From Nemertoderma westbladi (taxonomy: Eukaryota > Animalia > Xenacoelomorpha): DNA of 64,000 nucleotides. Location of the stretch: NCBI GenBank assembly GCA_032718475.1, contig JAUCBJ010000648.1, positions 124,001 through 188,000 on the forward strand, written 5' to 3'. The position numbers and the translations under genes were made by a program. Position 1 is the first letter of the stretch, and each line of letters starts with the position of its first letter. The notes under the pieces were generated by a model. It made no database searches, was not told where the DNA came from, and worked only from the letters and a program-made list of their open reading frames with translations. Shown here in pieces: positions 1 through 64,000 of this stretch.

Positions 1-3000
1 CATTTAAACCTAGGTTGTATTGAATCCCGTTAATCAAGAGATTCATTTAAACCTAGATTGTATTGAATCCCGTTAATCAAGGGATTCATTTAAACCTAGG
101 TTGTATTGAATCTCGTTAATCAAGGGATTATATTAAACCTAGGTTGTATTGAATCCTGTTAATCAAATGAGTATTTTAAACCTAGGTTGTATTGAATCCT
201 GTTAATCAAGGGTTCATTTAAACCTAGGTTGTATTGAATCCCGTTAATCAAGGGATTCATTTAAACCTAGGTTGTATTGAATCCCGTTAATCAAGGGATT
301 TATTTAAACCTAGGTTGTATTGAATCCCGTTAATCAAGGGATTTATTTAAACCTAGGTTGTATTGAATCCCGTTAATCAAGGGATTCATTTAAACCTAGG
401 TTGTATTGAATCCCGTTAATCAAGGGATTTATTTAACCCTAGGTTGTATTGAATCTCGTTAATCAAGGGATTATTTTAAACCTAGGTTGTATTGAATCCC
501 GTTAATCAAGGGATTCATTTAAACCTAGATTGTATTGAATCCCGTTAATCAAGGGATTTATTTAACCCTTGGTTGTATTGAATCTCGTTAATCAAGGGAT
601 TATTTTAAACCTAGGTTGTATTGAATCCCGTTAATCAAGGGATTCATTTAAACCTAGGTTGTATTGAATCCCGTTAATCAAGGGATTCATTTATACCTAG
701 GTTGTATTGAATCCCGTTAATCAAGGGATTCATTTAAACCTAGATTGTATTGAATCCCGTTAATCAAGGGATTTATTTAACCCTAGGTTGTATTGAATCT
801 CGTTAATCAAGGGATTATTTTAAACCTAGGTTGTATTGAATCCCGTTAATCAAGGGATTCATTTAAACCTAGGTTGTATTGAATCCCGTTAATCAAGGGA
901 TTCATTTAAACCTAGGTTGTATTGAATCCCGTTAATCAAGAGATTCATTTAAACCTAGATTGTATTGAATCCCGTTAATCAAGGGATTCATTTAAACCTA
1001 GGTTGTATTGAATCTCGTTAATCAAGGGATTATATTAAACCTAGGTTGTATTGAATCCTGTTAATCAAATGAGTATTTTAAACCTAGGTTGTATTGAATC
1101 CTGTTAATCAAGGGTTCATTTAAACCTAGGTTGTATTGAATCCCGTTAATCAAGGGATTCATTTAAACCTAGGTTGTATTGAATCCCGTTAATCAAGGGA
1201 TTTATTTAAACCTAGGTTGTATTGAATCCCGTTAATCAAGGGATTTATTTAAACCTAGGTTGTATTGAATCCCGTTAATCAAGGGATTCATTTAAACCTA
1301 GGTTGTATTGAATCCCGTTAATCAAGAGATTCATTTAAACCTAGGTTGTATTGAATCCCGTTAATCAAGGGATTCATTTAACCCTAGGTTGTATTGAATC
1401 CCGTTAATCAAGGGATTCATTTAAACCTAGATTGTATTGTATCCCGTTAATCAAGGGATTTATTTAAACCTAGGTTGTATTGAATCCCGTTAATCAAGAG
1501 ATTCATTTAAACCTAGATTGTATTGAATCCCGTTAATCAAGGGATTCATTTAAACCTAGGTTGTATTGAATCCCGGTAATCAAGGGATTCATTTAAACCT
1601 AGGTTGTATTGAATCTCGTTAATCAAGGGATTATTTTAAACCTAGGTTGTATTGAATCCCGTTAATCAAGGGATTCATTTAAACCTAGGTTGTATTGAAT
1701 CCCGTTAATCAAGGGATTATTTTAAACCTAGGTTGTATTGAATCCCGTTAATCAAGGGATTCATTTAAACCTAGATTGTATTGAATCCCGTTAATCAAGG
1801 GATTCATTTAAACCTAGGTTGTATTGAATCCCGTTAATCAAGGGATTTATTTAAACCTAGGTTGTATTGAATCCCGTTAATCAAGGGATTCATTTAAACC
1901 TAGGTTATATTGAATCCCGTTAATCAAGGGATTCATTTAAACCTAGGTTGTATTGAATCACGTTAATCAAGAGATTCATTTAAACCTAGATTGTATTGAA
2001 TCCCGTTAATCAAGGGATTCATTTAAACCTAGGTTGTATTGAATCACGTTAATCAAGAGATTCATTTAAACCTAGATTGTATTGAATCCCGTTAATCAAG
2101 GGATTCATTTAAACCTAGATTGTATTGAATCCCGTTAATCAAGGGATTCATTTAAACCTAGATTGTATTGAATCCCTTTAATCAAGGGATTCATTTAAAC
2201 CTAGGTTGTATTGAATCCCGTTAATCAAGGGATTAACTTAAACCTAGATTGTATTGAATCCCGTTAATCAAGGGATTCATTTAAACCTAGGTTGTATTGA
2301 ATCCCGTTAATCAAGGGATTATTTTAAACCTAGGTTGTATTGAATCCCGTTAATCAAGGGATTCATTTAAACCTAGATTGTATTGAATCCTGTTAATCAA
2401 GGGATTCATTTAAACCTAGGTTGTATTGAATCCCGTTAATCAAGGGATTCATTTAAACCTAGGTTGTATTGAATCCCGTTAATCAAGGGATTATTTTAAA
2501 CCTAGGTTGTATTGAATCCCGTTAATCAAGGGATTCATTTAAACCTAGGTTGTATTGAATCCAATTAATCAAGGGATTCATTTAAACCTAGGTTGTATTG
2601 AATCCCGTTAATCAAGGGATTATTTTAAACCTAGGTTGTATTGAATCCAATTAATCAAGGGATTCATTTAAACCTAGATTGTATTGAATCCCGTTAATCA
2701 AGGGATTCATTTAAACCTAGGTTGTATTGAATCCCGTTAATCAAGGGATTCACTTAAACCTAGATTGTATTGAATCCCGTTAATCAAGGGATTCATTTAA
2801 ACCTAGGTTGTATTGAATCCCGTTAATCAAGGGATTATTTTAAACCTAGGTTGTATTGAATCCCGTTAATCAAGGGATTCATTTAAACCTAGATTGTATT
2901 GAATCCTGTTAATCAAGGGATTCATTTAAACCTAGGTTGTATTGAATCCAATTAATCAAGGGATTCATTTAAACCTAGGTTGTATTGAATCCTGTTAATC

Positions 3001-5857
3001 AAGGGATTCATTTAAACCTAGATTGTATTGAATCCCGTTAATCAAGGGATTCATTTAAACCTAGGTTGTATTGAATCCTGTTAATCAAGGGATTCATTTA
3101 AACCTAGGTTGTATTGAATCCCGTTAATCAAGGGATTCACTTAAACCTAGATTGTATTGAATCCCGTTAATCAAGGGATTCATTTAAACCTAGGTTGTAT
3201 TGAATCCCGTTAATCAAGGGATTATTTTAAACATAGGTTGTATTGAATGCCGTTAATCAAGGGATTCATTTAAACCTAGATTGTATTGAATCCTGTTAAT
3301 CAAGGGATTCATTTAAACCTAGGTTGTATTGAATCCAATTAATCAAGGGATTCATTTAAACCTAGATTGTATTGAATCCCGTTAATCAAGGGATTCATTT
3401 AAACCTAGGTTGTATTGAATCCCGTTAATCAAGGGATTCACTTAAACCTAGATTGTATTGAATCCCGTTAATCAAGGGATTCATTTAAACCTAGGTTGTA
3501 TTGAATCCCGTTAATCAAGGGATTATTTTAAACCTAGGTTGTATTGAATCCCGTTAATCAAGGGATTCATTTAAACCTAGATTGTATTGAATCCTGTTAA
3601 TCAAGGGATTCATTTAAACCTAGGTTGTATTGAATCCAATTAATCAAGGGATTCATTTAAACCTAGGTTGTATTGAATCCTGTTAATCAAGGGATTCATT
3701 TAAACCTAGGTTGTATTGAATCCCGTTAAAAGGGATTCATTTAAACCTAGGTTGTATTGAATCCCGTTAATCGAGGGATTCATTTAAACCTAGGTTGTAT
3801 TGAATCCCGTTAATCAAGGGATTTATTTAAACCTAGGTTGTATTGAATCCCGTTAATCAAGGGATTATTTTAAACCTAGGTTGTATTGAATCCTGTTAAT
3901 CAAGGGATTCATTTAAACCTAGGTTGTATTGAATCCCGTTAAAAGGGATTCATTTAAACCTAGATTGTATTGAATCCCGTTAATCAAGGGATTATTTTAA
4001 ACCTAGGTTGTATTGAATCCCGTTAATCAAGGGATTCATTTAAACCTAGATTGTATTGAATCCTGTTAATCAAGGGATTCATTTAAACCTAGGTTGTATT
4101 GAATCCCGTTAATCGAGGGATTCATTTAAACCTAGGTTGTATTGAATCCAATTAATCAAGGGATTCATTTAAACCTAGGTTGTATTGAATCCCGTTTATC
4201 AAGGGATTCATTTAAACCTAGGTTGTATTGAATCCCGTTAATCAAGAGATTCATTTAAACCTAGGTTGTATTGAATCCTGTTAATCAAGGGATTCATTTA
4301 AACCTAGGTTGTATTGAATCCCGTTAATCAAGGGATTATTTTAAACCTAGGTTGTATTGAATCCCGTTAATCAAGGGATTCATTTAAACCTAGATTGTAT
4401 TGAATCCTGTTAATCAAGGGATTCATTTAAACCTAGGTTGTATTGAATCCCGTTAATCGAGGGATTCATTTAAACCTAGGTTGTATTGAATCCCGTTAAT
4501 CAAGAGATTCATTTAAACCTAGGTTGTATTGAATCCCGTTAATCAAGGGATTCATTTAAACCTAGGTTGTATTGAATCCCGTTAATCAAGAGATTCATTT
4601 AAACATAGATTGTATTGAATCCCGTTAATCAAGGGATTCATTTAAACCTAGGTTGTATTGAATCCCGTTAATCAAGGGATTCATTTAAACCTAGATTGTA
4701 TTGAATCCCGTTAATCAAGAGATTCATTTAAACCTAGATTGTATTGAATCCCGTTAATCAAGGGATTCATTTAAACCTAGGTTGTATTGAATCCCGTTAA
4801 TCAAGAGATTCATTTAAACCTAGATTGTATTGAATCCCGTTAATCAAGGGATTCATTTAAACCTAGGTTGTATTGAATCCCGTTAATCAAGGGATTTATT
4901 TAAACCTAGGTTGTATTGAATCCAATTAATCAAGGGATTCATTTAAACCCAGGTTGTATTGAATCCCGTTAATCAAGGGATTCATTTAAACCTAGGTTGT
5001 ATTGAATCCCGTTAATCAAGAGATTCATTTAAACCTAGATTGTATTGAATCCCGTTAATCAAGAGATTCATTTAAACCTAGGTTGTATTGAATCCCGTTA
5101 ATCAAGGGATTCATTTAACCCTAGGTTGTATTGAATCTCGTTAATCAAGGGATTCATTTAAACCTAGGTTGTATTGAATCCCGTTAATCAAGGGATTCAT
5201 TTAAACCTAGGTTGTATTGAATCCTCGTTAATCAAGGGATTCATTTAAACCTAGGTTGTATTGAATCCCGTTAATCAAGGGATTCATTTAAACCTAGGTT
5301 GTATTGAATCCCGTTAATCAAGGGATTCATTTAAACCTAGGTTGTATTGAATCCCGTTAATCAAGGGATTCATTTAAACCTAGGTTGTATTGAATCCCGT
5401 TAATCAAGGGATTCATTTAAACCTAGGTTGTATTGAATCCCGTTAATCAAGGGATTTATTTAAACCTAGGTTGTATTGAATCCCGTTAATCAAGGGATTC
5501 ATTTAAACCTAGGTTGTATTGAATCCCGTTAATCAAGGGATTCATTTAAACCTAGGTTGTATTGAATCCCGTTAATCAATTTAAACCTAGGTTGTATTGA
5601 ATCCCGTTAATCAAGGGATTCATTTAAACCTAGGTTGTATTGAATCCCGTTAATCAAGGGATTTATTTAAACCTAGGTTGTATTGAATCCCGTTAATCAA
5701 GGGATTCATTTAAACCTAGATTGTATTGAATCCCGTTAATCAAGGGATTCATTTAAACCTAGGTTGTATTGAATCCCGTTAATCAAGGGATTCATTTAAA
5801 CCTAGGTTGTATTGAATCGCGTTAATCAAGGGATTCATTTAAACCTAGGTTTAAATG
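1..5857. repeat. 43-bp satellite array (CATTTAAACCTAGGTTGTATTGAATCCCGTTAATCAAGGGATT), about 135 copies, runs off the window start
   Basis: Unit recurs every 43 nt (1, 44, ...). Each unit holds the palindrome AACCTAGGTT and the TGAATCCC/GGGATTCA inverted repeat. Confidence 0.98.
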
Positions 5858-5937
5858 GTTTACTCAAAAAAGCATAAAAAATTAGCAAAGCACATACTTT
5901 CTGCACCAATTAATTTACTCACTGACCAAATAACATA

Positions 5938-6211
5938 CAATAGTGAATGACTCCTGTTCTACTAACAGTGATGGAGGGTAATATTTATAATAGTTTATTG
6001 TTACTTACACTGAACTATTAACTCAATAGTGAATGACTCCTGTTCTACTAACAGTGATGGAGGGTAATATTTACAGTAGTTTATTGTTACTAACACTGAA
6101 CTATTAACTCAATAGTGAATGACTCCTGTTCTACTAACAGTGATGGAGGGTAATATTTACAGTAGTTTATTGTTACTTACACTGAACTATTAACTCAATA
6201 GTGAATGACTC
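5938..6211. repeat. 86-bp tandem triplication spanning the Ig exon 3' end and its splice donor
   Basis: CAATAGTGAATGACTCC recurs at 5938, 6024, 6110 and 6196. Confidence 0.95.
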
Positions 6212-6792
6212 CGTAATAGTTGATGAATCATAAAACGTATATTCGGCTTTAGTTGTGTAAATCCCTGAAGATCTTTTATTTATATCGATATTCCTAACTT
6301 CATCTCCACCGGTTACGAAGTCGCCACTCCAATTATAATCAACACCTATATTGCATCCATCTCCAACTGGAATCCACTTTACCTCTATTGGGTCGTTATG
6401 AACTTCCAAACTTCTATTTAATTGTATTGAATCACCTCCATCATAAGAAGTACCAGAAACTTTCAGTTCCAGATCACAATATTCTACAGTTACCGGTATC
6501 TCTGGACTTTCCATTTTCCCTTCCCCACCGTTGTTGCTGTACTGACCAGTAAACTCGCACTTATAATCACCTCCATCGTCGGCTCGTAAAGGGTCTAGTG
6601 TAAATGTTGATGAAGATGGTTCAGTAACTATAGCTGCCTCGCCAGTAACATCTTTAGTACCATCAACATACCAGGACCAACTTGGGTTTGATTTCACATT
6701 GTAATCGTCTGCCGAACATTTTAATTCCAATGTTTCGCCTTTTTTCTTTGTAATCGGAACGTTGGGGTTAATGTTTATCCTAGTCGGCAAAT
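6181..6792 (-). CDS. Internal coding exon of an immunoglobulin-superfamily protein (one canonical and one atypical Ig-like domain)
   Basis: 612-nt open exon with a minus-strand acceptor (TGTTACAG, AG at 6794-6793) and donor (GTAAGT at 6180), phase 1 at both ends. Ig motifs: LELKC, WSWYVDG, DGGDYKC. The second domain has YNWSG and SSGIYTT. Confidence 0.88.
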
Positions 6793-7067
6793 CTGTAACA
6801 ATAATATTAATTTAATATAACTTAGATGTAAAACTTTCAGATAAATATTAATGTAAAATTAATTGTCATATAATATTGTAATAGCGAGTTTTATAAACGC
6901 GAATTATTTGCCACTGTGTTTTGGTTACTTATCTGAATAAAAATTACACTGTAGTCGAAGTGGTTAAAGTAAGTTAATATAGATCAGAGGTTTCGTTTAA
7001 TAATCGAACTTTAAGCAAATCTAAGTAATACTGTAGATACAAAATAATATAAATGGTGGATGTATGG

Positions 7068-7098
<31 letters not shown>

Positions 7099-8087
7099 AA
7101 CCCACTCTTTGGTGTCCCAAATGTTTTTAGGATATAGATTATCAATTGGTGGTGATACCATAAATGCCATATTATTACAAAGTTATTTAGGTATTTTGCG
7201 GAATATTTACCCAGCGGAAGGAGTTATAAACTTATATGTTTCGTTGAAACCTCGAATAGTTTAGTGGAAACAAACGCAATTTTAGTTGACAGATTGCCTC
7301 GATTGTTGACTACAGCCGTTCCGAAATTGTCAATCATTAGGTTTAGATTTTTAGCTGAACCTTGCCATGAGATTTTATTTTCTATATTTGTTTTACTTAT
7401 TATTGGTGGTGATCACTGATCAGTCAGTTTTGTAATATTAAACAAATTGTATTACGTTTCCAATGAAATTATATTTCTGTATGTTTAGAACGTTTGTGGA
7501 GTTTAAATGATAATGGAATTAACGGGAATGCCACCAATTTTCGATCACAAAACAGCTATTCTTGAATTTAATAATAGCATTAATTATTGTGATCATATGT
7601 AGTAGGTACGTCACAAGGTTGCCTTGGATACAAAACCACGTACATTTAGCACTAAACTACCTGTTTATGTAGAACCAAGGCCATCATCGTATATATACTG
7701 TATCTGTATATATTTTGGTGAGGTGTGCCTAGGTTAAAATCTACATTAATTAATTGTCGTAGACTTTCTATTCCAATTGAATCACTCGTAACGTTTATCT
7801 GGTTCAATATGTACCACACCATGGTGTCAGACACTCTACTCCTTTACGTTTAGTATACGATTGTACTTCTAGCGGTAAAGAAAGACTATCTGAAGCGGGT
7901 CGTTAGGTCGACAACGTTTCTGTACCGTTACGTTTTCTTTCTGCCAGCCGGACTCATTCACTTTATTTACATTTAAGTAAATACACTATGCACCAATACT
8001 GCTTTACTATATTATTAGGAGCCCGCTTGACAGCGGGATACTTACTGTAAGAATCTCAGGGATACTTTCTGTAAAAATCTCAGGATA

Positions 8088-9294
8088 TGTTCGCGCTTTT
8101 AAGACCTTTGGCAGTTTAACCCGCCAAATCTATATGTCTTCTAGGTTATAAATCTACTCCAGCCTATGACAAGTATTGAACACCTATAATAATTCTAACA
8201 TTAGCCAAAGCCAGTCTGTGCGCGACCATTCACCCGCTGGATATACCCGGGAGACTGGATTTGGATGCTTTAATTTGATTGCGGTGCAGGCCTACCGTAC
8301 TATTCGATTGATCGTTAATATATAATCTCTGACGAATATTATTCACTTTCGGGAAATATTAGCAGTTCCTTTAGGACGTGGCGCTCTATCTATTTAAACA
8401 GAGCTATGACTTACACTATACACAACAGTATGTCTTATAGATCACCAAAGTGCATTCTTTAGGAAATGCTTTGTTACTCGGTCAAGCACACACAGACTAT
8501 TGCACACAACTGCACACGGAATTGCCGACATTCACTGATTTTAATCATATATAAAGAGAATAACAACCGACATTTGTAGGGCCTATTAAGTAGCATTGAA
8601 CTCACTACAAACCACGATAATGTATGTCGCAAATTGTTATATGTAACCGGTCTCTCTAACCTTAGTGTATCAAGAAGTTTGGGTTTTCGGATCGTTATCA
8701 ATATTCTTCCCAATAATAATATGTAAACGAACGATACAATTAACAACACAGTAAATAGCAGTAAATAATGCGGCGAAAAGCAGTTTACGTCAGGGTGCTT
8801 AATCAGATGCCGAGATAACAGTTTGATGATCTTATAATTAAAGACGCTCTAATGTCAGAAAACATTCCCCGGCCGGTGTTCTAGGCGTGGGGGAAACGTC
8901 AGTACTGAATCCTGTAATTCTGCTGTACAGCTTTTACACAAAGAGGGAATCTCTGATTGGTCGAATGGCAAAAAGCTCCACGTGGATACAGCTGATAGAT
9001 GTCGTCATTTTGAGCTGAGCAGAACAAAGAACCAAGGCAAGGCTCCGGGCAAGCTACACGTGTAAAGCTCAGCCGTTAGCTGTCGTCATAGTAACAACAC
9101 TGTTTCAAGAGGATCTAGGGCGTTGCGTCATAGAATTGCTAATCATGTCCTCCAAAGTACACATACAGAAGAAATAACTTTTATGTCCCCTAAAAACACC
9201 GGTACAGCAATGACACGGCCTTTTATGCCTGCTAAACAAACTACAGAGTACTTTACGGGGAAAATAACTGGGCAATTCCGCAAAAGCTTTTACA
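8088..9294 (-). repeat. 3' LTR of the BEL element (1207 bp)
   Basis: TGTTCGCG...TTTTACA, a direct repeat of 18219-19420 differing by a handful of substitutions and one 5-bp indel. Confidence 0.96.
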
Positions 9295-9302
9295 CCGCTC
9301 CC
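9295..9302 (-). promoter_or_regulatory. Polypurine tract (plus-strand primer) of the BEL element
   Basis: Minus strand reads GGGAGCGG directly before the TGTAAAAG start of the 3' LTR. Confidence 0.6.
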
Positions 9303-12296
9303 AGAAAATGGGATTTTAGTCTATAAAATATAAAAATCACAGTTTCTAAAATATAAAGATACTCTAAACAGTTAGTTTTTCTTGCGCGGACGGCGTTTAT
9401 GCAGTTTCTTGAGACTAGCAAGAGTCCTTTTCTCTTTGGGGCGAGCCACTTTACTAGGAGGGCTATAACTCCTGGGTGAAGGGTGCAATACCATTGCATC
9501 AGAAGGTTTAGGATTACGGTCAGTGTCTCGTCCATTTCGATCTGCTTCTCCTCGAGCTGATTTTCCTCCGCTTGTCGTTGGACACGCTCGTCCAAAACTC
9601 TCGCAGAGAATAGGGTTGTCTAAGCTCGATATCTTCTTAGAGATTCAAGATTTCCCAATCGAACTGAGATAAGCCAATTCGTTTACCGCTTGGACTTGCT
9701 GTTATAACTTACGTTTATCTGAACAAACGCAGGTTTCCTTTCTGATCTTTGTAGAATAGCGTTTAACTCGTTTCGTACAACGCTCTCCTTCACCTTGATG
9801 AAGGGTTGTATCGCGTTAAACTGGGACGACCATACGGTTGAATGGTGATATTAGGTGTCCGCGTCCCAATACGGCTAGGTAAGATGGGCGGCTAGCTAGA
9901 GCTCGCTGCCGGAGTGTTACCGATTAATTGTTAGGGTAGCACTAGATCTTTGAACAGTGAATACAGCTCGTGAGGATCCGGGATACCATCAGAATCGAAA
10001 GTCTGAGGTCTAATCAAGGAACGAGGTGGTCTGACCGAGTATTCCGGAACTATGATCGTAGGTTTACTCAAGGATCGTCTGAGTCGAGCGAGCGTAGGTG
10101 ATATGTCGAACAAGTTTTGGATGTTTATGTCTTTCCGTTTATTAGTTGGGTCTAGGGCATTTATCGTAATAATACCAAAGACGCACGTCTGGTAGGGGAA
10201 ACGCGGATGATATTTATTTGTTGTTACAATGCTTCTATCAAGAATTCCAAATATACGTTAGAGTTACCGCGTCCATTTGTCTCTCTAATGTCTTTTCTTT
10301 CGAGTCGATTTCGAATAGAATTTTCGCATTCGAATTTCAGTTTATCGTTCCGACTCCGCTGGGTAGGATATATGTTCGACATAGTCCGTATCGTGTGAAT
10401 CGATAGAATGGCCAATGGTTAAGAAGTCCATATACGTACTATTACAATGCGTGTAGCGAGCGGTGAATTTTCCATAGTCCAATTCACGCGTAAGTTGCTT
10501 CGAGGAAATCGTCGGTTCGATATAACGACCATCGTCCTCCGTAGTAGTTGGACTAGCGTCGCCGCGTATCAAACTATCAACAAACACTTGTAAAGGTAGA
10601 GTATATCGCTCCCTGATACCAAGACCATCTTCTATCAACTCCGTTATATCTGCTATATATGAGTTTATTAATATTATAATGAGCTTATATTAGGCTAGCG
10701 AGCGTCGCTGCCTACCCCAATCAGCCCCCGGACAGTGTACGATCCTCAGCGCAAATGTATCGTCGTCGCTGTGTTTTCCGCCAACGTGTAGCTACACAAC
10801 GACAACGACACTAGCACGAGTCACTCCACTGTCCGTCCCAAAGGCTTAGATACACTTCAGGTTCTTACTGGAGAGTTAGGGTTACTTTCACAATTGCGAC
10901 TCGCTACTGTAAACACACCTTAGTAGTAACATTCGCCTATAAACTCACAAATTCCACACACACAACTGTCACAAATTACACATACTCGGGCCATTTGTCC
11001 GTTAGTCAGTGCCTTCCAGAATGCCACGTTATTATTATGTATCCTTGGATACTAGCAATGCGCTATTTATTTCTTACTATGCAATGGGGCAAGCTTTCTA
11101 TTGTTCTTTTTAACTTGCTTCTAATTCTAGCGTGGGTGTTACTATGGTGACATTATGGAAAGCTAGCGGTAGAATTAGGGTAATTCCAATGCATACAGAT
11201 CTGGGATGCTATTTAATAGTAATTCTTTAATGGTCCAATATCTCGTTTATACATGATTTTATAAATTTTATCGGCTATTGACTCATACATGGGATATTCT
11301 CAAACTCTAACACACTTAATAGGATGAATCTCCGCTCCCGTGATCTATTAATTAATGGGATTTTGGGAATGTTATAAATTGCACAGAATGACAATTTATC
11401 AAATTCATTAAAATATGAATTTAAATTTATTCCCTGAAATTTTATTATTTGATAGTACAATTGACACAATTTGATTCCAGAGCAGGTCTGGGGACATAGG
11501 ATCCTCAATTCTATGAAAATTGTCTTTTAAGAGTATCGGTAAGTGCTACGATATCTTAATCGACTAGAATTGTTAAAGGATCTGAATTTTACAGATTTTG
11601 ATTTATAGATTTGTAAATATTAAATAATTAATATTTGAGATGGGCACCAATTTATTCCAGAACTTGTCTGGGGACGTTAACCACTAATTCTAGAATTTGT
11701 CTTTCAAGTATATCGGTGGGTGCCGCGATATCTTAATCGACTAGAATTACAGATGGTCAAAAGGTTTAACAGATTTATTTGCATTTCACGCTACTGTTAG
11801 AGGGACATCACGCTACTATATGTATTATTATATATGGTATGAGAGCAATATCGCACGAAGCAATGTCAGTGTGAAGAGGCAAGTCGTTTTCAAGGTCTAC
11901 CCAGAGCTTGGTTTAGCCGAGACACGAGGATCTGAACTTTGCATTCCTAATACTCTGCCTACCAATAATACTTGAATGTAGTAGTGGCTTTATTGTACTT
12001 TAATAAGTACGGACATTTCATCTTACTGTAGTCACGTATTTATAATATGATACGGACAGTAAGGAAAGAGAAAAAATAATTATTTCTCGCCGTCGCACTA
12101 AATATATATTATAAGTAATTACGTACGTAATAAACACTAATATATTGCACTAATCTACTAAATAATCACTAAAATAACATTCTACTAAATAAAATTAAAG
12201 AAAACGATTATAATAAAATTACATAATAATACATACATAAATATAAAATAAAAACAGATATAAAATGATATAGTCACACGCCCACTCCATATGTTA

Positions 12297-14555
12297 TTAC
12301 GTTATGGAGTCCCTAGATATTTGTCGGATTAGGGAAGTGGTCGTAGGAAGAGTATCTTGCCTTCCATAGTTTCCGGACAGTTTTCGGTCTCTTTCCAGTA
12401 AACATAAACGACCAGCTTGGCGATTGAGTTGTTGTGTTACTTTCTCCGCTCCCTTGGCCTGTCTAATCTCCGCCGTGGTAAGATGAGGAGGCCATTCTTC
12501 TTCTTCTTTACTTAAGAAGTCGGATCCACCTAACCAGCCTGGAGTATCTATCAGTTCTTGAGGAGTTGCTCCTCTGGAGGCAATGTCGGCTGGATTAATC
12601 GTCCCAAGGCAATGTCTCCATTGATCTATAGTGGAGTTGATATCGTCATTATCTGAGGAGTATGGTGTTCCCTCAGTTGGGTCGTCCACCTCACTGCTCT
12701 CCACTTCCCATTCCTTTACTTGGTATACCTGTTCTTGAGGTAATCTCTCTTTGAGAGTTCTACGGGAAGGGCCAGTGAAGTACCAACCTACTCTAGTTCT
12801 TACCGCATAGGTTTGTAGTGGCTGTGGTTGAGCAGGCCGTTTCTCCAATGTCTCTAGCGCCTCATGCGCGTTTTGGCCGATGAGTATTTGCACTCCAGGA
12901 TAATCTGTGTGGAATCGAGGTATCTTAAGCTGTTGGATGCTCTCGTCCTCGTCCCAGTTATAAGGTTCTAACTGGGTAGTAGCGAAGTTCTTTATAGCCA
13001 CCATTTTTACTGACCTTATATTTTGTTCTCCTAATTTATCCTGGGGGGTGGACAACGCACCTACATAGTAATCTGCCATTATGGTAGATTTCCAAACCTG
13101 CATAATTCCTGACATATTCAACTTAGTTCGGAATTTGGGTTGTCCAGCAAAGATGTCTTCGGCTAGTTCTTGATCGATGAATGTTCCTGTGCTGCCGGAG
13201 TCAAGGAGGGCGTTCACTATGTAACTTTTGTTAGGACCGTGAACTCTTACCTGCACTACCGGAAATTCTCTGATTCCTACGTTGCAAGTTGGAGGTTTCC
13301 AAGATGGTTGTCTGTCAAAGGTAATTGGGGGGAACTCATTGTCGGTGTCCTTTTCATACGTAAGTGCTCGATACACTGCGGTATTTATTAGGTAACAGGA
13401 TTCGTTGGCGTCGGAGAATTCGTCCGTATAGAATCCTTCCATCTCAGATTCTTGATCAGTGTCATTTTCATCACTGAATTGGACATGTAGTTCGGGCTCA
13501 CTTACCTGACTCGGGTTGTTTCGTTCGAATTCACTGTGTAACAAGATGTGATGTTTCGCACCGCACTTTGCACACCTTACGTCGGAGTAACAGGTTCGCC
13601 GTTGGTGTCCTTGTCTGAGGCACTTATAGCATAACCGCTTATCCCACATGACTTCACGTCTGTCTACCAGGGATTTCTTTAGGAATTCAGCACACACACT
13701 CAAACGGTGGGGCCCGTCGCACAGCGCACATTTTGGTTTGATGTTACTCACTTTACCTTGGGTAACGTTATGCACTCTCGTTCTTTCTTCGGGCTTTCTT
13801 CCGTGAATTCTCTTATGAGACGTAGGAGGAGTTGTTGTTACCTGTTCTCTTCTGTCATTGGTTCGAGCCTTATATTTACTTACGTCCTTTGAGGTTTTGT
13901 TAACATAGTAAAATCTGTCAGTGTCTTTCCCGCTGTCCTCTTCTTGAGAAGCTTGGCTTTCGCCGTTGTCAGTATAACACACTGGTGTTACCCTTCTCCT
14001 AGAAACGGGTTTCTCACTTACCTTATTTTCCGATGTTTTCTCTCTGGACTGCTTTATGAGTTGTAATTTTACTTCACCATCTAAGAAGGACATGAGATCA
14101 GCCATGGTAGGGCCTCGTCGTTGCTGCTCATTCATATACAACACTTTCTTGTCCCAGCGTGTAGATACTCCACCCTTTGGTAAAGTAGAGACTATGGCTC
14201 CAATAACCATGGAACTCTGATATTCATGAGACTTACCTAACCAATCCAATTGTCTGCAGATCTCCTGAATCTCATCGGAAAACTCTATAATCCCGCTACT
14301 AAGGAACTTTCGGGGGGCTACTAATTTTTCATACAAATACTTAGCTATGTTATCCTTGTTACCATACCTAATGTTTAATGTATCCCAAACTTGTCTTAAT
14401 CCATCTGGATGTCCAATAAACTTTAACGCCATTAACTTGGGAGGTCCTTCCAAGCACTTGATGAGGAATCTAAGTTTCTCTCCGTTAGATAGTACAGAGT
14501 TCTGTATGCTATCTTTGAGCAGTATAGATGCGTGTAGGCTCCACACCTTGCGCAT
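12297..14555 (-). pseudogene. BEL/Pao gag-protease ORF fused in frame to the RNase H C-terminus
   Basis: LSNGEKLRFLIKCLEG (BEL gag core); CALCDGPHRLSVC, CYKCLRQGHQRRTC, CAKCGAKHHILLH; ALLDSGSTGTFI; QWRHCLGTINPADIASRG...WLGGSDFL. No YxDD RT motif and no integrase motifs seen. Confidence 0.9.
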
Positions 14556-16224
14556 GTAATACTTCAGACCTAACAGGTTGACACACAGTTACAGGGGGTA
14601 TTGGTATACCCTTTTGTATATTGACTAATTTGTCGCGTTCTAGCGCGATACTTTGCTGCACTTCTTGCAATTCTAGCGCGATACTTTGCTGCACTTCTTG
14701 CAATTCTAACCTACTTTCCCTTACTGTTCCCTTGAGTTGGTGGACAGTCCCTTCTAAATCTCGGATCTGCTGTGAGGAACATTCTCGGTGCTCTCTCAGC
14801 TGCCCGAGCAAGAGACCCATCTCCCGCCGTCCCTCATCAACCCGCTCGACCGCCGAAGCGGGAGTCGCCAACGTAGTAGCGGGCCGACGTGGGATGACGG
14901 GAGACAAATCTTGGATTTCTCTCTCGGCATCAAGAACCGGGACATTCTCTGGGACTGCTCCACCGGGTGCAAACAGTTTCGTACTGTGTAAAGGGAATTT
15001 GGTTGTAGGTTCGTGGAGTACAGGGGCCTCCCTCACCGAAGGGGTGTTTTCGAGAACAGGCTTAACTATTTCAGGCTCATCTACTATCGTAGGGAGTCTT
15101 TTGACCTTAATAATTTGGTCTGTGGGTTCTGTACTACCTAAGTCTGTGCTAGCTAGTTGTCTTCTAACAGCTGGGGGCAAATCAGGCAATTTGTGATGGT
15201 GAGACGGTTTTCTACGCCTGCTTAGACGAGATCTATTTCCTCCGCCTTCAGGATCGGTGGTCTCGCCTTCCTCCGATGATGTGTATTCTTGGCGCTTGGG
15301 AGTAGATCGACTCATCATCTGCATTTGACTAGCAGTTAACTGTTTATTTATGCAGTCTTGCGTCTCTTGAAGATTTTCCAACTCCAGTTGGGTGGTCTCT
15401 TCAGACGCTCTCTGTTCTGCTTCTGCCAATGCCATTGCTGCTGCTGCTTTTGCTGCTTCCACTGCTGCTGCCGCTTTTGCCGCTTCCACTGCCGCTGCCG
15501 CTTTTGCCGCTTCCACTGCCGCTGCCGCTTTTGCCGCTGCTACTGCCTTTCTGTCCTCTATACGTTTTTTCTTTACTTGTTCTTCTTGGACTCTAGCGAG
15601 GCGGAGTTTTTCATCAAATTTAGCTTGGTTCGCAGCTAACATTTCCGCATCAATTGCGTCCAACACAAGCTTGGTTCCTTCACTATTAGGGCGAAGTCCA
15701 GACAGTCGTCTCCTCAACTCTTCGTCTCCTAGGAATCGCTGATAGTCTGACAGATAAATATCAATAGCGTCTCTCTTTCGCGGCCCCCCCGCTGTCACTT
15801 CGCTTTCTTCTTGAGAAGAAGTGGCGTCGGTTGATTCTTCAAAGGTTGGCCACTCATCATAAACCGTATCCGCCATCTTCGCTCCGCGTTCGGGCGTCCG
15901 CTCAGCAGTATCCGAACTACTGGAGCTATCGGGCCGCTGAGAACTAGGTTCTTGGCTAGGATGTTGCTGCTGTTTGACAGCTGCTTCTTGATCCCGCTTG
16001 ACTTAGGCCCGAGTGCCGATGATAGACCTACGTTGTTCCACTAGCCTAGGGTCTGACTCTACTACTGTAGGGATGGCCCTTTTTACAATAGTAGGTGACT
16101 TAGACTTGGATCTAGGATGTTCTATACTTGGATCTGGGTCACTGATCTTTTTAAGGCACTGTCTAACAGTCATTCTAACACTTTCTAAGAGACTATCCGA
16201 CAGTGATTGGGTTGTGTCTGACAT
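14509..16224 (-). pseudogene. N-terminal low-complexity/coiled-coil part of BEL gag, interrupted by one in-frame TAA (16003-16005) and a frame change near 14510-14580
   Basis: ORFs 16003-16224 and 14509-15876 share a frame and the sequence between them is open. Contains AAAAVEAAK repeats and a duplicated LELQEVQQSIA. Confidence 0.75.
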
Positions 16225-17410
16225 GTTTGTTTACTGAGTACCGGTATATAATTTTAGCACAAATATATATAAATATATAATAGGCCTATCGTGAATACCG
16301 GTATACAGCTGACACTTATAGTATATATAAGTATAATTATTACAGACTAGAATTAATTACAGAATACCGGTATGATTTCAGCCTAAATTTATAGAATAAA
16401 TTTAATAAGCTTATTGTAAATACCGGTATGTCAATTATTTTAAAATAATTGAATTTCTGAATGTTAGGGGTTACTTGGTTACTTTACTTACTTTATTACC
16501 GTTATTTGAGCAGCAGTCCAACTGATATTAAGACCTAAGTGTTGTATAACAGGCCTACTATTTTATTAATAGATTTAGTGGATTTATATATACCCGTATG
16601 AGGGGTTTTGTTACAATATTGAAATAGATGTTATTATTTCTGGGAATTAATCACTACACAAAAGCTGTGCGCTCTCAGTGAAGTGCTACTTATTGGACAC
16701 TAAAACAGATAATTCTACTTCCTAAGTTACTTATCTACGAATTACTTACGATATGGGTGAGATTAATTCTCTAACTAAACACAACAAAATATTACGTACG
16801 AAATTTTAGGGTAATTTTACAGGGAACTACAAACCAGTCTAACAGAGTATTAGATTTTCTGGTTATTACAACGGACAGGATACTACGGTATTTGAAAATA
16901 ATAAGTAGTAGTAAATACACTGTGTTGTCCAGATAGGAAAATACCACCGTCTGACGACCTATAGCCGTATCGCTATAGGTACTACGTTATGTATCACGGA
17001 GTGTCCCTACCTAGAAGTTAATTACCGCGGTCTACCAGAACCAACGTGCCTATTAACCACTTTACAACACAAATATACTGCCTACACACTAATTACCTTC
17101 GGAAAGCACTGTACACTAAACCCTAAATTAGGTACAAGTACTGGTACAACAAATAATCAGTAGTTAAAAATACTTGAACAGCTAAAAGAACCACGGCATC
17201 TGCTGGAGTGACCGGTGCACAAAATCACCAGTCTTTACCTACGCCAAGCAGCCCGTATAGTACCGGGTTAATTTAACTATAACGGTATATATAACAAGCA
17301 CAATTACTGTAGGAATAAACTTAGGGATATGAATGTTGCGAATAATCGCATAAACTCTGAATAATAAATATTACGCTACCCGTACAGAATACTCAAACAA
17401 AATACAAACC

Positions 17411-17930
17411 AAACGCTGGCAGACTACCATCAAGCCTAAATAAACTACAGTATGTGCAGATTCCAAAATGGTTAGTTAGTATGCATTCTAACACGGTAGT
17501 ACGACTTATTCTTTAGGAGGGGGTTGACCTTACAACTCAAGATGCCCCAACTTACTAACTGGCACTTTATCGGACAGACTCTACACACGCAGCAATCTCT
17601 TCAGACCTAATAACAGCTAGACAACAATCCAGCCTACAAAATATCTGAGTAATAACTATTACGGTACCTGAACAGACCACACAAACAAACACAGGCTAAA
17701 ACGCTGGCAGACTACTATCCAGCCTAAATAAACTACAGTATATGCAGATTCCGAAATGGTTAGTTAGTATGCGTTCTAACACGGTAGTACGACTTATTCT
17801 TTAGGAGGGGGTTGACCTTACAGCTCTGGCTGCCCCTACTTCCTAACTGGCACTTTATCGGACAGACTCTACATGCACTGCAATCCGTTCAGACCTAACA
17901 ACAGTCAGAACAACAGTCCAGCCTACAAAT
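17411..17930. repeat. About 230-bp direct duplication in the BEL 5' leader
   Basis: AAACGCTGGCAGACTA...CCAGCCTACAAA occurs at ~17411 and ~17699. Confidence 0.9.
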
Positions 17931-18198
17931 TATCTGTACAATCTGAGCAGGGTTACACGCCTTCTGCTCAATATTATCCTACTAGTAAATAAAACTGACA
18001 GAAATAGACCTAAGTAAAATCCCAATAAAAACCAGGCGTCCCCGATTTAATATCGAGACCTACCGGTATATAATTATCAAAATCGAATAATACTGCTGTA
18101 CCTGTACTGCTGTAAGTACCGGTCCGGATGATCAGGCAGTCAGGCCTACAGATTACCGGTCGACCGGTACTTTAGTCTTGATCGCTTACACCGCAATC

Positions 18199-18218
18199 AA
18201 GATCCTACAAACTGTTAT
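18199..18218 (-). promoter_or_regulatory. Non-canonical primer-binding site, complementary to an LTR-internal sequence (candidate self-priming site)
   Basis: Sense sequence after the LTR end is ATAACAGTTTGTAGGATCTT with no TGG. The LTR sense strand contains AAGATCATCAAACTGTTAT (8815-8833) or AAGATCACTGTTAT (18946-18959). Confidence 0.6.
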
Positions 18219-19420
18219 TGTTCGCGCTTTTAAGACCTTTGGCAGTTTAACCCGCCAAATCTATATGTCTTCTAGGTTATAAATCTACTCCAGCCTATGA
18301 CATGTATTGAACACCTATAATAATTCTAACATTAGCCAAAGCCAGTCTGTGCGCGACCATTCACCCGCTGGATATACCCGGGAGACTGGATTTGGATGCT
18401 TTAATTTGATTGCGGTGCAGGCCTACCATACTATTCGATTGATCGTTAATATATAATCTCTGACGAATATTATTCACTTTCGGGAAATATTAGCAGTTCC
18501 TTTAGGACGTGGCGCTCTATCTATTTAAACAGAGCTATGACTTACACTATACACAACAGTATGTCTTATAGATCACCAAAGTGCATTCTTTAGGAAATGC
18601 TTTGTTACTCGGTCAAGCACACACAGACTATTGCACACAACTGCACACGGAATTGCCGACATTCACTGATTTTAATCATATATAAAGAGAATAACAACCG
18701 ACATTTGTAGGGCCTATTAAGTAGCATTGAACTCACTACAAACCACGATAATGTATGTCGCAAATTGTTATATGTAACCGGTCTCTCTAACCTTAGTGTA
18801 TCAAGAAGTTTGGGTTTTCGGATCGTTATCAATATTCTTCCCAATAATAATATGTAAACGAACGATACAATTAACAACACAGTAAATAGCAGTAAATAAT
18901 GCGGCGAAAAGCAGTTTACGTCAGGGTGCTTAATCAGATGCCGAGATAACAGTGATCTTATAATTAAAGACGCTCTAATGTCAGAAAACATTCCCCGGCC
19001 GGTGTTCTAGGCGTGGGGGAAACATCAGTACTGAATCCTGTAATTCTGCTGTACAGCTTTTACACAAAGAGGGAATCTCTGATTGGTCGAATGGCAAAAA
19101 GCTCCACACGGATACAGCTGATAGATGTCGTCATTTTGAGCTGAGCAGAACAAAGAACCAAGGCAAGGCTCCGGGCAAGCTACACGTGTAAAGCTCAGCC
19201 GTTAGCTGTCGTCATAGTAACAACACTGTTTCAAGAGGATCTAGGGCGTTGCGTCATAGAATTGCTAATCATGTCCTCCAAAGTACACATACAGAAGAAA
19301 TAACTTTTATGTCCCCTAAAAACACCGGTACAGCAATGACACGGCCTTTTATGCCTGCTAAACCAACTACAGAGTACTTTACGGGGAAAATAACCGGGCA
19401 ATTCCGCAAAAGCTTTTACA
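18219..19420 (-). repeat. 5' LTR of the BEL element (1202 bp)
   Basis: Direct repeat of 8088-9294. CCAAT box on the sense strand near 19080. Confidence 0.96.
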
Positions 19421-19640
19421 CCCGTCTTCCCTCCAAGTTAAGGTTGTGTACATGTGGTTCCATTCAAACTGAAATACATATTGGGTGTGAGTGCCAGTTG
19501 GTAGAGCCATTGCATGGAGAAAGTATGGCAAAGTGAAACGTTTCATTTACATTAATAGATGGATTATTTTAGGACATACAAATAATGATATCTGCCACTT
19601 TCAGGGCAAATTACGTTACGTATCACAATACGTAAATTAT
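19421..19640 (+). mobile_element. Decayed 3' end of a LINE ORF2 (C-terminal Cys/His motif)
   Basis: Reads RLPSKLRLCTCGSIQTEIHIGCEC, resembling the RLC-x-C...E-x-H...C tail of non-LTR ORF2 proteins. Confidence 0.5.
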
Positions 19641-20019
19641 GATTGCGCTATGATACTTGCTCTTAATTTTAGACAGTGTACGAGTATAATTTATCTTGTC
19701 TGACTGTTATCTGTTTTATTAATTAACCTTTTTGCTAATTTTATAATCAATTCTCATCACACCGTTACAACTGATTATCTATTTATTGCTTAAATCATCA
19801 TAATTATTTGTCATCCGCATTATCGTTCGTGCCTAAGTGTCCTACAGTACGTTGTTTGTTCATGTTTGCTTTATATTTACTGATTGTCTGAATTTTGCTT
19901 ATGTTTAACAATTGTCTGAGAATTTGTATTTTATTTCCTTTGCGAAAGTCCGTCAGTAAGCATTAAGCTAAGTCAGTAGTGGGGTGTTCGGGATGTTAGT
20001 CATGCCATAAGGGTGTAGT

Positions 20020-20680
20020 CCAGACATTGATTCCTACACCCGAAGAATTATTTGCCCAGGTAGAAGGAAGCTTGTTCTTTTCAAAATTAGATGCCTATCC
20101 CTATTACTCCCCCATGCTTACTACTTTTGTGTTTCCCATTGGATCTTATCGCTATATTTGGTTGCCCTTTGGTGTGTCATGTGCTTCATAAATTCATCAT
20201 CAGAAGATTATAGCTGAGGTTGTAAGTAATATTGAGGGAGCAGTCGTCTTAGAATATGATATAATTGGCTTTCATTAAAAAAGGAATGGATAATGTAACT
20301 TGAATAAAGTTTCAATTAAATACCTTAATTCACCATCGAACCTGCACCTGCCACGACCAAATCTTGGCTCAAGTGCAACAGTATTGTGCTGAATCTTCTA
20401 TTAAATTGAATTTGACAAAATGTGTGTGTACTGTAAAACTGAAATTACATATCTTGGGCATGTTTTATCATCCCTAGGTATGAAAGCAGACCCGGCGAAA
20501 GTTTCAGCAACTTCATCACTAGCTATTCCTTGTGTCTGAATGTCTCTGAATGCCGTCGATTTTTAGGAATGGCTAACATATTTAAGTTTGTTCATCCATT
20601 CTGTGTTTTCTTGGACTACAGCTTGCGATTCCGCTTTTATGAAAATTAAATCGATGCTTTGTCAATCACCCTTGATAAAA
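20020..20680 (+). pseudogene. Decayed Ty3/Gypsy reverse transcriptase fragment
   Basis: Hand-translated pieces: PEELFAQVEGSLFFSKLDA, LTTFVFPIGSYRYIWLPFGVSCAS, TEITYLGHVLSSLGMKADPAKVSA, RRFLGMAN, WTTACDSAFMKIKSML. Many frameshifts. Confidence 0.88.
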
Positions 20681-20739
20681 CATTGCAATGTCTCACACAA
20701 GAGATTCCTGTAGAAAGGAAAAGCCTGTCTGCCATCTAC

Positions 20740-20930
20740 CAGGTATCCGCGTATTCAATCTAAGAAATGCTCTTTAGGCATCCGACCGGTGTACGAGACA
20801 CCGCCAGAAGCTGTAGCAGTCTACTAGTTTAGAATAGACGCGATGGCCAGTCAATGACATTCCTCGAACGCCTGCTCAAAGACACCGGATTTGAGAAAAG
20901 GGATCAAGTGGGAAAGTGTATGGCCAACTT
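20740..20930 (+). mobile_element. Decayed RTE-like LINE 3' fragment
   Basis: GQSMTFLERLLKDTGFEKRDQVGKCMA resembles GQPMTFLRRILKDTGLEDADDLANVMG in the copies at 27.3 kb and 38.0 kb. Confidence 0.6.
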
Positions 20931-20932
20931 TG

Positions 20933-23900
20933 AGATCTGTTTGCGCTCTGTTGCTGGGACCGCCGGGACTGTGTGTGGCTGACCGCGAGATCTGTGTGTG
21001 CTCTGTTGCTGGGACCGTCGGGACTGTGTGTGGCTAACCGCGAGATCTGTGTGTGCTCTGTTGCTGGGACCGTCGGGACTGTGTGTGGCTAACCGCGAGA
21101 TCTGTGTGTGCTCTGTTGCTGGGACCGTCGGGACTGTGTGTGGCTAACCGCGAGATCTGTGTGTGCTCTGTTGCTGGGACCGTCGGGACTGTGTGTGGCT
21201 AACCGCGAGATCTGTGTGTGCTCTGTTGCTGGGACCGTCGGGACTGTGTGTGGCTAACCGCGAGATCTGTGTGTGCTCTGTTGCTGGGACCGTCGGGACT
21301 GTGTGTGGCTAACCGCGAGATCTGTGTGTGCTCTGTTGCTGGGACCGTCGGGACTGTGTGTGGCTAACCGCGAGATCTGTGTGTGCTCTGTTGCTGGGAC
21401 CGTCGGGACTGTGTGTGGCTAACCGCGAGATCTGTGTGTGCTCTGTTGCTGGGACCGTCGGGACTGTGTGTGGCTAACCGCGAGATCTGTGTGTGCTCTG
21501 TTGCTGGGACCCCCGGGACTGTGTGTGGCTGACCGCGAGATCTGTGTGCGCTCTGTTGCTGGGACCGCCGGGACTGTGATGGGCTGACCGCGAGATCTGT
21601 GTGCGCACTGTTGCTGGGACCACCGGGACTGTGTGAGGCTGACCACGAGATCTGTGTGCGCTCTGTTGCTGGGACCGCCGGGACTGTGTCGGGCTGACCG
21701 CGAGATCTGTGTGCGCACTATTGCTGGGACCGCCGGGACTGTGTGTGGCTGACTGCGAGATCTGTGTGCGCTCTGTTGCGGGGACTGCCGGGACTGTGTG
21801 TGGCTGACCGCGAGATCTGTGTGCGCTCTGTTGCTGGGACCGTCGGGACTGCGTGTGGCAGACAGCGAGATCTGTGTGCGCTCTGTTGCTGGGACCGCCA
21901 GGATGGTGTGTGGCTGACCGCAAGATCTGTGTGCGCTCTGTTGCTGGGATTGCCGGGACTGTGTGTGGCTGACCGCGAGATCTGTGTGCACTCTGTTGGG
22001 GGGACCGCCGGGACTGTGTGTGGCTGACCACGAGATCTGTGTGCGCTCTGTTGCTGGGACCACCAGGACTGTGTGTGGCTGACCGCGAGATCTGTGTGCG
22101 CTCTGTTGCTGGGACCATTGGGACTGTGTGTGGCTGACCCCGGGATCTGTGTGCGCTCTGTTTCTGGGACCGCCGGGACTGTGTGTGGTTGACCGCGAGA
22201 TCTGTGTGTGCTCTGTTGCTGGGACCACCAGGACTGTGTGTGGCTGACCACGAGATCTGTGTGCGTTCTGTTGCTGGGACCGCCAGGACTGTGTGTGTCT
22301 GACCCCGGGATCTGTGTGCGCTCTGTGGCTGGGACCGCCGGGATTGTGTGTGGCTGACCGCGAGATCTGTGTGCGCTCTGTTGCTGGGACCGCCGGGACT
22401 GTGTGTGGCTGACCGCGAGATCTGTGTGCGCTCTGTGGCTGGGACTGCCGGGTCTGTGTGTGGCTGACCACGAGATCTGTGTGCGCTCTGTTGCTGGGAC
22501 CGCCGGGACTGTGTGTGTCTGACCGCGAGATCTGTGTGCGTTCTGTTGCTGGGTCCGCCGGGACTGTGTGTGGCTGACCACGAGATCTGTGTGCGCTCTG
22601 TTGCTGGGACCGTTGGGACTGTGTGTGGCTGACCCCGAGATCTGTGTGCGCTCTGTTTCTGGGACCGCCGGGACTGTGTGTGGTTGACCGCGAGATCTGT
22701 GTGCGCTTTGTTGCTGGGAACGCTGGGACTGTGTGTGGTTGACCGCGAGATCTGTGTGCGCTCTGTTGCTGGGACCGCCGGGACTGTGTGTGGCTGACTG
22801 CGAGATCTGTGTGCGCTCTGTTGCTGGGACCGCCGGGACTGTGTGTGGCTGACCGCGAGATCTGTGTGCGCTCTGTTGCTGGGACCCCCAGGACTGTGTG
22901 TGGCATACAGCGAGATCTGTGTGCGCTCTGTTGCTGGGACCGCCGGGACTATGACGGGCTGACCGCGAGATCTGTGTGCGTTCTGTTGCTGGGACCGCCG
23001 GGACTGTGTGTGGCTGACCGCGAGATCTGTGTGCGCTCTGTTGCTGGGACCGCCGTGACTGTGTGTGGCTGACCGCGAGATCTGTGTGCACTCTCGGTCT
23101 GTTGCTGGGACCGTCGGGACTGTGTGTGGCTGACCGCAAGATCTGTGTGTGCTCTGTTGCTGGGACCGCCGGGACTGTGTGTGGCTGACCGCGAGATCTG
23201 TGTGCACTCTCGGTCTGTTGCTGGGACCGTCGGGACTGTGTGTGGCTAACCGCGAGATCTGTGTGTGCTCTGTTGCTGGGTCCGTCGGGACTGTGTGTGG
23301 CTAACCGCGAGATCTGTGTGTGCTCTGTTGCTGGGACCGTCGGGACTGTGTGTGGCTAACCGCGAGATCTGTGTGTGCTCTGTTGCTGGGACCGTCGGGA
23401 CTGTGTGTGGCTAACCGCGAGATCTGTGTGTGCTCTGTTGCTGGGACCGTCGGGACTGTGTGTGGCTAACCGCGAGATCTGTGTGTGCTCTGTTGCTGGG
23501 ACCGTCGGGACTGTGTGTGGCTAACCGCGAGATCTGTGTGTGCTCTGTTGCTGGGACCGTCGGGACTGTGTGTGGCTAACCGCGAGATCTGTGTGTGCTC
23601 TGTTGCTGGGACCCCCGGGACTGTGTGTGGCTGACCGCGAGATCTGTGTGCGCTCTGTTGCTGGGACCGCCGGGACTGTGTCGGGCTGACCGCGAGATCT
23701 GTGTGCGCACTGTTGCTGGGACCGCCGGGACTGTGTGAGGCTGACCACGAGATCTGTGTGCGCTCTGTTGCTGGGACCGCCGGGACTGTGTCGGGCTGAC
23801 CGCGAGATCTATGTGCGCACTATTGCTGGGACCGCCGGGACTGTGTGTGGCTGACTGCGAGATCTGTGTGCGCTCTGTTGCGGGGACCGCCGGGACTGTG

Positions 23901-26390
23901 TGTGGCTGACCGCGAGATCTGTGTGCGCTCTGTTGCTGGGACCGTCGGGACTGCGTGTGGCAGACAGCGAGATCTGTGTGCGCTCTGTTGCTGGGACCGC
24001 CAGGATGGTGTGTGGCTGACCGCAAAATCTGTGTGCGCTCTGTTGCTGGGATTGCCGGGACTGTGTGTGGCTGACCGCGAGATCTGTGTGCACTCTGTTG
24101 GGGGGACCGCCGGGACTGTGTGCGGCTGACCACGAGATCTGTGTGCGCTCTGTTGCTGGGACCACCAGGACTGTGTGTGGCTGACCGCGAGATCTGTGTG
24201 CGCTCTGTTGCTGGGACCGTTGGGACTGTGTGTGGCTGACCCCGGGATCTGTGTGCGCTCTGTTTCTGGGACCGCCGGGACTGTGTGCGGTTGACCGCGA
24301 GATCTGTGTGTGCTCTGTTGCTGGGACCACCAGGACTGTGTGTGGCTGACCACGAGATCTGTGTGCGTTCTGTTGCTGGGACCGCCAGGACTGTGTGTGG
24401 CTGACCCCGGGATCTGTGTGCGCTCTGTGGCTGGGACCGCCGGGATTGTGTGTGGCTGACCGCGAGATCTGTGTGCGCTCTGTGGCTGCGACTGCCGGGT
24501 CTGTGTGTGGCTGACCACGAGATCTGTGTGCGCTCTGTTGCTGGGACCGCCGGGACTGTGTGTGTCTGACCACGAGATCCGTGTGCGTTCTGTTGCTGGG
24601 ACTGCCAGGACTGTGTGTGGCTGACCCCGGGATCTGTGTGCGCTCTGTGGCTGGGACCGCCGGGATTGTGTGTGGCTGACCCCGGGATCTGTGTGTGCTC
24701 TGTTGCTGGGACCACCAGGACTGTGTGTGGCTGACCACGAGATCTGTGTGCGTTCTGTTGCTGGGACCGCCAGGACTGTGTGTGGCTGACCCCGGGATCT
24801 GTGTGCGCTCTGTGGCTGGGACCGCCGGGATTGTGTGTGGCTGACCGCGAGATCTGTGTGCGTTCTGTTGCTGGGACCGCCAGGACTGTGTGTGGCTGAC
24901 CCCGGGATCTGTGTGTGCTCTGTTGCTGGGACCACCAGGACTGTGTGTGGCTGACCACGAGATCTGTGTGCGTTCTGTTGCTGGGACCGCCGGGTCTGTG
25001 TGTGGCTGACCGCGAGATCTGTGTGTGCTCTGTTGCTGGGACCGCCGGGACTGTGTGTGGCTGACCGCAAGATCTGTGTGCGCTCTGTGGCTGGGACTGC
25101 CGGGTCTGTGTGTGGCTGACCACGAGATCTGTGTGCGCTCCGTTGCTGGGACCGCCGGGACTGTGTGTGTCTGACCGCGAGATCTGTGTGCGTTCTGTTG
25201 CTGGGTCCGCCGGGACTGTGTGTGGCTGACCACGAGATCTGTGTGCGCTCTGTTGCTGGGACCGTTGGGACTGTGTGTGGCTGACCCCGAGATCTGTGTG
25301 CGCTCTGTTTCTGGGACCGCCGAGACTGTGTGTGGTTGACCGCGAGATCTGTGTGCGCTTTGTTGCTGGGAACGCTGGGACTGTGTGTGGTTGACCGCGA
25401 GATCTGTGTGCGCTCTGTTGCTGGGACCGCCGGGACTGTGTGTGGCTGACTGCGAGATCTGTGTGCGCTCTGTTGCTGGGACCGCCGGGACTGTGTGTGG
25501 CTGACCGCGAGATCTGTGTGCGCTCTGTTGCTGGGACCCCCAGGACTGTGTGTGGCATACAGCGAGATCTGTGTGCGCTCTGTTGCTGGGACCGCCGGGA
25601 CTATGACGGTCTGACCGCGAGATCTGTGTGCGTTCTGTTGCTGGGACCGCCGGGACTGTGTGTGGCTGACCGCGAGATCTGTGTGCGCTCTGTTGCTGGG
25701 ACCGCCGTGACTGTGTGTAGCTGACCGCGAGATCTGTGTGCACTCTCGGTCTGTTGAGGGACCGTCGGGACTGTGTGTGGCTGACCGCGAGATCTGTGTG
25801 TGCTCTGTTGCTGGGACCGCCGGGACTGTGTGTGGCTGACCGCGAGATCTGTGTGCACTCTCGGTCTGTTGCTGGGACCGTCGGGACTGTGTGTGGCTGA
25901 CCGCGAGATCTGTGTGCACTCTCGGTCTGTTGCTGGGACCGTCGGGACTGTGTGTGGCTGACCGCGAGAGCTGTGTGCGCTCTGTTGCTGGGACCGCCGG
26001 GACTGTGTGTGGCTGACCGCGAGATCTGTGTGCACTCTCGGTCTGTTGCTGGGACCGTCGGGACTGTGTGTGGCTGACCGCGAGATCTGTGTGTGCTCTG
26101 TTGCTGGGACCGCCAGGACTGTGTGTGGCTGACCACGAGATCTGTGTGCGCTCTGTTGCTGGGACCGCCGGGACTGTGTGTGTCTGACAGCGAGATCTGT
26201 GTGTGTTCTGTTGCTGGGACCGCCGGGACTGTGTGTGGCTGACCGCGAGATCTGTGTGCGCTCTGTTGCTGGGACCGTCGCGACTGTGTGTGGCTGACCG
26301 CGAGATCTGTGCGCGCTTTGTTGCTGGGACCGCCGGGACTGTGTGTGGCTGACCACGAGATCTGTGTGCGCTCGGGACCGTCGGGACAGC
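20933..26390. repeat. GC-rich 55-bp minisatellite (GAGATCTGTGTGCGCTCTGTTGCTGGGACCGCCGGGACTGTGTGTGGCTGACCGC), about 99 copies, with a higher-order duplication
   Basis: 55-nt period. Runs of variant units recur at offsets 2102 and 2652. Confidence 0.97.
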
Positions 26391-26964
26391 AGCACCCGGC
26401 ACCTTAGTTTAAGCCGATTATCATCAAAGCTTATATAATATTATCATAATTTCTTACTATTGTCATTCGTGTTACTTCTAGAGAAATTGTTGTTGTACAT
26501 TTCTTGGTTCACAATTACAATGAGGTAACAATCCGAGTGGAGGGGCTGCAACGAAAATTTGACGATTTGAAGAGATTGTTATTGGCACATTTGAATTTTT
26601 GCCGACTTTCGCATAAATCCTAGTATTTCTGCAGTAGTGGCCCAAACACCGTCGTCAGTCATTCGTGGCGAGCGCGAGGAACTAGGTTTTCACATTTTCA
26701 CCCTTGAATCTTTCCAACCCATGGCAGATATATCCAGAGTCATATGGGCTACTATAAAATCTCTAACCTTCATATGTTGCTTCTCAGTGCCAGTTAAAAC
26801 AAAAGAAATGGCACGAAAAAGCCCATCGCCATGGCCCATGGCCATCGCCAATATTTTGATGAAATTTGCTCGGAGTATTCAGAACAGGTCTTTTGTTAAA
26901 ATATTGAGTTTTAATATAGACTAATCCTAAACAAATGAACAAATGTGTTTTCGAGCCGCAGCAG

Positions 26965-27483
26965 CCATTTGGAAGTCACCGAGAATTAATCGGAAACTTA
27001 AGGTCCGATTATTTAGAGCAGCAGTAGTTCCAGTAGTCCTCTATGGGAGTCCATGCTGGGCTCTAACTGCTGAGGACACCAAATCTCTGGATGGCACATT
27101 CACAAGAATGCTACGCCGGGTTCATTGTGTCAAGTACAATGCACACATCTCCAACCAGACACTATATAACATTGGAGGTGTCTCATTGGTTCTCCCAAGT
27201 TTGACACTAGAACAAAATCGCCTCCGCTGTGCAGGTCATTGCTTTCGTCGTGAGGACCAGCCAGTCCATAATCTTGTACTTTGGCAGCCTCATGGAGTGA
27301 ATAAGCATGGTGGACAGCCCATGACTTTCTTGAGACGCATCTTAAAGGACACTGGCCTTGAAGATGCGGATGATCTAGCAAATGTCATGGGTGATAGGGA
27401 GTTGTAGCGGCGCAATTTTGTCGACAAGCCGGCACAGCATTCTTAAAAATGCAGCTGCAAGGCAGCATGCCGATCCTAGTAGT
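26965..27483 (+). mobile_element. 5'-truncated RTE-like LINE with a 29-bp TSD
   Basis: Near-identical to the 3' half of 37110-38138, with a short TAG tail. TGAACAAATGTGTTTTCGAGCCGCAGCAG at 26936-26964 and 27484-27512. Confidence 0.92.
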
Positions 27484-27693
27484 TGAACAAATGTGTTTTC
27501 GAGCCGCAGCAGAAATACGATTGAATATCTTACGTTGTTGGTTATTGTTCTGGTTATTATTCGCAGCCTTCACTCAACTCACCCTTAACTCCATCATTCA
27601 GTTCTTTGTCATCAAAACTGACTGTTATTTTGTTTTAGGTAAAAAAATACGATAGAATAACGGCATGTATAAGTTTTTCACCGGGAATTTAGG

Positions 27694-27912
27694 GTAGTAC
27701 CTGGTGCCTGAGGGTAGTTCCCGTTGCCTAGGCGGTTAATACTACCGTAGTACCTGGTGCCTGAGGGTAGTTCCCGTTGCCTAGGCGGTTAATACTACCG
27801 TAGTACCTGGTGCCTGAGGGTAGTTCCCGTTGCCGAGGCGGTTAATACTACCGTAGTACCTGGTGGCTAGGAGCTTAGTGCTACCGTATTGCCGGTAGTG
27901 TAGTACCTGTTG
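27694..27912. repeat. 53-bp tandem repeat, three full copies plus degenerate ones
   Basis: GTAGTACCTGGTGCCTGAGGG recurs at 27694, 27747 and 27800. Confidence 0.9.
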
Positions 27913-28472
27913 CCTCCTACACCGGTTTTTTTTTTCTACCCGGTAAACCATTAAGGTAAATTGGCATGAATATATGAATTATTTAATAAGCCCGGTGGCC
28001 CACTCAACAAGACTGGTGCTGAGGCTCGGTTTGGTATTCGGGAGTTGGGTGTCAATACTGTGTTTCGATCCAAGAAAAGGATTTATGAGCAGGTCTGAAG
28101 ATTTAAGCCAAGTCCCATCAGGGTGTCTGAGAATATTATGTAGTTGAAAGTGGTTTGTCTAAAGTGAATCCATGGTAATTCATATTTTGTCACATTTTCA
28201 CGATCCCTTTATAGTATCTGGTTTATAGTATATAGTATGTTTATCTGGCATTTAAATTTTTCAGATTATAGGACAGGACTACATTTCGCTCTCTGAGAGA
28301 TGGATTTATTTGGATTAGATATTCGGGGGATACCTGCTTCAATAAAACAAACGTCGTCGCCTCTTATTGAGGAGACGACGAGCACAGACCACAATTCCGA
28401 GCCATTGAAATATTCACTTCTCATAGAATTAATAAGGAATCATTTGCAGATACTAATCATTTACAGAGCATC

Positions 28473-28988
28473 AAAGGTTCCACACATTATATTAACAATT
28501 TTAAGACGTGTCAAAAAGGTTCCACACATTATATTAACAATTTTAAGACGTGTCAAAAAGGTTCCACACATTATATTAACAATTTTAAGACGTGTCAAAA
28601 AGGTTCCACACATTATATTAACAATTTTAAGACGTGTCAAAAAGGTTCCACACATTATATTAACAATTTTAAGACGTGTCAAAAAGGTTCCACACATTAT
28701 ATTAACAATTTTAAGACGTGTCAAAAAGGTTCCACACATTATATTAACAATTTTAAGACGTGTCAAAAAGGTTCCACACATTATATTAACAATTTTAAGA
28801 CGTGTCAAAAAGGTTCCACACATTATATTAACAATTTTAAGACGTGTCAAAAAGGTTCCACACATTATATTAACAATTTTAAGACGTGTCAAAAAGGTTC
28901 CACACATTATATTAACAATTTTAAGACGTGTCAAAAAGGTTCCACACATTATATTAACAATTTTAAGACGTGTCAAAAAGGTTCCACA
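28473..28988. repeat. 42-bp perfect tandem repeat, about 12 copies
   Basis: Unit AAAGGTTCCACACATTATATTAACAATTTTAAGACGTGTCAA. Confidence 0.97.
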
Positions 28989-29624
28989 AAGTGGGTCATA
29001 GATTCCACGGTAACTATTTGCCTCAGTTTACTATGGGCAGAGCCAGATTGGATGAAGCATCGCATTAGCTACTCCGTATAGAACAACAGCGACGAATTAT
29101 AATTACATGGATGGGATGCCGGACTTGTCTTCATTATTCACAAATTTTGTTAATTACTTAACGAATTAATTTATTCATTTGATATCTGCTTCCTAAATAT
29201 AAATTAAGGCCCTCCCTGCGCAGTTGCGATGTCTGATGTCTGCGGACTGTGGGGATGCCATGTTATTATCCCTACACTCAAATAACTATCCTCTTGCTCG
29301 TGTCAAATATGCAAGACATTTTTTGTCAATGTATTTATTGGCTATAATATTATCAATATGGTATGTATTTCTGGACACATTAACAAGACAAAATAACTAT
29401 GTGATGAACTAAAAGACTAACTAAATGACAAGATTAAACAATTCAAGTATATTACATTTAGTGATGAAAGAATTAAATGTGGTATTTGGTTGGCCTTTAT
29501 ATAAACTTTATACTAACCTTTATACTACCGGTAGTGTCAGCAGACAATGCTGCCTCTTTTCATTATTTCGGTTAATAATCATCTTACAAGTTTAAAATAA
29601 TATAATAATTAATATAATACTTAC

Positions 29625-29658
29625 GTCTTATTGTGAGTAGGAATATTTTACCCTGATT
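29625..29658 (-). other. Candidate 34-nt micro-exon (5' UTR or N-terminal coding) of the Ig gene
   Basis: TTTTTTATTCAG acceptor and GTAAGT donor, both conserved in the paralogous copy at 57981-58016. Confidence 0.55.
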
Positions 29659-30217
29659 CTGAATAAAAAATCTTTAAATCTAAAATGTGAAATAATCAGT
29701 TGATGTTAAATAATATTATTTGCGGGTTTATATATTATTCTGAGATGAATCCAAATGTAAGCATCCAATTGGCTGATGAGTACGACGTGTGAGGAGCGCA
29801 TTCCTCTCTATTTGAGTTTGTAGGAAATTTATCTACTGTAAATAAATGACAAGCAAAATCAAATATGGCAGATTTTAATCACGAGTTTGAATAACCGTGG
29901 CCGTAACTGTGACATAATAATAGTAGGATTAACATTACAATATACTGCGGTGGCTCATTGTGGCCAATTATTTCCATTCCATCACCCAAGTGAAAAACAT
30001 TTTTCACCCGGGTGAAAAACATTTATCACACGGGTTAAAAACATGGAAATAACTAGCAAAAATATATATAATAAGATATCTCTCGGATTCAAGCGACAGC
30101 GAACTTGAGTCAGGGGAGTTAGATGAAGGCTTAGGAACAGAGGATAGTGAAAACTTTGAAGATAACATCAGTTAGCAATCATGACAAATGATGCCCTACA
30201 CCCTATTGTTCGAGGAA

Positions 30218-31080
30218 TGTCTGACTACTCCCCCCACCCCCCCCCCCCCCCCCCGCTGTCTAGGTATGTCCGACTACAGTCCCCCACACTGTCTAGGTGT
30301 GTCCGACTACTCCCCCCACCCCCACTGTAGTGATATGTCCGACTACAGTCCCCCACACTGTCGAGGTATGTCCGACTACAGTCCCCCACACTGTCTAGGT
30401 GTGTCCGACTACAGTCCCCCACACTGTCTAGGTATGTCCGACTACAGTCCCCCACACTGTCTAGGTGTGTCCGACTACTCCCCCCACCCCCACTGTAGTG
30501 ATATGTCCGACTACAGTCCCCCACACTGTCGAGGTATGTCTGACTACATCCTCCACACTACTGTCGAGGTATGTCCGACTACTCCCCCACCCCCTCTGTA
30601 GTGGTATATCCGACTGTAGAGTCCTCCACACTGTCGGGGTATGTCTGACTACATCCTCCACTCTGTCGAGGTATGTCCGACTACTCCCCCCACCCCCTCT
30701 GTAGTGGTATATCCGACTGTAGAGTCCTCCACACTGTCGGGGTATGTCAGACTACATCCTCCAATCTGTCGAGGTTTGTCCGACTACTCCTCCCACCCCC
30801 TCTGTAGTGGGTGATCCGACTGTAGAGTCCTCCATACTGTCGGGGTATGTCAGACTACATCCTCCACTCTGTCGAGGTTGGTCCGACTACTCCCCCCACC
30901 CCCTCTGTAGTGGTACCTCCGACTATAGAGTCCTCCACACTGTCGGAGTATGTCCGACTACTCCCCCCCCCCTCCCCCCCCACTGCCGGGGTATGTCCGA
31001 CTACTCCCCCCCACCCCCACACTGCCGGGGTATGTCCGACTACACCCTCTTCCCCCACTGTCGAGGTATGTCCGACTACA
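30218..31080. repeat. C-rich degenerate minisatellite (core GGTATGTCCGACTAC, units about 30-36 bp)
   Basis: Repeated TGTCCGACTAC core followed by C-tracts. Confidence 0.92.
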
Positions 31081-31529
31081 AAAAAATAATAAAAAATTTT
31101 ACAACCCAAATTCATAATTTAAGTTGTACAGGGTTAAACCCAAAAGTAAAAATATCATCAGAGTTGCGATTCAGAAGCATGGAGTGGATATATCGTAATG
31201 AAAACGGCATAAAAACGGCTTTTGTAGAATGTTATCGCAATAGTATGGCTGCATCAGTGCATAGCATACAGTAAGTAGTCAGTCAGATGGTATTGGAATA
31301 ATTTACAATAATGGTAATTAATTATATAACTTACGGCATATCGCAGCGGAAAGCTGGTTGATCTCAGACCATGCTCACTATTATTGTTCGACACGCGTAA
31401 CCCAATGCAAAGATATGAAATGCAAAGAATATGTGTTGCAAGTTAAAAATAATAATGATCACACATTTACAGACGCTCAGAAAACAACACGGTCCCTTCC
31501 TTCCCTACAGGTTTATATATAATTTATAA

Positions 31530-32206
31530 CTAGAAAGCCAGCAAGCTGGCTATAAGAAGCCCGTCTATAAGACAACAAAACCGAAAAACTAGATGATAAA
31601 ATCTAATCCCCAATCAAATATCAATCCTCAATCAATATATAAACCTCTCCCTCCCTCCATGCAGCATTGGAGAAAGCAGAATTAATGTCATGACCAGTTC
31701 ACAACAGACAACCCACCCCAACCATTGGATTTACTGAGACACACTCAACAACACTCCAACCAGCTTGCTACCTGTCTTTCCAGCTAGCTAGAGTTAAATA
31801 ATTATACAACGTTGCTATGATACAGAGAAAATCCCTCCCCATTCACAACAAAGGCAAAGTTGAGGCTGGGTGAGGGAATATTACATATTTATTCACTATT
31901 TAATTTTTAATTTTTTTTTTAATTTTTAATTTTTATAATAACACTTGAATAAAATAAAAACTTTGTGAGAATGGGACACGGCGAATCGACCTGTGCTATT
32001 ATTATTCAACATGAGCTTAATTTTACCCGCTTAAATAATTAATAAACAATTCTTTGTATACTTGGCCACGAAGTAGAGCACTTTTCTTACCCTTCCAAGC
32101 CAATATCAATGTGCACAAACATACATACAGACAAACACACACACACACACACCCCCACCGACGTTTTTTTTTTGACAGCAAGAAGCCCTGACGGTCTTCT
32201 AATTAG
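31530..32206. mobile_element. Possible non-autonomous rolling-circle-type element (hairpin-CTAG terminus, CA microsatellite, second terminal hairpin)
   Basis: ACTAGAAAGCCAGCAAGCTGG terminus is shared with ~49967. (CA)n near 32135 and a GAAGCC..GGTCTTC hairpin near 32182. Confidence 0.4.
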
Positions 32207-32884
32207 TTATCTCATCAGTAAATATAGTTAACTGGTGTGAGGAAGAACAATAATTAGTGTCAGGAGGATGTTGAATGATAATTCGACTTTCATACTTGAC
32301 ATCCTTTATAAAATCCTTTATAAAATCCAATTATTCACCTTTAACACAATCGATATATTATTATAAATTAAAAAAGAAACAGTTCATCTTGCGTGAGGTT
32401 GTGTGGGCAGTAGTTGTAATCAATTATGGAGTAATCTATCAAAAATCGTTCAATTTGTGTCAGAATTTCTTTACTTGTCGGTAATCAATCAATTATCCGA
32501 CACAACAGTTGCAGTTAAAACAACAAATATTAGATAGGAATTGTCCAAACGTCTAGAATGCTTTGCCTTACCTGGACAGTTCGGCTGCCATATAGAACAA
32601 CGCAATACTCCGACATAGAGTTCGACGAGATGGCGTGTAGCTATCAGTTATTGTGGTATCTGTAGGGTCATGCAGGATTTTATACTATACTATGTTACCG
32701 AATTGTATAATTATTCCTACCGGTATTTGTTAAGTGAGATTGTATAACTTTCGCAGTGTCACGTCAATGAGCATCGTTTATCCACCACTGTGGCAAAAAC
32801 TGGGCGTTGTAGTTTTGCGAGAGTCCTTCGATGTAGTAACGCTAGTTATAGAAGGGAGTGCAACTAAGTGACGGCTCCCAAAGT

Positions 32885-33512
32885 ACACCATTTCCCAGAA
32901 TATTATAGTGTCGTAATTCAGTGACACCCCCCCCCCCCCCCCTAATTTTTCTACAAATCGTAATGAGATTGCATGAAATTTGAAACAGAGATAGTTTCAC
33001 CTCCCGACCACTACTGACTGGGTGAGCCAGACTTTTTATTTTTGCTTTCAATCTTTAGCTACAAGTGTTTAAAAAAAGCGTTAAAGTTTAAAAAAAGCGT
33101 TTAAAACTTTAAAAAAAAGTCTCCAGCGATATTACACCAGTTACACCGCAGTTATTATTCAACCTTATAGTGATTGGTGGGTACTGATAGAAAGCTGACC
33201 GTACAAGGATTCCAAATATGTAACACAATTTGAATTTCGTTGAAAAATAGCGGAGATATGGGCGTTCACATTTTGCATGGTTATGCACCTATGCGAGGCT
33301 ATTTTATTCTATTTAATAAATACGTCATAATCTGGAATAGTTTGTTTATCCAAATACGTAGCTGGGCAACAATGCATTACATCTTTAATCATACTATTAC
33401 GTAGCTATTCATACATTTAAAAAATGTTCCAGAATATGGTTTATTTACTAAATATAATAAAATAGCCTCGCACCGGTGCAAAACCATGCAAGATTTGAAC
33501 GCTCATATCTTT
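32885..33512. mobile_element. Left arm and centre of a long-TIR (foldback-like) non-autonomous DNA transposon
   Basis: 32885-33320 is the reverse complement of ~48940-49322. 33417-33510 matches 48909-49003 in direct orientation. Confidence 0.75.
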
Positions 33513-33536
33513 TTTTAATTTCTTTAAAATTTCGTT

Positions 33537-33760
33537 TATTTAATGCAAGCGATAACTGAGTTTATTTAATGCAAGCGATAACTGAGTTTATTTAATGCAA
33601 GCGATAACTGAGTTTCTTTAATAATGCATGCGATAACTGAGTTTCTTTAATGTAAGCGATAACTGAGTTTCTTTAATAATGCATGCGATAACTGAGTTTC
33701 TTTAATGCAAGCAATAACTGAGTTTATTTAATGCAAGCGATAACTGAGTTTATTTAATAA
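33537..33760. repeat. 26-29-bp tandem repeat (GCGATAACTGAGTTT core), about 8 copies
   Basis: Visible periodic core. Confidence 0.9.
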
Positions 33761-33878
33761 GAAACTAATATTTATAATAAATAATAAATAAATACAACAT
33801 TCGAGCAATACTCTCCAATTAAACATTCCCCCACACCCCATCTATTAACCCTAAATCAATAATTGTTACCGGTCCCAC

Positions 33879-33910
33879 CGAGGCGATACCTAGTACTAGG
33901 TATCGCCTTG
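33879..33910. mobile_element. Probable P-element-type excision footprint (32-bp palindrome between 8-bp direct repeats)
   Basis: GGTCCCAC | CGAGGCGATACCTAGT-ACTAGGTATCGCCTTG | GGTCCCAC. Confidence 0.6.
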
Positions 33911-34106
33911 GGTCCCACCCTCAACCGAGTTTAAACGCACACCCGACGGTACAAACTTGTGATATACTAAGTTAATATAGTTTAATAACTGACATGCTAT
34001 TCCCCCGCATTTTTAGAAGTGGCTTCCCCATTACAACGGATTCGCAAATACTGTTGTTATTTATTGTTTGTCAAATATATTTCTCTGTCGCGAGTTCGAG
34101 TTCCTT

Positions 34107-34319
34107 TTATCCAACAATTTCTTTCTTCACTTCTGTTTCATGACATTTTTTTAAGTAAATGATCTCACCATCCGAGGCACCCTCAATAGTGAAACCATCG
34201 TTACCGCGATACACATCTACCGGTGACAATCTCATCTGGCCGAGATTTCTACCAGTATTGGAATCCTTGACCGACGCCAAAACCTCTCCTCGGATTGAAT
34301 AGCAGTCAAACTGTACTTC
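34107..34319 (-). CDS. Candidate terminal coding exon, product unknown (possibly transposon-associated)
   Basis: An acceptor-like TTTAATCTAG is followed by 70 open codons, EVQFDCYSIRGEVLASVKDSNTGRNLGQMRLSPVDVYRGNDGFTIEGASDGEIIYLKKCHETEVKKEIVG*. GC content is higher than the flanks. Confidence 0.35.
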   Translation of the reverse strand, partial: EVQFDCYSIRGEVLASVKDSNTGRNLGQMRLSPVDVYRGNDGFTIEGASDGEIIYLKKCHETEVKKEIVG

Positions 34320-34833
34320 CTAGATTAAATATATTTTGTAATTCCGATGGCAGCATTTTTAAGATTATTAATTACATTTTGCCAAATATTTTGTTTAAAC
34401 ACAAATTCACACATAAAATTAAGCAAGCAACGAATAAGTAATTAAATCTACCTAATACAGTATTATTTATTTACTGGTACGAAAAATATAAATGATTTCT
34501 CATCATTAAGGGGTGGGGGGGGGGGGGGGGGGGGGGGTGGTGGGGGGGGGGTTATTTAGGTGAGTGTAAAATTCCAAATTGGGTGACCCATATCGAATTA
34601 GTGCCCTTTCTCCATACTATTCCAAACACCCACGGTCCGTTCACTTGCTTCCCGTAATTACTTCGTGCAGGGTGGTATATTAATAAAATTAACTTATACA
34701 TTCGAGGTTAAGACCCCTAGATCCCTTCCTATAATAAATGTATAATAATAACTAGAATTTGGCGAATTAGTAGCTCCGATCTACTAAACCAGGAACCATA
34801 TCTTGCAGATTTCCTGTGCTTATTCTTGCATTG

Positions 34834-35055
34834 TCAGTTGAGAGGTGGTATTCCATATTTATTATTCAAAACATACAGTGAACATGGCTCACCACATTGC
34901 TCACATGAATGCTCGTTGCTTAGATTCTTAGTTGGTAACAGGCCGAATTTTTGGGCAAACTCAATTGCCGCAAATTCAGTATCCAATGCAAGGCTCAATT
35001 CAACAATGTTTGGTTCATTTGGAAAATAGCGTTTCACTGAATGTCGCTCTGACAT
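34834..35055 (-). pseudogene. Possible N-terminal fragment of a Merlin/ISXO2-like transposase
   Basis: AAIEFAQKFGLLP...CEQCG resembles the GLL + CxxCG zinc-ribbon start of eukaryotic ISXO2-like proteins. This is recalled similarity, not a search result. Confidence 0.35.
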
Positions 35056-36211
35056 TATTAGTTATGCATATAGTAAAGCATAAAAATATCACAATGATAC
35101 TCGGAAATAATAAATGGTGTTCTAGAATCAAATTTACTAAGATATATGGGTATTTAGTTGAGTTTGTAAAATTTCCAAATTTCGTTATTTCAATAATTTG
35201 CATTTTTTTTTCTATTTCATCTAAAGCAGATTTTATCAAGATTTCAAATTTTAAAATCGTTAAGCAAGATATGATATATGGCTGTCTGTCCGTTTGACTG
35301 TCGGTTTGTGCGTCAGTATGTCTAGCTGTTCGTTAATAAAAAGCATATCTGTGTAAAAATATTCCCTATATGGGTTTCTGTGGTCGGTGACTTCGTTTCT
35401 GTCTGTATACCTGTCAGTCTGTTCGACAAATTAACCGAAAACATGACAGCCAAACAAACAGTTTGGAAGTTATCAAATGTTAAATCTGACACTCGAAATG
35501 AATTCTGCGACCAGGAAACCCCTAAGCCATATAGCTAAACCTTTAGCTATATGGTGTGCGCTTTTCTTATATTTGACGAACAGAATGTCGGATAGTCAGT
35601 AAGACCGACAGACAGACATATCGACAAAATAGATTTCATTGAAAGTGTAAACTGACCTCAGAAATGAAATTAGCGACCAGGAAAACTCCCATAGCAAAAA
35701 TCTTAACATAGATTTTTGCTTTATTGTTGCTAGATATTGATTGACAGACAGTTATTGCGCGGGAAGGTACAAACTTTAAAGGCTGAAAGAAAACAGATGA
35801 AAAAAAACTTTAAAGGTCTTTTCCGAGATAATTATCTCGGAATGGAAATTGTTCATTCAATTATCGATTGACCCATTACCATTGATTTTCATTGACTGTG
35901 TTAAAGAAGCGCTCCCCCCCCCCCCCCCCCCCCCCTTAATGATATTTTTAATATGCTGTTAAATAAGCTCAATGAAGCGGTACTTTACATAACTCTATGA
36001 CATGGTTTTAGTATAACTTAATTTATTATTATTTATTGTAAACTTCAGACAGTAGTGCTGTACAGTATATATCCGTAGTTACTTACCGTTTCAGTTTCTT
36101 TTTTGGGATTACAATACCCATATTGATAGGATTTCCACTGTTTCGCCCTGCGCATAAAGTTTTTATATTTTCTAACATGGCGATTGTATAGTTATGATTA
36201 TAAATATTAAT

Positions 36212-38944
36212 ATTGTTCGTACACATACCTAGACATGATTGTTCGTACACATACATAGACAGGATTGTTCGTACACATACATAGACAGGATTGTTTGTAC
36301 ACATACCTAGACATGATTGTTCGTACACATACATTAGACAGGATTGTTCGTACACATACATAGACAGGATTGTTCGTACACATACCTAGACAGGATTGTT
36401 CGTACACATACATAGACAGGATTGTTCGTACACATACCTAGACAGGATTGTTCGTACACAGACCTAGACAGGATTGTTCGTACACATACCTAGACATGAT
36501 TGTTCGTACACATACCTAGAAATGATTGTTCGTACACATACATAGACAGGATTGTTCGTACACATACCTAGACAGGATTGTTCGTACACATACCTAGACA
36601 GGATTGTTTGTACACATACCTAGACAGGATTGTTCGTGCACATACCTAGACATGATTGTTCGTACACATACCTAGACATGATTGTTCGTACACATACCTA
36701 TACATGATTGTTCGTTCACATACCTAGACATGATTGTTCGTACACATACCTAGACATGATTGTTCGTACACATATATAGACAGGATTGTTCGTACATATA
36801 CCTAGACAGGATTGTTTGTACACATACCTAGACAGGATTGTTCGTGCACATACCTAGACATGATTGTTCGTACACATACCTAGACATGATTGTTCGTACA
36901 CATACCTAGACAGGATTGTTTGTACACATACATAGACAGGATTGTTCGTACACATACCTAGACAGGATTGTTCGTGCACATACCTAGACATGATTGTTCG
37001 TACACATACCTAGACATGATTGTTCGTACACATACCTAGACATGATTGTTCGTTCACATACCTAGACATGATTGTTCGTACACATACCTAGACATGATTG
37101 TTCGTACACGGTGACACAGAACCATTTGAAGTGTTATGGGGCGTCCTCCAAGGAGACACACTTGCACCATTCTTGTTCATTATTGTGGTTGACTATGTTC
37201 TACGCATGTCCTTAGATCATCATAATGATGATGGGGTGATGATAACTCCACCTACTGGCTCCAGAAGTCGAGGAAATCCTGCCAAGTACCTAACTGATCT
37301 AGACTTTGCTGATGACTTAGGAGTACTCTCAGAATCATTAGAGGGAGCCCAACGGCTCCTCAGCTCATTAGAACATGCTGCTTCTAGTGTTGGTCTTTTT
37401 ATTAACTCCAGAAAGACCAAAATTCTGACTGTTAACTTGGAAAGTCCTCAGCAAGTCTCTGATCGGATGAGCATAAGCTCAAAGGATGGTATGCTTGAGC
37501 ATGTGGACGACTTCTGTTACCTGGGATCATGGATCCGGAAGTCAGGTGAGGACCTTCGAATACGTAAGGGAAAGGCATGGACAGCCTTGAATAGGCTTTC
37601 CAGGATTTGGAAATCACCGAGAATTAATCGGAAACTTAAGGTCCGATTATTTAGAGCAGCAGTAGTTCCAGTACTCCTCTACGGGAGTCCATGCTGGGCT
37701 CTAACTGCTGAGGACACCAAATCTCTGGATGGCACATTCACAAGAATGCTACGCCGGGTTCATTGTGTCAAGTACAATGCACACATCTCCAACCAGACAC
37801 TATATAACATTGGAGGTGTCTCATTGGTTCCCCCAAGCTTGACACTAGAACAAAATCGCCTCCGCTTTGCAGGACATTGCTTTCGCCGTGAGGACCAGCC
37901 AGTGCATAATCTTGTACTTTGGCAGCCTCATGGAGTGAATAAGCATGGTGGACAGCCCATGACTTTCTTGAGACGCATCTTAAATGACACTGGCCTTAAA
38001 GATGCGGATGATCTAGCAAATGTCATGGGTGATAGGGAGTTGTGGCGGTGCAATTTTGTTGACAAGCCGGCACAGCATTCTTAAAAATGCAGCTGCAATG
38101 CAGCATGCCGATCCTAGTAGTAGTAGTAGTAGTAGTAGTTCGTACACATATATAGACAGGATTGTTCGTACACATACCTAGACAGGATTGTTTGTACACA
38201 TACCTAGACAGGATTGTTCGGGCACATACCTAGACATGATTGTTCGTACACATACCTAGACATGATTGTTCGTACACATACCTAGACAGGATTGTTTGTA
38301 CACATACCTAGACAGGATTGTTCGTGCACATACCTAGACATGATTGTTCGTACACATACCTAGACAGGATTGTTCGTACACATACATAGACAGGATTGTT
38401 CGTACACATACCTAGACAGGATTGTTCGTACACATACCTAGACAGGATTGTTCGTACACATACCTAGTCAGGATTGTTCGTACACATACATAGACAGGAT
38501 TGTTCGTACACATACCTAGACATGATTGTTCGTACACATACCTAGACATGATTGTTCGTACACATACCTAGACATGATTGTTCGTACACATACCTAGACA
38601 TGATTGTTCGTACACATACCTAGACATGATTGTTCGTACACATATATAGACAGGATTGTTCGTACACATACCTAGACACGATTGTTCGTACACATACCTA
38701 GACAGGATTGTTTGTACACATACCTAGACATGATTGTTCCTACACATACATAGACATGATTGTTCGTACACATACATAGACAGGATTGTTCGTACACATA
38801 CCTAGACAGGATTGTTCGTACACATACATAGACAGGATTGTTCAAAAAACATACATAGACATGATTGTTCGTACACATACCTAGATATGATTGTTCGTAC
38901 ACATACCTAGACATGATTGTTCGTACACATACCTAGACAGGATT
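36212..38944. repeat. 26-bp minisatellite (ATTGTTCGTACACATACCTAGACA[G/T]G), interrupted by a LINE
   Basis: 26-nt period on both sides of 37110-38138. Confidence 0.97.
37110..38138 (+). mobile_element. 5'-truncated RTE-like LINE (RT C-half) with a (TAG)n tail, inserted in the minisatellite
   Basis: GVLQGDTLAPFLF, DLDFADD and DFCYLGS, open to the stop at 38084. TTCGTACAC flanks both sides. Confidence 0.93.
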
Positions 38945-39018
38945 ATATCAGATCAGTATAAGATATATATTATCCTATATAAATGAATCATCCTAAGCAG
39001 ATACAATAAGTATAATAT

Positions 39019-39620
39019 GGTTACTTCCCCAATGCGACTTTTGCCCAATAATATTTACATTTTCCCTATGTGTCACTTCCCCAATAACTAGATCTGATAT
39101 GGTCACTTTCCCAATAGAACACTAGCCCAATAGGCCAGTTTTCGAATAGGACACTAGCCCAATACTTTGAGATTTAGCTTTATTTAATTAAGAACATTAA
39201 TGGAAAGGAGCATGTTACAGTGGAGGTGTTTTCTAACCAAAACAATAAACTATAAATTGTTTCACTTGCGGTCAATTTGCGCTGAGGATCACTATTTTCA
39301 CTTGCGCTCTGCGTTCAATATGCGCCACTATCTGATTATATGATGTATTAGGCCTAGAAACAGGCAGAATACCTAGTCAATGGAAATTATTGTCTCAAAA
39401 ACTTATTGGGCAAGTGACTTATTGTGTACGTCGAGCATTGGGCAAGTGGAAGTGACCTATTGGTAAAAGTGACCTAGTTTCGGTTAAAAATGAAATATAT
39501 TGGGCAAGTGACCTATTAGTAAAGTGACCTACTTTAGGTTAAAAATCAAATATATTGAGCAAGTGACCTAAAATATTTTTTTAATGGGCAAGTGACTTAT
39601 TGGGGAAGTGACTGCATCCC
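39019..39620. mobile_element. MITE-like element with reiterated subterminal inverted motifs
   Basis: CACTTCCCCAAT/GCCCAAT motifs on the left and ATTGGGCAAGTGAC/ATTGGGGAAGTGAC motifs on the right. Confidence 0.7.
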
Positions 39621-39977
39621 TATAATATTACGCTATAATGTTTAATGTCAAAATTGATAAAATAGAAAAATTGCCCACTACTGGGGTGTATATAACGTTA
39701 CCCAGTTGATGAGCCACGTTATCCTACAACAAGTACCATACAACCTTTACATCTATTGTACTGTATGTGGCACCAGTGCCGGTATTTGTAGGTCCCGAGT
39801 GGTAGAGATATTCTACGACATATTTTCCGGCCAACAACGGAGACTAGGAAGCTGAATGATTGGGTGTTTCAAATGTTTACTTTTATTTAATTTCAACGTT
39901 ACATTTCAACGGCAAACATTACAGTAATTATTGTTATCCTTTGGGACATAGGATAATCTGACACTAGGGCACGTATT

Positions 39978-40826
39978 GTGGGGCGAGCCACGAAGTTGGC
40001 GGAGCCTTAGCGAATTGACACTGTTAGGGGGTGGGTCAATTTATGCAAATAGTTGTCGTCGTCGTCGTTGTCGTCGTCGTCGTCGTTGTCGTCGTCGTCG
40101 TCGTTGTCGTCGTCGTCGTCGTTACGATTTTGACATGCTAATAACTTTGTCGGATTTAAAGCTGCCAAGTTGAAAATTTGTAGGTATCAATATGAGCTAA
40201 AGTTGAGATTTTTGAGAGACTTTGAGACACCATCAGTGCAATGGTCTCCCGCTAGAGGGCCACATGTCTAAACATTAAATGCCCTCCCATTTCTTTGCTT
40301 TTAATCTGTTTAAGCTGAAACTTGGCAGATATGTATTAGACCATTAGCTGTGACTTTCAAAGGAGGCGAATCCATCTGCAGTTCTCCAGTCTGCCGCTAG
40401 AGGGCCAAATGTCTGAAAGTGAAATCGTTGTCGTCGTTATGATATTGACATGCTTATAACTTTGTCGAATTTAAAGCTGCCAAGTTGAAAATTTGTAGGC
40501 ATCAATATGATCAAAAGTTGAGACGTTTGAGAGACTTTCAGACACCATCAGAGCAATAGTCTCCTGCTAGAGGGCCACATGTCTAAACGTTAAATGTCCT
40601 CCCATTTCTTTGCTTTTAATCCATTTATGCTGAAATTTGGCAGATATGTAATAGACCATAGGCTGTGGCTTTGTAGGGAAACTAATCCTTCCTTCTTCAG
40701 TTACCCAGTCTCCCGCTAGAGGGTTAACGTTTTCCGGGAAAATCTTCTCCTATGTTTTTATAATCCTTTCGAGTTGATACTTAGCATTAACTCATTTCAC
40801 GTGCTGCGCGAAGGCCCCACTTCGTG
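39978..40826 (+). mobile_element. Helentron-associated (HINE/DINE-1/pearl-like) non-autonomous element, copy 1
   Basis: 5' GTGGGGCGAGCCACGAAG, (GTC)n microsatellite, 315-bp internal repeats, 3' GCCCCACTTCGTG inverted motif. Paralog at 52966. Confidence 0.7.
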
Positions 40827-41431
40827 TACTATTATGTACGTTACCTACAAACTAAGTATTCTTAGGAAATCAATAATATTATAATAATTTATTATTATAA
40901 CAAGTCAATATTTTGTACAAAACGTACATTTTGTACATTAATATATTCCATAACTTTAGTGGAGCGGACTGTGAATACTGGCGGTAAGATAATTTCTAAA
41001 GCAAAATTAATTTATATTAATAATGAGTCTCCAAGTAAGTAAACGTTTCCTATTCAATATAATATTATTTATTGTGTTAAAATTGTGTGAAAGATGACGG
41101 CATGAAAGTTAATTTCAAAATGCGTGTTGTTATTCATCTACCGTAAGTCTAGCTAGGCCTACTCTACTGCAGTACAGTAATTGCGATTGGAACAAACAAC
41201 AGACAGACTATAATTAAATTTCATAGGAACAAAATTCACTAAAATAGGAACAAAGTTCGCAAAAATAGGAACAAAGTTCGCTGTGAATTGGAACAAAATT
41301 CGCATTTTCACATTTTAGGAACAAAGTTCGCGCTCCGCTATAATCTACCTTTTATAGAGGTAGTTGGTAGTTGTTGAGGAAAGATAGACCCTCAAATAAA
41401 TGTAATCCTTGTTGATCTGGTGATTTATCTA

Positions 41432-41505
41432 CGTTAGCTCACTCGGTAAAGCGCCTGACTTAAGGTGTGAAAGTACTGGGTTCGATCCCAGATCAAGTCT
41501 TTTTG
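41432..41505 (+). mobile_element. tRNA-derived SINE head or tRNA pseudogene
   Basis: A box TAGCTCACTCGG, B box GGTTCGATCCC in a T-arm stem, then a T-run. Acceptor and anticodon stems are not intact. Confidence 0.65.
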
Positions 41506-42317
41506 CCTTTCTGTTTCATCTTAAATTTATAATATTTAATATTAAAGTTTAGGCAGTATCGTTTACTGTTCTAGGAATAAAATGTTACTCATGGAGTCAA
41601 TGTATCCTGTAAACTCACCCGCCATTAATTGGTTTGGGAGTGAACCCTGTCTTCTTCAATATTTTAACTGTTACATCATGACCTTTATGGTGAGCTTTAA
41701 CATGATCCACAATGTTTTCCTCACAGTTAAGGTCAATATCCGAACTATTTGAAGTAGACGATCCCATTGATAAATCCATTCAGAGTAAATCCTGAAATGT
41801 GAATTAAATAATGATTTTATCAGACAATGATTTATTACGTAGTGTTAATGAGTGGATTATTACATGAATGAACGCGAAACTGTATATATACAGATACAAA
41901 AAATACGTATTTAGTATGTAATGTAGGAATAAGTTGTATTCCAAAACTGTAATACAACGGAAATACTGCTTATGAAAATCCCCGTACGAAACTTTTGATA
42001 ACAACGAATAACTTTTGGTTCGATTTCTCAAATTATATAATTTGCTTCGCACAAAAATTACGGGATGTTTTAAGATTCATTACCTATATAATTATTTCAA
42101 TTCTCTCCAAAGTTCGAATACCAGAATAAATAGCGATTGAGAAAAGGGATGTTAAAATGCCTTAAGAGGAAGAAGGAAATTTTGCGCAAAATGTATTAAT
42201 GGAAATTGAATAGATGTATATTCTTTCTGACCTTAATAAATTGAAAAAATTTACACTGAACCGTCGCCCAATAAATGATAAATCTCGGTTAAGGTTACAT
42301 AACCCCGCTTTTATGCC

Positions 42318-42536
42318 GGGTTCATCACTCAAATTCAAAACCATATTAATTAGATGCAATAATATCACAGAAACACAATGGCGTTTACAGAATTCAATAA
42401 GATGTTACAATAGCCGAGATATTGGTGTTTTCAGCTTAAAAGTTATTCAAAATTTGAAAACGATCTGTGATTGGTCGTTACGTCACTGTACGCCTCGGAA
42501 TCCCATTGATATCAACATTCAGATACCTAATACTAT
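42318..42536. repeat. About 220-bp interspersed repeat with an inverted copy at 54829-55046
   Basis: GGTTCATCACTCAAATTCAAAACC...CAGATACCTAATACTA matches the reverse complement of 54829-55046. Confidence 0.85.
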
Positions 42537-42563
42537 ATTGGTGTAAATTAGGCAGTTTGTTAG

Positions 42564-43758
42564 GGGTGTTTGAAAAAGGTGGACTGGACACAGAAAACAT
42601 GGACAACGGACAGACCAATCACGGGCGATTTGCGTCACACAGCTTGTCCACCTTTTTCAGCTTTGTTGTCCACCTTTTTCAAATTTGAATAAGGTGGACT
42701 GGGTTGAGAAAGAACAGGCAATGAATTGACCAATCAGATTGATTTGCACATTAGAGCAGCTCTGTCCACGTTTTTCAAAAAATTTCGGAAGGTTTTTATG
42801 TATTCTGGGATTATTATTGTTATTATTATCCCATACTTACTGTGACCAACCGAAGTTGTCGAAATAGGCCTAGTTAAATAATATGGGGCGAGCCACGAAG
42901 TCTGAGTGCTGAGCTTTACAGCCTTAGCATCAATATTGGAACGTCAATATTCTAACTCATTCATTACAGTATAAAGTTAATCATACTGTAATAACTACCT
43001 ATTGTACTGTGAGGGAAATATAATATGCTTTATTTACCGTTCATCCCGAGATCTGTTATTAAACGACCGAGCGCACCGAGGGAGGTAAATAAGTCTCCAT
43101 ATTTTGGGAGTGGAGGTCCGAAACCCTAATTCAAAGTGGAAATGGAGGCCCAAAGCCTTAATTATAAAACAGTCATGTAACCCCAACCTTAAATATTTTG
43201 GATCCTAAATTCCACAAAATTTCTTAGATTAGAACATCGGGACTTTAGAGCTACTAATGACAGTTTTAATTAGGGTTTGGACCTGACCAACAAACCCAAC
43301 CACAAAAATAAACCAATAAATACAAGTTAAAGTGCTGTACGGTACGCTAGACCTACTATTAATATACTGTAAGTCTATAGGAGGGCAATCCGCAGGGGGG
43401 GGGGGGGGGGGGGGTAGATACGCCTAGGACACCGGCAGCATTCTTAATGCAACTGCTTCCAGCATGCCCATTATAGATAGATAATTGAAACCTGAAAAAG
43501 GTGGACAGTCCAATCACTAATAAATAGCATTGCTTTAATACGTTTCTGATTGGTCAGACTATTATATATGTTTTTTGTGCATGTGTCCTGTCCACCTTTT
43601 TCAAACACACATCTTATTCCCAATTATGTAACTAAGAAAGCGGAAACTTGAAAAAGGTGGACAGACCAATTGCTACAAACTGCTTTGCTTAATACGTTTC
43701 TGATTGGTCTGTCCGTTGTCCATGTTTTCTGTGTCCAGTCCACCTTTTTCAAACACCC
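42564..43758. mobile_element. MULE/Mutator-like MITE with 58-bp perfect TIRs and a 9-bp TSD
   Basis: GGGTGTTTGAAAAAGGTGGACTGG... at both ends. TSD GTTTGTTAG at 42555-42563 and 43759-43767. Confidence 0.9.
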
Positions 43759-45351
43759 GTTTGTTAGGCAGGTACTGCTACATTAGTACAGTACACAAGT
43801 ACAGCAGTCACCGGTACAAGCACTGCTGCACTGTATACTTGCTTATTTATACGGCGAACGGAGAGTACCCGGGACAACGGCAAGGATGAGCGAATATATA
43901 GCGGTTTTTTGGACACTGATCACGATTATAGAACTCAAATATAAGATTCGAAACATTCTTGGTAATTTTGAATGTGTCCACTTGGGCACGAAAAAAACAA
44001 GTATTACAAATAGGATAACGAAAAAATCACCACAAAATCAAATTAATTTTATGACCATATAGGTTTTTTGGCATGCTAATCACGAATATGACACTGAAAT
44101 ATATCGTACATTGTTGATTAGGTCATTTTTGGATATGTGTCAATGTGCGGCACGAAAAAAATACAAGTAACACAAATTGGATAATCAAAAATCATTACCA
44201 AATCAACCTGATTTCTAGACCTTACGGGTTTTTTGGACTCTGATCACGAATATGACATTCAAAAATATCGTATTATCCAAAAAATTCGATTTTTGTCGTT
44301 TGAAATATTTTGCTATTTGTATTTTTCGTCCCTCCTGACAAGCACCAAAAATGATAGTTGCGTTACCACGAATGATTTTTAACGAGTTGTATCGCGATCA
44401 AAATCAGTCCTTCGAAATCAGAATAGCTTCAGAATTACCAAAGCAAAGGCAGAATTTAACCGTTTATAATTTTGTGCTACCGTTACTTGTAATTTTCATT
44501 CTGGGGCACCAGAACGGCACCAAAATTGGGTTTGCATTTACCAGAAATATTTACAAATAGTTTCATCGTGATCACCGACCTCGAAAACTCTTCGTTCTGA
44601 ATTATCAAACCAAATACAAATTTTTTAAGTTTGACATTTTTTTACTTGTAGGCCTAGTACTTTTCGTCCTGGGGGACCAAAATAGCACCAAAACTTATGG
44701 TTGCATTGCCAGAAAATAATTTAACAAGTTTAATCGTGATCAGCGACCTCGAAAACACTTATACCATCAAAATTGTAATTTTTGAGCCAAGATCTAAATA
44801 ATTTCTATTTCGTTGTAAAATAGCCCGGGTTAGATAGGGTTAATTTGACATTTTTTTAATATCATAATTTAATTTGCCACCACAAAACAATAGACGAAAG
44901 TCTATGCTTACGCTACGGTTACAGTTATATTTGATTGCGCCGAAGTTAAAAGAAAGAAGAAGTTAATAAGTTAATAATAACATACGACAGTTTACAGTAG
45001 ATCAAAACGGCAGTGACGGCCGCATTAAGATTTATAAAATAAAGAATACGTAAAATCAAAATATATTTTGTTATTTTATACAACAATATCAATAGATATC
45101 AATAATCAACAAGACAACAATCAATAGACATTGAATACATAATTTCATTAACAAATATTACGAAAATATAATTTAAATTAATTTGAAAAAGGGTTAGAAT
45201 AAATAATCCATAAAAATTCAATGACTCTGAAATGTGTATTCCGTATTAATCAGTCTATCTATACCCTATACATTAATCAGATGGGATTGGAAGATGCAAA
45301 CCAAGAATGACTCATATCAACCAAAAAACTGCCTCCCATATAATGTAATAC

Positions 45352-46565
45352 TACGGAGCCCCTAAAGGGACATGGGTTTCCCCTTTTTTTTCTAAGTCCG
45401 GCCCAGGGATACTAAGTCCGGCCCGGAGATACTATCTCAGGCCCGGAGATACTAAGTCTGGCCCGGAGATACTATCTCAGGCCCGGAGATACTAAGTCTG
45501 GCCCGGAGATACTATCTCAGGCCCGGAGATACTAAGTCTGGCCCGGAGATACTATCTCAGGCCCGGAGATACTAAGTCTGGCCCGGAGATACTATCTCAG
45601 GCCCGGAGATACTATCTCAGGCCCTGAGATACTAAGTCCGGCCCGGAGATACTATCTCAGGCCCGGAGATACTATCTCAGGCCCTGAGATACTAAGTCCG
45701 GCCCGGAGATACTATCTCAGGCCTGGAGATACTAAGTCCGGCCCGGAGATACTATCTCAGGCCTGGAGATACTAAGTCCGGCCCGGAGATACTATCTCAG
45801 GCCCGGAGATACTAAGTCCGGCCCGGAGATACTATCTCAGGCCTGGAGATAAAATACAGAACAGGTTCATAGATGTTATAGCGCTGACACAGCAATCAAC
45901 AGAAACAAATTGCAGCCAATCAGCTAACTGGGTTAATTCCAGATCATTTCACATTTCAATTTGTAAGATATTTAATATGGAGACACAAGAGTATTGTTAG
46001 CACAATACAAAGTAATTACATATCTGGAGGGAGGCATGACCCCGTGCCTTTGAATAAAAGCCGACCTACCAACGGGCATTTACTTAATGATAATACCCTT
46101 CTACGGCTACAGAAATGAACTACCAATAATAAGAACATTCCATATTATTTGGAGGCAATGGCTGAATAGCCGCGTAAAGATAAACTGCAACAGAGGTGTA
46201 TGTAAACCGAAACAAATAGGCCACGGTCACTCACAAAGGCCTGAATGAGATGATATGAGTATGACAAGCAGCTTTGAAGTATTGGCTACCCCATAAACTA
46301 TAGTAACTGTATGAGATGGCAGAGTATCTCAGGGCCTGAGATAGTATCTCCGGGCCGGACTTAGTATCTCCGGGCCTTAGATAGTATCTCCGGGCCGGAC
46401 TTAGTATCTCCGGGCCTTAGATAGTATCTCCGGGCCGGACTTAGTATCTCCGGGCCTTAGATAGTATCTCCGGGCCGGACTTAGTATCTCCGGGCCTGAG
46501 ATAGTATCTCCGGGCCGGACTTAGAAAAAAAAGGGGGAAACCCATGTCCCTTTAGGGGCTCCGTA
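45352..46565. mobile_element. IS3EU-like non-autonomous DNA transposon with 20-bp subterminal tandem arrays
   Basis: TACGGAGCCCCTAAAGGGACATGGG...CCCATGTCCCTTTAGGGGCTCCGTA termini. 6-bp TSD TAATAC at 45346-45351 and 46566-46571. Confidence 0.85.
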
Positions 46566-46647
46566 TAATACACATTCGCCTAGGCAAACAAATCATTAGC
46601 ACAAATTTTTTACTGCGATGTGTGAAATGTTAACCTTATTAGGCAGG

Positions 46648-48908
46648 ATTAGTAGTCTTGTGTAGCAACTATCCATTCGTTGTTCAAGTGATTTAGTCAG
46701 TGTCCAGGTCTCACCCCCGTATAAAAATACACTTTCCACTGTGGCTCGAAAGAATTCAGTCTTCAGGTGCCTGGAGAGATCTGATTTCCAGATGGTATCC
46801 ATTTTTGATAGACCTACCCAAGTCTTTGCTTTCCTAACTTCTATGTCCTTTTTGCTACTCTCTATCCATGATCCAAGGTACTAGAAGTCGTCGACCTTCC
46901 TTAGTTGATTATTATCAATGGTTGTCAAGTTTCCATCAAAATTCGGTCTTGGTAGCATTTATATGCAATCCAACCTCCTTAGCAGCCCTATCCACTTTAT
47001 TTAGTAGCAACTGTGCATCTGCTAGCGTATTAGAGATCAGGGTGATGTCATCCGCAAAGTCGGTGTCTGTGACTAGTTGGACTACTTCCGCGTTCTAGAA
47101 ATGTGAATCCCAGATCTTCACCCTTTGTGGCCATCCTCATTGCGTGTCTGTGACTAGTTGGACTACTTCCGCGTTCTAGAAATGTGAATCCCAGATCTTC
47201 ACCCTTTGTGGCCATCCTCATTGCGTAATCCAGCACAATTACAAATAATAATGGTGCTAATGTGTCACCTTGCAGTACGCCAGCCAGGATTGAGAAAAAC
47301 TCAGTTTCACCATCTGGTGAGAGTACCTGCGCTTCTGTGTCACAATATAACAATCCAATGCCAGCAACAATTACTTCTGGTATTCCATAAGCTATTAGGA
47401 TTTCAAGCATTTTACCTCTATGGATAGAGTCGAATGCCTTCTTGAGGTCCACAAAAGTCATGACTGCGGGGAGATTCTTTAACTTAATTCCTTCAATCAG
47501 TCTCCGTAGTGCAAGTATCTGAGCTATTGTTGATCTATTTGGTAGAAATCCGTTTTGGCTCTTACGCAGTAGTTTCTCTATGTGAGGCCTAATACTATAT
47601 AGAATCATTTTATTGTATATTTTGGGAGCTACCACAAGCAGACAGATCCCACGATAGTTTGTTGGTATGCCGAGGTCTCCTGTCTTGGGGAGAGGCTTTA
47701 GTTGACCTTTAGTCCAAATTGGTGATGGCTTTTCCTCTTTTAACATCCGGTTGCAAACATTCAATAATGGTCTGTTTAGCACTCCGGTTTTCCATACCTC
47801 CGCTGGGATTTCATCGAATCCACTCGCTTTATTATTGGACATGCTTTTAATGCTTCTTTGGAGTTCGGCAGGTGTGAAGTCCCCTGTTTCTATAGGTAGT
47901 GTCTTGTCATATATTTTCATTGTAGGGCTGACCTCGATGTTTGGTGGCTGCCCAAGCAAGTGGCTGAAGTGATTTTTCCACTTCCCAACACGTTCTTCAG
48001 GACTATCGGCTTTGAGGCGCCCCTTTGCACAACTTTTCCGACCAGATACCTCATTTACAGTTTGCCAGGTAAGTCTTGATTGTTGCTGTATGTGAGCAGT
48101 TGTAATTGCTTCAGTTTTATCCTGTATGTACTTTTCCTGACTGATGTTGTTAGCCAATTTAAGATCGTCCTTAGCTTTCTCAACCTTGTTAATGTTTTCG
48201 GTTGTTAGTTGTTCGGTTTTAACTTTGTAGGCTATCTTAAGATCTTCTCTCTTACAAGTAACCTCAGAGTTTTGCCATGGCACATACTGTTTTCGCTTGG
48301 GTTTCTGGGGGATATGCCTCTTAGCTGATTCCTTGTGGGCTGTTATTATATTCTGGTATATTGAATCGGTGGATTGGTCTTCATCCATTGACTGAAGTGC
48401 TTCAAAGCGGTTTTGAACTTCTACTGTATAAGCATCCTTTACAGCATTGTCAGTTCTGAGTTTCTCCCAGTCATAGTTGATTTGCTTGCTTGTCCTGGGT
48501 TTGCTGGCTCTCAAACTGAGTCTGATCTCTGCAGTCACAATTCTGTGGTCCGAACCAATTAGGTTGAACGAGCTGTATGCCTCGCAGTTGATCATGCTGT
48601 TTCTCCACTTTTTGTTTATAAGGATGTAATCCAGTTGTGCTTTGGTTCCATTAGGGTATTGAAAGGTCCATAGCTTTCCCTTACTCTTTTCGAATATGTT
48701 GTTTGTTGGTATCAATTCACATTCTTCCATTAGGTCTAAAAGTAAGTACCCATTTCTGTTAGAACTTGTGTTATAGGTGTAACCCTTGATGTTTTCTGGG
48801 CCAATTTTCGCCTTCAGGTCACCAGCAATGACTTTAACATTGTGTTTAGGAATGTCCTTAATAAGTCCAGCCAGTTCTTCATAAAACTTGACTGCTTGTT
48901 CTGGCTCA
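46648..48908 (-). mobile_element. RTE-like LINE ORF2 pseudogene (APE endonuclease C-half plus RT), truncated at both ends
   Basis: QLDYIL, GSDHRIV, NYRGICL, SQNGF, FVDLKKAFDSI, GVLQGDTLAP. DFADD falls in a shifted frame. 81-bp internal duplication at 47063/47144. Confidence 0.93.
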
Positions 48909-49322
48909 TTTAAAAAATGTTCCAGAATATGGTTTATTTATTTAATAGAATAAAATAGCCTCGCGTCGTTGCAAAACCATGCAACATTTGAATGCTCATA
49001 TCTCAGCTATTTTTCAACGAAATTCAAATTGTGTTATTTGAAATCCTTGCAGGGCCAGCTTTACATTGGTACCAACAAACCGCTATAAGGTAGAAGAATA
49101 ACTGCGGTGTAACTAGTGTGATATCGCTGGAGACACTTTTTTTAAACGCTTGTAGCTAAAGATTGAAAGCAAAAATAAAAATTCTGGCTCACCCAGTCAG
49201 TGGTCGGGAGGTGAAACTATCTATGTTTAAAATTTCATGCAATCTCATTACGATTTATAGAAAAATTAGGGGGGGGGGGGGGGTGTCACTGAATTACGAC
49301 GCTATATTCTGGGACATGATGT
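48909..49322. mobile_element. Right arm of the long-TIR element family seen at 32885-33512
   Basis: Sequence match as described for 32885-33512. It abuts the truncated LINE. Confidence 0.75.
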
Positions 49323-49966
49323 AATGTACATATACAAGCCTCCTATGAAAGTTTGTGAAATCTTCATTAAGTCTACCCAACAGCCGTTGGTATCCCGCTG
49401 GCACCCTGGTTCAGTTTTCTGGTTTTGTTAGTTTAATCGACAGCTGTTGTAACTTGTAAACGTCCTAGATATGCAAAACCTACTAAGCATTTACATTACA
49501 ATTGACCTTAGCGTGAGTTGATGACAGTATTATAACGATGACAATTAGGCCCTATAGATACATACGATATATAAATGATGTACTGCTTGACATTACACTA
49601 ACTGACTGAATAGAGATAGAACTATAATAATATAATAATAATGTAGTACGTAACTCAAATTAACAATAAGTAGTGAAATGTTGTTCAGCTGTAAAAGTGT
49701 AGTTGTGGGTATTTAATTTCGCGTTACATAATGTTAATAATATGCTAATATTTCGAATATAGCACATCGAATCGTTCCCAACTTTTTTATTCAACAACTA
49801 GATACTAATTGATAAATAATACCGTACGCGTACCTGCTTGAGTTTTTGAGATATTGGATGGTTATACATACACACATACACATATATATACATAACCACA
49901 TCGTGGTTTTGAACGGCTCAACTCTTGACTAGAACTATCCTGGCCTATTAATAGGCAGGTTCGTTA

Positions 49967-50444
49967 CTAGAAAGCCAGCAAGCTGGTTTAAACGTTCCTG
50001 CCCCTCAAACCAGTACCCTGCGAAAATGAAAACACGAAAATTGCCATCAACTCAACGATAGAAACACCAGCTGCTGGTACTCATGAGGGCCTAGTAAGCT
50101 ACAACTCTTGATTGAATGGATAGGCCCAAACTGCACAGAAGTATAGTACTAGCTAAATTTATTACTATCTCACTCGATCCCAGACAGTAATCAAACATCA
50201 ACTGTAAGTTTGTATAATGTATTTCCCCGCCAGCTGAATAGCTCTTCCCAGTGAATCCTATGGGAATATCTATAAGGTTATACTACTCAGTTCTATGTTA
50301 GGTGGGAGGCCACCTGATTGAATTGTAAGCACTGGGCCTTTCAAATGTTTTCTAGGTTGATAATAATGAATGAGGAGGGAACCACCTAACACTACGTTTG
50401 TCTATGAACAGTCTCCTTACAGCCAGCTGGCTGGCTTTTCTAGT
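49967..50444. mobile_element. Short element with inverted hairpin-CTAG termini
   Basis: ACTAGAAAGCCAGCAAGCTGG on the left and CCAGCTGGCTGGCTTTTCTAGT on the right. Confidence 0.55.
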
Positions 50445-52965
50445 AATAATTATATTCTTCTGCAACCAATAATTTACTTTTTTAGACGAATTTTTTTGCC
50501 GGACTAACATATTTTGGCAACGTTCTGTGCGAGATTGGCGATATTTGAAAAGATTCGGAGGTTCAAATATGTTGCTCACTGACTGAATAGCCCAAATAAA
50601 AAAGTTTGTGCATACTCGACGAGTTGAAATAGGTAAAATTTAACTTTAAATTTTCAAAACCGCTATTTTTTAGTGACCCCGTGATCGAAACGCCACAAAA
50701 ATATACAGTCTTGTGCGCAACCAAAATTCATGTAGAGTTTGTTATTAAAAATTTTGCGTACCTGGTTGAGTTTTTGAGATATTGGATGCGCGAAACAAAT
50801 GACGGGGCACCAGGCATTTAAAGCACTGCGTGGAGTTGGGAGTGTTAGTCTGTAACGAATGAACTTCTCAGGTCGCTATATTGTTGGCAGTGTAGACTTC
50901 TCAGTGGCTATATTGTTGGCAGTACAAAATGTTCTTCGTCTACGATAGCGCCTGCGGGGCAGTGTTTGCATACACGTTCTTCTTTGGGATGGGGATTCAA
51001 ACATGCGCCCCTGTTCATGGGTTAGTGTTCAATGGCTAAGTTGTGTGAAGATGTACGCAGGCGTGAGTAAGCGTGTAGATCACTCTGACTATATGCACAA
51101 TCATAGATATTTGGCCGTATCAGTGCGGGGTTGATTAAGATCTATGTCTGATACTTGGATTTACCCTTAGCTGCTTTGTCCCGAACTGTTGCTCTTAACT
51201 TGGTCATTTCATCTTCCAAAATGGTCGATTGATCTAGTTCTGTACATTTTCGGATATGTTAGCTTAACGGGGTATTCTTTGTGTCATATTCATAGATGGC
51301 TTTATACAATGGGCTACTCTCATTGTCTTCTTTGTGATAAATCTCTTGGCGAAATTTGTAGTCCGCTGCAAAACCAATGCTGATAGAGATGGGCGGTTTA
51401 ATCCGAAATAAACAAGTTCGTTTGGCGTTCTAACTTTAACACCAAGAAGTATTTTAAGTGCTCTTCTATACTTAATTTATACAGTTTTAATATTAATATT
51501 GCCCCATGTTTCAACGTTCAATGCACTCCATTGATCAAGCAGGCAGGCGTCTAGAACACCACTCATACATCATCACATGTTCATCATTTTCTTCCTTTGT
51601 CAGTGCCGTTGTAGTATGCTTATTGGGACATACTCATGGGCGTTCCAGCTCCGGGTACCCCCCGATCGCAATATTCGCTCCTCCTTGTCACTTGTCGTTT
51701 TCCCGGGTACTCTCCGTTCGCCGTATAAATAAGCAAGCAAGTATACACGTTTGTGGGGCCTTCGCGCAGCATGAGTCTCAGTTATCAGATACAGATAAAT
51801 ATTGAGCAATTCTATCACAAAATCGGTATTTAAGAAGTTTCACTAAACCGCAAATAAAAATAAATCAAAGAAGAGAGGAAAGCCCCCCCTTCAGCCCCCC
51901 TCTTAATCTGCACCACCACCCAAAGCCAAAGGCGCACAGAGGATTGATGAAAGGCAGTTCTGCAGTTATCAACAGGAAATTTGTGTTTTAAATTTTAGGC
52001 GACCCAAAAGAGGCGACCCAATTTGTAAAAATTATTAAAATTTACCTTATGCCGATAGTATAGATACTGACATATTAATTTATCATGTCAACACCTCAAC
52101 GAAATTATTTAGCTAATTATTCTAAAGAATCACGATTTATACTCAAGCAATCATTTTCCGAGATAAATAATAAGTGAGCTGGCTTATTAGTCTGGCACCT
52201 TACACTAGTTTAGTGCCTATCTCCTATAGATAATTACCCGTTGCCAAGTAGTAATGGTGAGATGATTGGACTGGTTCCCAACTATAGGCAATAGCAAGCA
52301 TGCCAAATAATGAGGGAGCTGGAAGTATAGAGTGAACGGGACATTTTAATAACTTAATTACGTTTAGATCAATTAAAAACACATTTCTTAAAGCATATCA
52401 CTTGAACTAATTAAAAACTATAATGGAATGGGGTATGGGAATTACAGCTGTATAGTTTTTAAGTATAATTATTTATATCTTATACCGGTACTATAAAATA
52501 ATTAATTTCCATTAAAAGGCAGGTTGAAAATGCTGTTTTACCCTAATCGACTTAATTAACAGTTGTTACGTAATTAACTAAATTTATCTTACCTTCTCGA
52601 AGGCCACAACCAAATTCAACCTGAAAAATTTCTAAACTTTTGGTAGACTACATGTGTACCAAGTTTGGATAGATTTCATCGAGATGTGGCCGAGTTATTA
52701 ACGTTTAAAATAGGACACGACAGAACAACAGACACACCGATTGAGTTAGTGGTACCCGTATGCTAAGCTCGCTTACTTTCGTGGCTCGCCCCACAGTGCT
52801 GCAATGCTTGTACCGGTGACTGTACCCGGGCGCGGGGCGACGTTTTAAACTTTAACCCTTTAAATTAATTACATTACAAGATGTCAAATTCGTCTGCTAA
52901 AATATTTGCTGTTTAAATCTCCATCTATTTAAATAACTCGTTGTCATTCGCCAAATTAAATTTAT

Positions 52966-54283
52966 GTGGGGCGAGCCACGAAGTTGGCGGAGCCTTAGCG
53001 AATTGACACTGTTAGGGGGTGGGTCAATTTATGCAAATAGTTGTCGTCGTCGTCGTTGTCGTCGTCGTCGTCGTCGTTGTCATCGTCGTTGTCGTCGTCG
53101 TCGTCGTCGTCGTTACGATTTTGACATGCTAATAACTTTGTCGGATTTAAAGCTGCCAAGTTGAAAATTTGTAGGTATCAATATGAGCAAAAGTTGAGAT
53201 TTTTGAGAGACTTTCAGACACCATCAGTGCAATGGTCTCCCGCTAGAGGGCCACATGTCTAAACATTAAATTCCCTCCCATTTCTTTGCTTTTAATCCGT
53301 TTAAGCTGAAACTTGGCAGATATGTATTAGACCATTAGCTGTGACTTTCAAAGGAGGCGAATCCATCTGCAGTTCTCCAGTCTGCCGCTAGAGGGCCAAA
53401 GGTCTGAAAGTGAAATCGTTGTCGTCGTTACGATTTTGACATGCTAATAACTTTGTCGGATTTAAAGCTGCCAAGTTGAAAATTTGTAGGTATCAATATG
53501 AGCTAAAGTTGAGATTTTTGAGAGACTTTCAGACACCATCAGTGCAATGGTCTCCCGCTAGAGGGCCACATGTCTAAACATTAAATGCCCTCCCATTTCT
53601 TTGCTTTTAATCCGTTTAAGATGAAACTTGGCAGATATGTATTAGACCATTAGCTGTGACTTTCAAAGGAGGCGAATCCATCTGCAGTTCTCCAGTCTGC
53701 CGCTAGAGGGCCAAATGTCTGAAAGTGAAATCGTTGTCGTCGTTATGATATTGACATGCTTATAACTTTGTCGAATTTAAAGCTGCCAAGTTGAAAATTT
53801 GTTTTGTTGAAAATCAGTTCAACAGTCACCCGCTATAGGACTACTTTATGCCTGAAAGTGAATAGATTCTCCCGTCTCATTGATTTTAATCAGTTTAAGC
53901 TGAATCTTGCCATATATTCTGGACCACATGCTGCGTCTTTGTGGGGGGGGGGGGGGGGGGGGAGATTTAATCGGTCTGCCGCTATACGACGAAATTTCTG
54001 AAAGTGAGATCCGTCTCTCATTTCGTTATCCGTTATTCAAGATGAAACTTGGCCGATGTACGTATGTACTATTCATCCATAGGCTGTGTCTTTGTGGGGC
54101 TGGAGACCCTAATCCATCTTCAGTTCTCACTATACCGCTAGAGTCAGAAATGTCTGAATAGAAATGAAAGAGGTAAAAAGTGATTAGGCGAAATCTGCTT
54201 AAAATTTGCTAATACAGTAATACTTTCGAATTAGTACTTAAATTAAATTTAAGTCACGTGCTGCGCGAAGGCCCCACTTCGTG
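52966..54283 (+). mobile_element. Helentron-associated (HINE-like) element, copy 2, with more internal 315-bp repeats
   Basis: Same termini as 39978-40826. Repeat starts at 53112, 53427 and 53742. Confidence 0.7.
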
Positions 54284-55124
54284 TATTACTAAGTACATAT
54301 ATATATATAGACCTACAGTATAAACAAAAAATGTTAAAAAATCGCAGCTAATCGCTGCCCCAACTAATTACCATAAATCTATCGCTAAATTAGCACTCCT
54401 AATACATAGTCCCTACCCTTCCTATTTTCTCTTCTATCTACTTTCTACTCTACCTTACCTACATTATCTATCTACAGTATCTATATGCCATCTTCTTCTT
54501 CACCTCTCTATTCTGCATCTGCAACACCCTACAGTATACTATTACTTCAAACTACTACTCACTACGTCCAATCTATCAAATGTTACATATATTTACATTT
54601 TATATAATTCCATCCTCCTGGTGAGCAGCCGTTTACTAGCCCTGCTATTTGGCTGTTCTCCAGTACCCATTTATATAGAACCTACCATATATAGTATGTA
54701 CTCATGTTAATTTCTATTTTATACTGAGTTATTGTTGTGATTTTGAATTATTATTTGAAGGGTAAAAATAAACATTTAAATACAATTGAAATACAATACA
54801 AGACTGCTGCTGTACTCGTGTACTGTAGTAGTATTAGGTATCTGAATGTTGATATCAATGGGATACCGAGGCGTACAGTGACGTCACGACCAATCACAGA
54901 TCGTTTTCAAATTTTGAATAATTTTTAAACTGAAAACACCAATTCCTCGGCTATTTTAGCATCTTATTGAATTCTGTAAACGCCATTGTGTTTCTGTGAT
55001 ATTATTGCATCTAATTAATATGGTTTTGAATTTGAGTCGTGAACCCCATTGGTGTTTTGGGTGAATGGGTGGTTTCATATTATTATAACTTTCGTTGGGC
55101 ACAGCTTTGTAAATTCGGCAATGA

Positions 55125-55180
55125 CGTCCAGGTGGGATCGAACTGGTGACCTGTAGGTTGGAAGTATAACCCCGCTTAGA
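55125..55180 (-). mobile_element. Decayed tRNA-derived SINE head
   Basis: Minus strand has GGTCACCAGTTCGATCCCACC (B box). Confidence 0.4.
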
Positions 55181-55387
55181 AGATAAGTTTTGTTAATAAG
55201 AGTCCTATATTGTAACAGCCAAAATCCTAATAAAAACTATCAAATGACTTGACCAATGAGCAATGTCCATTACTTGGGAAACTAAATTGGTAACTATGTA
55301 GAAGTGCACTAGTGGGTTCAGTCAATCGATAGCCATTGGACTAAAGTTTGTCAAAATTTGTGGAAAACTCAAATAAAAAACATTCAA

Positions 55388-57942
55388 AATTTAAACAACA
55401 TGAACTTTGTATAAATTAATATAAACAACATGAACTTTGTATAAATTAATATAAACAACATGAACTTTGTATAAATTAATATAAACAACATGAACTTTGT
55501 ATAAATTAATATAAACAACATGAACTTTGTATAAATTAATATAAACAACATGAACTTTGTATAAATTAATATAAACAACATGAACTTTGTATAAATTAAT
55601 TTAAACAACATGAACTTTGTATAAATTAATATAAACAACATGAACTTTGTATAAATTAATATAAACAACATGAACTTTGTATAAATTAATATAAACAACA
55701 TGAACTTTGTATAAATTAATTTAAACAACATGAACTTTGTATAAATTAATTTAAACAACATGAACTTTGTATAAATTAATATAAACAACATGAACTTTGT
55801 ATAAATTAATATAAACAACATGAACTTTGTATAAATTAATATAAACAACATGAACTTTGTATAAATTAATATAAACAACATGAACTTTGTATAAATTAAT
55901 ATAAACAACATGAACTTTGTATAAATTAATATAAACAACATGAACTTTGTATAAATTAATATAAACAACATGAACTTTGTATAAATTAATATAAACAACA
56001 TGAACTTTGTATAAATTAATATAAACAACATGAACTTTGTATAAATTAATATAAACAACATGAACTTTGTATAAATTAATATAAACAACATGAACTTTGT
56101 ATAAATTAATATAAACAACATGAACTTTGTATAAATTAATTTAAACAACATGAACTTTGTATAAATTAATATAAACAACATGAACTTTGTATAAATTAAT
56201 ATAAACAACATGAACTTTGTATAAATTAATATAAACAACATGAACTTTGTATAAATTAATTTAAACAACATGAACTTTGTATAAATTAATTTAAACAACA
56301 TGAACTTTGTATAAATTAATATAAACAACATGAACTTTGTATAAATTAATATAAACAACATGAACTTTGTATAAATTAATATAAACAACATGAACTTTGT
56401 ATAAATTAATATAAACAACATGAACTTTGTATAAATTAATATAAACAACATGAACTTTGTATAAATTAATATAAACAACATGAACTTTGTATAAATTAAT
56501 ATAAACAACATGAACTTTGTATAAATTAATATAAACAACATGAACTTTGTATAAATTAATATAAACAACATGAACTTTGTATAAATTAATATAAACAACA
56601 TGAACTTTGTATAAATTAATATAAACAACATGAACTTTGTATAAATTAATATAAACAACATGAACTTTGTATAAATTAATATAAACAACATGAACTTTGT
56701 ATAAATTAATATAAACAACATGAACTTTGTATAAATTAATATAAACAACATGAACTTTGTATAAATTAATATAAACAACATGAACTTTGTATAAATTAAT
56801 ATAAACAACATGAACTTTGTATAAATTAATTTAAACAACATGAACTTTGTATAAATTAATATAAACAACATGAACTTTGTATAAATTAATATAAACAACA
56901 TGAACTTTGTATAAATTAATATAAACAACATGAACTTTGTATAAATTAATATAAACAACATGAACTTTGTATAAATTAATATAAACAACATGAACTTTGT
57001 ATAAATTAATATAAACAACATGAACTTTGTATAAATTAATATAAACAACATGAACTTTGTATAAATTAATATAAACAACATGAACTTTGTATAAATTAAT
57101 ATAAACAACATGAACTTTGTATAAATTAATATAAACAACATGAACTTTGTATAAATTAATATAAACAACATGAACTTTGTATAAATTAATATAAACAACA
57201 TGAACTTTGTATAAATTAATATAAACAACATGAACTTTGTATAAATTAATATAAACAACATGAACTTTGTATAAATTAATATAAACAACATGAACTTTGT
57301 ATAAATTAATATAAACAACATGAACTTTGTATAAATTAATATAAACAACATGAACTTTGTATAAATTAATATAAACAACATGAACTTTGTATAAATTAAT
57401 ATAAACAACATGAACTTTGTATAAATTAATATAAACAACATGAACTTTGTATAAATTAATATAAACAACATGAACTTTGTATAAATTAATATAAACAACA
57501 TGAACTTTGTATAAATTAATATAAACAACATGAACTTTGTATAAATTAATATAAACAACATGAACTTTGTATAAATTAATATAAACAACATGAACTTTGT
57601 ATAAATTAATATAAACAACATGAACTTTGTATAAATTAATATAAACAACATGAACTTTGTATAAATTAATATAAACAACATGAACTTTGTATAAATTAAT
57701 ATAAACAACATGAACTTTGTATAAATTAATATAAACAACATGAACTTTGTATAAATTAATATAAACAACATGAACTTTGTATAAATTAATATAAACAACA
57801 TGAACTTTGTATAAATTAATATAAACAACATGAACTTTGTATAAATTAATATAAACAACATGAACTTTGTATAAATTAATATAAACAACATGAACTTTGT
57901 ATAAATTAATATAAACAACATGAACTTTGTATAAATTAATAT
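55388..57942. repeat. 30-bp near-perfect satellite (ATAAACAACATGAACTTTGTATAAATTAAT), about 85 copies
   Basis: Exact 30-nt period with a single A/T variant position. Confidence 0.99.
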
Positions 57943-57980
57943 ATTATATATATACTATATATATATACACTATAACTTAC

Positions 57981-58016
57981 GTCTTCGGCGTGATTAGGAA
58001 AAATAAGACCCCGAGT
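57981..58016 (-). other. Candidate 36-nt micro-exon, paralog of 29625-29658
   Basis: TTCTTTTTATTCAG acceptor, ...AAGAC|GTAAGT donor and homologous flanks. Confidence 0.55.
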
Positions 58017-58962
58017 CTGAATAAAAAGAATTGTAAAAACTTAAAATATAAATAATTTATTTATAACAAATTTCACCAACAGCCATACCCTTAAAATAAA
58101 ATAATGTGCTTTAGGGTTTATATACAGTCAGAAATGAAACCAAATGTAACCAGCCAACCAATAGGGTTCTGGGTACTCTAGTAGTGGCCAATCCTTTACA
58201 GTACTATAAACCTTGGCTCTGATATTAAATCAATACTTTTGGTATTGTAAAATAATTAGTAATAACATCATAACACTAGTCATTATTACATCATCGTTGA
58301 AGTCCACTCATACGCGTGAGTAGCCTTTAATGACAGGTTTTGAGTTTTATTTCTTCACATAAACTTTCTAGGCAGAGTTGGCAGAGCGTATTGACTATGA
58401 ATAAGAATGCAATACACTAAACTTGTTAGATCTTCCAACCATCATTGTCGAAATAAATACAATTCATTGGCGAATAAATTCAGTTTCGGTTTCAGTTTCA
58501 GTTTTATAGTTTCAGTTGTCGAAAACTTAAAAGTAAAAATATCGGTAGTAAATATCGGAGTAGCGGCTCAGAAGCGTGAATATATCGAAATGACCGCATA
58601 AAGCGGCATTGTTGAATGTTATCTCAATAGTATGGCTGCATAGCATAGTCAGACAGATGGTATTGGTATAATGTAGCTGGTTGATTTCAGAACATGTGGG
58701 ACGATCCACGTAAGTCCAGTTGAGCATTCGCGTAGCGGAACCATTAGTGAACCGTCCGTCGTCGTCGTTGTCGAAAATGTTTGAGAGCTATTAACTAGGT
58801 GAATCTTTGATGAAATGGAACCAAACTTGGTACACATGTAGTCTATAAAAAGTATAGAAATTATACAGAAGACACACATATATAGTTCATATGTAAACCG
58901 CTAGGGGGCGAATGACTAAACTGTTCGCTAATTGTTCTTCTACGCAAATGATCATTTGGACT

Positions 58963-59597
58963 TACGTGTGCGCGATGTCCCCAAGTACGTGTGCGCGATG
59001 TCCCCAAGTACGTGTGCGCGATGTCCCCAAGTACGTGTGTGCGATGTCCCCAAGTACGTGTGCGCGATGTCCCCAAGTACGTGTGCGCGATGTCCCCAAG
59101 TACGTGTGCGCGATGTCCCCAAGTACGTGTGCGCGATGTCCCCAAGTACGTGTGTGCGATGTCCCCAAGTACGTGTGCGCGATGTCCCCAAGTACGTGTG
59201 TGCGATGTCCCCAAGTACGTGTGCGCGATGTCCCCAAGTACGTGTGTGCGATGTCCCCAAGTACGTGTGCGCGATGTCCCCAAGTACGTGTGCGCGATGT
59301 CCCCAAGTACGTGTGCGCGATGTCCCCAAGTACGTGTGCGCGATGTCCCCAAGTACGTGTGCGCGATGTCCCCAAGTAAGTGTGCGCGATGTCCCCAAGT
59401 ACGTGTGTGCGATGTCCCCAAGTACGTGTGCGCGATGTCCCCAAGTACGTGTGTGCGATGTCCCCAAGTACGTGCGCGCGATGTCCCCAAGTACGTGTGT
59501 GCGATGTCCCCAAGTACGTGTGCGCGATGTCCCCAAGTACGTGTGTGCGATGTCCCCAAGTACGTGTGCGCGATGTCCCCAAGTACGTGTGCGCGAT
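58963..59597. repeat. 23-bp minisatellite (TACGTGTGCGCGATGTCCCCAAG), about 27 copies
   Basis: 23-nt period. Confidence 0.97.
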
Positions 59598-60039
59598 CAA
59601 CTAGAAAGAAAGTACTAGAAAGATCCAACTAGTGGACCAGATAACACATACCCAGTTTCGGATAATTTTATTTTAGTTTTTAGTAGTTTTTAATTAGTTT
59701 TAAATGGACAAAAGTTACACAGAGTTAAACAAAATTACACCGTGGATAATAAATCCACCTTTAATTTATTTTGAAGAATAGGTTTGGATTTTGACTGCCG
59801 CAGACTGGTATCTATGGAGTTCCATAATGTAACTCCCTCATATTTTAAGCCTCTTTGTGCAACCAGTATTCGAGTTCGTGGAACAAACAATTTATTATCT
59901 CAAGCTGATCCTGACAAAAAGTTTACTGAAAACAACAATTGTCCTTACTCCTATGAGTTCGCCAGGGGCCGCCCTCTAACGGAATCTTGTTTTGTATGTA
60001 CCTGAACAAGATGTTGTTAATGATAACTGAATCAGTTTT

Positions 60040-60150
60040 AATTGATGGGTTTTTGGGTTATTGCTCTTTATGGATGATACAGTTATCTTTTCGACATCGA
60101 GAAATAATTGTATATTTAAACTCCAAGCATTAGTAAATTTTTTTTCGTCA
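60040..60150 (+). pseudogene. Small LINE RT remnant
   Basis: Reads LLLFMDDTVIFSTSRNNCIFKLQALVNF. Confidence 0.6.
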
Positions 60151-61094
60151 GGTGGACTATATTATATATACTATATATTATATATACTATTGCGTAATAA
60201 GAATAAAGTTCGGAGACGTATATAATAATATAGTAAATATGATATTATAAGTAATTACAAATATATTTCGACGGTAATAGCCGTCATTATCAATGCATAT
60301 AATCCTATACAGAAGTTGGAAGTAAGTGACCTAATTATTAATAATGGAAATTGCATATTAAATAGTGAAATAGCACAAAATCGCACAGACCACACGACAA
60401 GACTGCTACATACTACTGTACTACAATAACAGTACTAAGTCCTACATACATACTGTACGAAGATAACACCCCCCCCCCCCCCCCCCCCCAAACAAAAGGG
60501 GGGGGGGGGGGGAATGACGAAAACCGTCATTCCCAAAATATCAATGTGCGATGTTTTCAGTTTCCGTTAAACTGGTTGTAAAAAACAGAGGTTATTTCAA
60601 TTTGCCCTTACACGCTTTAACTGCCATTTGTAAACCTACTAACTAGGCATTCTTAAGTTAAATATGACATTTTTAGTTTTAAAATGCTCTTCCTCTTCAT
60701 TATCCTCTTTGCGCTCGTCCTGTTTTGTCTCAAAATTTTTTTTAACGCTGACTGACGACCTTTATAACTATGTAAAGTCTCGAAACTGTGAGAGTAACTG
60801 CTGATTTATCGCAGATGGATATTCGTATCCACTGTAAAACTCGTTGCAATCTCTCTATACACTCTATACATTCCTTAAAACATTCCATTATCTATATCAG
60901 TATCGGATAAAATTACATATCGTCCAATATGCTAAACCATGTGGTTTACGAGTATTGTTAACCACAATACTCGTTATTACGAGTATAGTCAACACAGACT
61001 CGTCTTCATTATAACATTCTTTCCACTCGTCCTGTACATCCTGGTCGCCAAATAACTATTATAAAGTTTTATAGTTTACGAGTTTTATAGTATA

Positions 61095-61351
61095 CTAGCA
61101 GGCAATACCCGAGGCATGTTACCCGGTATTTCCCGCTACCGGCATAGGCCTACTGGCGTACTGGTACCGGTATAAGCCTACCCAGTACCGGTACCGAACG
61201 TGAATTAAACTTTTCGAAAAGTGGCCTATAACGACCGCTGGTTAAAGTTATACACACATGCCAAGTTCCAGCGCAATCCCTCCGCCCGTTTTGGAGGAAT
61301 TCGAACACAGAGAGAGAGAGAGAGACATAATTTGATTTTTATAGGTATAGA
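61095..61351 (-). mobile_element. Non-autonomous Helitron
   Basis: Minus strand A|TCTATACC...(TC)n...CCGGGTAACATGCCTCGG hairpin...CTAG|T, with no TSD. Confidence 0.7.
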
Positions 61352-61399
61352 TTTAGAGTTTACGCGTAAACTCAACACAATACTCGCCTCCTTCATTAG

Positions 61400-61746
61400 C
61401 CTCGATGTGCTCGTGTTAAAGGCCCCACGCAAATTCTTTTTGGAAAATTTATAAACTTCTGCCAAACAACATGTGTACCAAGATTGGTTAGATTTCATTG
61501 AGAATTAGCTAAGTTATTAACGTTTAAAAACACGGATCTACAGAACGACACACTGATTGAGTTAGAGTGGTACCCGTATGGTAAGTTTCGCTTACTTTCG
61601 TGGCTCGTCCCACAGACACACTGATTGAGTTAGAGTGGTACCCGTATGGTAAGTTCGCTTACTTTCGTGGCTCGTCCCACAGACACACTGATTGAGTTAG
61701 AGTGGTACCCGTATGGTAAGTTCGCTTACTTTCGTGGCGCCCCCAC
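61400..61746 (-). mobile_element. HINE-like element with a triplicated terminus; related copy at ~52590-52794
   Basis: GACACACTGATTGAGTTAGAGTGGTACCCGTATGG...TTTCGTGGCTCG(T/C)CCCAC occurs three times in tandem. A similar block lies at 52600-52794. Confidence 0.6.
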
Positions 61747-62866
61747 ATGATCATGACATCGGAGTCAACCTATGAAATCATAATTTAAGGGATGGTACTT
61801 TTATAATCTGTAATAATTAATCCATTATATTATTGCCAAACGACATATTATTATCATCACAATTAGTGAAATCAAGTTTTATAATCGCCATATTATCTAA
61901 TGAATATCATTCAGCACATACTAGAAAGGACTGAACTGTGCAGTTTAGCGTAGATTATACCTAGGTAGCGCTCATTGCACTACTCAGCGCACGATGCAGG
62001 ATTGGAGTGGAAGAGTTTCAATAATATTATTAAATTATTATGCACATTGCAGCCTTTGTTGAAAGTATCATTACAGTATAAAACCCAACTTCTCAGTTAA
62101 CTGCCATGCGTTAGAGTACATACATTTCATTGTGATAATATCTAATGCACCGTGATGCAATCTACTATATGAAAGAATATGAACTCAAGCTGAAGAAATA
62201 GAACGACAGTAGGATAGGACAGTGCGACAAAAGGGTATCTGAGTCACGATTTATTATAGAAGGCAATGGAATTATTTTTAGGTAGTTGTGATGGATCGTC
62301 CAGAATTCGGAAAGCTACAATTTTTTCCCATATTTTAATACTGCGAAACCACTCCTTCTCTTCTTTTTTTCACAGTAATAAAATATAATATTGGAATAAT
62401 CACTTTGTACTTACTTCAACTGTGTTTGGTGCATTTATTTCCGATGGTTAGTATAGTTTAGGATCCTTATTGCTACCATAACACAGGGCATATTTGTTAA
62501 TATTTACGTTATGCTTTATAGTTCATTATATTGTAATAAATCAAATTATATATATTATGGACCGGCACACATTCAAGAACAGCCGTTGTCTGCAGTCGAT
62601 ACTGAGTTAATCGATAAACCGCACTTTGAAAAATTGCACAAGTTACAGTACAACATTATAGAAGGTAATTAATTATTTGCTTGTTGCCATGGTTACATGG
62701 TGGCTGCCATTGCATTTCAATAGAGCCGATACTAGAAATCAAGAGGAGGTCAGGTTCAATATATGGCGTTCCGAGCAGTCGCCATGGAAAAATTGGAATG
62801 ATTTTTAAAAAAATGCCACAACCGATTAACTGATGACAATTTAGTGTGGGTAGGTCATTATGTGCA

Positions 62867-64000
62867 TATAGTGGGTTCGTAGACTGAGAGCAAGTTATAT
62901 AGTGGGTTCGTAGACGGAGAGCAAGTCATATAGTGGGTTTGTAGACTGAGAGCAAGTTATATAGTGGGTTCGTAGACTGAGAGCAAGTTATATAGTGGGT
63001 TCGTAGACTGAGAGCAAGTTATATAGTGGGTTCGTAGACTGAGAGCAAGTTACATAGTGGGTTCGTAGACTGAGAGTAAGTTATATAGTGGGTTCGCAGA
63101 CTGAGAGCAAGTTATATAGTGGGTTCGTAGACGGAGAGCAAGTTATATAGTGGGTTCGTAGACTGAGAGCAAGTTATATAGTGGGTTCGTAGACCTAGAG
63201 CAAGTTATATAGTGGGTTCGCAGACTGAGAGCAAGTTATATAGTGGGTTCGTAGACTGAGAGCAAGTTATATAGTGGGTTCGTAGACCTAGAGCAAGTTA
63301 TATAGTGGGTTCGTAGACGGAGAGCAAGTTATATAGTGGGTTCGTAGACTGAGAGCAAGTTATATAGTGGGTTCGTAGACTGAGAGCAAGTTATATAGTG
63401 GGTTCGTAGACTGAGAGCAAGTCATATAGTGGGTTCGTAGACTGAGAGCAAGTTATATAGTGGGTTCGTAGACTGAGAGCAAGTTATATAGTGGGTTCGA
63501 AGACTAAGAGCAAGTTATATAGTGGGTTCGTAGACTGAGAGCAAGTCATATAGTGGGTTCGTAGACTGAGAGCAAGTTATATAGTGGGTTCGTAGACTGA
63601 GAGCAAGTTATATAGTGGGTTCGAAGACTAAGAGCAAGTTATATAGTGGGTTCGTAGACTGAGAGCAAGTTATATAGTGGGTTCGTAGACTAGGAGCAAG
63701 TTATATAGTGGGTTCGTAGACGGAGAGCAAGTTATATAGTGGGTTCGTAGACGGAGAGCAAGTTATATAGTGGGTTCGTAGACGGAGAGCAAGTTATATA
63801 GTGGGTTCGTAGACGGAGAGCAAGTTATATAGTGGGTTTGTAGACTGAGAGCAAGTTATATAGTGGGTTTGTAGACTGAGAGCAAGTTATATAGTGGGTT
63901 CGTAGACGGAGAGCAAGTTATATAGTGGGTTCGTAGACGGAGAGCAAGTTATATAGTGGGTTCGTAGACTGAGAGCAAGTTATATAGTGGGTTCGTAGAC
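62867..64000. repeat. 31-bp minisatellite (ATAGTGGGTTCGTAGACTGAGAGCAAGTTAT), runs off the window end
   Basis: 31-nt period. Confidence 0.97.

What the first reader, a model, noticed from the sequence alone, without database searches (positions are those of the whole stretch)
18199..18959. BEL/Pao retrotransposon without a tRNA PBS: candidate Tf1-like self-priming
Seen: the sense sequence directly after the 5' LTR end (...GCGCGAACA) is ATAACAGTTTGTAGGATCTT, with no TGG to pair with a tRNA CCA. Its first 11 nt are exactly complementary to CAAACTGTTAT inside the LTR (8815-8825 in the 3' LTR). A further 6-bp GATCTT/AAGATC pairing follows a small internal loop. The match starts at the first base after the LTR and lies about 130 nt downstream of a CCAAT box, at an Inr-like TCA, which is a plausible transcript 5' end. 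Rough chance of an 11-mer match within 1.2 kb is 1200/4^11, about 3e-4, ignoring composition. Known: S. pombe Tf1 and Tf1/sushi chromoviruses (Ty3/Gypsy) prime with the first ~11 nt of their own RNA, whereas BEL/Pao elements are described as tRNA-primed. Inference: an independent origin of self-priming in BEL/Pao. Caveat: the 5' LTR copy has a 5-bp deletion, leaving only 8+6 bp of pairing.
Basis: partly seen in the sequence, partly recalled or inferred. Interest (0 to 1): 0.88.

Follow-up and report, generated by a model that had tools for sequence, protein, structure and literature searches.

The report
Self-priming RNA pretzel in BEL retrotransposon
A young, gene-deleted jumping gene of the BEL/Pao group has no tRNA landing site; that site is instead complementary to a piece of the element's own terminal repeat and is flanked by two more predicted RNA helices, as in the yeast element Tf1, so the family likely starts copying itself with its own RNA.

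Summary
The element is a non-autonomous BEL/Pao retrotransposon: gag and protease are present; RT, RNase H and integrase are deleted. The 11 bases after the 5' LTR lack TGG and are complementary to 8815-8825 of the 3' LTR (13 of 20,000 shuffles). The 5' LTR deletion was not seen in other family copies. New here: two further helices flank the PBS, U5 with leader (12 bp, 1 of 3,000 shuffles) and U5 with LTR end (8 of 9 bp, 24 of 5,000). Together they give the three-duplex 'pretzel' described for Tf1, and the PBS starts with Tf1's first five bases. Of 21 testable distant BEL loci, 16 carry an 11-15 nt PBS complement, formed only across an intron in the LTR (controls 0 of 66 and 0 of 126). This element's protein falls outside that clade. 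Untested: transcript start, cleavage, host tRNA halves. The scan noted BEL self-priming signatures before in other genomes; I found no paper on it in the held library. Verdict: likely self-primed; a new variant of a known mechanism.

The parts
18219..19420 (-). 5' LTR, 1202 bp, TGT...ACA
   Evidence: a contig of another copy also begins its match at 18219 (table 8, record 26)
8088..9294 (-). 3' LTR, 1207 bp, 7 substitutions from the 5' LTR
18208..18218 (-). PBS position, 11 nt abutting the LTR end, no TGG; first five bases equal the start of the Tf1 PBS
   Evidence: PMC11042837 passages
8815..8825 (-). Candidate self-primer, intact 11-nt complement of the PBS, in the 3' LTR (LTR positions 470-480)
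   Evidence: common family form
18946..18953 (-). Candidate self-primer in the 5' LTR, cut to 8 nt by a 5-bp gap at its upstream edge
   Evidence: gap not listed among family variants at 2% share
18954..18959 (-). 6-nt segment upstream of the primer (8828-8833 in the 3' LTR), complementary to leader 18199-18204
18406..18417 (-). U5 arm of the predicted U5-leader helix
   Evidence: pair probability about 0.9-1.0; 1 of 3000 shuffles
18189..18200 (-). Leader arm of the U5-leader helix, directly 3' of the PBS region
18351..18359 (-). U5 arm pairing with the last 9 LTR bases (18219-18227), 8 of 9; the six inner pairs form when the PBS is blocked
   Evidence: probability 0.6-0.8; 24 of 5000 shuffles (nested region), 83 of 2000 (anywhere downstream of the primer)
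18958..18962 (-). TATAA (8832-8836 in the 3' LTR) 11 nt upstream of the primer: rival TATA box or poly(A)-signal variant
   Evidence: role not tested
14512..16002 (-). Upstream gag-region reading frame, low complexity, no family match
12300..14588 (-). BEL/Pao gag (DUF1759), Cys-His knuckles, aspartic protease motif, then a short remnant of the stretch before integrase; RT, RNase H and integrase absent
9295..9302 (-). Purine-rich tract before the 3' LTR (PPT position)

Best explanation
This is a recently inserted non-autonomous BEL/Pao element whose PBS is complementary to its own LTR, and its family likely primes minus-strand DNA synthesis with its own RNA, as Tf1 does. Shown in sequence: no tRNA 3'-end site; an 11-nt complement in priming register (the primer's 3' base would pair with the first base after U5); two more complementary segments that bracket the PBS. 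Predicted by folding: a U5-leader stem closes a domain holding the PBS; in the free RNA a U5 hairpin covers the 3' half of the PBS and leaves its first six bases in a loop; when the PBS is occupied, the LTR end pairs with a second U5 arm, giving the three-duplex pretzel. Inferred: transcription starts at or a little upstream of LTR position 470; the 5' end anneals to the PBS; an RNase H supplied by an autonomous partner cuts after the paired bases; RT extends the new 3' end through about 730 nt. The primer bases of progeny would be copied from the 3' LTR, where the motif is intact. This copy's own 5' LTR is probably a weak primer source.
For: 11-nt complement at offset 0: 13 of 20,000 shuffles. 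U5-leader helix: 1 of 3,000 shuffles, pair probability about 0.99 in the unaltered 5' LTR RNA. U5-LTR-end helix: 24 of 5,000; both flanking helices are in the minimum-energy fold when the PBS is blocked. This matches the Tf1 three-duplex definition (PMC10085805 passage). The PBS starts ATAAC like Tf1's (PMC11042837). Family contigs of 4 DNA runs (3 samples) list no substitution or indel at 2% share in 8815-8825, and several divergent contigs match only the block 8813-8862 that ends with the primer. In distant BEL loci, 8 of 9 with a fixed LTR end have an 11-15 nt complement and the ninth has 10 nt (swap control 0 of 66 at 11 nt or more). So do 8 of 12 with only the LTR start fixed (control 0 of 126). 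All 15 of these primers examined and this one end in A plus pyrimidine.
Against: No transcript start was mapped. TATAAG at LTR 459 could put the start near 487, past the primer. The 5' LTR of this copy keeps only 8 nt, and that helix has probability 0.00 in the unconstrained fold (the program cannot form the crossing helices together). The primer lies 727 nt from the LTR end, against 104-223 nt from the intron end in 8 relatives. Relatives differ in architecture: their match needs splicing, and none of 8 has a leader-U5 helix of 8 nt or more. This protein falls outside their clade, so they are analogy, not close-family covariation. One search does not itemise the 3-6 differences of the divergent contigs, and four of them begin matching at 8816, so the primer's last base may differ there. 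No RT of this family was seen. The flanking-helix tests were made after seeing the sequence.
Confidence: 0.78

Rival explanations
1. The motif lies in U3 or at the end of R, not at the transcript's 5' end. The pairing would then join the two ends of the RNA (as recalled for Ty1 cyclisation) or mask the PBS, and the primer would come from elsewhere.
For: TATAAG/ATTATA just upstream of the motif fits a TATA box or a poly(A)-signal variant, and T-rich sequence follows the motif. The 3' LTR holds the better match.
Against: The match starts exactly at the first base after the LTR, in priming polarity, and is bracketed by the two helices of the Tf1 structure. It leaves no other candidate primer.
Confidence: 0.08
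2. A host RNA, such as a tRNA half, primes at this site, and the self-match is chance or secondary. Recalled, from no call: six bases of the candidate primer resemble the anticodon loop of tRNA-Asn.
For: Half-tRNA priming exists in Ty1/copia lineages (PMC6317226 passages). No host tRNA set could be searched (no genome; 0 tRNA genes in the window).
Against: Three separate helices, each unlikely by shuffling. Self-complements in 16 of 21 other BEL loci.
Confidence: 0.07
3. The element is self-primed but chimeric: LTR and leader come from a Tf1/sushi-type Ty3/gypsy element, the gag-protease from BEL, and a gypsy RT copies it.
For: Pretzel and first five PBS bases as in Tf1. The copy has no RT or integrase by which to assign its replication machinery.
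Against: All coding remnants with a match are BEL-type, including the stretch before integrase. Other BEL elements with intact pol carry self-complements.
Confidence: 0.06

Closest known systems
Tf1/Tf2, Tj1, Tosmo/Tcry and the Tf1/sushi group (Ty3/gypsy chromoviruses)
   Same: 11-nt PBS complement in the LTR; three-duplex pretzel with both flanking helices formed by LTR sequence downstream of the primer (PMC10085805, PMC7175516 passages); PBS begins ATAAC as in Tf1 (PMC11042837 passages).
   Different: Proteins are BEL/Pao. The element is non-autonomous, has a 1.2 kb LTR with about 730 nt after the primer, and a possible extra helix upstream of the primer. Start site and cleavage are unproven.
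Belpaoviridae (BEL/Pao) as described by ICTV
   Same: DUF1759 gag, Cys-His knuckles, protease, TG...CA LTRs of about 1.2 kb, PPT.
   Different: The ICTV profile (PMC8742986, whole text read) gives an 18-nt PBS complementary to tRNA-Arg or tRNA-Gly and priming by a host tRNA; neither fits here.
TAR lineage (Houba, Osr-1) of plant Ty1/copia and Tcn1 chromoviruses
   Same: Self-priming predicted from a 10 bp or longer LTR complement starting 0-5 bp after the LTR (PMC6317226 passages); this element's 3' LTR meets that criterion.
   Different: Other superfamilies and hosts.
BEL loci from metagenome contigs
   Same: PBS complement of 10-15 nt, primer ending in A plus pyrimidine, a second helix upstream of the primer (combined p=0.003 over 12 loci).
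   Different: Their complement exists only across an LTR intron; leader-U5 helices are 7 nt or shorter; they form a clade that excludes this element.

Membership tests
BEL/Pao (Belpaoviridae) | BEL-type gag and protease | tested here: met
   DUF1759 above cut-off; all 15 longer relatives carry DUF1759 and PF05380
BEL/Pao (Belpaoviridae) | RT, RNase H, integrase of BEL type in PR-RT-RH-IN order | tested here: inconclusive
   Deleted in this copy; only about 50 residues from the stretch before integrase remain
BEL/Pao (Belpaoviridae) | LTRs TG...CA with PPT | tested here: met
BEL/Pao (Belpaoviridae) | Target-site duplication | tested here: not met
   The five bases on the two flanks differ; cause unknown
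BEL/Pao (Belpaoviridae) | PBS complementary to a tRNA 3' end (ICTV profile) | tested here: not met
   No TGG in the first 20 leader bases
Tf1-type self-priming | About 11-nt LTR complement to a PBS abutting U5 | tested here: met
   (3' LTR); 8 nt in the 5' LTR
Tf1-type self-priming | Two flanking duplexes between PBS-adjacent sequence and LTR downstream of the primer | tested here: met
   Predicted by folding and shuffles; not probed
Tf1-type self-priming | Primer is the 5' end of the transcript | not testable with these tools
   No RNA run listed
Tf1-type self-priming | RNase H cleavage releases the primer | not testable with these tools
   Needs biochemistry
Tf1-type self-priming | Compensatory change between PBS and primer within the family | tested here: inconclusive
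   Contig tables do not link or itemise subfamily variants
Tf1/sushi group (Ty3/gypsy) | Gypsy-type polyprotein | tested here: not met
   Coding remnants are BEL-type
Splice-junction-primer BEL clade | PBS complement formed across an LTR intron | tested here: not met
   No GT/GC-AG join beats the contiguous 11 nt; best 10 nt
Half-tRNA priming (copia type) | PBS complementary to an internal tRNA segment | not testable with these tools
   No host tRNA set

The most novel reading that the evidence does not exclude
tRNA-independent priming is common in BEL/Pao and comes in two designs: this deep lineage has converged on the full Tf1 pretzel, down to the first five PBS bases, while a second large clade has the host spliceosome build its primer from an LTR intron. 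Self-priming would then occur in all three LTR superfamilies, with a shared preference for a primer ending in A plus pyrimidine.
Probability: 0.55. Interest if true: 0.85.

Novelty: new variant of a known kind. Interest (0 to 1): 0.68.

Why it matters
BEL/Pao elements are classed as tRNA-primed, and their replication is described as poorly understood (PMC8742986). A complete Tf1-style structure in a BEL element would show that the self-priming fold is not tied to chromovirus RT. It would explain BEL elements annotated without a PBS and make them immune to control through the tRNA primer. It also gives exact positions to test: where the transcript starts, where it is cut, and which RNA sits on strong-stop DNA. 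The intron-dependent version in other BEL loci ties priming to host splicing.

Tried and rejected
No whole genome is held, so copies could not be collected. No RNA holder listed. The exact LTR-end/PBS pattern found 0 matches in metagenome contigs. Viral contigs gave no relatives. No close protein relative: 21-35% identity at best, none for the upstream frame; the representative-protein search never ran. A splice-made primer for this element was tested and rejected. A second partial PBS site near LTR position 705 has chance-level energy (311 of 1000 shuffles). An LTR end six bases further on, which would give a relative-like PBS start, is rejected: the 3' LTR and one independent contig end at the same base. 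Frames between gag-pro and the 3' LTR gave no Pfam match. The Lin and Levin 1998 paper, the Esnault and Levin review and two C. elegans Cer papers were not held. A self-encoded tRNA-like primer in C. elegans Cer7 is recalled only; a search for it found 0 papers. Term searches in de la Chaux 2011, the Sinbad paper, Thomas-Bulle 2018 and the Lamellibrachia paper showed nothing on BEL priming (main text only, supplements not opened). Of 78 loci, 51 showed no LTR repeat and 6 had repeats fixing neither end; these 57 were not tested.

Full report
THE ELEMENT. The window holds one LTR element on the minus strand: 5' LTR 19420-18219 (1202 bp) and 3' LTR 9294-8088 (1207 bp), both TGT...ACA, differing by 7 substitutions and one 5-bp gap in the 5' LTR. 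The frame 14588-12300 has DUF1759, Cys-His knuckles and a protease motif. Its 15 longer relatives are BEL/Pao polyproteins at 21-35% identity. Against them the protease is followed directly by about 50 residues from the stretch before integrase; RT, RNase H and integrase have no match anywhere in the window. The element is non-autonomous. There is no target-site duplication.

THE OBSERVATION. The leader begins ATAACAGTTTG with no TGG. Its complement is 11 nt at offset 0 in the 3' LTR (8825-8815) and 8 nt in the 5' LTR. Dinucleotide shuffles of the 3' LTR reach 11 nt in 13 of 20,000 at offset 0 and 46 of 20,000 at offsets 0-5. The polarity is that of a primer whose 3' base pairs with the first base after U5. 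The 6-bp extension occurs at 5 of 1158 control positions but adds no significant energy (p=0.19). CCAAT occurs once on this strand of the LTR. TATAAG sits 11 nt before the motif and could be a TATA box or a poly(A)-signal variant; this is the main open risk.

TWO MORE HELICES. Using every internal position as a mock PBS, the longest match to the LTR was 12 nt at 18200, directly after the PBS region. It pairs leader 18200-18189 with U5 18417-18406, has probability about 0.99 in folds of the unaltered 5' LTR RNA from three start points, and is reached in 1 of 3,000 shuffles. In that fold the end of U5 covers the 3' half of the PBS and leaves its first six bases in a 13-nt loop. A paper passage (PMC10085805) defines the Tf1 'pretzel' as the primer-PBS duplex plus two duplexes between PBS-adjacent sequence and LTR sequence downstream of the primer. 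I then looked for the third duplex: the last 9 LTR bases match 18359-18351 at 8 of 9 (24 of 5,000 shuffles in the nested region, 83 of 2,000 anywhere downstream). With the PBS blocked, both flanking helices are in the minimum-energy fold, the third at probability 0.6-0.8 for its six inner pairs. The Tf1 PBS begins ATAAC (PMC11042837 passages), as does this one. These are predictions from sequence and were found after looking.

THE FAMILY IN ITS SPECIES. Five DNA runs of one species label hold the LTR; no RNA holder was listed. Four were laid. On 8760-8900, 27 of 50 contigs in X1 are 99% alike or more; no substitution or indel at 2% share is listed in 8815-8825, and the 5-bp gap is not listed. 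The gap is therefore probably private to this copy. Divergent contigs (X2 record 11, X3 record 21, X4 record 25) match only 8813-8854 or 8813-8862, a block ending with the primer. Their 3-6 differences are not itemised, and four contigs begin matching at 8816, so the primer's last base may vary. In one search none of the 40 rows shown falls in 18199-18218, but 186 rows were not shown. By eye, loose-end cells suggest that a divergent subfamily changes 18408 and its partner 18198 in a way that keeps the pair; the two are not linked on one molecule, so this is a lead only.

OTHER BEL ELEMENTS. Earlier notes of this scan report BEL self-priming signatures in other genomes, two of them across splice junctions; I tested that idea on new loci. 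A metagenome scan gave 78 BEL loci; 27 showed an LTR repeat. In 9 the LTR end is fixed by both copies (two are one family, three are related). None has a contiguous complement above 7 nt. Eight have 11-15 nt across a GT-AG intron with GTAAG or GTGAG donors (seven under a strict filter; L048 under a relaxed one). L053 has 10 nt with a poor donor and a TGG at offset 1 and is ambiguous. Swapped pairs reached 11 nt in 0 of 66 and 10 nt in 2 of 66. In 12 loci with only the LTR start fixed, 8 gave 11-13 nt; the end was chosen by the search, but the same search with foreign leaders gave 0 of 126 at 10 nt or more. The primers differ in sequence yet all 15 examined end in A plus pyrimidine, as does the window's, and a second helix upstream of the primer is enriched (Fisher p=0.003 over 12 loci). 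None of 8 has a leader-U5 helix above 7 nt. No splice join improves the window's match.

PLACEMENT. On 470 gag, protease and linker columns the window protein is a long branch outside the clade of spliced-primer loci, in a quick tree of 53 rows and a careful mixture-model tree of 33 rows with 20 close sisters dropped (100/98). It lies between that clade and a group holding the insect and arachnid proteins, whose PBS I did not see. Long branches are placed unreliably and the tree is unrooted, so one or several origins within BEL cannot be told.

MECHANISM. Likely: the transcript starts at or slightly before LTR position 470; its 5' part nucleates on the exposed start of the PBS; the three-duplex structure forms; RNase H from an autonomous partner cuts after the paired bases; RT copies about 730 nt. 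By the Tf1 model (PMC7175516 passage) the primer is cut off before copying, so I infer progeny inherit those bases from the 3' LTR. Sequence complementarity is shown; folding is predicted; start site, cleavage and priming are inferred.

LITERATURE. The ICTV profile (whole text) gives tRNA priming for Belpaoviridae. Self-priming is described for Tf1/sushi and predicted for Tcn1 and TAR (PMC6317226 passages; PMC4600332 passages). Searches listed no paper reporting it in BEL/Pao; I saw listings and abstract starts for most hits, and passages of PMC3601003 and PMC6934838. Subscription papers, Repbase reports and supplements were not seen and may hold a prior mention.

VERDICT. Real, and likely functional at family level (0.78). 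It works like Tf1 but is not a Tf1/sushi member. It is a new variant of a known mechanism, in a superfamily classed as tRNA-primed. Interest 0.68.

Noticed in passing
L001, L004, L009, L010, L026, L032, L034, L035, L037, L038, L039, L041, L048, L050, L058, L067 (LTRs): PBS complement of 11-15 nt exists only across a GT-AG intron in the LTR; letters differ between families; controls negative.
   Followed up: yes
L070, LTR near 158 and leader after 461: Contiguous 10-nt complement at offset 4 and no spliced match; a possible second intron-free case.
   Followed up: partly
window 19421-19600 and 8087: No target-site duplication; the 5' flank is purine-rich; single-copy contigs suggest empty sites in two other samples.
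   Followed up: partly
window 8881-8906 (3' LTR positions about 389-414; also in the 5' LTR): Branch-point-like TACTGAC, pyrimidine tract and AG upstream of the primer; donor-like sites at LTR 690 and 881. No role found.
   Followed up: partly
window 17356-17936: Two copies of a 288-bp unit, 87% alike, in the 2 kb leader of the element.
   Followed up: no
window 9375-11526: About 3 kb between gag-pro and the 3' LTR with short broken frames, possibly a decayed extra ORF; no Pfam match for four frames tested.
   Followed up: partly
window 1-6200, 20932-26373, 28473-28988, 36209-38944, 62865-64000: Satellite arrays with periods of about 43/86, 55, 42, 26 and 31 bp.
   Followed up: no
window 6176-6811 (-): Frame with an immunoglobulin domain, probably a host exon 1.3 kb from the 3' LTR.
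   Followed up: no
window 47051-48937 (-), 37098-38081 (+), 20304-20474 (+), 26931-27404 (+): Other reverse-transcriptase or DUF6451 fragments, unrelated to the BEL element by tblastn.
   Followed up: no
window 8813-8819, family contigs: Many family contigs diverge directly downstream of the primer, some with a short tandem unit expanded there.
   Followed up: no
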